Virus record (IMG/VR): IMGVR_UViG_2848385391_000003 | From: a virus | Taxonomy: Duplodnaviria > Caudoviricetes | Strand: one strand, 5' to 3' | Length of the DNA: 64,000 nt | In this document: positions 1-64,000 of the stretch, piece by piece | Layout of the letters: every line of letters starts with the position of its first letter | Numbering within the stretch: position 1 is the stretch's first letter | Program-made: the position numbers and the translations under genes | The notes under the pieces: generated by a model | Databases searched by the model: none | Told to the model about the DNA's origin: nothing | Seen by the model: only the letters and a program-made list of their open reading frames with translations

Positions 1-204
1 TCATACGTCATTCCATTGTTCGTCCGTCAGCTCGGAGCGTGGATCAACATAGCCGTCCACACGGCAGCGCTGTTGGGGCAGCAAAATCGATGCAGGGGCG
101 CGGGGCCGCACCTCCGCGCAGCGCGGACAATCAACCCCGTACTTCGCACGCCGCGCATTCCTGTCATCCCTCATCGCTCTGAAATCTTCACCCATATCAC
201 CCAT
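1..204 (-). CDS. Phage hypothetical protein (Cys-containing)
   Basis: 67 aa, identical protein at 43888..44091; stop-start overlap with the upstream gene. Confidence 0.7.
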   Translation of the reverse strand: MGDMGEDFRAMRDDRNARRAKYGVDCPRCAEVRPRAPASILLPQQRCRVDGYVDPRSELTDEQWNDV

Positions 205-526
205 GTGACCTCTCCGTCTGGTTCGTTGAATCTACGCTTTTATTTTTTGGATAAATACTAAAATGGGTTATCCGTTTTTTATAAACTCCAAAAACACCTA
301 GACTTAAACCATCCTCTTTAAACACTTCAATAACCATTTCACCCTTTCCACTATCCGCCCACCAAAAACTCTCCGAATCAATATGCTCCGCTGCTGCTCG
401 CACTAAATCTTCAACCTCATCTTCATCTAGCTTCGATTCAAAACCATATCCATCTTCAAATCGTTCGCCATAGTTCAGCACCGCATATCTATAACGCTTT
501 GCACTTTCTTGGCTCTTCATGATCAC
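197..526 (-). CDS. Phage hypothetical protein
   Basis: Acidic 109-aa ORF, near-identical copy at 44084..44410, paralog at 43542..43844. Confidence 0.75.
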   Translation of the reverse strand: MIMKSQESAKRYRYAVLNYGERFEDGYGFESKLDEDEVEDLVRAAAEHIDSESFWWADSGKGEMVIEVFKEDGLSLGVFGVYKKRITHFSIYPKNKSVDSTNQTERSHG

Positions 527-537
527 TTTTCTTTAAA

Positions 538-1881
538 TTAATTTTGGTAAACGCTAAACATCATCAGCGCAATCACTATCGTGAGCGCTCCCCCCATACG
601 CGTCGCCAACTGCGCAAACGGCATCAGGTGCATCCGATGCGCTGAGGTCAAAATCGCCATGTCCCCCACGCTACCCATCCCGCTATGGCAAACATTGATA
701 ATGGCGCTTTCAATTGGATTTAATCCGGCCCAACGACCTACAATCAGACCCACCAGCGCCAACGTCAGCACCGTCACCACAATCGTGATTAAATAAACCG
801 GCGTTAAAACGCTAACCAGGGCTTGCCAGGGCGTCAGGGTTAACCCCATCCCAAACAAAATCGGATACGCGGCTGCTTGGGTAAAAAAGTGGTGCATCAG
901 ATACGCCCCTTCTTCCAGTCCGGATGAAAGCGTCACCGTGAGTTTGATCAGGACCGCCAAGCCCAGCATCACCAACGGCGCGGGCCAACCGGTCAATTGA
1001 TGTACCAAAACCCCCACCATATAGAGGCTCAAAGCCACCATCCCCACCGAGGCCAACGACTCCATCAAAGCGGCGGGTGTTGAATCGGTGGGCCGGCTTT
1101 TTAAATGCCCTGCGGACAGCTTTTGACCTAGTTGGCTCAGGTCCGAGTTAAGCTGCCCAAGTCGATGCAGCACCCCCGCACACGCTACCGCCGTCAGATT
1201 CCCCAGCACGATCGGCGGCATCACCTGCGCAAACAACTCGGGCTGGGACGTCTGTAAAATCGCCGCATAGCCTAGGGTCAACGGAATCGCCCCCTCACCC
1301 AGGCCACCGGCCATGATCGGAACCACAATGTAAAAAAATGTGTGGTGTGCGCTCAACCCCAGCGCCATCCCCGTCAGGGTACCCACGATTGTCGCTGCAA
1401 CAGAACCCGCAGCCAGTGGCACAAAGAGTTTCACGAAACCTTTAATCAAAAGACCTCGCTCCATACTCAAAATACCGCCCACCACCACCGCAGCCGTAAA
1501 CAGATACAGGATATTCGTGTTCTCCCAAAATGCCCTGATCGAGCTTTCCAGCTCCATCGGCATCAGTTCGCTATGCACCCAATACGACGGCAGCAGCACC
1601 GTCACCATCACGGGGCCGCCCAAGTACCGCAGAACCGGTATATGTTTGCCGATCTCTGCGCAGCTAAACCCTAATACCGCCACGACCGCCAACATCACCG
1701 AGAGTTCTCCGGGTACCTCACCTAACGCGATAAAGCTCAGAACGCATAGCCAAATCAGCCCAAACACCGGCAACGGAATCATCCCAATAGGCCTCCTCGC
1801 CTGCTTTTGCAAACTCACTCGGGTTTGTATTGAACTCAGCCAGCTTTGGCAGCGCTTGGCGTAATGTATGAAATTCTGCAT
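538..1881 (-). CDS. 2-hydroxycarboxylate transporter family (CitS/MaeN-like citrate/malate:cation symporter)
   Basis: Polytopic membrane protein with PIMAGGLGEGAIPL and SGMGSVGDMAIL..RMHLMPFAQLATRMGGA motifs; GGAGG RBS before ATG 1881. Confidence 0.9.
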   Translation of the reverse strand: MQNFIHYAKRCQSWLSSIQTRVSLQKQARRPIGMIPLPVFGLIWLCVLSFIALGEVPGELSVMLAVVAVLGFSCAEIGKHIPVLRYLGGPVMVTVLLPSYWVHSELMPMELESSIRAFWENTNILYLFTAAVVVGGILSMERGLLIKGFVKLFVPLAAGSVAATIVGTLTGMALGLSAHHTFFYIVVPIMAGGLGEGAIPLTLGYAAILQTSQPELFAQVMPPIVLGNLTAVACAGVLHRLGQLNSDLSQLGQKLSAGHLKSRPTDSTPAALMESLASVGMVALSLYMVGVLVHQLTGWPAPLVMLGLAVLIKLTVTLSSGLEEGAYLMHHFFTQAAAYPILFGMGLTLTPWQALVSVLTPVYLITIVVTVLTLALVGLIVGRWAGLNPIESAIINVCHSGMGSVGDMAILTSAHRMHLMPFAQLATRMGGALTIVIALMMFSVYQN

Positions 1882-1937
1882 TTCAACCTCCAATCAATGA
1901 CTGCTATCAACTTGTGTGAAGTAATCCGGGTGTAGGT

Positions 1938-2219
1938 TTATTTATCGTCTTCTCTTGATGACTCAGCGTCGAGGAGTTCTAAACCCTTGCCGCAATATTG
2001 ACAAAAAACCACTCGATTCTCTATTGGCCCGCCTTCAACGAACGACCAAAGTTCGCCGCATGAACTCCGCCATGTGTTTCGCTCGTTATCCTCACGTTGC
2101 CATTCACATGTTTCAAAACCTTCGTTTTTTAGCGCCAGGAGTAAATCTTGTTTCAGTCGCAATAAATCACTGACCGCCGTTTGCAAGGTCGCTTTGAAGT
2201 GATCCGTTGGGTGTGTCAT
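1938..2219 (-). CDS. Phage hypothetical protein with possible Zn ribbon
   Basis: C...SCG...FCQYCGK pattern; absent from P2. Confidence 0.6.
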   Translation of the reverse strand: MTHPTDHFKATLQTAVSDLLRLKQDLLLALKNEGFETCEWQREDNERNTWRSSCGELWSFVEGGPIENRVVFCQYCGKGLELLDAESSREDDK

Positions 2220-2302
2220 GGCATAAGTCCTATAAGGGTCTTTTGAAAATGTCCCGGCTTTTAACCTTCTCAGGCACGGCCGCCGGGCAGCCTCTGGGGA
2301 AA

Positions 2303-2800
2303 TTATTTAATCTGCAACGACTGACCGCTAACGCTACGGGCGCCAGGTACACTCAAACCCTCTTTGAGCGCTTGCGCAATTCGTTTCTTATCCGGACGGC
2401 TCTCAGGGGTCGGGGTGACCCAATAATCCCTCGGTAATGCTTTTTCGTCATCAATCACAACTGCGGCTGGGTTCTTTCTGACAGATACGGTAAAGTAAGG
2501 CATCTCTATTTTTAGCCGGCCTGCATGGATAAGGCTGTCTTTCAAATATTCGCTTAACCATTCTCGGCGGCTGGTAAAACGTTGAGCGCGCTCTTGAATA
2601 CGCTTAGCCTCTGTACTGGCTCTTTCTTCATGACTCTTTAGCTCCCGTATCAGCTTGGCAAGGTTTTCAGCTTTCGTATCCAGCCCACCCGCTATCGATT
2701 CGAGCGTGTCTGAAAGCGTTTGCTCATCCAGATCAAGGTCCGTTAATTTGTCTGCCGCTTCCCGATATTCAGCAGCAAGGATGTAAAGTGACGTTTTCAT
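2303..2800 (-). CDS. Siphovirus Gp157-like protein
   Basis: MKTSLYILAAEY start, coiled coil, C-terminal PDKKRIAQALKEG.SVPGA; lies next to SSB and ATPase genes. Confidence 0.8.
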   Translation of the reverse strand: MKTSLYILAAEYREAADKLTDLDLDEQTLSDTLESIAGGLDTKAENLAKLIRELKSHEERASTEAKRIQERAQRFTSRREWLSEYLKDSLIHAGRLKIEMPYFTVSVRKNPAAVVIDDEKALPRDYWVTPTPESRPDKKRIAQALKEGLSVPGARSVSGQSLQIK

Positions 2801-2807
2801 ATTGACC

Positions 2808-3449
2808 TCAGAAAGGAATGTCGTCGTCCATATCGTCAAACTGATGGCTAGAACTCTTCGCCACAACATACGGCGCATTGCCTGACGATGGAGGACTTAA
2901 ATGCTTTAGCGGTCGGTGCTTCAGCTTTCGAACTATTTTCGCAAGCTGCTCAGGCTGCCCTTTCTGATCCAGTATCTCCGACGCCATCAAGTCACTTTTC
3001 GCATCAAAAAAACCTACGGGCGCTACCTTTATGCCGATGCTGCCATCCTTTTTTTCATACTCTTCCGTGTCCAATAGCACACCGATTTTCTGATCCGTCA
3101 ACTCCGCAAAAACCTGAGCAGGGCTTGAGATCATCGACTGGCTTGACTCGTCCCATTTTTTCGCCGAGCCAGGAATCGCTTTTATATTTTTCAAGCGCAA
3201 ACACACCATTAGCGCATTCAGATGTTGATAGCCGTACAGTTCCTTGCTCTGTGCATCCAGTATCCACAGCGTAAAACTTCCCTTTTGCCTCTCCTGAGTT
3301 TCAAAGGTGAATTTAATTCCTTGTGATCCTTTTTTGCTGCTGGTCACGTGCTCGGCACAAATAAAGGTCCCAATATATTTGCCAGGTTCATTAATCCACG
3401 AACTCAATTGCTCGGCTTGTCGTGCTGCATTCGTATTTAATTGATACAT
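2808..3449 (-). CDS. Phage ssDNA-binding-like protein
   Basis: Acidic C-terminus DDMDDDIPF; follows the recombination ATPase; homolog at 47321..47938. Confidence 0.7.
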   Translation of the reverse strand: MYQLNTNAARQAEQLSSWINEPGKYIGTFICAEHVTSSKKGSQGIKFTFETQERQKGSFTLWILDAQSKELYGYQHLNALMVCLRLKNIKAIPGSAKKWDESSQSMISSPAQVFAELTDQKIGVLLDTEEYEKKDGSIGIKVAPVGFFDAKSDLMASEILDQKGQPEQLAKIVRKLKHRPLKHLSPPSSGNAPYVVAKSSSHQFDDMDDDIPF

Positions 3450-4117
3450 CGTGTTTCCTTCGGTTGAGTCTGAGGGTTCAGTGCGTAAAATTCCGTAATC
3501 GCCGCGTCAATCATCGAAAGATCGTTTTCGATCAAATCGCTGCTAAAGAGATCAATCGGGGCTTTGACCGTATCGGAACCGTTATTTCGGGTGGCGAAAC
3601 AGTACGTTCCATCTCGTACTACGGTGCGCAAACAAATCGTTACTAGGCCATCGAGCGAGACTTTTTCATCCAGTAATTTGCCAATCGTCTTGAAGCGCAC
3701 AATCCCATCTTCGGTTTGCTGCGTATGACCAAAGATGTAGACGCGCACGTCAGGGGCTAGATGAGCCGCTGTGGTGAAAATCGAATAAATATCGTTCGCC
3801 ATCTCCGTAAATTTGTCATACCCTTTTTCATGCGCGCGCCTTAAAAATGCGTTTGACATCACATAGTTCGAGTCATCTATACAAATCACTTTGCGCCGAG
3901 TTTTACGCATTACGGTACAAATCTCTGCCGGAATATCGCTCACAAAAATATTGCCGCCTGGATTGTTCTCTTTGTCGTAATAGCCCCACCCTGTCGAGCG
4001 GAACGGCAATGGTTTCTTGACCGCTTGAATTAACAATGTGCTAGCCGAATCAAGCTTACGCAGCGAACTCGACTTGCCCGTACCAGGCTGACCTAAAATT
4101 AGGCAGGGAATACTCAT
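3437..4117 (-). CDS. Sak4-like (AAA_24-type) phage recombination ATPase
   Basis: Walker A GQPGTGKS at the N-terminus, Walker B ICIDD, recombination-module position. Confidence 0.8.
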   Translation of the reverse strand: MSIPCLILGQPGTGKSSSLRKLDSASTLLIQAVKKPLPFRSTGWGYYDKENNPGGNIFVSDIPAEICTVMRKTRRKVICIDDSNYVMSNAFLRRAHEKGYDKFTEMANDIYSIFTTAAHLAPDVRVYIFGHTQQTEDGIVRFKTIGKLLDEKVSLDGLVTICLRTVVRDGTYCFATRNNGSDTVKAPIDLFSSDLIENDLSMIDAAITEFYALNPQTQPKETRCIN

Positions 4118-4353
4118 GTCTTAATCCTTCAAATAATGAATACTGCTCTTCAAGCTGTTCTTGCCATTGTTGAAAAGGGTCACCGTCTTCCATCTTGATT
4201 TCCTCTATCAAGCATTGAAACAATGCGCTGCAAACAGGATGAAAAAAGCGATGAGCGTGCACCCAACGATCACACGCTTCGGATTGCGTTGAGCGTATTG
4301 CTCAAGTCTCTTCATCCAGCCCTTAAACCGACTCGCGCATCGATCAACCATGG

Positions 4354-4500
4354 CTATCTCCAATGGGTTAAGATGAAAAACATGCTTAACAAGCAGGCGA
4401 TCATCGAGATAAATACGGCGCTGGCTTTGATAAAAGCCTCAATCCGATCCGCTCGTAACGCGGCGCGTAGCAACGCGTTGTCGTTTTCAAGGCGTGTCAT
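4354..4500 (-). CDS. Small single-TM phage protein (48 aa, not in ORF track)
   Basis: MTRLENDNALLRAALRADRIEAFIKASAVFISMIACLLSMFFILTHWR; ATGA overlap with the upstream gene; homolog at 49535..49687. Confidence 0.6.
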   Translation of the reverse strand: MTRLENDNALLRAALRADRIEAFIKASAVFISMIACLLSMFFILTHWR

Positions 4501-5426
4501 GCGGAAAACTCTGGTAAAGAGCTATTGGCCTGCAAGTGCCGTTGCGCGAATTCGATCAAATGTCGATAGTCTTGAGTCGTATCCGAATCACCATGTTGTT
4601 CAACGACTCTTTGCAGGAACGCTTCGGAGGGGCCGCAAAAGGTTTCGTGCTTCACCTCAATCTCACCGCTACGCGCGCGATAAATGGTCAAAGCTATGCC
4701 ACGGAAATGAGAAAAATCAATAAAATCCTGATCGCTCGACACTCTCGCATTGCCGGATAAGTGCGTACGGCCTGACACCTCTGCCTTACCGAATACTTGG
4801 GCTTCACCAGATACACAAGCGTGGCCCGATATGTGCGCACTGCCTACTATCTGAGCACGGCCCAATACTTGCCCTTCTCCTGATACACAGGCGTAGCCCA
4901 ATACCCACGCTTTGCCCAATACGTGCGCTCGCTCTAATATCCGTGCATCCTCGGATACCCTGGCTTGCTCCAATACACGGGCCTTACCTGATACACGAGC
5001 CTCACCTGATACACAGGCATGGCCCGAGACTTGCCCTTCTCCTGATACACAGGCATATCCCAATACTTGGGCGTTGCCTGATACACGAACCTCACCTGAT
5101 ACACAGGCATGGCCCGAGACTTGCCCTTCTCCTGATACACAGGCGTAGCCCAATACTTGGGCGTTGCCTGATACGCGGGCCTTGTCCCATATTTGCGCGT
5201 CATCATCAACTTGGGCGTTTTCTAATACCCACGCATCCCCGTATACCCAGTAAGAACCTGAGTGACTTAAGTTGGCTTCTCGCTCTATATATCCGCCAAG
5301 ATCGCCTGCCTTGACCTCGTCAAAGTCCCGCAAGGCTCGGATTCGGAAGAGCTTATGGCCTGATTCCTCGATAAAATCATCAAGGGCTAATTCGTATTTC
5401 TTTGGCTCTAGAAATGTTTCTGACAT
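4497..5426 (-). CDS. Phage hexapeptide-repeat (left-handed beta-helix-like) protein
   Basis: N-terminal LFRIRALRDF..VKAGDLGGYIE, then many V(S/L)GxAx hexapeptide units. Confidence 0.8.
   Translation of the reverse strand: MSETFLEPKKYELALDDFIEESGHKLFRIRALRDFDEVKAGDLGGYIEREANLSHSGSYWVYGDAWVLENAQVDDDAQIWDKARVSGNAQVLGYACVSGEGQVSGHACVSGEVRVSGNAQVLGYACVSGEGQVSGHACVSGEARVSGKARVLEQARVSEDARILERAHVLGKAWVLGYACVSGEGQVLGRAQIVGSAHISGHACVSGEAQVFGKAEVSGRTHLSGNARVSSDQDFIDFSHFRGIALTIYRARSGEIEVKHETFCGPSEAFLQRVVEQHGDSDTTQDYRHLIEFAQRHLQANSSLPEFSA
4790..5180. repeat. 18-bp coding repeats with a 90-bp higher-order duplication
   Basis: cctgatacac recurs at multiples of 18 bp; gcgttgcctg at 5071 and 5161 marks the 90-bp period. 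Confidence 0.85.
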
Positions 5427-5474
5427 AACGTTCTCCTTTACGAAGGTTGGAATCGATGGCGTTTTTGTATGGCT

Positions 5475-5786
5475 TTAGCTTTCATACACAGGCAGATATC
5501 GTGCGTATTCTGTCGCTCTTTGCAGGGCCTCATCTGTCTGCGCTTGCAAAAGGCGATCATAAGTTTCAGCAAACAAAAAGGTGGTGCGTCCCTGGGCCGC
5601 ATCGCGCAGCGCTTGCTTTTTAATCGAGTCGGGTAACTTCACCATCGCTTCGAGCAAATCTTCGAAAGTCATGTTTTCTTCTACTTCGTCAGTAAGCGAG
5701 CAGTAAGCCTCATCGGCAGCTTCTGACCGAGCCTGCAACCAGTCGTAGTGTGCTTCGAACTTCTGCATCAGTTGGTTTGAACTCAT
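5475..5786 (-). CDS. Phage hypothetical protein
   Basis: GGAG RBS before MSSNQLM; homolog at 49684..49992. Confidence 0.7.
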   Translation of the reverse strand: MSSNQLMQKFEAHYDWLQARSEAADEAYCSLTDEVEENMTFEDLLEAMVKLPDSIKKQALRDAAQGRTTFLFAETYDRLLQAQTDEALQRATEYARYLPVYES

Positions 5787-5888
5787 ATCAAACTCCATGG
5801 GTAGAATTCGCCCTCGTTTGCAGCTTTTCTGGTATCACCATCACAAAGAAAATCTTGTGCTAGAATTTGGACACAGGAGATATTTACT

Positions 5889-6287
5889 ATGGGTGCAGTT
5901 GCATTCGATACATTGCAGTTTGTTGAGACGCTTAAAGATGCTGGCGTGCCAGAGGCACAGGCGAAAGCTTTTTCTATTGCCGTAAGAAATTCACACGAGA
6001 CAGCAGAATTAGCAACCAAAGCTGATCTTCGAGAATATGAATCTGCTATAAGAAATGATTTAGATAAACTCGAGACAGGCTTGCGCCATGAAGTTATAGG
6101 CGTGCGCCATGAAATAAATGATTTACGCAAAGACATGGATACCAAGTTCGTCACCTTAGAACAGCGTATGGATAACAAACTGGCTAATATGAAGTTTGAG
6201 ATTGTCAAATGGATGATTGGGCTTGCTTTCGCGCAAACTGGACTTGTCTTTGGCCTCATGAAAATTTTTCCATTAATGGCTTCGTAA
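5889..6287 (+). CDS. DUF1640/CCDC90-like coiled-coil protein with C-terminal TM (inverted moron)
   Basis: FDTLQFVETLKDAGVPEAQAKA..LATKADL, heptad repeats, hydrophobic tail; AGGAG RBS and TGcTAGAAT extended -10-like site upstream. Confidence 0.85.
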   Translation: MGAVAFDTLQFVETLKDAGVPEAQAKAFSIAVRNSHETAELATKADLREYESAIRNDLDKLETGLRHEVIGVRHEINDLRKDMDTKFVTLEQRMDNKLANMKFEIVKWMIGLAFAQTGLVFGLMKIFPLMAS

Positions 6288-6288
6288 T

Positions 6289-7119
6289 TCATGCTGTCGC
6301 TCCTTGAGCAAACTGCTTCTGAATCCACGTCAAACCTTTTCCAGTGATCAGAGTTCGTGCATAGATATGGTTTTCGCCTCTCGGGTCTTCATACTGCCGC
6401 TCAATCACGCGAAAGCGCCCAGCTTCAATCTGTTCTTGATACGGTAAATTGTTCGGCATCAATAAACGGCGCTCGCGCAACCAGGAAAAAAGTCTGTTAG
6501 GTCCTGTGCCGATTGCCTTAGCCACTTCTTGCACGGTTTGAGCATTGATTGCTTTTCCAACATGATCATAAAAATCTGCTTTAGGTTTTAATTCTTCCAC
6601 CTGGCTTCGCAGCGCCCCGACTTCTTCGGTATACATCAGTAGTGCTGTGCGTAGCTGTTTTGGATCACTAAGCAAACTTTGCAAATCTATTGCAGGCGAA
6701 TGAGTGCGGCGCTCACATTCAATGAAATACTGTCTGGCTTGCTTGCCTTTTTCGTTGCGCTCAACCATCGACAATTCTTTCGCCATTTCTAAGGTCAGGT
6801 GATATTCCTTTCGATATTTGGTGCCGCTGAATAGCTGCTCCCCAATTTGGGTGAGCAGGTAATCTTGGTTGTCAACAAAGCCATATTGCACAATGCGGCC
6901 CTTAATCCACGTAGAAAAATCTTTTCTGATGCCTAAAAATGCGTACAAGTCACGCGCATTAACTGTCGGCACATAAGCGCCTTTAAGTTCGCTAGGCTTA
7001 ATATCCATCAGCATGTCTATTTGACTTTCTGTTCTGTTCTTTTGATGAGAATTAACGTCAGGACTACTCGAAGCTCCTGCAGCAGTGAAACGAACGTTAG
7101 TATCGAATGTTTGGCCCAT
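6289..7119 (-). CDS. Phage antirepressor (AntA/AntB plus KilAC-like domain)
   Basis: VNARDLYAFLG..FSTWIK, MAKELSMVERNEKGKQARQYFIECE, PKADFYD, TLITGKGLTWI. Confidence 0.9.
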   Translation of the reverse strand: MGQTFDTNVRFTAAGASSSPDVNSHQKNRTESQIDMLMDIKPSELKGAYVPTVNARDLYAFLGIRKDFSTWIKGRIVQYGFVDNQDYLLTQIGEQLFSGTKYRKEYHLTLEMAKELSMVERNEKGKQARQYFIECERRTHSPAIDLQSLLSDPKQLRTALLMYTEEVGALRSQVEELKPKADFYDHVGKAINAQTVQEVAKAIGTGPNRLFSWLRERRLLMPNNLPYQEQIEAGRFRVIERQYEDPRGENHIYARTLITGKGLTWIQKQFAQGATA

Positions 7120-7147
7120 TTGTCTGTCCGTAAAGGTGACGATGAGT

Positions 7148-7190
7148 AAATTTTAGCTAAGCTAAATTATTTGTCAATAGCTAAGCTAAA
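7148..7190 (-). promoter_or_regulatory. P1 leftward promoter/operators (PL/OL-like)
   Basis: Minus-strand TTGACA (7177-7172) and TAAAAT; palindrome TTTAGCTAAGCTAAA at 7152-7166 and a variant at 7176-7190. Confidence 0.8.
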
Positions 7191-7606
7191 CATTTTAGCA
7201 AAGTTGTTTGCTATCCGAAATAAAATTCGATAAAGACTGCCGAGGAAGACTGAGTACAGTAAAAATACAGGTTCTATGCTGAAGTAGTTTTTCGAGCACC
7301 AGCCATAGCTCCGACAAGTAAACTCTACTTGAATTTCTACTTTGAAACCCCTGCTTTCACGCCTGATACCGCGCCCTGATGGATGACGAAAGTATCGATA
7401 TATACGTCTTAAGATTTAAGGTATTGTAGGAGTATGGTAATGGGCTTGGCTTACATTGGCGATGCGCCAACTTTGCCTTATAGTTCTTAATTTACTACTT
7501 TATTCCTCAATAAATTTGTTGGCTTAAACCGCGGTCTCCATGCGATGGGAAAGAATTTATAGATGAAGAAGCGGTGAAAAGGACGTTAAGCAAGCTCAAT
7601 TTATTG

Positions 7607-8287
7607 TCACAACCTATTGTCGTTCCAGACAGCACGCCCCACAATCATCGTACGGTCATCTGGCGGCAATACCTTGTCAGGATGCACAGCCTTGTCTGAA
7701 TTGTCACTGCGCATGATCCATGTCTGCGCACCAATGTTTGGATGGTAGTCCCAGATCAAACGCTTCAGCACCAAACCTCCGTCCGGCGTACAGATTGCGT
7801 ACACCTTTCCATCTTTTGGCGTAATGTCAGCGATATTGATTAGTACCAAGCCTCCATCCTGAATAGTCGGCCACATACTGCCACCAGCAGCATAGATGAT
7901 ACGCGCCGCTGCTTCTGATACACCCAAATCACGCAATGTTGACCTTTCAATGGCTAACCTACCTTTTAACACTACTTGATCGACGAAGCGCCCTTCTCCA
8001 CAAGCAGCTGCAATATCCAAATGTGGAATAAGAGCAAACTCATCGTCTGTCGCAACGCCGACATCCTCTTTCAAGCTTCGCGGAAAGGACACTTTGCCAT
8101 CCATCCAGCCAAGAGCAAGACCAAGTGTCATTTCAATATGGCGAGCACCCGCATCACCAATCATCCTGTGACCACTTAACCACTGATGAATTTGAGACGG
8201 CGACCTCTTGAGAGCACGCGCCATCGCGGCTTGGCTCCCACCAAACCGACTTTTAAGAAGTTCTTGGAGAATAATTTTTCTGTCCAT
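7607..8287 (-). CDS. CI-like repressor, HTH plus S24 peptidase
   Basis: HTH SQAAMARALKRSPSQIHQWLSG; AACG candidate cleavage site; GGSM serine and LKRL lysine; divergent from cro. Confidence 0.9.
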   Translation of the reverse strand: MDRKIILQELLKSRFGGSQAAMARALKRSPSQIHQWLSGHRMIGDAGARHIEMTLGLALGWMDGKVSFPRSLKEDVGVATDDEFALIPHLDIAAACGEGRFVDQVVLKGRLAIERSTLRDLGVSEAAARIIYAAGGSMWPTIQDGGLVLINIADITPKDGKVYAICTPDGGLVLKRLIWDYHPNIGAQTWIMRSDNSDKAVHPDKVLPPDDRTMIVGRAVWNDNRL

Positions 8288-8298
8288 GCTACATATAT

Positions 8299-8356
8299 TA
8301 AGCATTGCTATAGATAGCTTGGCTATTGACAAATTATTTAGCTCAGCTAAAATTTA
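8299..8356 (+). promoter_or_regulatory. P1 rightward promoter/operators (PR/OR-like)
   Basis: TTGACA 8326-8331, TAAAAT 8348-8353, palindrome TTTAGCTCAGCTAAA; almost identical to the PL element. Confidence 0.8.
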
Positions 8357-8382
8357 TTCATTTCCCATATTAAAATTAAGCG

Positions 8383-8604
8383 ATGAACTTAAAGGACTAC
8401 CTTGGCACTCGTGGCAGACAAGCCGCTCTCGCCTCTGCTACAGGGCTAGCCGCAGCATATATCTGGCAAATCTCCAACGGTATCCGGCCAGCTCCTATCG
8501 AACATTGTGCTGCAATCGAGCGTGTAACCGATGGGGCGGTGACGCGTCGCGATCTTCGTCCTGACGACTGGATGCTGATCTGGCCTGAACTTGCGAACCA
8601 ATAA
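8383..8604 (+). CDS. Cro-like (YdaS-type) regulator
   Basis: 73-aa HTH with IERVTDGAVTRRDLRPD.W.LIWPEL motif. Confidence 0.85.
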   Translation: MNLKDYLGTRGRQAALASATGLAAAYIWQISNGIRPAPIEHCAAIERVTDGAVTRRDLRPDDWMLIWPELANQ

Positions 8605-8724
8605 CCAAACTCTAAACAGGTAACAACTTATCCACCGAAATTCAATCAGGAAGACATCTAAATGCACCTCAAAAAAACCACTATCGCATGAGCGGAGGAT
8701 TTTGCAATGCACAGCGAAAACATA

Positions 8725-8976
8725 TCAAACCGGTCGCCAAAACTTCTGTGGATCATTCGCAAACCAAAACTCTTCAAGCAGCTTGGATGTATGCCGAAAA
8801 AACTGCTCTTGAATGGCTTCCAAAGTTTTACCGTGAACAGGGAGCAAGACTTCTGCCGAGATTCTTTCCCGAACGCCAAATCTATGGCGCTCGAAAGCTG
8901 CTTTGGCGATGACACCTCCTCTATTACTTTGCGGCTCTAATACTAATGAGCCAAACTTAATTTCATTTTCAGTCAT
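8725..8976 (-). CDS. Inverted small hypothetical protein in the rightward early operon
   Basis: Protein conserved at 52712..52957 with an in-frame indel, while the plus-strand frames are not conserved. Confidence 0.6.
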   Translation of the reverse strand: MTENEIKFGSLVLEPQSNRGGVIAKAAFERHRFGVRERISAEVLLPVHGKTLEAIQEQFFRHTSKLLEEFWFANDPQKFWRPV

Positions 8977-9005
8977 ATGTACTTTTCTGATGAGTTGGTG
9001 ATGTT

Positions 9006-9206
9006 GTGAACCAAAAACGCGAAAAATGCACAGAAGAAATAAAGCTGCACTTGGGCGAAAAGCTCAAGACAGATCTAAAAGAGTTAGCTGCACTCAAAGG
9101 CCACGATTCGTTAAGCCCGTTCATCCGTCAGATTCTTCGTGAATTCATATACGGCAAGCTTAGTCCGCATCGGGATTTATTGGCAGGGACCGTTCGGGAC
9201 GAATAA
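9006..9206 (+). CDS. Ribbon-helix-helix-like small regulator (CII position)
   Basis: EIKLHL strand followed by two helices; same protein in P2. Confidence 0.65.
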   Translation: MNQKREKCTEEIKLHLGEKLKTDLKELAALKGHDSLSPFIRQILREFIYGKLSPHRDLLAGTVRDE

Positions 9207-9262
9207 GGCCTCAGATCAAGAGATTGAACAGTAATAGATATTAGATAAGGGAAAACTTAAAG

Positions 9263-10120
9263 ATGAAGCGACCTGCCTTCCAATTCTACCCCGCCGACTG
9301 GCGTAAAGACTCTGCCCTACAAAGCTGCTCAGTAGCTGCTCGCGGCTTATGGATTGAGATGCTCTGCATCATGCATGAATGCGAGCCATACGGGCAGCTT
9401 GCGATTAACGGCAAAGCGATGAGTGCCACTCAGCTTGCCCGATTGATTGGTGAAACTGAGAAAGTAGTTAAAGGTTTGCTTAACGAACTAGAAAGCGCAG
9501 GGGTGTTTTCCTGTACAGAACAAGGGGGGATTTACTCACGCAGAATGGTTAACGATGAACGGCTCCGCAATATCCGCGCTGAAGGCGGCAAGGGGGGTAA
9601 AGAATTTGGCAAATTAGGCGCTGAACACGGATACAAAGGGGGGAGGCCTAAAAAAGATAAGGGGGGTTATGAAACAAAACCTAAAACCCCCCTTCCTGAT
9701 GAAGAATATCCCCCCCCTTCATCTTCTTCTTCATCTTCACCTTCTTCTTCAAAACCTAAAGGGGATAAATCTCCTTCAACCCCTGGCGAACGCGATGCGC
9801 CCGCTGTGGCCTTGCCGAACTGGCTGGCTTTGGCCGATTGGGAAGCTTTCGTGAAGCATCGAAAGCGCTTGAAAGCGCCGATGAGCGATGAGGCTCAAGT
9901 TCGGGCAATTGCTCAGCTTTCTCGGCTTCGGGACGACGGTCATGACCCTTCCGCTGTGATCGATCAAAGCATCGTGAGCAGCTGGAAGGGGCTGTTTGGG
10001 CTTAATCGCCGTGGGTCACCGAAGCTCAGCAAACAGGCTGAGTTGGAGGCCAGAAATGCCGAAGCGGGGCGTCAAGCCAAGGCACTCATTTTCGGGGAAG
10101 AAGTTTATGAAATCCTGTGA
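9263..10120 (+). CDS. Phage replication initiator (O-like)
   Basis: MKRPAFQFYPADW N-terminus, Ser-rich linker, C-terminal W.AFVKHRK..K.PM..WKGLF. Confidence 0.8.
   Translation: MKRPAFQFYPADWRKDSALQSCSVAARGLWIEMLCIMHECEPYGQLAINGKAMSATQLARLIGETEKVVKGLLNELESAGVFSCTEQGGIYSRRMVNDERLRNIRAEGGKGGKEFGKLGAEHGYKGGRPKKDKGGYETKPKTPLPDEEYPPPSSSSSSSPSSSKPKGDKSPSTPGERDAPAVALPNWLALADWEAFVKHRKRLKAPMSDEAQVRAIAQLSRLRDDGHDPSAVIDQSIVSSWKGLFGLNRRGSPKLSKQAELEARNAEAGRQAKALIFGEEVYEIL
9520..9720. repeat. Probable replication-origin iterons inside the initiator gene
   Basis: AAGGGGGG repeated four times plus inverted CCCCCCTT copies; conserved in P2 at about 53500-53700. Confidence 0.5.
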
Positions 10121-10760
10121 CTTCAACGCATTCGATGGATTGCTGCAAGCCGTCGCAGCCATGTACGGACGTGACTTGACTTCTGGAGTCATTGCGCTCT
10201 ACTGGCAAGGCTTGCAAGCCTATGACCTCGCCGCTGTACGCGAAGCCCTCAACCGGCATGTGAACAACCCCGATACGGGCCAGTTCATGCCCAAAATCGC
10301 CGATGTGCACAAGATGCTGCAAGGTTCTACGCAAGATGCGGCTTTGAATGCTTGGAGCAAAGTAGATCGAACTATGCGCGAGAAAGGCCCCTACCCAAGC
10401 ATTGTTTTCGACGACCCGTTGATTCATCGTGTGCTTTCCGAGATGGGTGGCTGGGTGCAACTCAGCACAAAGCATGAAGATGACTGGCCGTTTGTACGCA
10501 ACGAATTTGTGAATCGCTATCGTGGATACCGGATGCGTAGCGAAGTACCAGAGTATCCACCTGTGTTGATTGGCATCGCAGAAATGACAAATCAGCAACT
10601 TGGGCTTGAAATTGCACCACCGTTGCTCGTCGGCAATGCTGCTATGGCGCAGCGAGTCATGTGCCAAGGAACCGATCAACCGTTGCTCAAATTTACATCG
10701 CTAAACGTGAAAAATTTACCCGTGCTTTTGCAAAACGAAGCTCAACAAATCGCCGCTTAA
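10107..10760 (+). CDS. Replication-associated protein (P position, DUF6475-like)
   Basis: Overlaps the initiator stop; FMPKIAD and FDDPLIHRVLSEMGGW motifs. Confidence 0.7.
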   Translation: MKSCDFNAFDGLLQAVAAMYGRDLTSGVIALYWQGLQAYDLAAVREALNRHVNNPDTGQFMPKIADVHKMLQGSTQDAALNAWSKVDRTMREKGPYPSIVFDDPLIHRVLSEMGGWVQLSTKHEDDWPFVRNEFVNRYRGYRMRSEVPEYPPVLIGIAEMTNQQLGLEIAPPLLVGNAAMAQRVMCQGTDQPLLKFTSLNVKNLPVLLQNEAQQIAA

Positions 10761-10783
10761 TCTTTTTCATTTCAAACAAAAAA

Positions 10784-11206
10784 ATGCTCAACATAATCGC
10801 CTTCACGATCCCAGGCCAGCCCATTGCCAAAGGCCGTGCTCGTTCGTGTATCCGTAACGGCCACATCGCGCACTACACTCCAGAAAAAACGGCACGATAT
10901 GAAAACCTCGTAAAGCTTGCCGCACAGCAAGCGATGAACGGACAAAGCCCAATCGAATCTGCCATAGCGCTGATTGTGCGAGCATTCCTACCGATTCCAG
11001 CCAGTTGGAGCCTTAAAAAGCAGCGAGCGGCAGCAATCGGCGAAGTCATGCCTACCAAACGCCCAGACCTGGATAACATCGTCAAAGCGGTTAAGGACGG
11101 CGCGAACGGCGTCAATTGGAAAGATGATTCACAAGTCATCGACGTACACGCCAGCAAGCGATACGGTACGCCTCGTGTTGAAGTCGAGGTGAGGATCAGC
11201 GAATGA
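10784..11206 (+). CDS. rusA: RusA-family Holliday junction resolvase
   Basis: PIAKGRAR, KRPDLDNIVKAVKDG, WKDDSQV. Confidence 0.9.
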   Translation: MLNIIAFTIPGQPIAKGRARSCIRNGHIAHYTPEKTARYENLVKLAAQQAMNGQSPIESAIALIVRAFLPIPASWSLKKQRAAAIGEVMPTKRPDLDNIVKAVKDGANGVNWKDDSQVIDVHASKRYGTPRVEVEVRISE

Positions 11207-11604
11207 AGCAAAGTACAGGTTCATGGCGGCTTATTCCCGAGTGGGTGGAGTATGAAATACAAAATTGGGTTCGCTGGTGCTGGTCTGGACCCTGGCCGCA
11301 TCCTCTGCCGCCTACGCAGTGCGCTTCGGCTGAACGGTACTATCGTGCGCCCAGTGATCTAGGCGAGGCCGAAACATCTTTGCCTCCACCCTACATCCCG
11401 AATGCCGAGATTGTGCAACGGGCTTATGTTGCGATGATGAAACAAGAGCAACATGTAATGAAAGCAGAATATATTCAGCCTTGGGAATCGGGCCGTACTC
11501 GCTATGGCAGAACGGGGGCTGCGCGCCAATTAAAAATGTCGCTGGCCACTTATGAGACGATTTTACACAGCGGATGCTTTCGCATTGAAAAGGCTTTTGG
11601 ATGA
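11203..11604 (+). CDS. Putative late antiterminator (Q-like)
   Basis: NWVRW motif, C-terminal HTH-like region, position before a terminator preceding terS. Confidence 0.5.
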   Translation: MKQSTGSWRLIPEWVEYEIQNWVRWCWSGPWPHPLPPTQCASAERYYRAPSDLGEAETSLPPPYIPNAEIVQRAYVAMMKQEQHVMKAEYIQPWESGRTRYGRTGAARQLKMSLATYETILHSGCFRIEKAFG

Positions 11605-11834
11605 AATATGCGCGGGAGATTATGGAACTGATGAGTGCCTATCCTAAACGGGATTTTAGGATGAAAGACTTGGTTAAATCTATCGTCGGCCATGCGCCTT
11701 CTTCAGCACAAAAACATCGAGTCAGAATACAAATTGCCAATGTCATTCGTGAACTTGAGGCGATGGGCTATGTTTTCCGTCGCCCACCTTCCGCTAAACG
11801 AGGCGGATTTGCCTTATATCGTTGGCGTGGCTGA
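11601..11834 (+). CDS. Small winged-helix-like protein
   Basis: ATGA-coupled, basic; divergent allele at 55582..55821. Confidence 0.6.
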   Translation: MKYAREIMELMSAYPKRDFRMKDLVKSIVGHAPSSAQKHRVRIQIANVIRELEAMGYVFRRPPSAKRGGFALYRWRG

Positions 11835-11855
11835 TCCCAAACTTGCCCAACACCG

Positions 11856-12161
11856 TCAACCTGAAAATGCGGGTGAGGTTGGCAATAAGGCTGTAAGTTC
11901 GATGCCAAGCGCTTTCATGACCTTTATGGTTGTTTTCAAGGTAGGGTTGCCCTGCTCACTAAAAGAGCGATAAAGTTGCTCTCTGGAAAGCCCTGTTTGA
12001 CTCGCAATTTGGTTCATCCCTTTGGCTCGAGCCACAATGCCTAACGCATGTGCAATATATCCAACATCACCGGTCTTGAATGCTTCTGCCATAAAAAGCG
12101 CAGTCGCTTCTTCAGAGGCTAAGTCTTCTGCGGGATCATAAGTTGTTAATTTTTCAGTCAT
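11856..12161 (-). CDS. Addiction-module antidote (HTH antitoxin)
   Basis: YDPAEDL..ALGIVARAKGMNQIASQTGLSREQLYRSFSEQGNPTL; directly downstream of the toxin. Confidence 0.88.
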   Translation of the reverse strand: MTEKLTTYDPAEDLASEEATALFMAEAFKTGDVGYIAHALGIVARAKGMNQIASQTGLSREQLYRSFSEQGNPTLKTTIKVMKALGIELTALLPTSPAFSG

Positions 12162-12162
12162 T

Positions 12163-12462
12163 TCATTCACTCCATTCATCTGCCAAGCGCTGCGCTTTCT
12201 TGATGTCATCTGCTTGCGTGCTCTTATTGCCACCACATAACAAAACAATGATCGTACTTCCTCGCTTTTGAAAGTAAACACGGTATCCAGGGCCGTAGTG
12301 AATACGCAATTCGCTAATGCCGCGCCCCACAGGTTCAGCATCTCCGGCATGACCGTAAGCCAGTCGATCTAAGCGCGATGCGATTACAGCTCGCGCCCGT
12401 TCATCCTTGAGTCGCACTCTCCATTTTCTGAATGCTTCTGTTTGCTTAAGTTCTATTGCCAT
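12163..12462 (-). CDS. RelE/HigB-like addiction-module toxin
   Basis: GDAEPVGRGISELRIHYGPGYRVYF..LLCGGNKSTQ..DI; toxin-first order. Confidence 0.9.
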   Translation of the reverse strand: MAIELKQTEAFRKWRVRLKDERARAVIASRLDRLAYGHAGDAEPVGRGISELRIHYGPGYRVYFQKRGSTIIVLLCGGNKSTQADDIKKAQRLADEWSE

Positions 12463-12552
12463 GAAAAAATGGTAGTTTATAAACTACTTTCTGTCAAGAT
12501 AAATCACGTGCCAGCATCCCCTTATTACATTTCACACTTAGGCACACCGCTA

Positions 12553-12595
12553 AAAGTGATAAATTAACTTCTGTAAAGTGATAGCCAAAGTGATA
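12553..12595 (+). repeat. Triple direct repeat AAAGTGATA upstream of the late operon
   Basis: Copies start at 12553, 12575 and 12587. Confidence 0.75.
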
Positions 12596-12682
12596 ATATT
12601 TGTGCGGGTCAATTCGTCCTAAAGATTCAGCAGCTCTTTTGAGCGCTTTTTACTGAATGTTTTCCCACTCATTTTCAGCCTC

Positions 12683-12708
12683 AGGCAGCCTACAAGCTGC
12701 CTTTTTTT
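12683..12708 (+). terminator. Intrinsic terminator before terS (tR'-like)
   Basis: AGGCAGC-loop-GCTGCCT followed by a T run; same stem with a different loop at 55938. Confidence 0.75.
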
Positions 12709-12734
12709 ATGCCTGTTTGCTTTTACCTCTGACG

Positions 12735-13205
12735 ATGGCTCGACCCAGCAAATACACGATTGCTCTAGCAACAAAAATCTGTGAACGCTTGATGGTCGGT
12801 CAAAGTTTGCGCTCCATATGCGCGCAAAAGGAGATGCCCTATCAAGCGACTGTGTATCGATGGCTCACGCAATCTGAGTCATTTCGAGATCAATACGCCC
12901 GCGCGCGCGAAGTACAGGCCGACACGCTCGCTGATGAGATTTTGGATATTGCTGATGATTCAACGCGAGATATTAAGATTGACGAACAGGGTAACGAGCG
13001 AACTCAGCACGAAGCCGTACAACGTTCTAAACTCCGCGTCGATGCTCGTAAATGGCTCGCTGGGCAATTAGCGCCCAAGAAGTACGGCGACCGCATCCAG
13101 CAAAATATCAGCGGTGCAAATGATGGCCCAATTGAACAAAAAATTACCGTCGTCGATGAAGCCCAAGTCAAAGCCACCGTCGCCCACCTTGAGGAAAGCT
13201 ATTGA
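12735..13205 (+). CDS. terS: Terminase small subunit
   Basis: [47 protein letters not shown]. Confidence 0.9.
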
Positions 13206-14691
13206 TCCCGAGGTGCTTCGGGCGGTGGCCAAGGCCAAATGTGAGCACAGTCACCTCTTTTTTACTCGGTATTTCTTTAAACACCGCCAGGGCATTCCGT
13301 TTCATCTGAACTGGCACCATGCTTTGATTGCCGATACGGTGCAAAAGGTGATTGATGGCGAGCTTAAAAATGTCGTCATCAATGTACCGCCAGGCTCTTC
13401 CAAGACTGAGCTGGTGGCGATTAACTTGATCGCACGGGGCTTAGCGCTGAATCCCAGAGCGCGCTTTTTGCATATTTCGTATTCTGATGATCTGGCCTTA
13501 CTCAATTCTGAAATGGCGCGAGAGATCATCCGTAGTGAGGAATATCAAGCGCTGTGGCCGCTCGCGATTGCTCAGGATGCTAAGAGTAAAAAACGCTGGA
13601 ATGTGCTGCTCGACGGTAAGAAGGCCGGTGGCGTCTACGCGGTCTCATTGGGCGGTCAGATTACCGGTTTTAGAGCCGGCCACATGGCGCCAGGCTGGCA
13701 AGGCGCACTCATCATCGATGATCCGCTTAAAGTCGAAGATGCCTATAGCAAAGCTGCCCGTGACAAAGCAAATCGTAAACTGGTCTCGACTGTTAAAAGC
13801 CGTAAAGCCCAGCCAGATACACCAATTGTTGTGATTATGCAGCGCTTAGCCCAGGAAGACCCCACCGGCTTTATCCAAATGGGCAAAGTGCCTGGCGATT
13901 GGACCTTCGTTTCGATTCCCGCCCTGTTGGATGATACGTATGTGGCTGCCCTCCCCTCTAACTATCGAGACAAGATAGACACCTCGCGACGAGATGAACA
14001 CGGGCGCTTTAGCTACTGGCCGTACAAAGAGCCGCTTAACGATTTATGCGCGCTTGAACAGGCGGATCGCTATGTGTTCACGAGCCAGTACCAGCAGCAG
14101 CCTAGAGCACTCGGGGGCGATCTCATCAAAAGTGAATGGTTTTCATATTACGAAACGCCGCCCCGCATTCGCCTGCGCAAAATGTATGCCGATACCGCAC
14201 AAAAGACCGCTGAGCACAACGATTACAGCGTATTTCAGCTATGGGGCTTAGGCGAAGACAATCGCTTGTACTTGCTCGATCTCATCCGCGGCAAATGGCC
14301 TGCGCCTGAACTTAAGCGCCGTGCGATTGCCTTTTGGAATAATCATAAACCCTATGACCATAAGACCAGCGCACCCTTAGCGCAACTGCTGGTCGAGGAT
14401 AAATCCTCAGGCACCGGGCTGATTCAAGACATTCAAGAAGACGGCCATATCCCCGTTAAAGGCATTCCTCGCGGTACCGATAAGCTCACCCGCATCATGG
14501 GCGTGCTGGCTTACATTGAGTCAGGGCGGATTGCGCTACCTAAAAACGCGCCTTGGGTAAAAGATTTTATTGCCGAATGCGAGGCCTTCACGGCCAATAA
14601 CACCCACGCACACGATGATCAGATTGATCCTATGATTGATGCGATTACCGATTGTTTAGCGAAAAGCTCGGATTGGTCTGGATGGACTTAA
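13114..14691 (+). CDS. terL: Terminase large subunit
   Basis: NVPPGSSKT Walker A, LIIDDP Walker B, C-terminal HDDQIDP nuclease motif; true start may be ATG 13156. Confidence 0.93.
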
Positions 14692-14706
14692 GTTGAAAGT
14701 TTAGAG

Positions 14707-14778
14707 GGGTGGGCACTCAGCATTCCAAGAAGATATGAGGAAAACTTCCAGTGAGGTAGGAACACCAAGCTCCCGCCC
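14707..14778 (-). ncRNA. Candidate antisense structured RNA between terL and portal
   Basis: Long hairpin that pairs fully only on the minus strand (G.U pairs), TATAAT just upstream, equivalent hairpin at 57964-58026. Confidence 0.4.
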
Positions 14779-14836
14779 GTCATTATACATAATTCACTGC
14801 TTAGGTTAAATTTTATTAAATCAATGTAAATTTAAG

Positions 14837-16234
14837 ATGCGCTCTTCTAAAAAAGCCAAACGAGCTAAACCTACATTGACCGGCCAAGCCACGCCCACTC
14901 AAGATAGCCTCACCAATCTCGTCGCAGGCCTGATGAATAGCCGCGACAAGATGGCGTATAACCATTATGCGTTTCGCAAAACGATTAGCCGCAGCGAACT
15001 CGCCACGATGTATCGTTCTAACTGGCTGGCTCGCAAAATTGTGGATGCCCCCGCTGAGGATATGACGCGGGAATGGCTGAGCCTCGAAACCAAAGATGAA
15101 AGCAGTAAAGACACTCTAGAAGCCGCTGAAAAGCGCTTTAAGCTGGTGACGCTGTTAACAAACAACCTCAAATGGGGCCGGCTCTTTGGCGGCTCAGCAC
15201 TCTACATTAGCTTAGCCGGCGAAGACCCTGAGACACCGTTAGAGATTGAACGCATCCGCCGTAGAGCGCTACAAGGTTTTCTCGTTCTGGATCAACACCA
15301 ACTCACAGTAGATAAGCAACCTTGCCTGATTGACTTAAACCGCCCCGAATATTGGCGACCTGAGTATTATCGCGTTGCCGATACCCAGCAAATCATTCAT
15401 GCCAGCCGCCTCATCTTCTCCGATGGCGCACTGGTACCTGTCAGTGATTTAAAGCAGCAAGGCTTTTGGCACGATAGCGTACTGCAAGCTCTTTACGACG
15501 AGCTGCAACGCGGTGATACGGTCGCCAGCGGCACCGCCAGCATGTTCTTTGAAATGTGCGTCGATATTTTAAAAATTGAGGGACTCACGACCAAGCTGAA
15601 TAGCGATGAAGGCACACGCGAAGTCCAGAAGCGTTTTGAAGTCACCAATACGGCCAAATCCTTTAATCGGATGATGCTCCTCGATAGCGCCGATGACTAT
15701 CAGCAAAAAACCATCAACTTTGGCGGAGTCAGCGAAGTCGCTACGATGTTTTTACAGCGTATTTCAGGCGCTGCGGACATTCCTGCGACGCGTTTGCTTG
15801 GGCAATCTCCCTCTGGCCTGAGCGCCACGGGGGAAAGCGATATTCGTAACTACTACGATGCGCTTAAAGCCAAGCAAGAAAACATCTTACGTCCTCAAGT
15901 CGAAAAGATTTATGACGTGATGGCGATGTCTGAGCTGGGCCATCCGCTCAAAGACCTCGTGATCGAATTTAATCCGCTCTGGCAATTGTCTGAAGCGGAA
16001 CGCGCCAACGCTGAAAAAATCCGCGCTGAGACCGATCAAATTTATCTGATGCAAGGGGTGATTCACGAAGCGCATAGCCTCAAACGCCTCAAAGCGAATG
16101 ATACCTATGCGATTACCGACGAAGATTTAGACGAAGCGCAGGCCCTCGCGCAAGAATTAGATACACCGGATGAACCTGACGCTACCCGCCCTGATCAAGG
16201 CACACCTCAAGCACACGACAAAACGCCAGCCTAA
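14837..16234 (+). CDS. Portal protein (DUF1073-like)
   Basis: [47 protein letters not shown]; follows terL. Confidence 0.88.
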
Positions 16235-17003
16235 GCGCGCTCGCGTACTACGGTCAACAAAACTCAACCGTCGAGCCGAAGTCGCTTACCGCAATCAGTT
16301 GTTGAGCCTGGTGAAACAGATGCATCAGCGCGTTAAAGAAGAGATTTTGCCGATCTTGAAAGAACCAGAGGACGGCTATACGCAGGATGCGTTATCAGAA
16401 TCGCTCGTTCAACGGATTCAAGCGGCATTAGAGCGTATCTCTCGAGCCTTTCTAGCGTTGATTGCCCGCGCACACCGTTGGGCGCACCGCATGGTCGAGC
16501 AGGTCGATGAAGACAACCGCACGGCGCTGATTGGCAGTATTCGCTATGCCTTTGGCATCGATATCGCCCCATTACTGAATGTTCCGACACTCAATGCGCC
16601 TTTGCAGTTGGCGATGGCAACGAACGTCCACTTGATCCAGTCGATTCCACAGCGTTACTTTGAATCACTCCGCACCGCCGTTTTAACCAGCACTCTGGAA
16701 GGACGCCGCTACACCGAGCTGGCTAAGGATATTCAGAAACTCACGCATACAACCGAAAAACGGGCGCGCCTGATTGCTCGAGACCAAACCGCTAAAACCC
16801 ACGCAGCCATTGCCCAAGCTAGACAAACCGCACTGGGGATCACCGAATACGAATGGCAAACCAGTGGCGATGAACGCGTGCGAGACAGTCACGCAGATAA
16901 CGATGGCAAACGATTTAAATGGGAGAACCCACCTGAGTCCGGCCACCCTGGTCACGAGATTGCTTGCCGCTGTGTCGCCTTACCCATTATTGACTTAACA
17001 TGA
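16170..17003 (+). CDS. Head morphogenesis protein (SPP1 gp7/Mu gpF-like)
   Basis: [34 protein letters not shown]. Confidence 0.9.
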
Positions 17004-18100
17004 TCGAAATTTTAGATAGCCGGCCCTCTGAGCGAACCTACACGCCAGAGGGTTTTTTAATTGCGCCCGCCAAGCTTGCACGCAGTGGTATTCAATCGTA
17101 TCGCGCCGTCGAGTTTTCCGACGGATCCGGCGATCCGATGCGCATTCTGAATATCTATCGCCCGCCCGAAGAAGTCTTTGCGCCCGAATCTCTGGCTTCT
17201 TATGAAGGCGCGCCGCTCACGAACGACCATCCACCCTCTTTCTTTGTCACCGCCGATAACTGGCGGCATCTCGCGCTGGGCTTTGTGCGCAATATCCGGC
17301 AGCAAGAGGGTTATGTCGTCGGAGACTTGATCGTACAAGACAAAAGTGCCATTGCCCTGATTGAAAGCGGCAAGGTGGGGCTCTCCGCAGGCTATCAATC
17401 TCAAAAGGATATGACGCCTGGCATCACGCCCGATGGACAGCCCTATGACGGCATTCAAAGAAATATTCGCGTCAACCATATCGCACTCACGCGCACCCCT
17501 CGTTGCGGTCCCACCTGCCGCATTGAAGATTCTAACTCTCATGGAGAACCTCTTATGTCTGACACACCCGATCAAACCACGACTCAAAGCACCGATACAA
17601 CAACCGCTGTTCAGACAGCCCCTACGCCTTGCCATGACTGCGGCGAGATACAAAATCAAATGGATGCGCTGACTGAAACGATTAAAAAGCTCGAAACCGA
17701 AAACCATATCCTACGCCAGAAAGAAGCTACCCCCGCGGTGCGCGATGCCTGGATTGCCGACTGGGCTGAAACCGTGACCGATGCTAAGCAGTTAATGCCC
17801 GCGATCACGACGACCGATAAAAGTTGTCATGCGATCCGGCACGAAGTGGTTAAGCAGCTTTATCCGAAGCACAAACCCGTAGTCGATGCGCTGCTCGCCG
17901 GACACACGCTCGATAACGCCGACGAGGTCATGATTCAACGCGCTTTTAAAGTGTTAAGCGCGATACCTCAAGGCACCCCACGCCGTGATCCGGTTCTAGA
18001 TGCACTGAACACCCAACTGAACACCGATAGCCGCCCGTTAGACCCACAGACTGCCCGCACGCAATACATTCAGCAGCTACAAGCAACCTATACCGCTTAA
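17000..18100 (+). CDS. DUF2213-like prohead protease/scaffold
   Basis: [34 protein letters not shown]. Confidence 0.8.
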
Positions 18101-18126
18101 CTTTTTTATTCAATCAGGAGTTTTTT

Positions 18127-18636
18127 ATGTCAATTCAACTCGCCGACTATGGTGATGCACAGCTCGAGCGGGGTATCCCTGGACTCGAGGCCGATAATGG
18201 CCCCAACAGTATTGTGAACCGCCGTAATGCCAGTACTGCTGAGATTGACTTTGGTTTAGCAGTTGCCGCAGGTGCTGACGCAGATACTGCGGTGTTGCCT
18301 TCTACAGGCTGCCGCATCATCGGTTTAAGCGTGCGCCACGCTACGATGCAAGCGAATCAAACCGGCAACGTCAGCTATGCGCCCAAAGCTACCGTACCCG
18401 TCATGGAAATTGGACGGCTATGGGCCATCGCTAAAAACCCTGTCAGCCCAGGTGACGCAGTGACGACCGACGCGACGGGCGCACTCTCCACCGGCACGGC
18501 AATAGCCGTCCCTGGCGCTCTATGGGAAACCCAAGCCGCGGCCGGAGCGATTGCGCGCGTGCGGATTAACCTCCTCCCCCCTATGCCCGCCGCCTCCAGC
18601 TCGTCTAAAAAGACTACCTCAACCCAAGTTGAATAA
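18127..18636 (+). CDS. Head decoration/cement protein
   Basis: Ala/Gly-rich 169 aa directly before the capsid gene. Confidence 0.65.
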   Translation: MSIQLADYGDAQLERGIPGLEADNGPNSIVNRRNASTAEIDFGLAVAAGADADTAVLPSTGCRIIGLSVRHATMQANQTGNVSYAPKATVPVMEIGRLWAIAKNPVSPGDAVTTDATGALSTGTAIAVPGALWETQAAAGAIARVRINLLPPMPAASSSSKKTTSTQVE

Positions 18637-18666
18637 CCCCCCCTTCTTCTTTTATTCTATTGAATT

Positions 18667-19635
18667 ATGCCGAACAAAATTCTTGCTGATGCGCTCAGCC
18701 GCACGTCTATTTTCCAAGACGCCAGCCTTATCCAAGATTCCTCTCAAGCCCTGGCTTTCTTAACCGGACAACTCGAATCTGTTGAAACACAGATTTACCA
18801 AAAAAAGCGTGCTCTTCTGGATTATGAAGCGCTGCTACCGATCTCAACCTCTGCCGGCCAATGGGCCACTTCGATTACCTATCGCATGAAGGATTTTGCC
18901 GGCCAAGGCCAGCGCCATAGCGGCAAAGGCGACGATATTCCTCGGGTCGATGTTCATTATGATACAAAATCCATACCGGTCATCTCAGGCTCAATTGGCT
19001 ATGCGTATACTTTTAACGAATTGCGCATGTCCGCTAAATTAAACTTAGCCATTGACCAAGATCGGGCTGAGGCCGCTTTTTATGCCTATCGCGCTCATCT
19101 CAACCAGGTAGGATTGTTTGGCGAAAAAGAACTCACCGGTTTATTCAACTCTCCCTTTGTCCCTCAAGTCCAAGCCGGTGTCGGTAGCTGGACAACAGCG
19201 ACGCCTGAACAGGTTTTAAAAGAACTCAACGAAGTGATTACGCAAGTCTGGACACAGACCAAGCGCAATAGCACACCCAATACGATCATTTTGCCTGGGG
19301 CGCACTACGCGCATCTTGCCAGCACACCGCGCAGCAAAGGATCGGATAAAACCATTTTGCAATACGTGCGCGAGAACAATATCGCCAAAGCCGAGAAGAA
19401 TATCGATATTGACTTTCGAGGCGGCATTGACCTCGATCGCGCAGGTCAAAATCAAAGCACACGGATGATGGTTTACGAGAAAGATCCCGTCAATCTCGCT
19501 TTTCATATCCCCATGCCGCTGATGTTCCATGCGCCAGAGCAACGCGGATTGGAATTACTCATCAACGGCGAATACAAATACTCCGGTGTTGAATTCCGTT
19601 ATCCGAAGTCCGCTTTGTATATCGATGGGATTTAA
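18667..19635 (+). CDS. Major capsid protein (DUF2184-like)
   Basis: 322 aa, C-terminal GVEFRYPKSALYIDGI, head-module position. Confidence 0.85.
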   Translation: MPNKILADALSRTSIFQDASLIQDSSQALAFLTGQLESVETQIYQKKRALLDYEALLPISTSAGQWATSITYRMKDFAGQGQRHSGKGDDIPRVDVHYDTKSIPVISGSIGYAYTFNELRMSAKLNLAIDQDRAEAAFYAYRAHLNQVGLFGEKELTGLFNSPFVPQVQAGVGSWTTATPEQVLKELNEVITQVWTQTKRNSTPNTIILPGAHYAHLASTPRSKGSDKTILQYVRENNIAKAEKNIDIDFRGGIDLDRAGQNQSTRMMVYEKDPVNLAFHIPMPLMFHAPEQRGLELLINGEYKYSGVEFRYPKSALYIDGI

Positions 19636-19998
19636 ATGGCCATTACACCGGCTGACGTTAAAGCGCGCTTTCCTGTGCTCGATGCGGTGGAAGAGGCACA
19701 GCTTCAACTGCTGATTGATGATACGCGCCCCTTCTTTAATATCGAACGTTGGGGCGCGTTTTATCCGCGGGGGGCCTGTCTATTGGTCGCACACTTCTGG
19801 AGCATGCAGCAGAAAGTCGACAAGGGCGAAACCGCTCCAGTTCATGCCATTACATCTCGTAAAGCCGGCGAGGTTCAGCTTAACTATGCGTCCCCGAGCC
19901 CGCTAGAGATGCAAGATGCTTGGCTCGCAGCCACCAGCTACGGTCAACAATATCTTAGCTTGCGCAAACAGGTGGGCTTTGGCGCGCTCGTGGTGTGA
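19636..19998 (+). CDS. Head-tail adaptor (DUF4054-like)
   Basis: KARFP..LLVAHF..TSYGQQYL. Confidence 0.75.
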   Translation: MAITPADVKARFPVLDAVEEAQLQLLIDDTRPFFNIERWGAFYPRGACLLVAHFWSMQQKVDKGETAPVHAITSRKAGEVQLNYASPSPLEMQDAWLAATSYGQQYLSLRKQVGFGALVV

Positions 19999-20462
19999 CG
20001 ATGAACTTTTCTAAATTGGATGGGCTGCTCAATCGAATCAAAGCGTTGGGCCAGAAAGAAATTTGTGTCGGCGTCATTGCTAAAACCGCACCACGCAAGG
20101 ATCAAAAAGCCCGCTTCAGTAACGCTCAAATCGCTGCTGTGCATGAATTTGGCGCACCCAACAAAGGCATTCCCGCACGGCCCTTTCTGCGAACAACGCT
20201 GATTAACAACAAGCAGGCCTATACCGATGCACTCGCCACACAGATGCGTAAAACGGTGAGGCAGCGGCAATCGGCTGAACAGGCCTATCAGGCGGTTGGC
20301 CTTAAGGCAACAAGCGATGTCCAGCATGAAATCCGCCATGGCGCGCATACACCTTTAAAGACTACGACGATTCAGCGTAAAAAATCCAGCCAGCCGCTCA
20401 TTGATATTGGTCAACTGCACCAGTCGATCACCTCTATCGTGCGAGAGGTCAATGAATCTTAA
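19995..20462 (+). CDS. Neck/tail completion protein
   Basis: AAVHEFG..IPARPFLR..PLIDIGQL. Confidence 0.75.
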   Translation: MTMNFSKLDGLLNRIKALGQKEICVGVIAKTAPRKDQKARFSNAQIAAVHEFGAPNKGIPARPFLRTTLINNKQAYTDALATQMRKTVRQRQSAEQAYQAVGLKATSDVQHEIRHGAHTPLKTTTIQRKKSSQPLIDIGQLHQSITSIVREVNES

Positions 20463-20820
20463 GGCACTCTTTGATGAAAGTGAACTGACGCGGCGCATCA
20501 CCCTTTCTCGCCGATATGGTCAGCATCATCCCGATCATGGCGAGTGGTTAGAACGGTATTACATGCTCGAGATCACCGCGATTGTCTATCCCGCTGGGCA
20601 AGATGATTTGCTCAAACTGCCCGAAGGCGAGCGCTATTTGCCTGCGATTCGAATTCTAAGCCAAGAACCCCTGATCGAAGGCGATATTGCACTGCATCAA
20701 AATCACCGCTGGCGCTTAACTCAGTTGTCTAACTTCTCTCACTATGGCTACTACGACGCAACAGCAGTTCGACATGAAGGCACTGCGCAGCCTACTGCGC
20801 GAGGTTTTGTCGTTACCTAG
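20452..20820 (+). CDS. Head-closure-like protein
   Basis: LLKLPEGER motif and synteny. Confidence 0.6.
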   Translation: MNLKALFDESELTRRITLSRRYGQHHPDHGEWLERYYMLEITAIVYPAGQDDLLKLPEGERYLPAIRILSQEPLIEGDIALHQNHRWRLTQLSNFSHYGYYDATAVRHEGTAQPTARGFVVT

Positions 20821-21244
20821 TGGCGCTGTACGACCAAGCTATCAGGCTGGACCGACTGGCGCTGAACCCTGTGTGATCGTTTCTGTGCTGACTTCCGTTG
20901 AAATCGGCACCACCCGACAAGCGTTTGATGGCGCACGTGAAATAGAGCGCTTAAGCACTGCACGACTGACCACCGTATCGATCGAAGCCTTCGGAGAAAA
21001 CGCCTACGCACTGATGCAAACGCTCACGACACTGTTACAAGCCAGCTCGACTCAGTCCATGCTGCGCACCCGCTTAAACGCCGGTTTAGTCACCCTCTCG
21101 CCGTTACGCGAATTAACGACAATCGTTGGCGCCGGCTCCGAAGAACGCGCTCAGTTTGATGCCACTTTCTCGCACTCTGATTGCGTTGAGATCGATTTAA
21201 AACGAATTGAGCATGCCTCCGTTCTGACGCGCTCAGATATTTAA
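20744..21244 (+). CDS. Tail terminator/neck protein
   Basis: EERAQFD motif, position before the sheath gene; start uncertain. Confidence 0.6.
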   Translation: MATTTQQQFDMKALRSLLREVLSLPSGAVRPSYQAGPTGAEPCVIVSVLTSVEIGTTRQAFDGAREIERLSTARLTTVSIEAFGENAYALMQTLTTLLQASSTQSMLRTRLNAGLVTLSPLRELTTIVGAGSEERAQFDATFSHSDCVEIDLKRIEHASVLTRSDI

Positions 21245-21261
21245 TTTTTTGGAGAATTTAT

Positions 21262-22785
21262 ATGGCGACTTCGCTGCCTCTTAGCGAAATTATCAATGTT
21301 CAACTCAACGTCCAACCCCTCGCCCCAAGCCGACGGGATTTTGGCGTGTTGAATCTAATGACCCCTGAAGCCGGTCAGGTGTTTAATGATGCCCATACGC
21401 TGTATGCTGAATACGCGAATGCCAACAGCGTTGAGCAAGCGTTTGGCAGCCATAGTGTCACCGCTCAGGCCGCTCGCCTATTCTTTGCTCAAACCCCACG
21501 CCCTAAACGCCTGGTGGTTTCGCGCTGGGTGCGCATCAAACGCACGTTAGCTGCAACTCACTCTAAACTCTATGGCGGACCGATGACCGCCCCGTTAGAA
21601 CAACTCAAAGCGATCTCTGTCGGCTATTTCTCGATTAAGGTCGGTTCCTCCCTTAAAAACTACTCCAAAATCAATCTTTCTAGCGCCAATACGCATGAAG
21701 AAATAGCAACCCTGATCACTGCTAAAACCTCCGCCGATAAACTCACCGTGCATTGGGACAGTACGGGCCGGCGCTTTATCGTCGAAGTGGATCAAGCCGG
21801 CGCAAGTCGTACATTAAGTTTAATGAACAGCGATGGGCAGCCGCTGACGGTAAGTAGCTCGCCCTCTTATTTAGGCACCCTTCTTAAGCTCGATAGCGCG
21901 GATGCTTATTCAGTCGCCGGCACCGATGCGGTCACCCTTGAAGCGCAATCCCTCACCGAAGCGCTCTCACAGCTTGAGGCCCGCTTTAATCACTGGTATG
22001 CCCTTAACATTCTTCACCCCTTAACTGATGTCCAAATCAAAGAGGTGGCGAATTGGGTGCTCGCTGCCGATAAAAAGATTTTGGGGATCACGACTTCGAA
22101 CCCTCAGCACCTGGAACCCAGCTTTTTAAATGTATTTAAGCAGTTGGCGGATCAGAAGAATGAACGCGTCGTCGCTTTGTATGACAAAGATAATCCCCAT
22201 GCAGTGTTGAGCTGGCTCGCACGCGCTTTATCCGTGAACTTCGCGGGCAATAACACGACGATCACAATGAAGTTTAAACAACTGCCTGGTGTCACCCCGC
22301 ATCCGCTCACGCTGACCGAAGCCAGTCAATGCAAAGCCTTAGGGATCAACTATTACACCTATTTCGATGAAACCGCGATGGTTGCCGAAGGGACGGTATT
22401 AGGCGGGCGCTTCTTTGATGAGGTGCACAGCCTCGATTGGTTTGTTGATGCCGTACAGAAAGAAGTCGTCGCCACATTACACCGCAGTCCTACCAAGATT
22501 CCGCTGACGGATGCAGGCACCCATCAGCTCTTAGTGGCCGTTGAAAGCGTCTGCCGCGAAGGCGTGCGCAATGGCGCGTTTGCCGCAGGGGTGTGGCGGG
22601 GTGATCCGTTTGGGCATTTACACACCGGCGAGCGGCTTGAAGAAGGCTTTTATGTCTGGGTCGATACTGTTGATCGCCTCTCCAGCAGTGACCGTGAAGC
22701 CCGCAAAGCGCCCCCGATTCAAGTGGCGCTGAAACTCGCTGGCGCGATTCATGCCGCTGACATTCTTGTGAACTTTGATCGTTAA
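21262..22785 (+). CDS. Tail sheath protein (DUF3383-like)
   Basis: FFAQTPRP, TMKFKQLPGV, DREARKAPPIQVALKLAGAIH. Confidence 0.88.
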   Translation: MATSLPLSEIINVQLNVQPLAPSRRDFGVLNLMTPEAGQVFNDAHTLYAEYANANSVEQAFGSHSVTAQAARLFFAQTPRPKRLVVSRWVRIKRTLAATHSKLYGGPMTAPLEQLKAISVGYFSIKVGSSLKNYSKINLSSANTHEEIATLITAKTSADKLTVHWDSTGRRFIVEVDQAGASRTLSLMNSDGQPLTVSSSPSYLGTLLKLDSADAYSVAGTDAVTLEAQSLTEALSQLEARFNHWYALNILHPLTDVQIKEVANWVLAADKKILGITTSNPQHLEPSFLNVFKQLADQKNERVVALYDKDNPHAVLSWLARALSVNFAGNNTTITMKFKQLPGVTPHPLTLTEASQCKALGINYYTYFDETAMVAEGTVLGGRFFDEVHSLDWFVDAVQKEVVATLHRSPTKIPLTDAGTHQLLVAVESVCREGVRNGAFAAGVWRGDPFGHLHTGERLEEGFYVWVDTVDRLSSSDREARKAPPIQVALKLAGAIHAADILVNFDR

Positions 22786-22790
22786 TTCCT

Positions 22791-23231
22791 ATGAGTACTA
22801 CTTTTAGTCCCCGCGAAGTCTCTGTTTTAATCAATGGCGTGCGCCTTACCGATTGGAGTGACGGCAACGATGTGATTCAGGCTAAATTGAATGCTGATGC
22901 CGGTAGCTACACGATGGGCGCCAATGGCACTGGTGTTTTTATTGCGAATCCCGACCAGTCCGGCACGCTGACCCTAAAAATTAAACAGCAGAGCCCCGAT
23001 AACCATTATTTAGATCGTTTATTTAAGCAGCAGCGATCAACCATCAAAACATTTATTCCCTTGACGCTCTCCATTGTCGATTTACTCAATGATGACAAAG
23101 TCAGCGGCTTAAACGGCTATTTCACCACCTCACCCGACTATACGCGAGGCATGGGCCATAACGCGGTCACCTGGACGCTGGTGTTTGAACAACTCACGAT
23201 TACTTTAGAAAAAGGATTGGCTCACTCATGA
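22791..23231 (+). CDS. Tail tube protein
   Basis: 146 aa after the sheath; MGANG..SGTLTLKIKQQSPDN. Confidence 0.8.
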   Translation: MSTTFSPREVSVLINGVRLTDWSDGNDVIQAKLNADAGSYTMGANGTGVFIANPDQSGTLTLKIKQQSPDNHYLDRLFKQQRSTIKTFIPLTLSIVDLLNDDKVSGLNGYFTTSPDYTRGMGHNAVTWTLVFEQLTITLEKGLAHS

Positions 23232-23629
23232 AAACCCATCAATTCGAACTGGATGGCATCACCTATCGCATGACGCCCGCGAACGCGATGGCTGGCTGGA
23301 CCGCTTTAAAGCAAGCTGGCAAATTACTTGAGGGGATTAAGGTTTCGCCTCAGAGTCAGGGCGAGATCGAAATCGGCACGCTTTTAGCTCATTTAGGCAG
23401 CCCGCAAGTCGCTGAGATCGAACGTCTGATTTATGAACATACGACTGTTCAAGCCAATCAAGATAAACCTTTTAGGCTCGCCCATCAGCTTGAGACCCAT
23501 TTTAATCAGCACCGCTCGCACCTCATCCGCATTTTGCTGGAAGGCTGTAAGGTGCAATTCGCCGATTTTTTCAAAGGGGGCGCTTGGAACAGTCTAAGCG
23601 CCCTCATGCCCACTCCGGTTCAGACCTAA
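23228..23629 (+). CDS. Tail assembly chaperone (G-like)
   Basis: Between tube and tape measure; ends near a slippery T TTT TTC. Confidence 0.75.
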   Translation: MKTHQFELDGITYRMTPANAMAGWTALKQAGKLLEGIKVSPQSQGEIEIGTLLAHLGSPQVAEIERLIYEHTTVQANQDKPFRLAHQLETHFNQHRSHLIRILLEGCKVQFADFFKGGAWNSLSALMPTPVQT

Positions 23630-23787
23630 TCGACTGGTTTATTTGGCTACCCATTATGCGCCAATTCTGCACCCTGAATGAACTGCGTTCTGTTTATACG
23701 CTGTCTGACTTAGTCGAGTTTCATCAGACCATAGCGCAGTGGGACACCATTCAAACCAAACTGACTCAAAACACCCATGGTCGTTGA
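23566..23787 (+). CDS. -1 frame extension of the tail chaperone (GT-like)
   Basis: -1 frame is open from slippery site 23566-23572 to 23787: IDWFIWLP..TLNELRSVYTLSDL. Confidence 0.7.
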   Translation, partial: FFQRGRLEQSKRPHAHSGSDLIDWFIWLPIMRQFCTLNELRSVYTLSDLVEFHQTIAQWDTIQTKLTQNTHGR

Positions 23788-25441
23788 TGAATTTCTCTTT
23801 AAGCTCGGCGTCGTCGCGGATCTTAAGCAAGCCCGGCACTTTCGCCAAACGCTCTCCGATGTCGCCCGCACCGCTTCGATTGCTACAACCGCCGTGGGCG
23901 CATTGGCAGGCGGCCTCACCGCTTTCTTTGCCAAAGCGTTGAACGGCCTCAATACGCTGAATCAAGCGGCACGCGAAACCGGCGTCAGCGCCGAATATTT
24001 ACAGCAACTCGGCTTTGCTGCGGCGCAAAATGGCGCTTCTCTTGAAGCGGCCACCGCTTCCGTACGCGGACTCTCTAAAGTCATTGGCGAGGCAGCGGAT
24101 GGGATAGGACGCGGTGCACGCGCCTTTGAGCATTACGGCTTAAGCGCCAAAAACGCCAATGGCTCGATTAAATCCGTCACGCAGATGATGGGCGAATTGC
24201 AGGAAAAAATGCAGCGCCTCTCTGATCCTCAGCGCAGCGCCTTCTTACAAAAGATGGGCATCGATGCGGCGATGCTGCAAACGCTGCGCTTATCCAAAGC
24301 TGAGCTGCACGAGTTGATGCAAGAGGCACAGGATTTAGGCATCGCGACACAAGAGCAGGCGGATAGGGCTTCTGCCTGGGGCGATGCAATGATGCGCATA
24401 AGCTGGGTATTCAAGTCTTTACGTACACAAATCGCGTTGGGCCTAGCGCCTCAGTTACTTCTACTCGCGGATCGCTTCAAAGCCTTTTTGTTACGTCATA
24501 AAGAACTCATTCGGGATGGACTGCGTCGATTCATTGACATCCTGTTTGCTGCCGTACAAGCGCTGGTTCATACAGGGTCTGCGATGGATCGCGTGATCCG
24601 CCATACGATCGGCTGGAAAGCGGCTCTATGGGCATTGGTCGGTGTCTTAGCCTGGGTCAAGCGCGCAACGATGGCCGCATTTGTCGTCAATCCCGTTGCG
24701 TGGCTCGCTGCGGCTATCGCAGGGCTAATTGTCTTGATCGATGACTTGATGACCCATCTCCGAGGCGGTGAAGCCTCTTTGGCCAGATTTTGGGATTGGC
24801 TTGGAAACGGGATCAACTATGCCCAAGAAGCTTTTGCTCAATGCTGCAACTATTTAACTCGGTTTCAAAAGACGCTGGCGCAGGTATCCAGCAAAATTAA
24901 AGCTCTTATCAATTCAACCTGGGCACAGCTCGTTCAATTGATTCGTCAAACTTGGAAAAGCCTTTTAGCCAAAAGTACCGCACTTGTTGCCCGCCTTAAA
25001 ACACTCTTTCTCTCGCTCTTGGAATCCGCTCGCACGCTATGGACGAATATCACGGATGGGATTGCTCAGGCTTTTGAAACGGCCTTTAACCGCATACAGT
25101 GCGCCTGGGACAACGTGTTTGGATGGATCTCGAAAGGGTGGGCCAAACTTCAATCCAGCTTCCGTTGGATGGGCGAAAAACTGAATCTGACACAAGCCAT
25201 TGATATTTCTCAAGCCGTCAACCTGGCTTCGGCTTCCGCTCATCCAGCTGCGCATCAAAGTAACACTGTGACCCACCATACGACACATCATGCGCAGCGC
25301 ACTCAGCAACAGACAGTCAATCAAGACATTAAAATTCATATCGCCTCTTCTGATCCCGTCGCCGCAGGCCGCGCCACTGTGGAGGCACTGCGTCAACAAC
25401 GCATTGCTACACATAATAGCCACAGTGCGGCCAAACTATGA
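23777..25441 (+). CDS. Tape measure protein
   Basis: Ala-rich helical 554 aa with periodic W/F and a hydrophobic segment. Confidence 0.85.
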   Translation: MVVDEFLFKLGVVADLKQARHFRQTLSDVARTASIATTAVGALAGGLTAFFAKALNGLNTLNQAARETGVSAEYLQQLGFAAAQNGASLEAATASVRGLSKVIGEAADGIGRGARAFEHYGLSAKNANGSIKSVTQMMGELQEKMQRLSDPQRSAFLQKMGIDAAMLQTLRLSKAELHELMQEAQDLGIATQEQADRASAWGDAMMRISWVFKSLRTQIALGLAPQLLLLADRFKAFLLRHKELIRDGLRRFIDILFAAVQALVHTGSAMDRVIRHTIGWKAALWALVGVLAWVKRATMAAFVVNPVAWLAAAIAGLIVLIDDLMTHLRGGEASLARFWDWLGNGINYAQEAFAQCCNYLTRFQKTLAQVSSKIKALINSTWAQLVQLIRQTWKSLLAKSTALVARLKTLFLSLLESARTLWTNITDGIAQAFETAFNRIQCAWDNVFGWISKGWAKLQSSFRWMGEKLNLTQAIDISQAVNLASASAHPAAHQSNTVTHHTTHHAQRTQQQTVNQDIKIHIASSDPVAAGRATVEALRQQRIATHNSHSAAKL

Positions 25442-26178
25442 CGATCTCAGTGATGCACCGCCGCATCGGCACCGTCACACTCGATGCAACGCTCGCTGAG
25501 CAACATCAGTCGGTGTTACGCATTTCTGAAAACCCGATTGAATCCGGTGCGTTGATTGCCGATCATGCAGCGCTTGAACCCAAACAGATTACGATCACTG
25601 GGATTGTGACCGATTACCAGCCACCGCCTGCAATCCCAACCGGTATGACGGGGGCGCTGCTACGCCAAAGTCCAGACTTTTTTAATCAGCTCCCTTTACC
25701 GACCGAAGTCAAATCAGTCACGATGCAGGCGGCTTCTCGGATTCAGCGAGAGTTAGGTTCTGCGCGCACCCTTCAGCAGTCAATCGCTAACAGCCTAGAG
25801 CAGGCGCGCCCCCTCGTTCCCTGGTTGCCAGCCTGGAGCGGAGTCGATTCCAGCTCGACTCAGGAGCGTGTACAGCAGGTGTATGAAGCACTGCTGGAAT
25901 TACAACGGTCCATTGAACCCATTGAGATTATGACGGGCGCCAGGCTCTACAGCAATATGCTGCTACAGGCGATTAGCCTAAATCAGATGCAAGAGGGCGT
26001 GGCGGAATTCACTTTGACGTGCCGAGAAATCATGATCGTCAATACGCACGCCATCGCAGGCGTCAAACAGGCTTCTGGCAGAGCCGGCAAGCAAGCCGCC
26101 GCTAAAACGCAAAAAGGCAAAGTGCAACTCCAGCCCGCCGATAAAAAGAAGTCTTTGCTGAAGCATCTATTGGGCTAA
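25438..26178 (+). CDS. Baseplate/tail tube initiator protein
   Basis: ISENPIESGALIADHA..P..ITITG; follows the tape measure. Confidence 0.7.
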   Translation: MTISVMHRRIGTVTLDATLAEQHQSVLRISENPIESGALIADHAALEPKQITITGIVTDYQPPPAIPTGMTGALLRQSPDFFNQLPLPTEVKSVTMQAASRIQRELGSARTLQQSIANSLEQARPLVPWLPAWSGVDSSSTQERVQQVYEALLELQRSIEPIEIMTGARLYSNMLLQAISLNQMQEGVAEFTLTCREIMIVNTHAIAGVKQASGRAGKQAAAKTQKGKVQLQPADKKKSLLKHLLG

Positions 26179-26181
26179 GCC

Positions 26182-26499
26182 ATGCATTTGATCCCCGTTG
26201 ATTCCGCCCCGTATCAAGAAATGACGATTGCGTTTAAAGGGCATGCGTTGCGCTTAACCCTACGCTACAACAGTCTTGCCGATTATTGGGCGCTAGATGT
26301 TTTTGATTTAAAGCGGGATCGCTATACCGCCCAAGGGCTGCCGCTGGTTGTTGGTGTCCCTCTTTTATGGCGCAGACCTGTTGAGTATTGCTTCATTCTC
26401 AGCGATGAAAGCGGTATTGGCCTCGATCCAGTCGGTGGGGACGATTTAGGCCAGCGCTGTTTCCTGTATATCGTTGATAAAGCGCAGATTCATTTATGA
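26182..26499 (+). CDS. Baseplate small protein
   Basis: LRLTLRYN..W.LD..GLPLVVGVPL. Confidence 0.65.
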   Translation: MHLIPVDSAPYQEMTIAFKGHALRLTLRYNSLADYWALDVFDLKRDRYTAQGLPLVVGVPLLWRRPVEYCFILSDESGIGLDPVGGDDLGQRCFLYIVDKAQIHL

Positions 26500-27326
26500 A
26501 ACAATTTGGCCGACGCTATCAGTTGGCGCTGGGCAATCCACACGATGGCGTACTGATCGATGCGCTGCGCGTCTCCTTTGACCTCTGTAAAACCATTGAC
26601 GCTAAGCCCAATCCGGCTCAAATCTGCATTTGGAATCTGAATCGCACACATCTCAATCAGCTCTTGAGCGGCAGGTTTAAACGGATCGCCTTATCTGTGG
26701 GCTATGCAGAGCTGCGCTTACTCTATACCGGCGACATCCTCAAAGCTACGCTACAGCGCGATGGACTCGATTCGATTCTGGTGCTGGAGTGCGCTGATGG
26801 TGACACCGATTATCGGACTGCGCGTGTCTCGCTCACCCTCAAAGCAGGCACCTCGGATGGGCAAGCCATTCAGCAGCTTGCACAATCATTGGATCAAACC
26901 CAACTTGGTACCGTGGCTCACGGTCGGCTGAATAGCCTGCCTCGTGGGCGCGTCTTTTGCGGCAATACCCGCGATGCACTGCATCAAATCGCTCAGGCCA
27001 ATCAGGCCGACTGGTCAATTCAGGATGGCGAATTAATGATGCTGCCGGCCCAGCAGGTATTAGCGGATGAAGCTGTTTTGATTTCTCAAGACACCGGCAT
27101 GATCGGCGCACCTGAAGCCAGCGAAGACGGGCTGATCGTCACCGCTTTACTGAATCCCGCCATCCGTATCGGCAGCTTAGTGCGCGTGCACTCCGTCACT
27201 GAATCATTCAATGGCAATTATAAAGTCGTCAGCGTCTCGCATTGCGGTGATACCTATGGCGATGAATGGCTCACCACAATAACGGCTGTAGGCGGAGCCT
27301 TTACGCCCATTAAGGATAAATCATGA
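26496..27326 (+). CDS. Baseplate hub protein
   Basis: PNPAQICIWNL, WSIQDGEL, TGMIGAP..ALLNPAI. Confidence 0.75.
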   Translation: MKQFGRRYQLALGNPHDGVLIDALRVSFDLCKTIDAKPNPAQICIWNLNRTHLNQLLSGRFKRIALSVGYAELRLLYTGDILKATLQRDGLDSILVLECADGDTDYRTARVSLTLKAGTSDGQAIQQLAQSLDQTQLGTVAHGRLNSLPRGRVFCGNTRDALHQIAQANQADWSIQDGELMMLPAQQVLADEAVLISQDTGMIGAPEASEDGLIVTALLNPAIRIGSLVRVHSVTESFNGNYKVVSVSHCGDTYGDEWLTTITAVGGAFTPIKDKS

Positions 27327-28024
27327 AATGGCATACCCCTTCCTTGGATGCTGCGATTGAAGCCAGCATCACCGCTGCCCTCAAAAAGCTGCATGTCGCC
27401 TTGCCGGGTCGAATTGTGAGTTTTGATCCCAGCACGCAAACCGCTTCCGTGCAGCCCTTGATCGAGCAGATTTTACAGAACGAGCAAGCCGCGCCTCTGC
27501 CTATGCTCACCGATGTGCCGGTGCACTTTCCCCGTGGCGGAGCCTTTGTACTCACCTTTCCCGTGGCGCCAGGCGACGAATGCTTAATACTCTTTGCTGA
27601 ACGCTGTATTGATGGCTGGTTTGCCAGTGGGCAATCGAGCATTCCGCTGGATTATCGCCTGCATGATCTATCCGATGGCTTTGCTTTAGTCGGATTTTCT
27701 TCTTTACCTCGCGCCATTCCAGAGTATGCAACGGATGCGGTAATGATGCGCACGCTCGATGGCAGCGCTTACTTTAAATTGGATCAGGCGGGGCATATGA
27801 CGATCAAAGGCACCCAATTGACGATCCAATGCCCCGTCGTCGTTGAACAGCTTTTAACCTACCAAGCCGGCTTAAGCGGTACCGGCAGCGCAGAAACTGG
27901 CACGACCATTACAGGCAATATCTCGCATAGCGGCGGTGAATTGAGTTCCAATGGCGTGACGCTGCATGCTCACCGGCATAGCGGAGTTAAAGCCGGCGGA
28001 GATTGCTCAGGTGGCCCACAATGA
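27323..28024 (+). CDS. Baseplate spike (Gp138/gpV-like)
   Basis: LPGRIVSFD..DVPVHFP..GDEC..RLHDLSD and a C-terminal HRHSGV motif. Confidence 0.85.
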   Translation: MKWHTPSLDAAIEASITAALKKLHVALPGRIVSFDPSTQTASVQPLIEQILQNEQAAPLPMLTDVPVHFPRGGAFVLTFPVAPGDECLILFAERCIDGWFASGQSSIPLDYRLHDLSDGFALVGFSSLPRAIPEYATDAVMMRTLDGSAYFKLDQAGHMTIKGTQLTIQCPVVVEQLLTYQAGLSGTGSAETGTTITGNISHSGGELSSNGVTLHAHRHSGVKAGGDCSGGPQ

Positions 28025-28368
28025 AAGTGCGGCGGCTCGATGCGAACCATGACTGGACCTTTGGACAAGGACGCGCCAATTATGCAACCCTCGCTGAATC
28101 GGTCGCCCAGCGCGTCAAATCTCGCTTATTGTCGTTTCAGGGTGATTGGTTTTTGGATCTAGAGCACGGCTTACCTTGGCTGCCCACCTTTGAGCGGCCT
28201 GCGGATTTGCGGAAGATTGAACACCTTGTGAAACGCACGATTTTACACACGCACGGGGTGCGCGAGCTTCTGAATTTAGAGTTGGCATGGGACGCCAGCA
28301 CTCGCCGTCTAACGATGACTGCCCAGCTTAAAGATCACGATGATCAATTGATCGACATCACGAATTAG
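28021..28368 (+). CDS. Baseplate wedge (gp25-like)
   Basis: RRLDANHDWTFG..GDWFLD..GLPW. Confidence 0.75.
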   Translation: MKVRRLDANHDWTFGQGRANYATLAESVAQRVKSRLLSFQGDWFLDLEHGLPWLPTFERPADLRKIEHLVKRTILHTHGVRELLNLELAWDASTRRLTMTAQLKDHDDQLIDITN

Positions 28369-28456
28369 ATTTCCCCAAAAAAGGAAAAAACCTCGAACTG
28401 TTAGCTGCAGTCGGTTTTTTTTGTTTCTACCCCTCGCACTTATTTATAGGATATGC

Positions 28457-28615
28457 ATGGAAACTGTCACTGTCACATTTACCCCTACCGAGTTCCATAA
28501 AACCCTATGGCATATCGCCGCAAAGATATGGATTTGCATGATTATCTGGCGTTTGCCTGAGCTGATTAAGGCGGTGTGCTCCGTCGCGTGTACATACATT
28601 CACGCAACACACTAG
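28457..28615 (+). CDS. Small hydrophobic protein preceded by a hairpin
   Basis: 52 aa with IWICMIIWRLPELIKAV; AGGA upstream; stop abuts the baseplate J start. Confidence 0.45.
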   Translation: METVTVTFTPTEFHKTLWHIAAKIWICMIIWRLPELIKAVCSVACTYIHATH

Positions 28616-29761
28616 ATGGCTCAACTGACTGAACAAGGCTTCATCATTGAGCGATTGGATGCCAACCTCGCTCAGCTCGATGCAGGCTTTAGAGCTATTT
28701 ACGGCGCGGACATCAATACCGAGCCAGATAGTCCTGATGGACAACTCATTGGCCTCATCGCCCAAATTAAAACCGATCTGGAAGAACTCGCTGAATCCAT
28801 TTATAAAGCACTCGATCCTGAAGCTGCCAGTGGTGTTTGGCTTGAACAGCGCGTCGCCTATGCCGGACTCACGCGCAGACAAGCGCGCTATAGCTATCTA
28901 CGCCATACGGTTTTGACCGGCACGCCCAGCACGTTGATTCCGGCTGGCGCAGTCCTCACCGATCCGCATCATCGACGGTGGGTTGTCGTAGCCAATACCA
29001 CGCTGAATGAAAATGGCTCGGCGCACGCTGATTTAAGAAGTGAAACGCTCGGTGCCTTTCCTCTGCCGGCCCACACCGAACTCACCCTAGAAACGCTCTT
29101 TTTAGGCTGGCGCTCCGCTCAAAGCAGCCAAGCCGCAGAAGTCGGAGAAGAGGAAGAAACCGATGCCGAGCTGCGACGCCGGTTCTTTATTAGCCGTGCA
29201 AAAGCGGCTCAAAACTCCGTCGATGGGATGATCGTTAAGCTCTTACAGCTCGCCGATGTCCGGCAAGCCGTCTGTTTAGAAAATGACAGCAATCGAACCG
29301 ATGCAAACGATGTTCCTGCGCACAGCCTTAATATTATTGTAGAAGGCGGCTCAGATGCCGAGATTGCTCAGGTGATCTTTGAGAATAAAACCGCTGGCAC
29401 AGGGCTACGCGGCGCAGTGCAAACGCACATTCTCGACAACACAGGTATGACGCGCTCAATCCGCTTTGATCGACCCGCGGTCGTCGACTGCGCTGCTTAC
29501 CTCGAAGTGCGCCGTAATGCCCATTTTACGGCGGTCGACGTTGAAGCGATTAAAGCCACACTAACCAGAACCGCGTTCAGCATGGGCGAAACGGTACTGC
29601 TCTCGCGCTTATACAGCCCTATCAATACCGTACAAGGGTTTTGGGTGGAAACACTCAACATTGGTCGACGCGGCACACCCCTCGCCGCCAGTAATATTGA
29701 AATCGGCGTGCGCGAAATGGCCCGCTTTGCGGCTAACGATATTGAAGTCGTCGTGCTCTAA
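28616..29761 (+). CDS. Baseplate J-like protein
   Basis: DSPDGQLIG, GEEEETDAELRRR, PAHSLNIIVEGG. Confidence 0.88.
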   Translation: MAQLTEQGFIIERLDANLAQLDAGFRAIYGADINTEPDSPDGQLIGLIAQIKTDLEELAESIYKALDPEAASGVWLEQRVAYAGLTRRQARYSYLRHTVLTGTPSTLIPAGAVLTDPHHRRWVVVANTTLNENGSAHADLRSETLGAFPLPAHTELTLETLFLGWRSAQSSQAAEVGEEEETDAELRRRFFISRAKAAQNSVDGMIVKLLQLADVRQAVCLENDSNRTDANDVPAHSLNIIVEGGSDAEIAQVIFENKTAGTGLRGAVQTHILDNTGMTRSIRFDRPAVVDCAAYLEVRRNAHFTAVDVEAIKATLTRTAFSMGETVLLSRLYSPINTVQGFWVETLNIGRRGTPLAASNIEIGVREMARFAANDIEVVVL

Positions 29762-29773
29762 AAATCACACACC

Positions 29774-30427
29774 ATGTCTTATGAATCACTGCTTATCTGG
29801 CAGTATAAGGGCAAGCCCAAAGCACGCGCCACCGCACAACTGATTGATCACTATTTTAGTGACACATGGCAGGGTCTCGCCGATCTACCCAATGCCCTCC
29901 ATATTGAGATCGCTTCAGGCAAAAACCTAGACCTAGTGGGCCAACATGTCGGGCAATCCCGTGTCTTGTCAGGTCTGGCCCCTCGCAGTTTGTTCGGTTT
30001 TGAGCGCGCACCAGGCGCTCAAGGTTTGAGTCGAACCGGTTTAGGCGGCGGCAAATGGTATCGTAAGGGCGATGTCATTACCGATTCCGTCGTGCTCGAT
30101 GACGATGATTTTCGCTTTCTCATCAAATGCCGCATCGCCAAAAACCATATGACGGGCACCCTCCCTGACATTACACACGCGCTGGATTTTATCTTTGGCG
30201 GGCAAGCCAGTGTCTATGATCAGTTCGACATGAGTTTCACCGTCACCATTCGCAGCGATCAAATCACCGCCTTTAAACGCTATGCAATTCAGACGCTCGA
30301 TATTCTGCCCCGACCCGCAGGCGTCAACGTCAACTATGTCGTTTTAGCCAACATTACCGCTTTCGGATTCGCCAACTCACCTGGCGCATTCGCTTTTAAC
30401 CATGGAAAATTTGCGAGGTATTTATGA
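29774..30427 (+). CDS. Baseplate wedge protein (DUF2612-like)
   Basis: LIWQYKGKPKA, GKNLDLVGQHVG, ILPRPAGV. Confidence 0.8.
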   Translation: MSYESLLIWQYKGKPKARATAQLIDHYFSDTWQGLADLPNALHIEIASGKNLDLVGQHVGQSRVLSGLAPRSLFGFERAPGAQGLSRTGLGGGKWYRKGDVITDSVVLDDDDFRFLIKCRIAKNHMTGTLPDITHALDFIFGGQASVYDQFDMSFTVTIRSDQITAFKRYAIQTLDILPRPAGVNVNYVVLANITAFGFANSPGAFAFNHGKFARYL

Positions 30428-31413
30428 CTCTTTATGCACGTCCTGATGAACACGTCTTTGCTCAGGGTGCGCGCCCTGGAGAAGTTCAACCCTTTCCCGA
30501 TCTTTCCAGAGGGTGGGGCGTTGCCTTTGACCAGACTGGCGGCATCCCACCGATGGAATGGTTTAATTTTATTGGCAAACGCGCTGATGAAGCCATTCGC
30601 TATCTGATGCAACGCGGCTTGCCCGAATGGTCTGAGACAGAAGACTATCCTGAAGGCAGTTATATTCAATATTCTGGTAAAACCTATCGCGCCAAAGTAG
30701 CGAATAAGGGTAAAACGCCTTCAACTCATTTAGCCGAATGGGAAGAATGGGGTCTTACGCGTGAAGCGCTCAATGCGCACTTTCACCCCAAAGATGGGGA
30801 GTTGGCTTGGTCCAAAATCACCAAAACGCCAACAACATTAGACGGTTACGGTATTACCAATGCCGCTACGGCTCAAGATGTGGAACACCGCTTCTCCGAA
30901 ATCCATCAGCGCTTTCATCCTAAAAATGGTCCATTGCCTTGGGCAAAAATTTCTGACAAACCCACAACGCTCAGCGGATACGGCATTACAGATGCTGCGC
31001 CCATTGCGAACCCCGCTTTCTCCGGACAGCCTACCGCACCCACTCCGTCAGCTCAAGACAGGAGTACCCGTATCGCTACCACCGCTTCCACCTGGGCCAC
31101 CCTTCTTAGCCTGTTTACTGGACCTGACCGACAATCCTTTCAAGGCAACGGGTTCCAGAAACTTCCAGGTGGCCTCATTCTCCAATGGGGTTTCACCTCT
31201 ACCCACGGCAATGGAATGTCTAATGTGATTTTCCCTGTCAAGTTTTCAACGAAATGTCTGGCCATTCATGGCACTCATCTCGGCACTGGATGTGCAACCG
31301 TCATCGAATATGTCGGGACTCGAACCAATATCGGCGCCACATTGCGCACTCTCGATGAAAATGCCATGACCCGCGCAGGATGGGGCCTTCATTGGTTTGC
31401 TATTGGACATTAA
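30424..31413 (+). CDS. Tail fibre protein
   Basis: Two PTTL.GYGIT.A repeats and C-terminal FQKLPGGLILQWG. Confidence 0.85.
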   Translation: MTLYARPDEHVFAQGARPGEVQPFPDLSRGWGVAFDQTGGIPPMEWFNFIGKRADEAIRYLMQRGLPEWSETEDYPEGSYIQYSGKTYRAKVANKGKTPSTHLAEWEEWGLTREALNAHFHPKDGELAWSKITKTPTTLDGYGITNAATAQDVEHRFSEIHQRFHPKNGPLPWAKISDKPTTLSGYGITDAAPIANPAFSGQPTAPTPSAQDRSTRIATTASTWATLLSLFTGPDRQSFQGNGFQKLPGGLILQWGFTSTHGNGMSNVIFPVKFSTKCLAIHGTHLGTGCATVIEYVGTRTNIGATLRTLDENAMTRAGWGLHWFAIGH

Positions 31414-31465
31414 TTTGCCCTCTCATGTCTATTCTTCTGTTTTCTATTTAAACCCACTTCATCGT

Positions 31466-31885
31466 ATGACTTTTTATTATTCAAAATCAGAACCCGGATT
31501 TTACTGCGTCGGGATACATGGCGATAACATCCCTAAAGATGCTGTCTCTATTACTCAAGAAGAGCACACCGCATTGCTCAATGCCCAATCCAAAGGTAAA
31601 TGGATCCAGTCTAATGAGAACGGCTACCCAGTGGCTGTTGACCCGCCTCCACTTACCCCTGAGGAGTGGGCCGACATTAATTTACGCTGTCGACAGGCTC
31701 GGTTGAGTCAAGCGGCTTTAAAAGTCGCTCCTTTACAAGATGCCGTAGACCTCAACATCGCCACGGATGACGAAAAACAGCTTCTCAAAGAATGGAAACT
31801 TTATCGAGTTGCTCTCAACCGCATTGAGCAGCACTCTAGCCTTTCCGCCGAGATCGAATGGCCTAAACCGCCTGATGAGAATTGA
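31466..31885 (+). CDS. Tail fibre assembly chaperone
   Basis: PLQDAVDL.IAT..E..L.EWK.YRV.LNRI..WP.PP. Confidence 0.88.
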   Translation: MTFYYSKSEPGFYCVGIHGDNIPKDAVSITQEEHTALLNAQSKGKWIQSNENGYPVAVDPPPLTPEEWADINLRCRQARLSQAALKVAPLQDAVDLNIATDDEKQLLKEWKLYRVALNRIEQHSSLSAEIEWPKPPDEN

Positions 31886-31903
31886 ACCCATTGATATTGT
31901 GTC

Positions 31904-31928
31904 GACCGCCTTAGAGCGGTCTTTTTTT
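31904..31928 (+). terminator. Intrinsic terminator before the lysis genes
   Basis: GACCGC-loop-GCGGTC followed by T7. Confidence 0.7.
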
Positions 31929-31947
31929 CGTCTACACACCTCTATAT

Positions 31948-32373
31948 ATGACCGACACCTTTGACAGGGCCACACTCGTTTCAGAGCTTAAACGCGATGA
32001 AGGCGAGCGCTTGAAACCCTACTTCGATACCGTCGGCAAAATCACCATCGGCGTCGGGCGCAATTTGACGGATGGGGGCATCTCTCAAAGCGAATCCGAG
32101 ATCCTTTTGCATAACGATATTGCACGAACGCTTAGATGGCTGGATCGGAATTTACCCTGGTGGCGCACGCTAGATACAGTGCGGCAACGTGTGCTCATCC
32201 ATATGGCCTTTAACCTGGGCGGCAATCTTCTGACCTTTGTTCATACTCTAGATGCCATGCAACGCAACGACTACGCAGCCGCGGCTAACGGCATGCTCGC
32301 ATCCAAATGGGCGAATCAGGTCGGCCAACGAGCACGGCGCCTAGCTAATATGATGCGCACCGGAAAAATTTAA
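31948..32373 (+). CDS. Endolysin, T4-type lysozyme fold
   Basis: DEG...Y.DT.G..TIGVGRNL (E-x8-D-x5-T triad); SKWA.QVG.RA. Confidence 0.9.
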   Translation: MTDTFDRATLVSELKRDEGERLKPYFDTVGKITIGVGRNLTDGGISQSESEILLHNDIARTLRWLDRNLPWWRTLDTVRQRVLIHMAFNLGGNLLTFVHTLDAMQRNDYAAAANGMLASKWANQVGQRARRLANMMRTGKI

Positions 32374-32389
32374 CTCTCAACATCAAAAA

Positions 32390-32680
32390 ATGAATCTTCA
32401 CGAACATGACCGAATGCTTGCCATATTGGCTGCGATGGGTGCTGTGCTTGGGATTGGTAAATTGCTCAATGGCGGCGAGAAAATTACCGCTCGGCTGATT
32501 ATCGGGCGCATGATTGTGGGTGCGGGCTTAAGCGTCGCCGCCAGCTCCACCCTCATGCTTCTGCCTGAACTTTCTCCGATCGCTGTCACAGGCCTCGGCG
32601 CAGCACTCGGCATTCTCGGCCAGTCCTATTTGGAAATGGCTGTACAACGCTGGTTTGGGAAACGCTCAAATGCTAACTAA
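32390..32680 (+). CDS. Holin
   Basis: 96 aa, several hydrophobic segments, basic C-terminus, lysis-cassette position. Confidence 0.8.
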   Translation: MNLHEHDRMLAILAAMGAVLGIGKLLNGGEKITARLIIGRMIVGAGLSVAASSTLMLLPELSPIAVTGLGAALGILGQSYLEMAVQRWFGKRSNAN

Positions 32681-33194
32681 TTGGCTTGCCGGTCCGTCGC
32701 GCCTATTGTGCGTCGCAGCAACCGCTTTCAGTTTTGGCGTAGGGTGCGCGGGTTTTTTGTATTACAACCCACGCATTCAGAAAGAACGCTCAGCGCTAGT
32801 GCACTATAAAGCTCAACTCACCATGGCCCAAGCTCAATTGATTGAAGCCCAAACCAAAGTCATCATCCAAACCGAAATTCAATACCGCGACCGCATCAAA
32901 ATCGTCAAAGAAAAAGGCGACACGATTATTAAGGAAGTGCCCATCTATGTTAATCAAGCTGATACTGACCATTTCGGCGTTAACGTTGGCTTCGTGCGCC
33001 ACCACAACGCAGCCTTTGCCAACGAGTCTGCCGGACCTGCCGCCCACTTTGACCGAGAACCCGCCGGAATTTCGCTTGCTGAGATTGCCGAAGTCAACGC
33101 TTTTAACGCCAACGTCTGCTGGCAATGGCGGGAACAAGCGCTTAGATTAAGAGCATTTTACCGGCAGTTACAGCATATACACTCTATGCCATAA
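32670..33194 (+). CDS. Inner-membrane spanin (Rz-like)
   Basis: N-terminal TM and coiled coil, hosts an embedded lipoprotein ORF. Confidence 0.75.
   Translation: MLTNWLAGPSRLLCVAATAFSFGVGCAGFLYYNPRIQKERSALVHYKAQLTMAQAQLIEAQTKVIIQTEIQYRDRIKIVKEKGDTIIKEVPIYVNQADTDHFGVNVGFVRHHNAAFANESAGPAAHFDREPAGISLAEIAEVNAFNANVCWQWREQALRLRAFYRQLQHIHSMP
32947..33150 (+). CDS. Outer-membrane spanin (Rz1-like lipoprotein), embedded
   Basis: MLIKLILTISALTLASC signal with lipobox LASC, Pro-rich mature part, +1 frame inside Rz. Confidence 0.8.
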   Translation: MLIKLILTISALTLASCATTTQPLPTSLPDLPPTLTENPPEFRLLRLPKSTLLTPTSAGNGGNKRLD

Positions 33195-33390
33195 CGCGCT
33201 ATACTGAGATCCAGCGATCCGACCTATTTTTCTATCGGCGATTGAAACTCTACCAGCGAGCCTCACAACGCCTCATACTCGGCAATTAGAACCCTGTAGG
33301 CAGATCGCTTAGCTCATTACAGCACGCGCTTACGCTCTTCCTTACCTAAACGCTCCTGCTCTGTACCAGCATAACTTGCGCTTATCAAAT

Positions 33391-36300
33391 TTACGCTAAC
33401 ACAGCACCTCGCTGCTTTAACAGCTTACCATTCATTTCGCTTAACCCTTCCACTCCTTCTATTAACGCTCCTCTCACTGTCAAAAAATTATGACCCGTAC
33501 TCCACCTGAAATACGCCTTATATTTCCCCTCTTCTTTTCGCAATTCCCATTGCCGAACAGAGTTATCTAGACTACCTATCCCTAAATAGTGAATACCCGA
33601 TGCCTCTTTCCAGGCAAGGCTTGCAATCGGTCCACTATCTTCAATCAGTATTTGGCACTCTCCCGTTTGGGGGTCCCACAGCCGCACCGTAGTGTCAGAA
33701 CTCCCCGACGCTACCTGATCTCCTCTCGGCGAATACGCTACGCTAAAAACTCTATCTGTATGCCCTTCTAACTTCTGCTTCTGCTCTCCGCTTTCTATAT
33801 CCCACAGCCGCACCGTCTTATCTACACTCCCCGACGCGACCTGATCTCCTCTCGGCGAATACGCTACGCTATAAACTCTATCTGTATGCCCTTCTAACTT
33901 CTGCTTCTGCTCTCCGCTTTCTATATCCCACAGCCGTACCGTCTTATCTTCACTCCCCGACGCGACCTGATCTCCTCTCGGCGAATACGCTACGCTCAAA
34001 ACTCTATCTGTATGCCCTTCTAAATTCTGCTTCTGCTCTCCGCTTTCTATATCCCACAGCCGTACCGTATTGTCTTCACTCCCAGACGCGACCTGATCTC
34101 CTCTCGGCGAATACGCTACGCTATAAACTCTATCTGTGTGCCCTTCTAAATTCTGCTTCTGCTCTCCGCTTTCTATATCCCACAGCCGCACCGTATTGTC
34201 CCAACTACCCGACGCTACCTGATCTCCTCTCGGCGAATACGCTACGCTAAAAACTATATCTGTATGCCCTTCTAACTTCTGCTTCTGCTCTCCGCTTTCT
34301 ATATCCCACAGCCGTACCGTATTGTCTTCACTCCCAGACGCTACCTGATCTCCTCTCGGCGAATACACTACGCTCAAAACTCTATCTGTGTGCCCTTCTA
34401 AATTCTGCTTCTGCTCTCCGCTTTCTATATCCCACAGCCGCACCGTATTGTCCAAACTCCCCGACGCTACCTGATCTCCTCTCGGCGAATACACTACGCT
34501 CAAAACTATATCTGTATGCCCTTCTAACTTCTGCTTCTGCTCTCCGCTTTCTATATCCCACAGCCGCACCGTATTGTCCAAACTCCCCGAAGCGACCTGA
34601 TCTCCTCTCGGCGAATACGCTACGCTAAAAACTACATCTGTATGCCCTTCTAACTTCTGCTTCTGCTCTCCGCTTTCTATATCCCACAGCCTTACCGTAT
34701 TGTCAGAACTCCCCGACGCTACCTGATCTCCTCTCGGCGAATACGCTACGCTCACAACTCCATTTGTATGCCCTTCTAACTTCTGCTTCTGCTCTCCGCT
34801 TTCTATATCCCACAGCCGCACCGTATTATCTTGACTCCCCGACGCTAACTGATCTCCTCTCGGCGAATACGCTACGCTAAAAACTATATCTGTATGCCCT
34901 TCTAATTTCTGCTTCTGCTCTCCGCTTTCTATATCCCACAGCCGCACCGTAGTGTCAGAACTCCCAGACGCTACTTGATCTCCTCTCGGCGAATACGCTA
35001 CGCTCACAACTCCATTTGTATGCCCTTCTAAATTCTGCTTCTGCTCTCCGCTTTCTATATCCCACAGCCGCACCGTAGTGTCTAAACTCCCCGACGCTAC
35101 CTGATCTCCTCTCGGCGAATACGCTACGCTAAAAACTACATTTGTATGCCCTTCTAAAGTACGGAGTTTTTCCCAATTCGAGGTCCCGTACACGCTAATC
35201 TTACCGTTTTCAAGCCCTATGGCACAGGTTTTCCCATCGGGTGAATACACACAAGAATATACTTTGCTCTCTCCTTGGATATAGGGCCATTCACCAAACT
35301 GCGCCCCTTCCATTTTTGCCTCGCTTAAATTCGCCTGGCGTAACCAACTTTTGCGTAAATTCACCTTCCTTAAATCTGCCCCTTGCAGTTCAGCAGAATC
35401 AAATAACCCATAGCTCAAATCCGCTCCAGGTATCCGGATTCTATTTAAATCCCACCCAGTAAACGGCACCCCTGCTTTCACCAAGATCGTCATCGCATTC
35501 GCCGCACCCCGACTCACAAAATCTGTCTGCGTTGAGCCTTTGAGCCAGACCAGCAGGGGTTTCACCAGCGCTTTGTTCTGTTGCACACGCTCCACTAAAA
35601 ACCGCTGAACCCCTGCATCCTCCACCAGATTAAATCGGTTCAATAATCCTTCCGGATTTACCTGATCCGAGTCATTCAGCGTTTTCCAGAGCGCCTGGAC
35701 ATTCCTCATTCCGCTCGAGGATTCGCATGCGCCCCCTCCTGCCGCCTCTTCCAGTTCTTGCCACATCCCACGCGCCACCAGATAATCCTGAATCGATTTA
35801 TGGATAAACCGATATTGATCTCCTTGGCGAATTAACGGCGCATTAAACCGCAACAGCCGCGTCTTTTCTTCTGCGTCCCCTAAATACTGCGCTCGCCAAC
35901 CCCCTTTTTTTCCATCCTTCGCTTCTGAATACGTGACCGACACCAACTGCTCTTCATACATCGCTAACGCCAGATTTTGACTATACTCCAAGCCGTGCAG
36001 TGTAAATTCATCATCCAGATCCTCAAACGCTTCCTGCTCCTTAGGTTTGAGTGGGATGCGCGCCAACCTTTCCTGTGATCGGTTGAACCAATTTTCCACG
36101 GACCTCTCATATAACCCCATACGCGTCAGCTTCGAGTGCTCTTCCTCCGCTTTTAGGCTCGGCAACACCTCTAACGTCATTTTCAACATAAACGGCGTGC
36201 GCACTAATTCTTTTAACTCTGCGATTTCTTTAAATAACTGTTTGTAATCCTCTGCTTTCCACTTCGGTTTCGTATAACTCACATATTGATCAATATAGTG

Positions 36301-38454
36301 CTCTATCGATGCATCCGAAAACGACGACAACCGATATTCTTCCAATGCGCCAGGTCTGCCTATTGGATGAAACTTATTTTGATAATGATCTCCTAAATAT
36401 TCCGGCCGGCTGCTGATAATCACTTTCGCTTGCCAACGCTCTAGTTTATTATCCGCATAGAAGGCGCGTGAACGTTGCGCTATTTCGTCATACCCATCCA
36501 GAATAAAAATAAACCGACCACCTTTACGTAAATTTTCTATCTCGGGTTTCGATAAACCTTGTTCTTCCAGATATTGTTCGATCAAATTTCTGCCAGGGTT
36601 CTCTAGCGTAGCCAATGATATGAATAACGGGATTGGCCTGTCTTGGGTATTTTCCGCTTGGATATAGTCTTTCCATAACCGACGTGCCATGTGACGATTA
36701 AATGTTGACTTACCGCTCCCCCCTTCACCTAACAGCAATAAGACTTTTTTATCCGAATCCAAAAACGCATTGACCTTCTCTTCTAAATCAAAATGTTCTG
36801 TCGCCTCCGCTGTGAGCTTACCTTGCGGTGCAACATACATCGCCAAACCATCCTGGATTTCTCCAAGCTCTTCCCAGTCCTTGAAATATTCTGCCTGGAT
36901 ACTTTCACCTAAAATCGCAAGTGGCTCTTTCTTCGATTTCAGTTCTTTTTCTTGCTGATGCTTCAATTGTTGATGGAGTTGCTGCACGGTAAGGGCAAGC
37001 TCGTTGTGTAACGCTTTCCGTATATCATCGAAAATACTGTCTACGAGTTGGGTAAACTCAAGCCCATCAAACTTTGAATCGGTCTTCAAATGCGAAATAC
37101 AATCACTGTACCCCTGCCAAAACTTATTCAGAAACGTTTGGGCTTCGTCACTACCCGCTAACAGCCGCTCGATCAGCTTAAAGAGCACCCCATGCCGACT
37201 TTGATTCGCATACACTTCTCGCCCTGCTTGCACTTGTTCTTCAAAGCGCGGTATGTCTTCCATCCGAACCGCTGTCGCTGAAACAAAATCTGACAAGCAC
37301 GCATCGTAGCTATTCAAGGTTAACGCAACCGGAATAATCCCATGCTTATCTTTAAGCTCTTCTGCTCGGATTTGCAAAAATGCCATTTCTGTCAATACAT
37401 GATGGAACCCGGCCTTATAGCTTTCCTCTTGCGAGAATTCTCTGACCACCTCACGTATCGCCATCGCGCTATCTTGCTCACTATCTTTCAGATACGCTTC
37501 TCGATCTTTGCGATACGCCTCTCGCAGTTTCTGATAAAAGTGGCCATAATCCGACCACTTTAGATAACTTCCCAATACCTCAGAACAACACACCGTGACC
37601 TTATCGACCGGGGTCACATCGCCTCGCAACCGCCCCGGTAATAGACACAGCTGATTGGTTAAAATATCTTCTAGCTTGCCGTCCTTTTTCAGATCTCTCG
37701 AAACACTTGAATACGGTTGCCCCATCGGCGTTTGATCCGAATACAAAATCACTTGAATTTGAGAGAGCTTTTCAATTAAATATTTAGAGGTAGAGGCCTC
37801 AGCCTTTCCGTGGGCTGGATTGTCATGCGCATATACTAAAAACAGGCTGGGTTTATTCGCGACCTTTAAGGCTCCCAGCGTCGACAGCGCCTTTTCAAAC
37901 AGGTAATCCATCTGCTTGCTTTTTTCTTCGATAGACACATCAACCTCTCGTTGCGGAGGCGTTAGACTCAGTTTTGAAGGCCGCGCATTTGCAACCCACT
38001 CTTTTGTTGGATCCAGTTGTTTTCTATTCCCCTCGCTCACACTCTCATTTTTAATTAAAAATGAGCTGTACCGTGCGCTTATTTGTTGATGCAACATTCG
38101 CGCGCCAGTTTGCTTCATATCCATATAAGGCGCGTACTCTAACGCCTTTTTATAATTCTCCTCAGCGCCGAATTTATCGTCTTTGCGTAGAAAAGTGCCA
38201 TAGTAAAAATGGCTTGCGGCAAGTTGCTCTCTTATTTTTCTTAAGTCAGACTCATTTTGAGTGCTTTGCAGCACGTCTTCTGCTTTGCGAATGCCTCCTT
38301 CAAAGCAGTCCTTTGCTTTCTCTAGATCTCCTTGCTTCTCATAGCGCGTTGCTTCCTCTCGAAGCTTATTAGCTGCTGACAAGCCAGAAACTGAAATGGG
38401 TGTCGTATTAACCTCTCTACTCCCAATCCCCCTCAATGCATTCAAATTAAACAT
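33391..38454 (-). CDS. NLR-like protein: TPR-like, TIR/SEFIR-like, NACHT, pentapeptide, WD40 x14
   Basis: Walker A GEGGSGKS, Walker B FILDGYDE, ADLS/AELQ/ANLS pentapeptides, 12 GH..WD repeats plus two degenerate blades. Confidence 0.92.
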   Translation of the reverse strand: MFNLNALRGIGSREVNTTPISVSGLSAANKLREEATRYEKQGDLEKAKDCFEGGIRKAEDVLQSTQNESDLRKIREQLAASHFYYGTFLRKDDKFGAEENYKKALEYAPYMDMKQTGARMLHQQISARYSSFLIKNESVSEGNRKQLDPTKEWVANARPSKLSLTPPQREVDVSIEEKSKQMDYLFEKALSTLGALKVANKPSLFLVYAHDNPAHGKAEASTSKYLIEKLSQIQVILYSDQTPMGQPYSSVSRDLKKDGKLEDILTNQLCLLPGRLRGDVTPVDKVTVCCSEVLGSYLKWSDYGHFYQKLREAYRKDREAYLKDSEQDSAMAIREVVREFSQEESYKAGFHHVLTEMAFLQIRAEELKDKHGIIPVALTLNSYDACLSDFVSATAVRMEDIPRFEEQVQAGREVYANQSRHGVLFKLIERLLAGSDEAQTFLNKFWQGYSDCISHLKTDSKFDGLEFTQLVDSIFDDIRKALHNELALTVQQLHQQLKHQQEKELKSKKEPLAILGESIQAEYFKDWEELGEIQDGLAMYVAPQGKLTAEATEHFDLEEKVNAFLDSDKKVLLLLGEGGSGKSTFNRHMARRLWKDYIQAENTQDRPIPLFISLATLENPGRNLIEQYLEEQGLSKPEIENLRKGGRFIFILDGYDEIAQRSRAFYADNKLERWQAKVIISSRPEYLGDHYQNKFHPIGRPGALEEYRLSSFSDASIEHYIDQYVSYTKPKWKAEDYKQLFKEIAELKELVRTPFMLKMTLEVLPSLKAEEEHSKLTRMGLYERSVENWFNRSQERLARIPLKPKEQEAFEDLDDEFTLHGLEYSQNLALAMYEEQLVSVTYSEAKDGKKGGWRAQYLGDAEEKTRLLRFNAPLIRQGDQYRFIHKSIQDYLVARGMWQELEEAAGGGACESSSGMRNVQALWKTLNDSDQVNPEGLLNRFNLVEDAGVQRFLVERVQQNKALVKPLLVWLKGSTQTDFVSRGAANAMTILVKAGVPFTGWDLNRIRIPGADLSYGLFDSAELQGADLRKVNLRKSWLRQANLSEAKMEGAQFGEWPYIQGESKVYSCVYSPDGKTCAIGLENGKISVYGTSNWEKLRTLEGHTNVVFSVAYSPRGDQVASGSLDTTVRLWDIESGEQKQNLEGHTNGVVSVAYSPRGDQVASGSSDTTVRLWDIESGEQKQKLEGHTDIVFSVAYSPRGDQLASGSQDNTVRLWDIESGEQKQKLEGHTNGVVSVAYSPRGDQVASGSSDNTVRLWDIESGEQKQKLEGHTDVVFSVAYSPRGDQVASGSLDNTVRLWDIESGEQKQKLEGHTDIVLSVVYSPRGDQVASGSLDNTVRLWDIESGEQKQNLEGHTDRVLSVVYSPRGDQVASGSEDNTVRLWDIESGEQKQKLEGHTDIVFSVAYSPRGDQVASGSWDNTVRLWDIESGEQKQNLEGHTDRVYSVAYSPRGDQVASGSEDNTVRLWDIESGEQKQNLEGHTDRVLSVAYSPRGDQVASGSEDKTVRLWDIESGEQKQKLEGHTDRVYSVAYSPRGDQVASGSVDKTVRLWDIESGEQKQKLEGHTDRVFSVAYSPRGDQVASGSSDTTVRLWDPQTGECQILIEDSGPIASLAWKEASGIHYLGIGSLDNSVRQWELRKEEGKYKAYFRWSTGHNFLTVRGALIEGVEGLSEMNGKLLKQRGAVLA
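33650..35160 (-). repeat. 12 tandem 126-bp WD40-coding repeats
   Basis: gatctcctctcggcgaatac recurs every 126 bp; 42-aa unit LEGHTxxVxSV(A/V)YSPRGDQVASGSxDxTVRLWDIESGEQKQ. Confidence 0.97.
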
Positions 38455-38806
38455 CTTCTTCCCCTCTTATAACTTATTTAGAACTGCGTGGATAAAAAAC
38501 GCTGCTTACCAGAATAAAAGCAGCGTCTTGTCTTCTCTCCCCCTTATAGGGAATCAGGATCATTCATTTAACGCCACCCAAGCGAGCTCCACTTCACCAG
38601 GAAACCACCTGAATTCACTAAAATTTCGCTGACATCGACGCTATTCCAGCGAAATTTAACCAGCGAAATTTTACGTCAAATTTGCTTCGGAAAACTTATA
38701 CCTAATTCGCCCTAATAAGGCCTAAAAAGCCCTAATTGGGCTATTGCTCCGAAGCAAAAAAACCGCTATCCTGTTGTTTATATTAACTTTTGTTGATTTA
38801 CCTCCA

Positions 38807-38868
38807 GGACTCGAAATCCGGTATACTGGTCCCCAGTATCGAGGGTTCAAATCCCTCCCTTTCCGCCA
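38807..38868 (+). tRNA. 3' half of tRNA-Ser(CGA), att core duplicate (not an intact tRNA)
   Basis: Anticodon loop CTCGAAA, long variable arm ATACTGG/CCAGTAT, T arm GAGGGTTCAAATCCCTC, CCA end; no 5' acceptor strand or D arm. Confidence 0.9.
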
Positions 38869-38892
38869 AAAGCCTGTGTTTATAAGGCTTTT
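38868..38892 (+). terminator. Hairpin after the tRNA fragment
   Basis: AAAAGCCT...AGGCTTTT inverted repeat. Confidence 0.5.
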
Positions 38893-39407
38893 CAGTTTTA
38901 ACTCCGCACTTCTGCGCCGGTTTTTGCTTCGCACTCCCTCTTCTGATTCCTTGTTTGGCCCCATCGCTTAAAGCCCTGCGCCGGTTTTTTGCTTCGGAAT
39001 GGGTTATTTCGTCCGTTGCGTGGGCGGGCTGATCGCAACGATCAAGACTCAGAAAAACGGTTGAGTGGGGTCGGAGCTTGGAATAATTTTTTATCGTCTT
39101 GCGCCGTGCTGTGAAGAACAGTAGAACAAACCCACGTCAGGAGAATTTCTAGATGTTTTAGAGGGAGAATAACTGTCAAGCCTGCTGGCTTCTTGTGATA
39201 CTACAATATTGCTTTTTCCGGTGGGTCTGAACGAAAACCCACCGAAATTTCAATTGCTGAGATAACCAAAGTCAACTCTGACTTCAACGCTAGCGTCTGC
39301 TAGCAGTAATGCGAACAAACGCCAGCGCTTAAAATTTTATCGGCGCTTACAGCAAACGCAGCGGGATTCTCTACCAACTCAAAGACTCCCGCCTTCCGCC
39401 AATAGGC

Positions 39408-42062
39408 CTATATTGCGCCTCGTTGTCTTAACAAAGCAGCATTTTGAGAGCTGAGATTAAGGGCATTTTGGATGAGGGCACCTGATGCAGTAAGCCCGTC
39501 TTGTCGTGAAGTCCAATCTAACAAAATTGGACCTATTTCACCTGAGCGATAAGGGACTTGCCAAAGACGAATAGTTTTGTCCTCTCCTGCCGTAGCCAAT
39601 AGGGCCACTTCATCCTGTGTGGGTTTCCACACAATAGTACTAATACCACCCACACAGCCTTTGAGTACCGCTTGACAATCGCCTGTTAAAACAGACCATA
39701 ACCTGATTGTTTGATCCCTACTTCCAGACGCGAGCCAATGACCATCTTTTGAGAACGCGACACAATTCACACTATCCGTATGCCCAGTATAGGTGTGAGC
39801 CAGAGCGCGCTCCCCCCTCATGTGCCACAGCTTCACCGTACCATCATCACAAATAGACGCGAGCCAATGACCATCGTTTGAGAATGCGACACGATACACA
39901 CCATCGTCATGCCCGACGTAGGAGTAAGCCATAGCTTGTTCACCAACCACGTGCCACAGCTTCACTGTATTATCCCCACTTCCAGATGCAAGCCACTGTC
40001 CATCGTTTGAGAATGCGACACTGCTGACAATATCGGTATGCCCGATATAAGAGTGAGCCAAGGTACGCTCGCCCCCTGCGCACCACAGCTTTACCGAATT
40101 ATCTGAACTTCCAGATGCAAGCCACTGCCCATCTTTTGAGAACGCGACACAATTCACACTATCCGTATGCCCAGTATAGGTGTGAGCCAGAGTGCGCTCC
40201 CCGTCCATGCGCCATAACTTCACCGTCTTATCCCTGCCTCCAGACGCGAGCCACTGACCATCGCTTGAGAACACAGCACTAATCACCATATCCGTATGTC
40301 CGGTATAGGTGTGAGCCAGAGTGCGCTCTCGGTCCACGCACCATAACTTTACCGTCTTATCCCAACCCACAGACGCGAGCCACTGACCATCGCTTGAGAA
40401 CGCAGCACTATTCACCATATCATCATGCTCAACATAGGAGAAGGGCATAACCTGTTCACCGGTCACGCGCCACAGCTTCACCGAATTATCTAAACTTCCA
40501 GATGCAAGCCACTGACCATCGCTTGAGAACGTGACACTATTCACCCTATCCGTATGCCCAGTATAGGTGTGAGCCAGAGTGCGCTCACCTTCCACGTGCC
40601 ACAACTTTACCGTAGTCCTACCTCCAGATGCCAACCATTGCCCATCGTTTGAGAATGCGACACTATTCACTCCATGTGGATGCCCAATATAAGTGTGAGC
40701 CAGAGTGCGCTCACCCTCCACGTGCCATAAATTCACTGTATGACCATTTCCATGTGGAGGCCATTGCCAATCGTTTGTTCCAGATGCGAGCCATTGCCCA
40801 TCTTTTGAGAATGCAACACTGTATACCTTGTTCTTATGTTCGGTATAGGAGTGGGCCAAGGCACGTTCGCCTGCTACGTGCCACAGCTTCACCGTCTTAT
40901 CATCGCTACCAGATGCGAGCCAATGGCTATCATTTGAGAATGCGACACTTGTCACCATACTCATATGCCCGGTATAGGTGTGAGCCAGAGTGCGGTCGCC
41001 CTCTACACACCACAGCTTCACTGTACAATCCCCACCTCCTCCAGATACTAGCCACTGACCATCGTTTGAGAATGCTACACTTGTCACCACACCCGTATGC
41101 GTATAGGAGTGGGCTAGCGCGCGTTCGCCCTCCACGCACCACATCTTTACCGTCTTATCCCCACTTCCAGACGCGAGCCGCTGTCCATCACTTGAGAATG
41201 CGACACTATACACATAGCTCGTATGCCCTTCATAAGTATGAATTTTTTGGAAATTCTTTGTTTCATAAAGATGGATAGCATTGCCTTCTGTCACAGCCAG
41301 CCAGCGCCCAACTGGCGAATAACAACACGCATAAACAGCGCTTTCCATTTCTAAAGAGGGCTTTTCACCAAAATCTACTCCTGCTAAATCAGCACCATCT
41401 AAATTAACACCATTCAGCCAAGTATCGGTCCAATTTACGCCTGTTAAATCGGCTCCTTGAAATTGCGTAGAATCAAACACTCCATAACTTAAATCTGCCC
41501 CAGGCACACGTATCCCTTGGAGATCCTTATTATTGAATTGCGCCCCTGCCTTCACTAATAGCGTCAGCGCGTTAGCTGCTGTAGCCTGCACCTCTTCTGT
41601 TTTGGACCGTTCCACCCAGTTCAATAATTTCTCTTTTAGCGAAATGTCTTGCTGGACTTTTTCTTGCAAAAATTTAAGTATTTCTGGATCATTAACAAGA
41701 CATATCAGCCCAAAAAGTGCAGATTTCTCAACGACCTGATCGAGTCGCCCTGAGTCAGATAACTTTTGCAATTGACTCAATGTGAATTTCTTTAACTCTA
41801 CATCCGAACTTATTAGAGCTCCTTGATATTGCGCCTGAATCCTTTCTTTGATCAGATGTAGCTTCAGAGCAGGTGAATCCATGGGTTCACCATTATGAGT
41901 CGGTGTTGTCAGTGCTTTAAGCAAAGCCTGACGGCTCGAAAAATCGAGCAGCTTTTCTATTTCTTGCCGAATTTCTGCGGGAAGCGAGAGAAAACCGGAT
42001 TCTGTGGATTTTTGTGTTACTGGATAGTGCAGATTGACAGAGCTTGAAATAGGGTTCAGCAT
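39408..42062 (-). CDS. F-box-like, pentapeptide, WD40 x14 protein
   Basis: FLSLPAEIRQEIEKLLDFSSRQAL near the N-terminus; GADLSYGVFDSTQFQGADL; 12 related ~43-aa WD40 units plus two divergent ones; start ATG 42062 or TTG 42080. Confidence 0.88.
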   Translation of the reverse strand: MLNPISSSVNLHYPVTQKSTESGFLSLPAEIRQEIEKLLDFSSRQALLKALTTPTHNGEPMDSPALKLHLIKERIQAQYQGALISSDVELKKFTLSQLQKLSDSGRLDQVVEKSALFGLICLVNDPEILKFLQEKVQQDISLKEKLLNWVERSKTEEVQATAANALTLLVKAGAQFNNKDLQGIRVPGADLSYGVFDSTQFQGADLTGVNWTDTWLNGVNLDGADLAGVDFGEKPSLEMESAVYACCYSPVGRWLAVTEGNAIHLYETKNFQKIHTYEGHTSYVYSVAFSSDGQRLASGSGDKTVKMWCVEGERALAHSYTHTGVVTSVAFSNDGQWLVSGGGGDCTVKLWCVEGDRTLAHTYTGHMSMVTSVAFSNDSHWLASGSDDKTVKLWHVAGERALAHSYTEHKNKVYSVAFSKDGQWLASGTNDWQWPPHGNGHTVNLWHVEGERTLAHTYIGHPHGVNSVAFSNDGQWLASGGRTTVKLWHVEGERTLAHTYTGHTDRVNSVTFSSDGQWLASGSLDNSVKLWRVTGEQVMPFSYVEHDDMVNSAAFSSDGQWLASVGWDKTVKLWCVDRERTLAHTYTGHTDMVISAVFSSDGQWLASGGRDKTVKLWRMDGERTLAHTYTGHTDSVNCVAFSKDGQWLASGSSDNSVKLWCAGGERTLAHSYIGHTDIVSSVAFSNDGQWLASGSGDNTVKLWHVVGEQAMAYSYVGHDDGVYRVAFSNDGHWLASICDDGTVKLWHMRGERALAHTYTGHTDSVNCVAFSKDGHWLASGSRDQTIRLWSVLTGDCQAVLKGCVGGISTIVWKPTQDEVALLATAGEDKTIRLWQVPYRSGEIGPILLDWTSRQDGLTASGALIQNALNLSSQNAALLRQRGAI

Positions 42063-42202
42063 AAATATTTTATTGTTCAATTAAAGTAAAATCATCTGAT
42101 GAATTTTCATAAGCCCTGACCCAGGACTTATTCATGACTCACCCATGTGAGTCGCCAGATTTTACAGAAAAAATACAAATTAATTAAACCCGCCAGCTTC
42201 TA

Positions 42203-43273
42203 TCATTTCGTCGGCTCTACTTTCTCGCCTCGACGATTGCGCACATAGTGTTCCGTCATCTTGATGCTTGTATGCCCCAACTGCTTTTGCGCTCGACGAA
42301 TATCCCCCGATAACTCCGCCTTGTCTGTTCCCGCTTTCGCTCGTAAGTCTCGAAATTGATATTCCGCTGCGCATAAGCCTGCCGCTGTGCGCGCTTGCGC
42401 AAACATCGCTTGCAGCGTCTTTAACGCAACGCACTCTCCTAACTCATTCACCACCAAATCAACATGCCCTGTGTTGTACTTGGCTTTTCTCTTTAATATG
42501 CGCTCTAACGTCTTCTCCAGATGACCGGTGATCGCTATCCTCAGTTTCGTCTTCGTCTTGTTTTGCTGCACCAGCAGACACCCTTCTTTGATATCCTGCT
42601 CTGTCATCTTTAAAATATCCGATGGGCGCTGACCCGTCAGATACGCTAAATCCATCGCATCCCGCAACGGTTGCCGTGCTTTCGCATAAATCGCGCTATA
42701 TTCACTGTCTTCGATATAGACTTTACGCCCGTCTTCTCGATAGCCCTTGATCCCCAAACACGGATTCGGCTGATCCGTATACCCCCATTCTCTTGCCTTA
42801 TTCCAGATGTGCGAGAATAACGACTTCTCTCGATTCGCTCTGACCTGCCCTTCGCTCCCATTGACGGCCTGACCTGCCTCTTTCAGTTTTCTGACAGTCT
42901 CTTTCACGCGCCAATCTAAAAACTGACGGATATGGATCGGCTTGATCTCGTCCATTAATGCCGGCGGATTATCAAAGAATTCCAGCAATTTAACCAGCTC
43001 CGCCAAATTGTCTTTCTGCGTGCGAGGCGCTTTTGTTGGGATCACGTCTTGTCTATATCTTTGTGCTGCATGACGAAACGTTACCCTGACTCGATCCTCC
43101 AATTGGTTTTGACTATCCAGCTCTGTCCACTTTTGCAGCGCTTCTAGATAATCTGGCCCCAGCGCGATCTCCTGTCTCGAGGAATGGCCCGTGTCGTAGT
43201 AATAATAGGTTTGCCCGCTACGCTGTACCCTCGCTCGCATCCGAGGCGGTAAATTAAACGCGGTTTGGCTCAT
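42203..43273 (-). CDS. int: Tyrosine integrase
   Basis: TGQRPSD (R), FRDLRAK, LGHT..MTEHY catalytic residues. Confidence 0.95.
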   Translation of the reverse strand: MSQTAFNLPPRMRARVQRSGQTYYYYDTGHSSRQEIALGPDYLEALQKWTELDSQNQLEDRVRVTFRHAAQRYRQDVIPTKAPRTQKDNLAELVKLLEFFDNPPALMDEIKPIHIRQFLDWRVKETVRKLKEAGQAVNGSEGQVRANREKSLFSHIWNKAREWGYTDQPNPCLGIKGYREDGRKVYIEDSEYSAIYAKARQPLRDAMDLAYLTGQRPSDILKMTEQDIKEGCLLVQQNKTKTKLRIAITGHLEKTLERILKRKAKYNTGHVDLVVNELGECVALKTLQAMFAQARTAAGLCAAEYQFRDLRAKAGTDKAELSGDIRRAQKQLGHTSIKMTEHYVRNRRGEKVEPTK

Positions 43274-43538
43274 CTTTTACCTGGATCGCTAACTTCGGTT
43301 GCCAACTTTTCGCTTTCACTTCTTCTGACCGACCCTCTACCGCGGCACGCGTCACAATCGGCCGACCTCGCTGGTTCATAAAAAATACGATCTCCTGCTC
43401 TTTTAAATAGGCTTCCTGCCTTTCGTATTTACTCGCCTTGCGGGCATATGCGGTTCCCGCTTCCAGCGTCTTGCCCCGCCTGATCCCTGTCAGCTCATCC
43501 ACTTGCGCTTCGGTCAAAAAAACTTCACTCATTTCCAC
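43254..43538 (-). CDS. Excisionase-like protein (DUF4224-type)
   Basis: FLT..VDELTG..Q..YL..GRPIV.R; overlaps the integrase start. Confidence 0.75.
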   Translation of the reverse strand: MEMSEVFLTEAQVDELTGIRRGKTLEAGTAYARKASKYERQEAYLKEQEIVFFMNQRGRPIVTRAAVEGRSEEVKAKSWQPKLAIQVKDEPNRV

Positions 43539-43541
43539 TCC

Positions 43542-43844
43542 TCAGCATAGGCTGGAGCGTTGAGCGGACTCTTCTTCAGAAACCCAAAATTGAGGTTCCA
43601 AATCGTATCCCACCTCAAATACTCCGAGGCTTGTCCCATCCTCTTTGAAGATTTGAATTGAAATAGATTCATTCCATTCCCAAGTTCCCTCACTTTCTGA
43701 GTAATAATTTCCTGCCACCTCTCTGGCTACATACTCGGCATCCTCTTCACCCCAACTTGACTCTAAACAATCCGCATCTTCAAATCCCCAACGTTTATCC
43801 ACAATATATTTATACGTCGTCATCTCTTTTCTCCATTCATTCAT
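43542..43844 (-). CDS. Phage hypothetical protein, paralog of 44084..44410
   Basis: Shared FED...(L/F)ES and FKEDG.SLGVF.V motifs. Confidence 0.7.
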   Translation of the reverse strand: MNEWRKEMTTYKYIVDKRWGFEDADCLESSWGEEDAEYVAREVAGNYYSESEGTWEWNESISIQIFKEDGTSLGVFEVGYDLEPQFWVSEEESAQRSSLC

Positions 43845-43887
43845 GGGGTTTTACTGCTTACCGTTGGCATTTGCATGAAGCCAGGTT

Positions 43888-44091
43888 TCATACGTCATTC
43901 CATTGTTCGTCCGTCAGCTCGGAGCGTGGATCAACATAGCCGTCCACACGGCAGCGCTGTTGGGGCAGCAAAATCGATGCGGGGGCGCGGGGCCGCACCT
44001 CCGCGCAGCGCGGACAATCAACCCCGTACTTCGCACGCCGCGCATTCCTGTCATCCCTCATCGCTCTGAAATCTTCACCCATATCACCCAT
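43888..44091 (-). CDS. Phage hypothetical protein
   Basis: Same protein as 1..204. Confidence 0.7.
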   Translation of the reverse strand: MGDMGEDFRAMRDDRNARRAKYGVDCPRCAEVRPRAPASILLPQQRCRVDGYVDPRSELTDEQWNDV

Positions 44092-44410
44092 GTGACCTCT
44101 CCGTCTGGTTCGTTGAATCTACGCTTTTATTTTTTGGATAAATACTAAAATGGGTTATCCGTTTTTTATAAACTCCAAAAACACCTAGACTTAAACCATC
44201 CTCTTTAAACACTTCAATAACCATTTCACCCTTTCCACTATCCGCCCACCAAAAACTCTCCGAATCAATATGCTCCGCTGCTGCTCGCACTAAATCTTCA
44301 ACCTCATCTTCATCTAGCTTCGATTCAAAACCATATCCATCTTCAAATCGTTCGCCATAGTTCAGCACCGCATATCTATAACGCTTTGCACTTTCTTGGC
44401 TCTTCATCAT
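44084..44410 (-). CDS. Phage hypothetical protein
   Basis: Near-identical to 197..526. Confidence 0.75.
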   Translation of the reverse strand: MMKSQESAKRYRYAVLNYGERFEDGYGFESKLDEDEVEDLVRAAAEHIDSESFWWADSGKGEMVIEVFKEDGLSLGVFGVYKKRITHFSIYPKNKSVDSTNQTERSHG

Positions 44411-44911
44411 GACTTTTCTTTAAATTAATTTTGGTAAACGCTAAACATCATCAGCGCAATCACTATCGTGAGCGCTCCCCCCATACGCGTCGCCAACTGC
44501 GCAAACGGCATCAGGTGCATCCGATGCGCTGAGGTCAAAATCGCCATGTCCCCCACGCTACCCATCCCGCTATGGCAAACATTGATAAGGGCGCTTTCTA
44601 TCGGGTTTAATCCCGCCCAACGACCTACAATCAGACCCACCAGCGCCAACGTCAGCACCGTCACCACAATCGTGATTAAATAAACCGGCGTTAAAACCGA
44701 AAGTAAGACCTGCCAAGGCGTTAAGGTCAGTCCGAGCACAAACAGAACCGGATACGCCGCCGCTTTGGTAAAAAAGTGGTGCATCAGATACGCCCCTTCT
44801 TCCAGTCCGGATGAAAGCGTCACCGTGAGTTTGATCAGGACCGCCAAGCCCAGCATCACCAACGGCGCGGGCCAACCGGTCAATTGATGTACCAAAACCC
44901 CCACCATATAG

Positions 44912-46413
44912 CTCAGGATTACCCACAAATTTTAGTCACACTGGTGCATGATTTGAAACATTTTGGTGGCCTCATGCAAAGCCATGAACCCACGCCACAA
45001 TACAGTAGGGCCGGGCGGGAGATCATGCTTGCGCGCTAGGTATCCGCCGAGTTTAGCGATCCACAGAATGGCCTGATTCAAAGTAGGAGGATCGCTAGGA
45101 GGATGCTTGGTATTGTGAGCACGGCAATATAAAGCTTGCCATTCAATGGGCTGAAGTAAAACTTCACAAGAGATTTCAGGATTACTTCGACCTAGTAAGG
45201 TGGCATACAAAATACGCCAAGCGATGACCGTAAATAATGCAGTAGAGCGGACAAAGCGATCTAAGCTACCCAACTGACGATGTTCAATTTGGCAGCCGCT
45301 TTTGAGGATACGATGCCAAGTTTCGATAGTCCAACGGCGCGCATACCACGTGAGTCTTTCCAATGCTTGTTCTTGGGTATGCGTTGGCACTGAACTTAAT
45401 AGCATCCACTCGATTGGATGAGTCCCTTCAGGTGGATGGCTTTCCAATGCCCAAATCGCAAACACCTCGACATTAGGCAGATTAGGATTAGGATGATTGC
45501 ACGGCCGGCGAAGCGTAACGGGCGCGCATTTTATAGCCAGCTGAGCGATGCGCTGTGCACAGTTGCTACGAGCAGGCACGTTAAGTTCTATACAGCCTAA
45601 TTCGGAAGCAGATGCCATAGCTTCCCACAAGTATTGATCAGGATGATCCACTTTGCGATTCCAAGAGGCACGAATTAACCAATCGACTCCATCTGGACGC
45701 GGTGCAACAAATAAGTCGTAAATATCTGCCTCGCGATCACACACGCTAATCATGTGCGTTTTAGGGCATCCAGCTTTGAGAGCCGTCAATTGCTTTACGC
45801 CCTCGAGCCACTTTACGCTTTCTTTTTCATCAATCGACCTCTTAGCGCGCTGTTTCTTTTTGCCCAGCTCACTCAGATCGCGTGCCCACGCTTTCATCCC
45901 CAGTACGCCTAGCGGCAATCCTTCCGGGGTCACTGCCAACATACTGTGCATCATGAATCCACGTACATGTTTGCTGCTGCAATAACCCAGACCTTCCGTG
46001 GCCGGTAGATGCGTTAAATTAAATTCTGTCGTGTCTTGCACCGCCAACACAACTGGCACTTGATTCATTCGGTTTTGTGTCTGAGCTATATGCGAGCCCA
46101 ACACCCCATCTGTATCGACCTGCTTGTTGTCGAAGAATCGATACGCTGATTTTAACTGCGCCTTCGTCAGTGTGTGAGGAAATGAACCATGCGGCATCTT
46201 CGATAACTGTTCCGCCAATAATATCAGCCGTTTCGTCAGCCGCGCATCTCCTAAGTGGGCTTCGCTAAATTCAGTATTCGCCCAACTCTCCAAATCACTT
46301 TCAGCCACCATTGCTTTGCCTTTTTAGCAGGTAAAACTGCAATGTTTGTACAGGATACAATTATTTACAACTTCTCTAGCGATTCTTCCGACAAATTTGT
46401 GGGTAATCCTGAG
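44912..46413 (-). mobile_element. IS4-family (IS50/Tn5-like) insertion sequence, 1502 bp
   Basis: Perfect 21-bp IRs CTCAGGATTACCCACAAATTT; 10-bp TSD CACCATATAG (44902-44911, 46414-46423); empty site at 1015-1024. Confidence 0.95.
44932..46311 (-). CDS. IS4-family DDE transposase
   Basis: WA..EF..A.LGD.RL, VQDTT, DREAD, YARRWTIETWHRILKSG, LGGYL.RK.D.PPG. Confidence 0.95.
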   Translation of the reverse strand: MVAESDLESWANTEFSEAHLGDARLTKRLILLAEQLSKMPHGSFPHTLTKAQLKSAYRFFDNKQVDTDGVLGSHIAQTQNRMNQVPVVLAVQDTTEFNLTHLPATEGLGYCSSKHVRGFMMHSMLAVTPEGLPLGVLGMKAWARDLSELGKKKQRAKRSIDEKESVKWLEGVKQLTALKAGCPKTHMISVCDREADIYDLFVAPRPDGVDWLIRASWNRKVDHPDQYLWEAMASASELGCIELNVPARSNCAQRIAQLAIKCAPVTLRRPCNHPNPNLPNVEVFAIWALESHPPEGTHPIEWMLLSSVPTHTQEQALERLTWYARRWTIETWHRILKSGCQIEHRQLGSLDRFVRSTALFTVIAWRILYATLLGRSNPEISCEVLLQPIEWQALYCRAHNTKHPPSDPPTLNQAILWIAKLGGYLARKHDLPPGPTVLWRGFMALHEATKMFQIMHQCD

Positions 46414-47320
46414 CACCATATAGAGGCTCAAAGCCACCATCCCCACCGAGGCCAACGACTCCATCAAAGCGGCGGGTGTTGAATCGGTGGGCCGGCTTTT
46501 TAAATGCCCTGCGGACAGCTTTTGACCTAGTTGGCTCAGGTCCGAGTTAAGCTGCCCAAGTCGATGCAGCATCCCAGCACATGCCACCGCCGTCAGATTC
46601 CCCAGCACGATTGGCGGCATCACCTGTGCAAATAATTCTGGCTGGGACGTGTGTAAAATCGCCGCATAGCCCAGAGTCAGCGGAATCGCCCCCTCACCCA
46701 GGCCACCCGCCATGATCGGAATCACGATAAAGAAGAAGGTGTGGTGTGCGCTTAGTCCCAACGCCATCCCCGTCAGGGTGCCGACGATTGCCGCAGCGAT
46801 AGAACCCGCAGCAAGCGGCACAAAGAGTCTCACGAAACCTTTAATCAAAAGACTCCGCTCCATACTCAAAATACCGCCTACCACCACCGTGACCGTAAAC
46901 AGGTACAAAATATTCGTGCTCTCCCAAAACGCTCTGATCGAGCTTTCCAGCTCTATCGGCATGAGTTCGCTATGCACCCAATACGACGGCAGCAGCACGG
47001 TCACCATCACGGGACCACCCAAGTACCGCAGAACCGGTATATGTTTGCCGATCTCTGCGCAGCTAAAACCTAATACCGCCACCACCGCCAACATCACCGA
47101 GAGGTCTCCTGGCACCTCACCTAACGCGATAAAACTCAGAATGCATAACCAAATCAGCCCAAATACCGGCAACGGAATCATCCCGATATGAACCTTCTCC
47201 GGTTTTTGCCGACTTACTCGGCTGGGTACTGCACTCAGCCAGCTGCTTAAACGTTTGGCATAATGAAATAGGGTTTGCATGATTCAGCCTCCAAGTGCTC
47301 ATCGAGCCTGTGTGACAGCT

Positions 47321-47938
47321 TTAGAAGGAAATATCGTCGTCTATATCGCTAAACTCAATATGGGGCTCAACGTATGGCCCATTGCTTGAAGACGGAGGAT
47401 TGGATCTTTTGAATGGACGGTGCTTAAGCGTTTCAACGAGTTCGGCCAACCGTTGCGGCTGCGCTTTACCATCCAGTATTTCCGAAGCAATTAATCGGCT
47501 TTCGGGATTAAAAAATCCAACCGGCACAACCTTAATCTTGATTTGACCCTCTTGATTTTCATACGCCGACGTGTCCAACAGCACGCCGATTTTTTTATTC
47601 ATTAAGCCTTTAAATACTTGAGTCGGCTTATCGACGTTGTCCCATGTTTTAATAAAGTCTGGTGTCAGTTGAATGTGGTCAATACCCAAACACACCATCA
47701 GCGCATTGAGTTGCAGGTGACCATAGAGTTCTTTACCCTCCGCACTCCGTATCCAAAGTGAAAAATACTCTTTCTGTTTGGCTTCTGTCTCAAACGTCAA
47801 TCTAATGCCATGCGTGCTTTTTAGGGCACTCTTGACCGCTTCAGCACACGTGAATACTCCAATATATTCTCCAGGCTGGGTAATGCGTGTACTGTTCTGG
47901 TCAGCAAGCCGAGCAGCAAGGGTATCTAAGCTATACAT
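47321..47938 (-). CDS. Phage ssDNA-binding-like protein
   Basis: Homolog of 2808..3449, ends DIDDDISF. Confidence 0.7.
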   Translation of the reverse strand: MYSLDTLAARLADQNSTRITQPGEYIGVFTCAEAVKSALKSTHGIRLTFETEAKQKEYFSLWIRSAEGKELYGHLQLNALMVCLGIDHIQLTPDFIKTWDNVDKPTQVFKGLMNKKIGVLLDTSAYENQEGQIKIKVVPVGFFNPESRLIASEILDGKAQPQRLAELVETLKHRPFKRSNPPSSSNGPYVEPHIEFSDIDDDISF

Positions 47939-48030
47939 AGCGTTCCTTATTTAATTCAGTCTTAAAATTGGGGGGTGGGGGTCAAGATTTTGGGCGCGTT
48001 GTGTTCTCTTCAAAAAGGTATGAAGAGTGC

Positions 48031-48699
48031 TCACACTGCCTCATTTTGGGTCATGCTCTCACCCACTTGCGCTCGCTTTTCTAAACACAGTCGCATCTGT
48101 TCGACTTCTGTTTCAAATTGAAGCAAAGCAGGCAATAACTGGGTTTGGATATAGGCGTCATCACGCTCAATGCGCTGATAAAAAAGGCGCAAGCGCTCGT
48201 TCAAACGCGGATCGTATGAAACAAAGGTCCACCATGAACGCCCTGTCACCCACATACACCCCTGAATTTGTGGCATGTGCTCGTCAGGCATACCATTGAG
48301 CCAAGTGTGAATATGCACCGCCTCATCCATCGGACATTTGCTTTCGTAGCCGCCCTCCTGTCCTATCAAACCATCGGGTGAGCACCCAATAAATGGATAG
48401 TCTGGATGCACAGTAAATTCTGACGGTTCAACCAGATAACCGGTTTCAAGCTCATAAGCCTCGCGAGCAAAAGCCTCCGCTTCAGTCCCCCATTTGAGAG
48501 ACGGGCCGTTGATCTCATGCCGCGGCACCCCTGCTAAACGCTCAAATACCATTTCTCTCATATATTTATCGCGGGCGGCCGTCGGTTTACCATCGCACTT
48601 GACGGCTATCACGTCTTTAAAGCGAGAGGCCGTTAACTTACCTGCACGGGCAAACCGCCATGCATCACTACGCTGTTCAATCAAGTCACTCATGACCAT
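48031..48699 (-). CDS. YqaJ/lambda-exonuclease-family protein
   Basis: EQRSDAW..R.GKLTAS, GCSPDGL..ESKCP, QIQG.MWVTGR.W..FVSYDPR. Confidence 0.9.
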   Translation of the reverse strand: MVMSDLIEQRSDAWRFARAGKLTASRFKDVIAVKCDGKPTAARDKYMREMVFERLAGVPRHEINGPSLKWGTEAEAFAREAYELETGYLVEPSEFTVHPDYPFIGCSPDGLIGQEGGYESKCPMDEAVHIHTWLNGMPDEHMPQIQGCMWVTGRSWWTFVSYDPRLNERLRLFYQRIERDDAYIQTQLLPALLQFETEVEQMRLCLEKRAQVGESMTQNEAV

Positions 48700-49500
48700 C
48701 CCCTTCGGGAAGGGACAGAGGTGCGTTGCTCTTAGCCATTTCTTTGAGCCGTTCTAATTCTTGGGTACCAATGGCTTTGCGGTCTTCAAGCGTCAGCGTT
48801 TCACCGCCCTCCAGTGCACACTTACCCGACCAGCAAGCGGCCAATGCTTCGTAGCCGCCTGTGCGCGCAACTTCTTCCAATCTTTCAATGAGGTGAATGT
48901 GCTGTTCAGTGCGTTGGGGGAGTAAGGCGGTGTTGGAGACAATCTCTGCTGGAGAGACATAGCGCGATGCGCCCCCCTTTTCAACAGGACTATCCATCAC
49001 CTCTTCCGCAATCGGCATTCCTCTTAGTACGTCAGGAAACACATCCCGCAGCGCAAAAGCACGGGCTCGCATTTGCATCATGCGCTGCGGGTAATGCGTC
49101 CAAGGACCTATCTTGCTCAATAGCCCTGCTTGCTTGGCATCCGCTTCCGAAAAACTCCGCATTTGCTCAGCTTCGCCGACCCGCTTAACACGGCAAGTTG
49201 CTACCTGATTGGAAAATGACTCATTGACGTATTCGCACAGTGGAGACGCGCGCACGAGTGCAATCACGGCGTCCCCCATAGCGAGGGCCTGCCGTTAATC
49301 ACCGCGATATTTTGCATCGCTTGCATCGGCTTTAAGCCAAGCTCCATGCCCCATTGAATCGCCACCAGAATATTACCGGGCTTGCCGATAAATTCCTTTG
49401 GCACAATCGAAGAGCTCGCCATCAACTCAGCAAATTTCATCACCTCATCTAGAGATCTCGGCGTGAGATCGAAAGTCTGTTTTTCGACTAATGCGCTCAT
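48686..49500 (-). pseudogene. RecT-like annealase split by a 1-bp frameshift
   Basis: GKPGNILVAIQWGMELGLKPMQAMQNIAVINGRPSLW continues as GDAVIALV..YPQRMMQMRARAFALRDVFPDVL in another frame; G5 run at 49273-49277. Confidence 0.8.
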
Positions 49501-49534
49501 AGCTTTCTCCAATTGAATGTGGGAATCGGCGTGC

Positions 49535-49687
49535 TCATACATAACTCCAATTGATGAAGATAACGAGGGTGCCAGTCAAAAAGGCGGCTATAGCCGCAAG
49601 GGTTGTGCTGGCTTTGATTAGAACTTCGATGCGATTTGCCCATATCGCCGCGCGTAGTAACGCGTTGTCGTTTTCAAAACGTTTCAT
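49535..49687 (-). CDS. Small single-TM phage protein (50 aa, not in ORF track)
   Basis: MKRFENDNALLRAAIWANRIEVLIKAS..; homolog of 4354..4500. Confidence 0.6.
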   Translation of the reverse strand: MKRFENDNALLRAAIWANRIEVLIKASTTLAAIAAFLTGTLVIFINWSYV

Positions 49688-49992
49688 GCGATACTCCTTC
49701 TCTGATACGCCCATTCTTCCGCCCTTTGCAGAGCCTTGCTTGTCTGCGCTTGCAAAAGGCGCTCGTAGGTTTCAGCAAGCAAATTCGTAGGGTGAGCCTG
49801 AGCAGCATCACGTAGCGCTTGTTTTTTGACCAAATCTGGCAGGTCCACCATGGCTTCTAGTAGATCGTCGAAAGTCATGTTTTCTTCTACTTCGTCAGTA
49901 AGCGAGCAGTAAGCCTCATCGGCAGCTTCTGACCGAGCCTGCAACCAGTCGTAGTGTGCTTCGACCTTATGCATCAGTTCGTTCACGTTCAT
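49684..49992 (-). CDS. Phage hypothetical protein
   Basis: Homolog of 5475..5786. Confidence 0.7.
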   Translation of the reverse strand: MNVNELMHKVEAHYDWLQARSEAADEAYCSLTDEVEENMTFDDLLEAMVDLPDLVKKQALRDAAQAHPTNLLAETYERLLQAQTSKALQRAEEWAYQRRSIA

Positions 49993-50094
49993 GCCACGCT
50001 CCATGGGTCGTATTCGCCCTCGTTTGCAGCTTTTCTGGTATCACCATCACAAAGAAAATCTTGTGCTAGAATTTGGAGACAGGAGGTATTTACC

Positions 50095-50481
50095 ATGGGT
50101 GCAGTTGCATTCGATACATTGCAGTTTGTTGAAACGCTTAAAGATGCTGGCGTGCCAGAGGCGCAGGCGAAAGCTTTTTCTATCGCCGTAAGAAACTCAC
50201 ACGAGACAGCAGAATTAGCGACCAAAGCTGATCTGCGAGAATATGAATCTACTGTAAGAAATGATTTAGAAAAACTCGAAACAAGTTTTCGCCATGATTT
50301 AAGTGATCTACGTAAAGATATAGATACCAAGCACGGAGCATTACGCCATGAGATAAGCGATTTGCGAAAAGATATGGAGGCTCGATTTATCGTTATAGGT
50401 GCTGAAATGTCTGCGCTGAAATGGATACTGGGCTTTGTCGCTGCCGGTATCTTCGCGCTCGTTGGCAAAGCCTTCTTTTGA
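50095..50481 (+). CDS. DUF1640/CCDC90-like protein (inverted moron)
   Basis: AGGAGG RBS; N-terminal half matches 5889..6287, C-terminal half differs. Confidence 0.85.
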   Translation: MGAVAFDTLQFVETLKDAGVPEAQAKAFSIAVRNSHETAELATKADLREYESTVRNDLEKLETSFRHDLSDLRKDIDTKHGALRHEISDLRKDMEARFIVIGAEMSALKWILGFVAAGIFALVGKAFF

Positions 50482-50761
50482 TTACCTTCTGAGTCAGCTC
50501 TTTCGCTAATGTTCGCCTGAATATCAGCCGCTTTAACTCCAAATATGACTACACCTGCTGCTCTTGGCCTTGTAATGATGACCATAGGCATGTGGTTTAT
50601 AGGCCAATATTTGAGCAAAAAAGACTTTAATAAATTTTGCCTGTCTGTTCTTGCCGTATTGATCGGTAATTGTCTGTTCAACCTTTTTTCAGGTTGAATG
50701 AAGGCGAATTTATTTTCCATAGCGCTCTGGCATACAGCAATCACATCGATGGTTTCATCAT

Positions 50762-51613
50762 TCATGCTATCGCTCCTTGAGCAAACTGCTTTTGAATCCA
50801 CGTCAACCCTTTTCCAGTAATCAGGGTGCGCGCATAGATATGGTTTTCGCCTCTCGGGTCTTCATACTGCCGCTCAATCACGCGAAAGCGCCCTGCCTCA
50901 ATCTGTTCTTGATACGGTAAATTGTTCTTCATCAATAAACGGCGCTCACGCAACCAGGAAAAAAGCCTTTTAGGCCCTGTACCAATGACTTTGGCCACTT
51001 CTTGCACCGTTTGAGCATTGATCGCTTTTCCAACGTGGTCATAAAAATCCGCTTTAGGTTTTAATTCTTCCACTTGGCTTCGCAGCGTCCCGACCTCTTC
51101 GGTATACGCCAGCAATATCGTTCGCAGATATTTGGGATCATTAAGAAAACTGTGTAAATCTATTGCAGGTGAATGAGTGCGGCGCTCGCATTCAATAAAA
51201 TATTCCCTGGCCTGCTTGCCTTTTTCATTGCGCTCGACCATCGATAATTCTTTCGCCATATCGAGAGTCAAAGCATATTCTTTAGCGGGGCGACCTCCGG
51301 CAAGGTTTTCCCCAAAGTTGGTGAAAAGTACAAAGTCCTGATCCTCAATAAAACCGTATTGCGCGATACGATCTTTAATCCAAGTCGAAAAGTCTTTTCC
51401 GATTCCTAAAAATGCGTGCAGGTCACGTGCATTAACGGTTGGCGCAGAACTGCCCTTCAACTTCGTAGGCGTAATAGCTATCAGCCTTTCCGTTGCATCA
51501 ATTTCTTGCTGAGGAATGGCCACAAAACTATTCGGGTTTCCTGGAGAGATAGAATAAATGTGGGTGTTGGCTACTTGGCTCATCTGTCGTTGTTTATTTA
51601 TGACGATGACCAT
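50762..51613 (-). CDS. Phage antirepressor (AntA/AntB plus KilAC-like)
   Basis: Homolog of 6289..7119; start uncertain. Confidence 0.9.
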   Translation of the reverse strand: MVIVINKQRQMSQVANTHIYSISPGNPNSFVAIPQQEIDATERLIAITPTKLKGSSAPTVNARDLHAFLGIGKDFSTWIKDRIAQYGFIEDQDFVLFTNFGENLAGGRPAKEYALTLDMAKELSMVERNEKGKQAREYFIECERRTHSPAIDLHSFLNDPKYLRTILLAYTEEVGTLRSQVEELKPKADFYDHVGKAINAQTVQEVAKVIGTGPKRLFSWLRERRLLMKNNLPYQEQIEAGRFRVIERQYEDPRGENHIYARTLITGKGLTWIQKQFAQGAIA

Positions 51614-51616
51614 ATT

Positions 51617-51655
51617 TTACCCACAGGTAAATTAATGTCAATACCCGCAGGTAAA
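51617..51655 (-). promoter_or_regulatory. P2 leftward promoter/operators
   Basis: TTTACC-cacA-GGTAAA and AATACC-cgca-GGTAAA flank a minus-strand TTGACA (51641-51636). Confidence 0.75.
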
Positions 51656-51820
51656 AATATTTATGCGTTAGAAGGTTACCTCTGTGTTATTTTTAGCGCT
51701 AAGGTAACGATTACAGGCGTTGTATGTGCCTTTTTATAGGCCGTGTGTATAGCGGAAGGGCGCGGCTTATGAAGTCCCCCCTCTTTTGTTTTGAGAGCTA
51801 TTGTTAGCTTGCTATCACAA

Positions 51821-52240
51821 TTACTTATTTTTTTTGCTAGTAGGTATATATTGGAGTAGCGTAAGTTTAACAGCACCTAACACCATCATTCTACCGTTAT
51901 TATCTGTGGCTTCCATTAATCGGATCACCTCTTGTATTACCGGATTTGAGTGATGCTCTGTTTTAGGAGAATTCTCAGCTACTTTCTGGGCTGCTGCCAT
52001 TGGTTTAGAAGGTTCAGACATAAGATCAAGCCACCCTTGCGGCAGCCCAAAAGCAACCTCAATGACCTCGATCATTTCATCAGCTATACGTTTTTTCCCT
52101 CGTTTACCTTCTGGATAAAGCATCCGCGCCACATAGGATGCGTCTCGCTCGATTCTACGAGCTAGTTCCGCGGCATTCCCACCGCATTTAGTGTCTCGTA
52201 ACTCAATCAAGCGTTGACGCCTGCGTTCATATTTATCCAT
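51821..52240 (-). CDS. Short CI-like repressor (HTH, no S24 domain)
   Basis: GNAAELARRIERDASYVARML..IEVAFGLPQGWLD; divergent from cro. Confidence 0.8.
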   Translation of the reverse strand: MDKYERRRQRLIELRDTKCGGNAAELARRIERDASYVARMLYPEGKRGKKRIADEMIEVIEVAFGLPQGWLDLMSEPSKPMAAAQKVAENSPKTEHHSNPVIQEVIRLMEATDNNGRMMVLGAVKLTLLQYIPTSKKNK

Positions 52241-52259
52241 TTCTCTAGTATGTGTAACC

Positions 52260-52316
52260 TTTACCGCTCGGTAAATACCCTATAGGTATTGACAAATATA
52301 TTTACCCCGGGGTAAA
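52260..52316 (+). promoter_or_regulatory. P2 rightward promoter/operators
   Basis: TTTACC-N4-GGTAAA at 52260 and 52301, a variant between them, TTGACA at 52289. Confidence 0.8.
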
Positions 52317-52360
52317 TTATTATTACCGATACCCAACATCTACGTATTTCAAAAATTGGC

Positions 52361-52657
52361 ATGAGCAAACTACGCACCTATATAAATAGCCTATCTACTG
52401 CCAAGCAAATTGAATTCGCAACAGCTTGCAATACCACAATGGGTTATATACGCAAGGCGATCAGCATCCAACAAAAAATGGGGGCTGAGCTTTGTGCATC
52501 AATCGAAAGGGCTACTAATGGAAAAATCACGCGCCGCGATTTACGTCCCGATGACTGGATGCTTATTTGGCCAGAACTAACAAACCAGCCGTCACAGTCC
52601 GGGCAAAGCACGCCTTCTTTTCTCGCGCCAAATCAAGAAATGCCTAAATGTATTTAA
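52361..52657 (+). CDS. Cro-like (YdaS-type) regulator
   Basis: IERATNGKITRRDLRPDDWMLIWPEL; HTH differs from P1 Cro. Confidence 0.85.
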   Translation: MSKLRTYINSLSTAKQIEFATACNTTMGYIRKAISIQQKMGAELCASIERATNGKITRRDLRPDDWMLIWPELTNQPSQSGQSTPSFLAPNQEMPKCI

Positions 52658-52711
52658 AAAAAACCATAACCGAATGGGCTTGCGATTTCTGCAACGCGCA
52701 GAGAAAAGCCG

Positions 52712-52957
52712 TTATACCGGCCTCCAAAACTTCTGAGGATCATTCGCAAACCAAAACTCTTCAAGCAGCTTGGATGTATGCCGAAAAAACTGCTCTTGAA
52801 TGGCTTCCAAGGTTTTGCCGTGAACAGGGAGCAAGACCTCTGCCGAGATTCTTTCTCGGATTCCAGAATTCATACGTTCAAAAGCTGCCTTGGCAAGGAC
52901 CCTATTATTTTGCGGCTCTAAAACTAATGAGCCAAGCTTAATTTCATTTTCAGTCAT
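52712..52957 (-). CDS. Inverted small hypothetical protein
   Basis: Homolog of 8725..8976. Confidence 0.6.
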   Translation of the reverse strand: MTENEIKLGSLVLEPQNNRVLAKAAFERMNSGIRERISAEVLLPVHGKTLEAIQEQFFRHTSKLLEEFWFANDPQKFWRPV

Positions 52958-52983
52958 ATCTACTCTTATAGTGAGTTAGAGAA

Positions 52984-53187
52984 GTGTTCAATCAAAAACG
53001 CGAAAAATGCACAGAAGAAATAAAGCTGCACTTGGGCGAAAAGCTCAAGACAGATCTAAAAGAGTTAGCTGCACTCAAAGGCCACGATTCGTTAAGCCCG
53101 TTCATCCGTCAGATTCTTCGTGAATTCATATACGGCAAGCTTAGTCCGCATCGGGATTTATTGGCAGGGACCGTTCGGGACGAATAA
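52984..53187 (+). CDS. RHH-like small regulator
   Basis: Matches 9006..9206. Confidence 0.65.
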   Translation: MFNQKREKCTEEIKLHLGEKLKTDLKELAALKGHDSLSPFIRQILREFIYGKLSPHRDLLAGTVRDE

Positions 53188-53243
53188 GGCCTCAGATCAA
53201 GAGATTGAACAGTAATAGATATTAGATAAGGGAAAACTTAAAG

Positions 53244-54101
53244 ATGAAGCGACCTGCCTTCCAATTCTACCCCGCCGACTGGCGTAAAGACTCTGCCCTA
53301 CAAAGCTGCTCAGTAGCTGCTCGCGGCTTATGGATTGAGATGCTCTGCATCATGCATGAATGCGAGCCATACGGGCAGCTTGCGATTAACGGCAAAGCGA
53401 TGAGTGCCACTCAGCTTGCCCGATTGATTGGTGAAACTGAGAAAGTAGTTAAAGGGCTGCTCGCCGAACTCGAGAATGCAGGGGTGTTTTCATGTACAGA
53501 ACAAGGGGGGATTTACTCACGCAGAATGGTTAACGATGAACGGCTCCGCAATATCCGCGCTGAAGGCGGCAAGGGGGGTAAAGAATATGGACAATTGGGC
53601 GCTGAACATGGATGCAAGGGGGGGAGGCCGAAGAAGGATAAGGGGGGTTATGAAACAAAACCTAAAACCCCCCTTACCGATGAAAAATATCCCTCCCCTT
53701 CATCTTCTTCTTCATCTTCACCTTCTTCTTCAAAACCTAAAGGGGATAAATCCCCTTCAACCCCTGGCGAGCGCGATGCGCCCGCTGTGACCTTGCCGAA
53801 CTGGCTGGCTTTGGCCGATTGGGAAGCTTTCGTGAAGCATCGAAAGCGCTTGAAAGCGCCTATGAGCGATGAGGCTCAAGTTCGGGCGATTGCTCAGCTT
53901 TCTCGGCTTCGGGACGACGGTCACGACCCCTCCGCTGTGATCGATCAAAGCATCGTGAGCAGCTGGAAGGGGCTGTTTGGGCTTAATCGCCGTGGCTTAC
54001 CAAAGCTCAGCAAACAGGCTGAGTTGGAGGCCAGAAATGCCGAAGCGGGGCGTCAAGCCAAGGCACTCATTTTCGGGGAAGAAGTTTATGAAATCCTGTG
54101 A
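53244..54101 (+). CDS. Phage replication initiator (O-like)
   Basis: Close homolog of 9263..10120. Confidence 0.8.
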   Translation: MKRPAFQFYPADWRKDSALQSCSVAARGLWIEMLCIMHECEPYGQLAINGKAMSATQLARLIGETEKVVKGLLAELENAGVFSCTEQGGIYSRRMVNDERLRNIRAEGGKGGKEYGQLGAEHGCKGGRPKKDKGGYETKPKTPLTDEKYPSPSSSSSSSPSSSKPKGDKSPSTPGERDAPAVTLPNWLALADWEAFVKHRKRLKAPMSDEAQVRAIAQLSRLRDDGHDPSAVIDQSIVSSWKGLFGLNRRGLPKLSKQAELEARNAEAGRQAKALIFGEEVYEIL

Positions 54102-54741
54102 CTTCAACGCATTCGATGGATTGCTGCAAGCCGTCGCAGCCATGTACGGACGTGACTTGACTTCTGGAGTCATTGCGCTCTACTGGCAAGGCTTGCAAGC
54201 CTATGACCTCGCCGCTGTACGCGAAGCGCTCAACCGGCATGTGAACAACCCCGATACGGGCCAGTTCATGCCCAAGATCGCCGATGTGCACAAAATGCTG
54301 CAAGGCTCTACGCAAGATGCTGCGTTGACTGCTTGGAGCAAAGTGGATCGAACCATGCGTGAAAAAGGTCCTTACCCAAGTATTGTTTTCGACGACCCGC
54401 TTATTCATCGCGTGCTTTCCGAAATGGGCGGCTGGGTGCAACTCAGCACAAAGCATGAAGATGACTGGCCGTTTATACGCAACGAATTTGTGAACCGTTA
54501 CCGTGGATACCGGGTGCGCAGCGAAGTGCCTGACTATCCACCCGTGTTGATTGGTATCGCAGAAATGACAAATCAGCAACTTGGGTTTGAAGTTGTCCCA
54601 CCGTTGCTCGTCGGCAATGCTGCCATGGCGCAGCGAGTCATGCGCCAAGGAACCGATCAACCGCTGCTTGAATTCACACTGCTAAACGTAAAAAATTTAC
54701 CCGTGCTTTTGCAAAACGAAGCTCAACAAATCGCCGCTTAA
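54088..54741 (+). CDS. Replication-associated protein (DUF6475-like)
   Basis: Close homolog of 10107..10760. Confidence 0.7.
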   Translation: MKSCDFNAFDGLLQAVAAMYGRDLTSGVIALYWQGLQAYDLAAVREALNRHVNNPDTGQFMPKIADVHKMLQGSTQDAALTAWSKVDRTMREKGPYPSIVFDDPLIHRVLSEMGGWVQLSTKHEDDWPFIRNEFVNRYRGYRVRSEVPDYPPVLIGIAEMTNQQLGFEVVPPLLVGNAAMAQRVMRQGTDQPLLEFTLLNVKNLPVLLQNEAQQIAA

Positions 54742-54764
54742 TCTTTTTCATTTCAAACAAACAA

Positions 54765-55187
54765 ATGCTCAACATAATCGCCTTCACGATCCCAGGCCAG
54801 CCCATTGCCAAAGGCCGTGCTCGTTCGTGTATCCGTAACGGCCACATCGCGCACTACACTCCAGAAAAAACGGCACGATATGAAAACCTCGTAAAGCTTG
54901 CCGCACAGCAAGCGATGAACGGACAAAGCCCAATCGAATCTGCCATAGCGCTGATTGTGCGAGCATTCCTACCGATTCCAGCCAGTTGGAGCCTTAAAAA
55001 GCAGCGAGCGGCAGCAATCGGCGAATTCATGCCTACCAAACGCCCAGACCTGGATAACATCGTCAAAGCGGTTAAGGACGGCGCGAACGGCGTCACTTGG
55101 AAAGATGATTCACAAGTCATCGACGTACACGCCAGCAAGCGATACGGTACGCCTCGTGTTGAAGTCGAGGTGAGGATCAGCGAATGA
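54765..55187 (+). CDS. rusA: RusA-family resolvase
   Basis: KRPDLDNIVKAVKDG..WKDDSQV. Confidence 0.9.
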   Translation: MLNIIAFTIPGQPIAKGRARSCIRNGHIAHYTPEKTARYENLVKLAAQQAMNGQSPIESAIALIVRAFLPIPASWSLKKQRAAAIGEFMPTKRPDLDNIVKAVKDGANGVTWKDDSQVIDVHASKRYGTPRVEVEVRISE

Positions 55188-55585
55188 AGCAAAGTACAGG
55201 TTCATGGCGGCTTATTCCCGAGTGGGTGGAGTATGAAATACAAAATTGGGTTCGCTGGTGCTGGTCTGGACCCTGGCCGCATCCTCTGCCGCCTACGCAG
55301 TGCGCTTCGGCTGAACGGTACTATCGTGCGCCCAGTGATCTAGGCGAGGCCGAAACATCTTTGCCTCCACCCTACATCCCGAATGCCGAGATTGTGCAAC
55401 GGGCTTATGTTGCGATGATGAAACAAGAGCAACACGTGATAAAAGCAGAATATATTCAGCCTTGGGAATCCGGCCGTGCTCACTATGGCAGGGTCGGAGC
55501 CGCACGACGCCTCCAAATGTCGCTGACTACTTATGAGACTATTTTACGTAGCGGATGCTTTCGCATCGAAAAGGCTTTTGGATGA
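55184..55585 (+). CDS. Putative late antiterminator (Q-like)
   Basis: Homolog of 11203..11604, differing mainly in the C-terminal HTH-like part. Confidence 0.5.
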   Translation: MKQSTGSWRLIPEWVEYEIQNWVRWCWSGPWPHPLPPTQCASAERYYRAPSDLGEAETSLPPPYIPNAEIVQRAYVAMMKQEQHVIKAEYIQPWESGRAHYGRVGAARRLQMSLTTYETILRSGCFRIEKAFG

Positions 55586-55821
55586 AATATGCGCGGGAGA
55601 TTATCGAGCTTATGAGTGCCTATCCTGAACGGAATTTCAAAATGATTGAAATCGTGCGGCACGCTAATCCGAATCTGAAAAGTAAGAAAGAGCGCTGCGC
55701 TACCCATCGAGGGGTATTACGCGTTTTAGATATGCTCACCGAGATGGGAACAATATTTAAAATACCTTCGCGGGCAGGCAACGGAGGCTATACGCTTTAT
55801 CGATGGAAAACCACGACATGA
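55582..55821 (+). CDS. Small winged-helix-like protein
   Basis: MKYAREI.ELMSAYP start shared with 11601..11834, divergent middle. Confidence 0.6.
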   Translation: MKYAREIIELMSAYPERNFKMIEIVRHANPNLKSKKERCATHRGVLRVLDMLTEMGTIFKIPSRAGNGGYTLYRWKTTT

Positions 55822-55852
55822 ACTTTTGCAAACCACGACAAAAACCACGACA
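55808..55852 (+). repeat. Triple direct repeat AAACCACGACA
   Basis: Copies start at 55808, 55830 and 55842. Confidence 0.75.
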
Positions 55853-55937
55853 ATGGCGGTGGGAAAAACCGCCCTTAAGATTCAGACGCTCTTTTGAGCA
55901 TTTTTTACGGGATGTTTTCCCCCTCATTTTCAGCCTC

Positions 55938-55963
55938 AGGCAGCCTAGACGCTGCCTTTTTTT
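55938..55963 (+). terminator. Intrinsic terminator before terS
   Basis: AGGCAGC-ctagac-GCTGCCT plus T run. Confidence 0.75.
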
Positions 55964-55988
55964 ATGCCTGTTCGCTTTTACCTTAACG

Positions 55989-56459
55989 ATGGCTCGGCCC
56001 AGCAAATACACGATTGCTCTAGCGACTAAGATTTGTGAGCGCTTGATGGTCGGCCAAAGTTTGCGCTCTATTTGCGCCGCTAAAGAGATGCCAGATCAAG
56101 TCACCATCTATCGGTGGCTGAATCAATCCGAACCATTTCGCAAGCAATACACGCGCGCACGCGAAGTTCAAGCGGACACGTTGGCCGATGAGATTTTGGA
56201 TATTGCCGATGACTCTGCTCAGGATATGCAAGTCGACGAGCAAGGCAATGAACGCGTGCGCCACGAAGCCGTACAACGTTCTAAACTCCGCGTCGATGCG
56301 CGTAAATGGCTCGCTGGGCAATTAGCTCCCAAGAAGTACGGCGACCGCATCCAGCAGAATATCAGCGGCACACATGATGGCCCGATTGAACAAAGAGTTA
56401 CCATCGTCGATGAAGCCCAAGTCAAAGCCACCGTCGCCCACCTTGAGGAAAGCTATTGA
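55989..56459 (+). CDS. terS: Terminase small subunit
   Basis: Homolog of 12735..13205. Confidence 0.9.
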
Positions 56460-57945
56460 TCCTGAGGTACTTCGAGCGGTGGCTAAGGCCAAGTGCGAGC
56501 ACAGTCACCTATTTTTTACTCGGTATTTCTTTAAACACCGCCAAGGCATCCCGTTTCATCTAAATTGGCACCATGCATTGATTGCCGATACGGTGCAGAA
56601 AGTAATTGATGGTGAGTTGAAGAATGTCGTGATTAATGTGCCGCCAGGCTCGTCCAAGACTGAGTTAGTCGCCATTAATTTGATTGCACGGGGCTTAGCC
56701 TTAAATCCTCGAGCACGCTTTCTGCATATTTCGTATTCGGACGATCTAGCCTTACTCAATTCTGAGATGGCGCGAGAGATCATCCGTAGTGAGGAATATC
56801 AAGCGCTGTGGCCGCTCGCGATTGCTCAGGATGCAAAGAGTAAAAAGCGCTGGAATGTGCTGCTCGATGGTAAGAAAGCTGGGGGCGTCTACGCGGTCTC
56901 ATTGGGCGGTCAGATTACCGGTTTTAGAGCCGGCCACATGGCGCCAGGCTGGCAAGGCGCGCTCATCATTGATGACCCGCTTAAAGTCGAAGATGCCTAT
57001 AGCAAAGCCGCCCGTGACAAAGCAAATCGTAAACTGGTCTCGACTGTTAAAAGCCGTAAAGCCCAGCCGGATACACCGATTGTTGTCATCATGCAGCGTT
57101 TGGCCCAGGAAGATCCCACGGGCTTTATCCAAATAGGCAAAGTGCCTGGCGACTGGACCTTCGTTTCGATTCCAGCTTTGTTAGATGATGCGTATGTGGC
57201 CGCCCTACCCTCTGGCTATCGAGACAAGATAGACGCCTCACAACGGGACAAACACGGGCGCTTTAGCTACTGGCCCTATAAAGAACCGCTCAACGATTTA
57301 TGCGCGTTGGAGCAAGCGGACCGCTATGTGTTTACTAGCCAGTACCAGCAGCAGCCTAGAGCACTGGGCGGGGATTTAATCAAAAGTGAATGGTTTTCAT
57401 ATTACGAAACACCGCCCCGCATTCGCTTACGTAAGGTGTATGCGGATACCGCGCAAAAGACCGCTGAGCACAACGATTACAGCGTGTTTCAGCTGTGGGG
57501 CTTAGGGGAAGATAACCGGCTGTACTTACTCGATTTAATCCGCGGTAAGTGGCCGGCGCCCGAACTCAAGCGTCGTGCGATTGCCTTTTGGAATAGTCAT
57601 AAACCCTATGACCATAAGACCAGCTCACCCTTAGCGCAACTGCTGGTTGAGGATAAATCCTCAGGCACAGGGCTAATTCAAGATATTCAGGAAGACGGGC
57701 GTATCCCCGTTAAAGGCATTCCTCGTGGCACCGATAAGCTTACCCGCATCATGGGCGTGCTGGCTTACATTGAGTCAGGGCGGATTACGCTACCTAAAAA
57801 CGCGCCTTGGGTGAAAGATTTTATTGCCGAATGCGAGGCCTTCACGGCCAATAACACCCACGCACACGATGACCAGATTGATCCCATGATTGATGCGATT
57901 ACCGATTGTTTAGCGAAAAGCTCGGATTGGTCGGGATGGACTTAG
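56374..57945 (+). CDS. terL: Terminase large subunit
   Basis: Close homolog of 13114..14691. Confidence 0.93.
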
Positions 57946-57963
57946 AGGGAAGTTTAGGAAGGT

Positions 57964-58026
57964 GGGCGCTCAGTATCCCTAGCGGGCCACTGGAGATTAA
58001 TCCAATGAAGGGAGTACCAAACGCCC
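57964..58026 (-). ncRNA. Candidate antisense structured RNA (P2 version)
   Basis: Minus-strand hairpin GGGCGUUUGGUA.UCCCU / AGGGAUACUGAGCGCCC with G.U pairs. Confidence 0.4.
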
Positions 58027-58065
58027 GATTCTTATTTTACCCGAATTCACTGTTTAGGTTAAATT

Positions 58066-59472
58066 TTGTCAAAAAAACATAAAAATAAAGAGGCGCAAGC
58101 GATACCCGCCTTGGCAGTCCAGTCAACGGACATCACCCAAGATAGCCTCACCAATCTCGTCGCAGGCCTGATGAATAGCCGCGACAAGATGGCGTATAAC
58201 CATTATGCGTTTCGCAAAACGATTAGCCGCAGCGAACTCGCCACGATGTATCGCTCGAACTGGCTCGCTCGAAAAATCATCGATGCGCCGGCTGAGGATA
58301 TGACTCGGGAATGGCTGAGCCTCGAAACAGGAGACGAAAAGAGTAAAGACGCTCTGGAAGCTGCCGAAAAGCGCTTTAAGCTCGTGACGCTTCTCACGAA
58401 TAATTTGAAATGGGGCCGACTCTTTGGCGGCTCGGCGCTCTACATGAGCTTAGCGGGTGAGGACCCCGAGACGCCATTAGAGATTGAACGTATCCGCAAA
58501 GGCGCACTACAGGGCTTTCTCGTTCTGGATCAACACCAACTCACAGTAGATAAGCAACCTTGCCTGGTTGACTTAAACCGCCCTGAATATTGGCGGCCGG
58601 AGCATTATCGCGTCGCAGAGACACAGCAAAACATTCATGCCAGCCGTCTCATCTTCTCCGATGGCGCGCTGGTGCCGGTCAGTGATTTAAAACAGCAAGG
58701 CTTTTGGCACGATAGCGTACTGCAAGCTCTTTACGACGAACTGCAACGCGGTGATACGGTCGCCAGCGGCACCGCCAGCATGTTCTTTGAAATGTGCGTA
58801 GATATCTTAAAAATTGAGGGACTTACTCACATGCTGAGCACCGATACCGGCACTCAAGAAGTCCTAAAACGCTTTGAAGTCACCAATACGGCCAAATCTT
58901 TTAACCGGATGATGCTGCTCGATAGCGCCGATGACTATCAGCAAAAAACTATCAACTTTGGCGGAGTCAGCGAAGTCGCCACGATGTTTTTACAACGTAT
59001 TTCAGGTGCGGCAGACATTCCGGCAACCCGTTTGCTTGGGCAATCTCCTACCGGCCTGAGCGCCACGGGGGAAAGCGATATTCGCAACTACTACGATGCG
59101 CTCAAAGCCAAGCAAGAAAACATCTTACGTCCTCAAGTCGAAAAGATTTACGATGTTATGGCGATGTCTGAGCTGGGTCACCCCCTCAAAGACCTCGTGA
59201 TCGAATTTAATCCGCTCTGGCAATTGTGTGAAGCGGAACGCGCCAACGCTGAAAAAATCCGCGCCGAGACCGATCAAATTTATCTGATGCAAGGGGTGAT
59301 TCACGAAGCGCATAGCCTCAAACGCCTCAAAGCCAATGATACCTATGCGATTACCGATGAAGATTTAGACGAAGCGCAAGCACTCGCGCAAGAATTAGAC
59401 ACACCGGATGAACCTGACGCTACCCGCCCTGATCAAGGCACACCTCAAACACACGACAAAACGCCAGTCTAA
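58066..59472 (+). CDS. Portal protein (DUF1073-like)
   Basis: Homolog of 14837..16234 with a different N-terminus. Confidence 0.88.
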
Positions 59473-60241
59473 GCGCCCTCGCGTACTACGATCAGCAAAA
59501 CTCAACCGTCGAGCCGAAGTCGCTTACCGCAATCAGTTGTTGAGCCTGGTGAAACAGATGCATCAGCGCGTTAAAGAAGAGATTTTGCCGATCTTGAAAG
59601 AACCAGAGGACGGCTATACGCAGGATGCGTTATCAGAATCGCTGGTTCAACGGATTCAAGCCGCGTTAGAGCGTGTGTCTCGAGCCTTTCTAGCGTTGAT
59701 TGCCCACGCACACCGTTGGGCGCAACGCATGGTCAAGCAGGTCGATGAAGACAACCGCACGGCGCTGATTGGCAGTATTCGCTATGCCTTTGGCATCGAT
59801 ATCGCCCCATTACTGAATGTTCCAACGCTCAATGCACCCTTGCAGTTAGCTATGGCAACGAATGTGCACTTGATCCGGTCGATTTCACAGCGCTATTTTG
59901 AGCAACTGCGCACTTCCGTTTTAACCGGAGTCTTGGAAGGACGGCGCTATACCGAACTCGCTAAAGACATTAAGAAATTGACCGGTGCCACCGAAAAGCG
60001 TGCGCGCCTGATTGCCCGTGATCAAACCGCTAAAACCCATGCGGCGATTGCCCAAGCCCGTCAAACCGCATTGGGCATTACCGAATACGAATGGCAAACC
60101 AGTGGCGATGAACGCGTACGAGACAGTCACGCGGATAACGATGGCAAACGGTTTAAGTGGGAGACCCCACCCGAGTCCGGCCACCCAGGCCACGAGATTG
60201 CTTGCCGCTGTGTCGCCTTACCCATTATTGACTTAACATGA
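59408..60241 (+). CDS. Head morphogenesis protein
   Basis: Homolog of 16170..17003. Confidence 0.9.
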
Positions 60242-61335
60242 TCGAAATTCTAGATAGCCAGCCCTCTGAGCGAACCTACACGCCAGAGGGTTTTTTAATT
60301 GCGCCCGCCAAACTCGCACGCAGCGGGATTCAATCGTATCGCGCCATCGAGTTTGCTGACGGATCCGGCGATCCGATGCGCATTCTCAATATCTATCGCC
60401 CGCCTGAAGAAGTCTTTGCGCCCGACTCTCTGGCTTCTTATGAAGGCGCGCCGCTCACCAACGACCATCCACCCTCTTTCTTTGTCACAGCCGATAACTG
60501 GCGGCATCTCGCGCTGGGCTTTGTGCGCAATATCCGGCAACAAGAGGGCTACGTGGTCGGTGATTTAGTGGTGCAGGACAAAAGCACCATTGCCCTCATT
60601 GAAAGCGGCAAGGTGGGCCTTTCCGCCGGTTATCAATCCAACAAAGAGATGATCTCTGGCGTGACCCCAGATGGGCAGCCCTATGACGGCATCCAGAAAA
60701 GTATTCGCGTCAACCATATCGCACTCACGCGCACCCCTCGTTGCGGGCCCACCTGCCGCATTGAAGATTCTAACCCTAACGGAGAAATGATGACCTCTGA
60801 TTCTGATCAAACCACGACGCAAAGCACCGACACAACAGTGACCGCTCAAACAACTGATGTGCCTTGCCATGATTGCGGCGAAATACAAAACCAAATGGAT
60901 GCGCTAACCCAAACCATCCAAAAGCTCGAAACCGAAAACCAAAGCCTACGCCAGAAAGAAGCTACTCCTGCCGTACGCGATGCCTGGATTGCCGATTGGG
61001 CTGAAACCGTGACCGATGCTAAGCAGTTAATGCCCACTCTTCAGACAGCAGATAAAAGTTGTCATGCGATTCGGCACGAAGTGGTTAAGCAGCTTTATCC
61101 GAAGCACAAACCCGTAGTCGATGCGCTGCTCGCCGGACACACGCTCGATAACGCCGACGAGGTCATGATTCAACGCGCTTTTAAAGTGTTAAGCGCGATA
61201 CCTCAAGGCACCCCACGCCGTGATCCGGTTCTAGATGCACTGAACACCCAACTGAACACCGATAGCCGCCCGTTAGACCCACAGACTGCCCGCACGCAAT
61301 ACATTCAGCAGCTACAAGCGACCTATACCGCTTAA
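60238..61335 (+). CDS. DUF2213-like prohead protease/scaffold
   Basis: Homolog of 17000..18100. Confidence 0.8.
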
Positions 61336-61361
61336 CTTTTTTATTCAATCAGGAGTTTTTT

Positions 61362-61871
61362 ATGTCAATTCAACTCGCCGACTATGGTGATGCACAGCTC
61401 GAGCGGGGTATCCCTGGACTCGAGGCCGATAATGGCCCCAACAGTATTGTGAACCGCCGTAATGCCAGTACCGCTGAGATTGACTTTGGTTTAGCAGTTG
61501 CCGCAGGTGCTGACGCAGATACTGCGGTGTTGCCTTCTACAGGCTGCCGCATCATCGGTTTAAGCGTGCGCCACGCTACGATGCAAGCGAATCAAACCGG
61601 CAACGTCAGCTATGCGCCCAAAGCTACCGTACCCGTCATGGAAATTGGACGGCTATGGGCCATCGCTAAAAACCCTGTCAGCCCAGGTGACGCAGTGACG
61701 ACCGACGCGACGGGCGCACTCTCCACCGGCACGGCAATAGCCGTCCCTGGCGCTCTATGGGAAACCCAAGCCGCGGCCGGAGCGATTGCGCGCGTGCGGA
61801 TTAACCTCCTCCCCCCTATGCCCGCCGCCTCCAGCTCGTCTAAAAAGACTACCTCAACCCAAGTTGAATAA
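61362..61871 (+). CDS. Head decoration/cement protein
   Basis: Same translation as 18127..18636. Confidence 0.65.
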   Translation: MSIQLADYGDAQLERGIPGLEADNGPNSIVNRRNASTAEIDFGLAVAAGADADTAVLPSTGCRIIGLSVRHATMQANQTGNVSYAPKATVPVMEIGRLWAIAKNPVSPGDAVTTDATGALSTGTAIAVPGALWETQAAAGAIARVRINLLPPMPAASSSSKKTTSTQVE

Positions 61872-61901
61872 CCCCCCCTTCTTCTTTTATTCTATTGAAT
61901 T

Positions 61902-62870
61902 ATGCCGAACAAAATTCTTGCTGATGCGCTCAGCCGCACGTCTATTTTCCAAGACGCCAGCCTTATCCAAGATTCCTCTCAAGCCCTGGCTTTCTTAACC
62001 GGACAACTCGAATCTGTTGAAACACAGATTTACCAAAAAAAGCGTGCTCTTCTGGATTATGAAGCGCTGCTACCGATCTCAACCTCTGCCGGCCAATGGG
62101 CCACTTCGATTACCTATCGCATGAAGGATTTTGCCGGCCAAGGCCAGCGCCATAGCGGCAAAGGCGACGATATTCCTCGGGTCGATGTTCATTATGATAC
62201 AAAATCCATACCGGTCATCTCAGGCTCAATTGGCTATGCGTATACTTTTAACGAATTGCGCATGTCCGCTAAATTAAACTTAGCCATTGACCAAGATCGG
62301 GCTGAGGCCGCTTTTTATGCCTATCGCGCTCATCTCAACCAGGTAGGATTGTTTGGCGAAAAAGAACTCACCGGTTTATTCAACTCTCCCTTTGTCCCTC
62401 AAGTCCAAGCCGGTGTCGGTAGCTGGACAACAGCGACGCCTGAACAGGTTTTAAAAGAACTCAACGAAGTGATTACGCAAGTCTGGACACAGACCAAGCG
62501 CAATAGCACACCCAATACGATCATTTTGCCTGGGGCGCACTACGCGCATCTTGCCAGCACACCGCGCAGCAAAGGATCGGATAAAACCATTTTGCAATAC
62601 GTGCGCGAGAACAATATCGCCAAAGCCGAAAAAAATATCGATATTGACTTTCGAGGCGGGATTGACCTCGATCGCGCAGGTCAAAATCAAAGCACACGGA
62701 TGATGGTTTACGAGAAAGATCCCGTCAATCTCGCCTTTCATATCCCCATGCCGCTGATGTTCCATGCGCCAGAGCAACGCGGATTGGAATTACTCATCAA
62801 CGGCGAATACAAATACTCCGGTGTTGAATTCCGTTATCCGAAGTCCGCTTTGTATATCGATGGGATTTAA
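61902..62870 (+). CDS. Major capsid protein
   Basis: Same translation as 18667..19635. Confidence 0.85.
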   Translation: MPNKILADALSRTSIFQDASLIQDSSQALAFLTGQLESVETQIYQKKRALLDYEALLPISTSAGQWATSITYRMKDFAGQGQRHSGKGDDIPRVDVHYDTKSIPVISGSIGYAYTFNELRMSAKLNLAIDQDRAEAAFYAYRAHLNQVGLFGEKELTGLFNSPFVPQVQAGVGSWTTATPEQVLKELNEVITQVWTQTKRNSTPNTIILPGAHYAHLASTPRSKGSDKTILQYVRENNIAKAEKNIDIDFRGGIDLDRAGQNQSTRMMVYEKDPVNLAFHIPMPLMFHAPEQRGLELLINGEYKYSGVEFRYPKSALYIDGI

Positions 62871-63233
62871 ATGGCCATTACACCGGCTGACGTTAAAGCG
62901 CGCTTTCCTGTGCTCGATGCGGTGGAAGAGGCACAGCTTCAACTGCTGATTGATGATACGCGCCCCTTCTTTAATATCGAACGTTGGGGCGCGTTTTATC
63001 CGCGGGGGGCCTGTCTATTGGTCGCACACTTCTGGAGCATGCAGCAGAAAGTCGACAAGGGCGAAACCGCTCCAGTTCATGCCATTACATCTCGTAAAGC
63101 CGGCGAGGTTCAGCTTAACTATGCGTCCCCGAGCCCGCTAGAGATGCAAGATGCTTGGCTCGCAGCCACCAGCTACGGTCAACAATATCTTAGCTTGCGC
63201 AAACAGGTGGGCTTTGGCGCGCTCGTGGTGTGA
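62871..63233 (+). CDS. Head-tail adaptor (DUF4054-like)
   Basis: Same translation as 19636..19998. Confidence 0.75.
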   Translation: MAITPADVKARFPVLDAVEEAQLQLLIDDTRPFFNIERWGAFYPRGACLLVAHFWSMQQKVDKGETAPVHAITSRKAGEVQLNYASPSPLEMQDAWLAATSYGQQYLSLRKQVGFGALVV

Positions 63234-63697
63234 CGATGAACTTTTCTAAATTGGATGGGCTGCTCAATCGAATCAAAGCGTTGGGCCAGAAAGAAATCTA
63301 TGTCGGCGTCATTGCCAAAACTGCGCCACGCAAGGATCAAAAGGCCCGTTTCAGTAACGCTCAAATCGCTGCTGTGCATGAATTTGGCGCACCCAATAAA
63401 GGCATTCCCGCACGGCCCTTTTTAAGATCGACGTTGATTCGAAATAAGCAGGTCTATACCGATGCACTCGCCACACAACTGCGTAAGGCCGTCAGGCAAA
63501 AGCAATCGCCTGAACAAGCCTATCAGCAGGTGGGCTTTAAAGCCGCTCAAGACGTCCAACATGAAATCCGCCACGGCTCTCATGCGCCCCTCAAGGCTAC
63601 GACAATCCAGCGCAAAAAGTCCAGCCAGCCACTGATCGATATTGGCCAACTGCACCAGTCGATCACTTCTATCGTGCGAGAGGTCAATGAATCTTAA
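63230..63697 (+). CDS. Neck/tail completion protein
   Basis: Homolog of 19995..20462. Confidence 0.75.
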   Translation: MTMNFSKLDGLLNRIKALGQKEIYVGVIAKTAPRKDQKARFSNAQIAAVHEFGAPNKGIPARPFLRSTLIRNKQVYTDALATQLRKAVRQKQSPEQAYQQVGFKAAQDVQHEIRHGSHAPLKATTIQRKKSSQPLIDIGQLHQSITSIVREVNES

Positions 63698-64000
63698 GGC
63701 ACTCTTTGATGAAAGTGAACTGACGCAGCGCATCACCCTTTCCCGCCGCTATGGCCAGCACCATCCCGACCATGGCGAGTGGTTAGAACAGTATTACATG
63801 CTTGAGGTCACCGCGATTGTCTATCCCGCCGGTCAGGACGATCTTTTAAAGCTTCCTGAAGGCGAGCGCTATTTGCCCGCGATTCGGATTTTGAGCCAAG
63901 ACCCCCTGATCGAAGGCGATATTGCATTGCATCAAAACCATCGTTGGCGCTTAACTCAGCTCTCTAATTTTGCTCACTATGGCTACTACGACGCAACAGC
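63687..64000 (+). CDS. Head-closure-like protein (partial, runs off window)
   Basis: MNLKALFDESELT start, as at 20452. Confidence 0.7.
   Translation, partial: MNLKALFDESELTQRITLSRRYGQHHPDHGEWLEQYYMLEVTAIVYPAGQDDLLKLPEGERYLPAIRILSQDPLIEGDIALHQNHRWRLTQLSNFAHYGYYDAT

What the first reader, a model, noticed from the sequence alone, without database searches (positions are those of the whole stretch)
41913..41993. F-box-like motif on a WD40 protein: candidate SCF ubiquitin-ligase hijacker
Seen: FLSLPAEIRQEIEKLLDFSSRQALLKA matches the F-box start pattern L..LP.EI...I...L....L, after a short S/P/T-rich leader and before 14 WD40 blades; there is no NACHT. Known: F-box/WD40 proteins (Cdc4, beta-TrCP) are SCF substrate adaptors, bacteria lack SCF, and pathogens such as Ralstonia (GALA) and Legionella (AnkB) secrete F-box effectors. 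Inference: a prophage-encoded effector that directs eukaryotic host proteins to degradation. Caveat: the usual V(C/S)K.W end of the motif is not evident.
Basis: partly seen in the sequence, partly recalled or inferred. Interest (0 to 1): 0.8.

Follow-up and report, generated by a model that had tools for sequence, protein, structure and literature searches.

The report
Degenerate F-box on symbiont WD40 protein
A fungus-dwelling bacterium carries a gene family of WD40-repeat proteins whose front end resembles the first half of the eukaryotic F-box, so they may be injected into the host to hand its proteins to its own degradation machinery, but binding to that machinery is untested.

Summary
The motif is real, but it lies on the minus strand, at residues 24-50 of an 884-aa protein (39408-42062). 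The gene is one of 13 paralogues in a 2.8-Mb genome whose closest named homologues are Mycoavidus, an endofungal Burkholderiaceae. The family occurs in 7 of 41 related genomes and gives only 32 hits among 1.84 billion proteins.

The architecture is an acid-free Ser/Thr/Pro leader, a helical module, a linker, pentapeptide repeats and 14 WD40 blades. From residue 111 on, it is homologous to the neighbouring NACHT-pentapeptide-WD40 gene. On a tree the family is one clade among 74 NACHT paralogues, so a new N-terminal module replaced the NACHT.

The F-box likeness is partial:
- Pfam finds nothing for this gene.
- Profile-profile alignment to bacterial F-boxes is in register over the first 26 columns only (P about 1e-5; 0 of 300 shuffles reach it).
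- The second half of the F-box, with its conserved Trp, is absent.
- Fold matches are weak.

The genome also has two canonical F-box genes and three type III secretion clusters. The gene lies between two prophages, and being phage cargo is not shown. A co-fold with Skp1 was not available.

Verdict: a candidate secreted two-helix F-box mimic (about 0.4), and a new variant of a known kind.

The parts
39408..42062 (-). Gene for the 884-aa protein (ATG at 42062; the ORF is open to a TTG at 42080). It is one of 13 paralogues.
   Evidence: ORF list and translation. Paralogue conservation begins at this Met. The Atlas record starts at this Met. 13 matches in the own genome.
41997..42062 (-). Leader, residues 1-22. 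It starts with a conserved MLxPISxS, is rich in Ser/Thr/Pro/Asn/Gln, and has no acidic residue before E21. Predicted disordered. Candidate type III secretion signal (inferred).
   Evidence: M1, I5 and S6 are (nearly) invariant. pLDDT about 40. The leader pattern occurs in 12 of 13 family members and 51 of 81 WD40-like ORFs, against 49 of 930 other ORFs. The median first D/E is at position 30 (family) and 23 (WD40-like), against 9 in the rest.
41913..41993 (-). F-box-like motif, residues 24-50. It holds the invariant L27-P28, helix 1 (29-38) and helix 2 (41-52).
   Evidence: Sequence. AF2 helices at pLDDT 77-92. In-register hhalign to F-box columns 3-28.
41733..41996 (-). Lineage-specific helical N-terminal module, residues 23-110. 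After helix 2 come a conserved T-x-T-x-N-G-E-P hairpin and further helices. It has no counterpart in the NACHT paralogues.
   Evidence: BLASTP homology to the neighbour begins only at residue 111 (117 in TTG numbering). Only 32 hits among 1.84e9 proteins. AF2 model at pLDDT 78.
41544..41732 (-). Helical linker homologous to the post-NACHT region of the NACHT-pentapeptide-WD40 paralogues.
   Evidence: BLASTP alignment to neighbour residues 932-991. This region was used for the tree.
41367..41543 (-). Pentapeptide-repeat segment.
   Evidence: Pfam PF00805, E 3.7e-10. NCBIfam pentapeptide models give weak hits.
39546..41360 (-). About 14 WD40 blades, probably two seven-bladed propellers. The DNA period is 129 bp, with copies 73-76% alike.
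   Evidence: Pfam WD40, E 1e-143, 13 stretches. 13 x[KRN]xW motifs. TRF.
39411..39545 (-). C-terminal tail shared with the NACHT paralogues (ends ...LLRQRGAI).
   Evidence: BLASTP alignment runs to the last residue of both proteins.
33391..38454 (-). Neighbouring paralogue of 1687 aa: helical N-terminus, NACHT, pentapeptide repeats and WD40. Its 126-bp repeats (11.8 copies) are 92% alike.
   Evidence: Pfam NACHT 1.2e-10 and Pentapeptide 1.3e-5. WD40. TRF. A 98.7% identical copy sits next to paralogue L009.
42203..43538 (-). Integrase and excisionase-like genes, the left end of prophage B directly upstream of the gene. This is context, not part of the protein.
   Evidence: Pfam Phage_integrase and DUF4224. 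PHROG integrase and excisionase.
30424..33194 (+). Right end of prophage A: tail fibre, tail-fibre assembly, lysozyme and a small signal-peptide-motif protein. This is context.
   Evidence: PHROGs.

Best explanation
The gene encodes a member of a lineage-restricted, expanded family of effector-like proteins of an endofungal Burkholderiaceae (Mycoavidus-like).

Origin. The family arose once from the bacterium's large NACHT-pentapeptide-WD40 (NLR-like) superfamily. The N-terminal domain plus the NACHT NTPase were replaced by a 110-residue module. That module has an acid-free Ser/Thr/Pro-rich leader with a conserved MLxPISxS start, followed by a helical domain whose first two helices carry an F-box-like LPxEIxxxIxxxLD motif.

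Proposed mechanism:
1. The leader directs export through one of the three type III systems into the fungal cytoplasm.
2. The two WD40 propellers bind a host protein.
3. The two-helix F-box-like element docks on host Skp1, so that the bound protein is presented to, or withheld from, the host SCF ubiquitin ligase.

Shown: the motif and its conservation; the family; the single origin by domain replacement; partial, in-register profile similarity to F-boxes; and the presence of type III systems and of canonical F-box genes in the same genome.

Inferred: export, Skp1 binding, and any effect on host proteins.
For: Family and conservation:
- 13 paralogues in the own genome.
- 4-36 copies in 5 of 5 other genomes of the genus, 13 in one genome of a second genus, and none in 34 other relatives.
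- L27-P28 are invariant in 23 of 23 members.

F-box likeness:
- hhalign of 46 family sequences against 31 bacterial F-box segments gives Prob 81.4-82.7%, P 1.2e-5 to 9.5e-6, with family residues 22-47 on F-box columns 3-28.
- Controls: linker region 8.8, reversed 9.2, and 0 of 300 clean column shuffles reach the score (max 18.2).
- The register is the same for the core subfamily (P 2.3e-4), the divergent subfamily (P 1.4e-6) and this sequence alone (P 4.8e-4).
- The most divergent paralogue scores 15.6-16.9 bits on Pfam F-box (cut-off 20.5) and also touches PRANC and F-box-like. It ranks third in the genome behind the two canonical F-box genes.
- With a custom bacterial F-box HMM, two paralogues rank 3rd and 4th of 13,515 segments.

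Structure:
- AF2 places two helices where F-box H1 and H2 belong.
- VIA lists the Cdc4 F-box (1nex_B 270-304) on model residues 1-35 at Z 2.5, rmsd 3.0, 35 aligned, 26% identity. The D domains of beta-TrCP and Cdc4 are at Z 3.2.
- 7 of the 50 BFVD rows shown are named F-box proteins, with rmsd 1.3-1.9 over 27-31 columns for four of them (ranks 9, 21, 28, 39) and 4.7-11.4 for the other three (ranks 16, 22, 44); all have E>1.

Biological context:
- Closest named homologues are Mycoavidus sp..
- Three SctV-like genes each lie near a yscC-type secretin.
- Two canonical F-box ORFs exist.
- The tree shows 12 family rows as one clade (SH-aLRT 99.9) among 74 others.

Precedents (passages read):
- Two-helix poxviral F-boxes bind Skp1, and most contacts come from helix 1 and the loop before it (PMC4353913).
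- Parachlamydiaceae have expanded families of N-terminal F-box plus repeats, with type III signals in the first 20 codons (PMC4209131).
Against: - No Pfam F-box-clan match for this gene or for 11 of its 12 paralogues at E<=10.
- No F-box chain appears in a PDB sequence-profile search at E<=10.
- No eukaryotic F-box protein is among the 32 hits of a 1.84e9-protein profile search.
- The profile alignment stops after 26 columns. The second half of the F-box (end of H2, H3, the conserved Trp) is replaced by a conserved hairpin.
- In most members, two helix-1 positions that are hydrophobic in the 31 bacterial F-boxes are charged: EIREEIEK against EILLKIFS-type.
- The canonical F-box genes of the same genome show that a full F-box is kept where one exists.
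- All fold matches are below significance and tied with unrelated rows.
- The leader is shared with most NACHT paralogues, so it may be ancestral rather than an export signal.
- The genes lie in prophage-rich regions, as defence genes often do.
Confidence: 0.4

Rival explanations
1. The protein acts inside the bacterium as a NACHT-less accessory of the NLR-like repertoire, as a sensor, decoy or regulator. Its WD40 propellers recognise a ligand such as a phage or host-derived protein. The N-terminal helical module couples it to NACHT paralogues or another bacterial partner. On this reading the LPxEI motif resembles an F-box only by convergence or chance.
For: - Residues 111-884 are homologous to the neighbouring NACHT gene, and the family nests among 74 NACHT paralogues.
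- For at least 4 of 13 paralogues a co-oriented NACHT gene lies within about 1-2 kb downstream. These are the genes at 1784830, 1877803, 1904121 and 1925967.
- The location is between prophages.
- There is no significant F-box match by Pfam or by fold.
Against: - The profile-profile match is in register with the F-box and beats all 300 shuffles.
- Divergent paralogues rank directly behind the true F-box genes genome-wide.
- No PADLOC defence model matches beyond a WD40-type hit.
- With 74 NACHT genes in 2.8 Mb, adjacency is partly expected by chance. 9 of 13 paralogues have no such neighbour.
Confidence: 0.3
2. The protein is a translocated effector, but the N-terminal module is not an SCF adaptor. 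It would serve as the secretion-chaperone-binding region or bind another host factor. The WD40 propellers would act by sequestering or scaffolding host proteins without ubiquitination.
For: - Leader features and the presence of type III systems.
- Expansion and copy-number variation typical of effector families.
- The half F-box lacks the Trp-bearing part and has a charged helix 1.
- The 130-residue module as a whole matches no F-box/WD40 adaptor (best Z 5.0, to an unrelated chain).
Against: - Same as for the first rival on the in-register F-box signal.
- Two-helix F-boxes are known to suffice for Skp1 binding (PMC4353913 passages).
Confidence: 0.2
3. The gene is a decaying remnant of a NACHT-WD40 gene that lost its 5' half, for example through prophage integration next to it, and has no function of its own.
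For: - An integrase gene ends 123 bp upstream of the ORF.
- One family member is a 128-aa stump (L016), and one has two in-frame stops (L007/L014 locus).
Against: - 11 of 13 paralogues are intact ORFs of 736-950 aa with a conserved N-terminal module that has no counterpart in NACHT genes.
- The family is kept in 7 genomes of two genera.
- It forms a single well-supported clade.
- 10 of 13 paralogues have no integrase or excisionase beside them.
Confidence: 0.05

Closest known systems
Eukaryotic F-box/WD40 substrate receptors of SCF (Cdc4, Fbw7, beta-TrCP)
   Same: The N-to-C order is the same: LPxEI helix, helical linker, then a WD40 propeller. The Cdc4 F-box start aligns weakly on model residues 1-35 (Z 2.5, rmsd 3.0, 26% identity), and the D domains of beta-TrCP and Cdc4 appear at Z 3.2.
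   Different: - Only the first 26 F-box columns align.
- There is no third helix or conserved Trp.
- A pentapeptide-repeat segment is inserted before the WD40.
- There are 14 blades rather than 7-8 (the eukaryotic blade number is recalled).
- The host is bacterial.
- The family scores below Pfam thresholds.
Poxviral ankyrin/PRANC proteins with a truncated two-helix F-box
   Same: A shortened F-box limited to the first helices. According to passages of PMC4353913, such elements still bind Skp1. The divergent paralogue L020 touches the PRANC profile (E 0.074).
   Different: In poxviruses the element is C-terminal and joined to ankyrin repeats. Here it is N-terminal and joined to WD40. Binding is not shown here.
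Expanded F-box effector families of Parachlamydiaceae (NEX1a, NEX2) and other bacterial F-box effectors (Legionella AnkB; Agrobacterium and Ralstonia F-box proteins)
   Same: An obligate intracellular bacterium with a multi-copy family built as N-terminal (type III) signal, then F-box, then a repeat domain, with strongly varying copy number between close relatives (PMC4209131 passages; copy numbers here).
   Different: Those families have Pfam-recognisable F-boxes joined to LRR, TPR or ankyrin repeats. Here the F-box is degenerate, the repeats are WD40, the host is a fungus, and the scaffold derives from NLR-like genes.
NACHT-pentapeptide-WD40 NLR-like proteins of Mycoavidus, shared with Mortierellomycota
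   Same: The linker, pentapeptide repeats, WD40 repeats and C-terminal tail are homologous (42% identity to the neighbour). The family nests among them on the tree. The architecture and its sharing with the fungal host are in print (PMC11291939 and PMC9815663 passages).
   Different: There is no NACHT and none of their long helical N-terminal domain. In their place stands the 110-residue module with the F-box-like motif.
The two canonical F-box proteins of the same genome (G000:C1:2506226-2507116 and 590103-590738)
   Same: An N-terminal LPxEI-type helix in the same organism. They were used in the profile that the family aligns to.
   Different: [quoted passage not shown] They have no leader, and are followed by a helical region of no known family, not by WD40.

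Membership tests
F-box (Pfam clan: PF00646 F-box, PF12937 F-box-like, PF09372 PRANC) | Scores at or above the curated Pfam threshold | tested here: not met
   This gene has no F-box-clan hit at E<=10 on residues 1-100 or 1-240, nor in six-frame genome searches. Only 1 of 13 paralogues (L020) hits, at 15.6-16.9 bits against a cut-off of 20.5.
F-box (Pfam clan) | Leu-Pro start followed by helix 1 with the E-(I/L) ... I ... L spacing, in register with known F-boxes | tested here: met
   L27-P28 are invariant in 23 of 23 members. hhalign is in register with 31 bacterial F-boxes over columns 3-28, P about 1e-5, and 0 of 300 shuffles reach it. Caveat: two helix-1 positions that are hydrophobic in those F-boxes are charged in most members.
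F-box (Pfam clan) | Second half of the domain: end of helix 2 and helix 3, with the V-x-K-x-W type motif and conserved Trp | tested here: not met
   The family consensus after helix 2 is ALTTVTRNGEP...KLHL, with no Trp. The profile alignment ends at F-box column 28.
F-box (Pfam clan) | Three-helix F-box fold recognisable against solved structures | tested here: inconclusive
   - 130-residue model: Foldseek finds nothing at E<1 and the best VIA Z is 5.0, to an unrelated chain.
- 62-residue model: Foldseek finds nothing at E<3. VIA gives the Cdc4 F-box at Z 2.5 and D domains at Z 3.2, tied with unrelated rows.
- BFVD: 7 of the 50 rows shown are named F-box proteins, all with E>1.
F-box (functional definition) | Binds Skp1 | not testable with these tools
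NACHT-pentapeptide-WD40 NLR-like (STAND) proteins | NACHT NTPase domain | tested here: not met
   No NACHT or P-loop family is found in residues 1-240, and the rest is WD40. The neighbour does have NACHT.
NACHT-pentapeptide-WD40 NLR-like (STAND) proteins | Homologous linker, pentapeptide repeats, WD40 array and C-terminal tail | tested here: met
   42% identity over 785 columns to the neighbour (E 2e-157). On the tree of this region the family is one clade among 74 other rows.
Type III secreted effector | An injectisome-type secretion system in the genome | tested here: met
   Three FHIPEP/SctV hits, each within about 5-15 kb of a yscC-type secretin above cut-off.
Type III secreted effector | N-terminal export signal and demonstrated translocation | tested here: inconclusive
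   The leader is acid-free to position 21 and Ser/Thr/Pro-rich, and is enriched in the WD40 superfamily against other ORFs. No signal predictor or assay was available. No TTCG-N15/16-TTCG box lies upstream of any of the 13 paralogues.
Prophage cargo (moron) | Lies inside the attachment-site boundaries of a prophage | tested here: inconclusive
   The gene lies between the lysozyme/tail end of prophage A (to 33194) and the integrase of prophage B (from 42203). No att repeat was found. The same gene pair recurs beside a related prophage, but 10 of 13 paralogues have no integrase or excisionase beside them.
Known anti-phage defence systems (PADLOC-DB 2.0) | Match to a defence-system protein model | tested here: not met
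   Apart from a weak E2 hit (PDLC00863, E 8.2e-4, 17.5 bits, no stretch passing the threshold) that also lies on the WD40 repeats, only the candidate model HEAT-ARM_XIII matches, through the WD40 repeats, for both this protein and its NACHT neighbour.

The most novel reading that the evidence does not exclude
An endofungal bacterium has turned an NLR-type sensor scaffold into a family of injected SCF substrate receptors. It did so by swapping the NACHT switch for a minimal two-helix F-box. Each of the 13-36 paralogues would use its diversifying WD40 propellers to mark a different fungal protein for, or shield it from, ubiquitination.

More boldly, the shared MLPIS-type leader would mean that the whole superfamily is exported into the fungus: about 87 genes, including 74 NACHT proteins and roughly a tenth of the genome. 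That would explain why Mortierellomycota share these NLR-like genes with their endosymbiont.
Probability: 0.2. Interest if true: 0.9.

Novelty: new variant of a known kind. Interest (0 to 1): 0.62.

Why it matters
How endofungal Burkholderiaceae control their hosts is largely unknown, and for Mycoavidus I recall no effector that has been characterised. The role of the NLR-like genes that it shares with its host is called an open question (PMC11291939 passages).

A multi-copy family that joins an F-box-like helix to WD40 propellers would give a concrete, testable route from bacterium to the fungal ubiquitin system. It would also be an example of an immune-receptor scaffold re-used as an effector.

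The family is annotated in public records only as 'WD40 repeat' or 'pentapeptide repeat' protein. No paper in the searched library holds both 'Mycoavidus' and 'F-box'.

If the F-box reading fails, the result still defines a lineage-specific N-terminal module, and a single-origin NACHT-less branch of one of the largest NLR-like expansions seen in a small bacterial genome.

Tried and rejected
- **Skp1 co-fold.** Skp1 is absent from the own genome and from the 14 control genomes. I obtained intronless Skp1 homologues from giant-virus contigs with a short degenerate motif and 120 listed homologues. I built alignments A3 and A4.
- **PDB sequence-profile search with A1.** 7 chance-level hits, none an F-box protein.
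- **Foldseek and VIA on the 130-residue model.** No F-box/WD40 adaptor was listed. The only SCF entry was Cul1 (1ldk_A, Z 3.5), which is not an F-box.
- **pdb_via on the 62-residue model.** It re-aligned only 8 chains and added nothing.
- **ESM Atlas.** No usable hit by features, and structure rows all had TM <= 0.41.
- **First shuffle control of hhalign.** 197 of 200 shuffles scored <= 15.8. Three gave scores of 128-134 on 10-15 columns with an end gap, which I take to be numerical artefacts of gappy columns. I repeated the control on gap-trimmed columns.
- **att sites.** Short-word BLAST of the four integrase-side junctions, and a search for the TTCTGTA[AC]AAT[CT] motif seen upstream of some paralogues, found no repeat at the far prophage ends.
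- **PIP/hrpII-type box** upstream of the paralogues: 0 of 13.
- **Expression.** One RNA run held a small share of the words. Its contigs lie only on the WD40 repeats at 90-95% identity, so they come from a relative or paralogue, and none lies on the N-terminal part. This is no evidence either way.
- **Cluster look-up of 10 family representatives.** It gave no names.
- **Earlier findings of this scan.** None for this genome.
- **Supplementary files** of the papers were not consulted.
Full report
**Observation**

The plus-strand reading of those bases is meaningless. It belongs to the ORF 39408..42080 (890 aa from a TTG).

The ATG at 42062 is the likelier start:
- All 13 paralogues are conserved from that Met on.
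- The ESM Atlas holds the protein from that residue.

I therefore number from that ATG (884 aa), which puts the motif at residues 24-50.

It fits one paralogue only. The core LP.EI...I...L does fit.

A relaxed core occurs 13 times in 1.12 million residues of stop-free sequence, against 1.3 expected from shuffles. So one occurrence alone would mean little. But 11 of the 13 occurrences lie in this gene's family.

**Anatomy**

| Residues (from ATG) | Feature | Evidence |
|---|---|---|
| 1-22 | Leader, modelled as disordered | |
| 23-110 | Helical module, pLDDT about 85-90; helices at 29-38 and 41-52, a hairpin at 55-60, then further helices | |
| 111-173 | Helical linker | |
| 174-232 | Pentapeptide repeats (PF00805, E 3.7e-10) | |
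| about 235-839 | About 14 WD40 blades | |
| last 45 residues | C-terminal tail | |

There is no NACHT.

From residue 111 to the last residue, the protein is 42% identical to the C-terminal 755 residues of the neighbouring 1687-aa gene (33391..38454, same strand). That neighbour does carry a NACHT domain.

**Family and organism**

The first 117 residues find 13 places in the window's own 2,795,004-base genome. Eleven are intact ORFs of 736-950 aa, one is a 128-aa stump and one has two stops.

The closest named database proteins (66-73% identical in the N-terminal part) are 'WD40 repeat' and 'pentapeptide repeat' proteins of Mycoavidus sp.. Mycoavidus is a genus of endofungal Burkholderiaceae living in Mortierellaceae (PMC5877345, passages).

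Distribution:
- A profile of the N-terminal 130 residues finds the family in 7 of 41 genomes searched. These are the own genome, 5 of 5 others of the genus (4, 6, 7, 10 and 36 matches) and one genome of a second genus of the family (13 matches). It is absent from the 34 others.
- Against 1.84 billion representative proteins, it finds only 32 at E<=0.001. In 24 of them the best match begins within the first three residues; seven others are matched from the middle of the profile (six of them fragments starting at residue 1, one at residue 15-16), and one (P0025) begins at residue 13. None is longer than 936 aa.

**Origin**

The genome holds 74 NACHT-domain loci.

I built a maximum-likelihood tree of the linker plus pentapeptide region. 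It has 86 rows: 12 family members, 71 with a P-loop upstream, and 3 others. The 128-aa stump lacks the region and was left out. The tree puts the 12 family members on one side of a branch with SH-aLRT 99.9. With midpoint rooting that clade is nested among the NACHT genes. This is the quick tree, because the careful search did not finish.

The family therefore arose once, by replacement of the N-terminal domain and NACHT of an NLR-like gene with the 110-residue module.

The NACHT-pentapeptide-WD40 architecture of Mycoavidus, and its sharing with Mortierellomycota, are in print. Their role is called an open question (PMC11291939 and PMC9815663, passages).

**Is the module an F-box? Evidence against**
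- Pfam gives no F-box-clan hit for this gene at E<=10.
- Of the 13 paralogues, only the most divergent (L020) hits: F-box 15.6 bits (cut-off 20.5), PRANC E 0.074, F-box-like E 0.27, covering profile positions 1-23 only.
- A profile search of PDB sequences finds no F-box chain.
- The whole 130-residue model matches nothing convincingly.
- The second half of the F-box, with its conserved Trp, is missing. A conserved hairpin of T-x-T-x-N-G-E-P type stands in its place.
- In most members, two helix-1 positions that are hydrophobic in bona fide bacterial F-boxes are charged.

**Is the module an F-box? Evidence for**
- I collected 31 bona fide bacterial F-box segments. Pfam F-box is over its cut-off in 32 of 400 scored genomes of the class; segments from 30 fetched loci (one of them the own genome's) plus the own genome's second canonical F-box ORF were used.
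- I compared them by hhalign with residues 19-75 of 46 family sequences. The result was Prob 81.4%, P 1.2e-5, 26 columns, exactly in register (family LPxEI on F-box LPxEI).
- Controls: the family's linker region scored 8.8 and the reversed alignment 9.2. On gap-trimmed columns the real score is 26.5 (P 9.5e-6), and 0 of 300 column shuffles reach it (maximum 18.2).
- The register is the same for the 19 closest relatives of this gene (P 2.3e-4), for the 17 most divergent members (P 1.4e-6) and for this sequence alone (P 4.8e-4).
- In six-frame searches of the whole genome, the divergent paralogue ranks third with Pfam F-box (16.9 bits), directly behind two canonical F-box genes.
- With an HMM of the 31 segments, two paralogues rank third and fourth of 13,515 segments, at E 0.077 and 0.084. 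The top two ranks are circular, because those sequences were in the HMM.

**Structural evidence from the 62-residue model**

The model covers residues 19-80 and was built from 23 sequences (pLDDT 79).
- VIA against 48,161 chains gives no Z above 3.2. Among the top 12 rows are the D domains of beta-TrCP (Z 3.2, rmsd 6.0, 48 aligned) and Cdc4 (Z 3.2, rmsd 4.8, 52 aligned).
- The F-box start of Cdc4 in its Skp1 complex also appears there (1nex_B 270-304 on model 1-35, Z 2.5, rmsd 3.0, 26% identity). All of these are tied with unrelated rows.
- Foldseek against viral models has no E below 1. Yet 7 of the 50 rows shown are named F-box proteins, four of them (ranks 9, 21, 28, 39) with rmsd 1.3-1.9 over 27-31 columns and the other three with rmsd 4.7-11.4.

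I read all this as real but partial likeness. The family keeps the loop and first two helices of an F-box and nothing of the rest.

Such two-helix elements are known to bind Skp1 in poxviruses. Most Skp1 contacts come from helix 1 and the loop before it (PMC4353913, passages).

**Biological setting**
- The genome has three FHIPEP/SctV genes, each near a yscC-type secretin above the curated cut-off. That makes three injectisome-type loci. PMC5877345 also reports type III components in Mycoavidus (passages).
- It has two canonical F-box genes of 296 and 211 aa, 41% identical to each other. They score 29.5-43 bits over the whole Pfam profiles.
- The leader is unusual. The pattern M-x(1-3)-[IV]-[SN] occurs in 12 of 13 family members and in 51 of 81 WD40-like ORFs, against 49 of 930 other ORFs of 300 aa or more.
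- The first acidic residue comes at a median position of 30 (family) or 23 (WD40-like), against 9 in the rest. Ser/Thr/Pro/Asn/Gln make up 45% of the first 25 residues, against 27%.
- These properties resemble published rules for type III signals. Those rules are recalled, not tested here. Because most NACHT paralogues share the leader, it may equally be ancestral.
- A precedent for the whole design exists in Parachlamydiaceae: a type III signal, an N-terminal F-box, a repeat domain, and birth-and-death expansion (PMC4209131, passages).

**Prophage claim**

The window holds two related prophages.
- Prophage A runs through terminase, tape measure, baseplate, tail fibre and lysozyme, and ends at 33194.
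- Prophage B starts with the integrase at 42203, followed by excisionase, SSB, RecE/RecT, terminase and portal.

The NACHT gene and this gene fill the gap between them. The same pair recurs before another copy of the integrase: a NACHT part 98.7% identical, then paralogue L009. So the pair may travel with the phage or with a segmental duplication.

I found no att repeats. Only 2 of 13 paralogues adjoin an integrase, and one more an excisionase-like remnant. 'Prophage-encoded' is therefore not shown.

**What could not be done**

Expression could not be judged from the one RNA run found.

**Verdict**

- Best reading (0.4): a translocated WD40 effector with a minimal F-box-like Skp1-docking element, born by domain replacement from an NLR-like gene.
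- Rival (0.3): an intrabacterial accessory of the NLR-like repertoire.
- Rival (0.2): an effector whose N-terminal module has another partner.
- Rival (0.05): a decaying remnant.

It is a new variant of a known kind, the bacterial F-box-type effectors. The architecture (F-box-like, pentapeptide, WD40) and the host kingdom are ones I did not find in print. The searches were 'Mycoavidus' with 'F-box' (0 papers).

Noticed in passing
Whole genome G000 (e.g. window 33391-38454): The 2.8-Mb genome holds 74 NACHT-domain loci, mostly ORFs of 1200-2000 aa with WD40 repeats. Their strand follows the chromosome half. This is an extreme expansion for a reduced endosymbiont genome.
   Followed up: partly
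N-termini of the NACHT and WD40 ORFs genome-wide; window 38380-38454 for the neighbour: Many NACHT paralogues start with near-identical leaders (MLPINPSQ..., MSPINPSQ..., MLPISGSN..., MLTPING...). These are acid-free and Ser/Pro/Asn/Gln-rich, like the leader of the F-box-like family. The leader pattern occurs in 51 of 81 WD40-like ORFs against 49 of 930 others. Whether it is a shared export signal is open.
   Followed up: partly
G000:C1:2506226-2507116 (+) and G000:C1:590103-590738 (-), outside the window: Two canonical F-box proteins of 296 and 211 aa, 41% identical to each other. The F-box is at residues 3-46 (Pfam 29.5-43 bits). It is followed by a helical region with no Pfam family. Their composition is Lys/Asn/Ile-rich.
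   Followed up: partly
window 33674-35157: The neighbour's WD40 array is 11.8 copies of a 126-bp unit, 92% identical at the DNA level with no indels. This gene's 129-bp units are 73-76% alike. It suggests recent repeat homogenisation or expansion in the NACHT gene.
   Followed up: no
window 538-1893; 44425-47280: Each prophage carries a 2-hydroxycarboxylate transporter gene (PF03390) beside its integrase-excisionase end. The copy at 538-1893 is intact. The copy in prophage B is split by a Tn5-type transposase gene (44932-46311). About 18 transporter copies occur in the genome.
   Followed up: partly
window 1-33194 and 42203-64000: Two related prophages lie in one window (terminases 97.5% identical). 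They are part of a series of at least four with 93-100% identical integrases within about 140 kb of the chromosome.
   Followed up: partly
window 42136-42153: A perfect 7-bp inverted repeat with a 4-base loop (GACTCAC ATGG GTGAGTC on the minus strand) lies between the integrase stop and this gene's start. It is conserved at the paralogous locus and preceded by TTCTGTAAAATCTGG. It may be a terminator or a recombination site.
   Followed up: partly
window 40628-41278 (+): A 216-aa ORF lies on the strand opposite the WD40 repeats. It is repetitive (His/Arg/Met-rich), and I take it for an artefact of the repeat array, not a gene.
   Followed up: no
L065, L070, L076; L068, L069, L074, L075: Giant-virus contigs of IMG/VR encode complete Skp1 homologues of 154-176 aa. 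In the 1.8-2.5-Mb contigs the Skp1 frame is interrupted near the C-terminus, as if by short introns.
   Followed up: no
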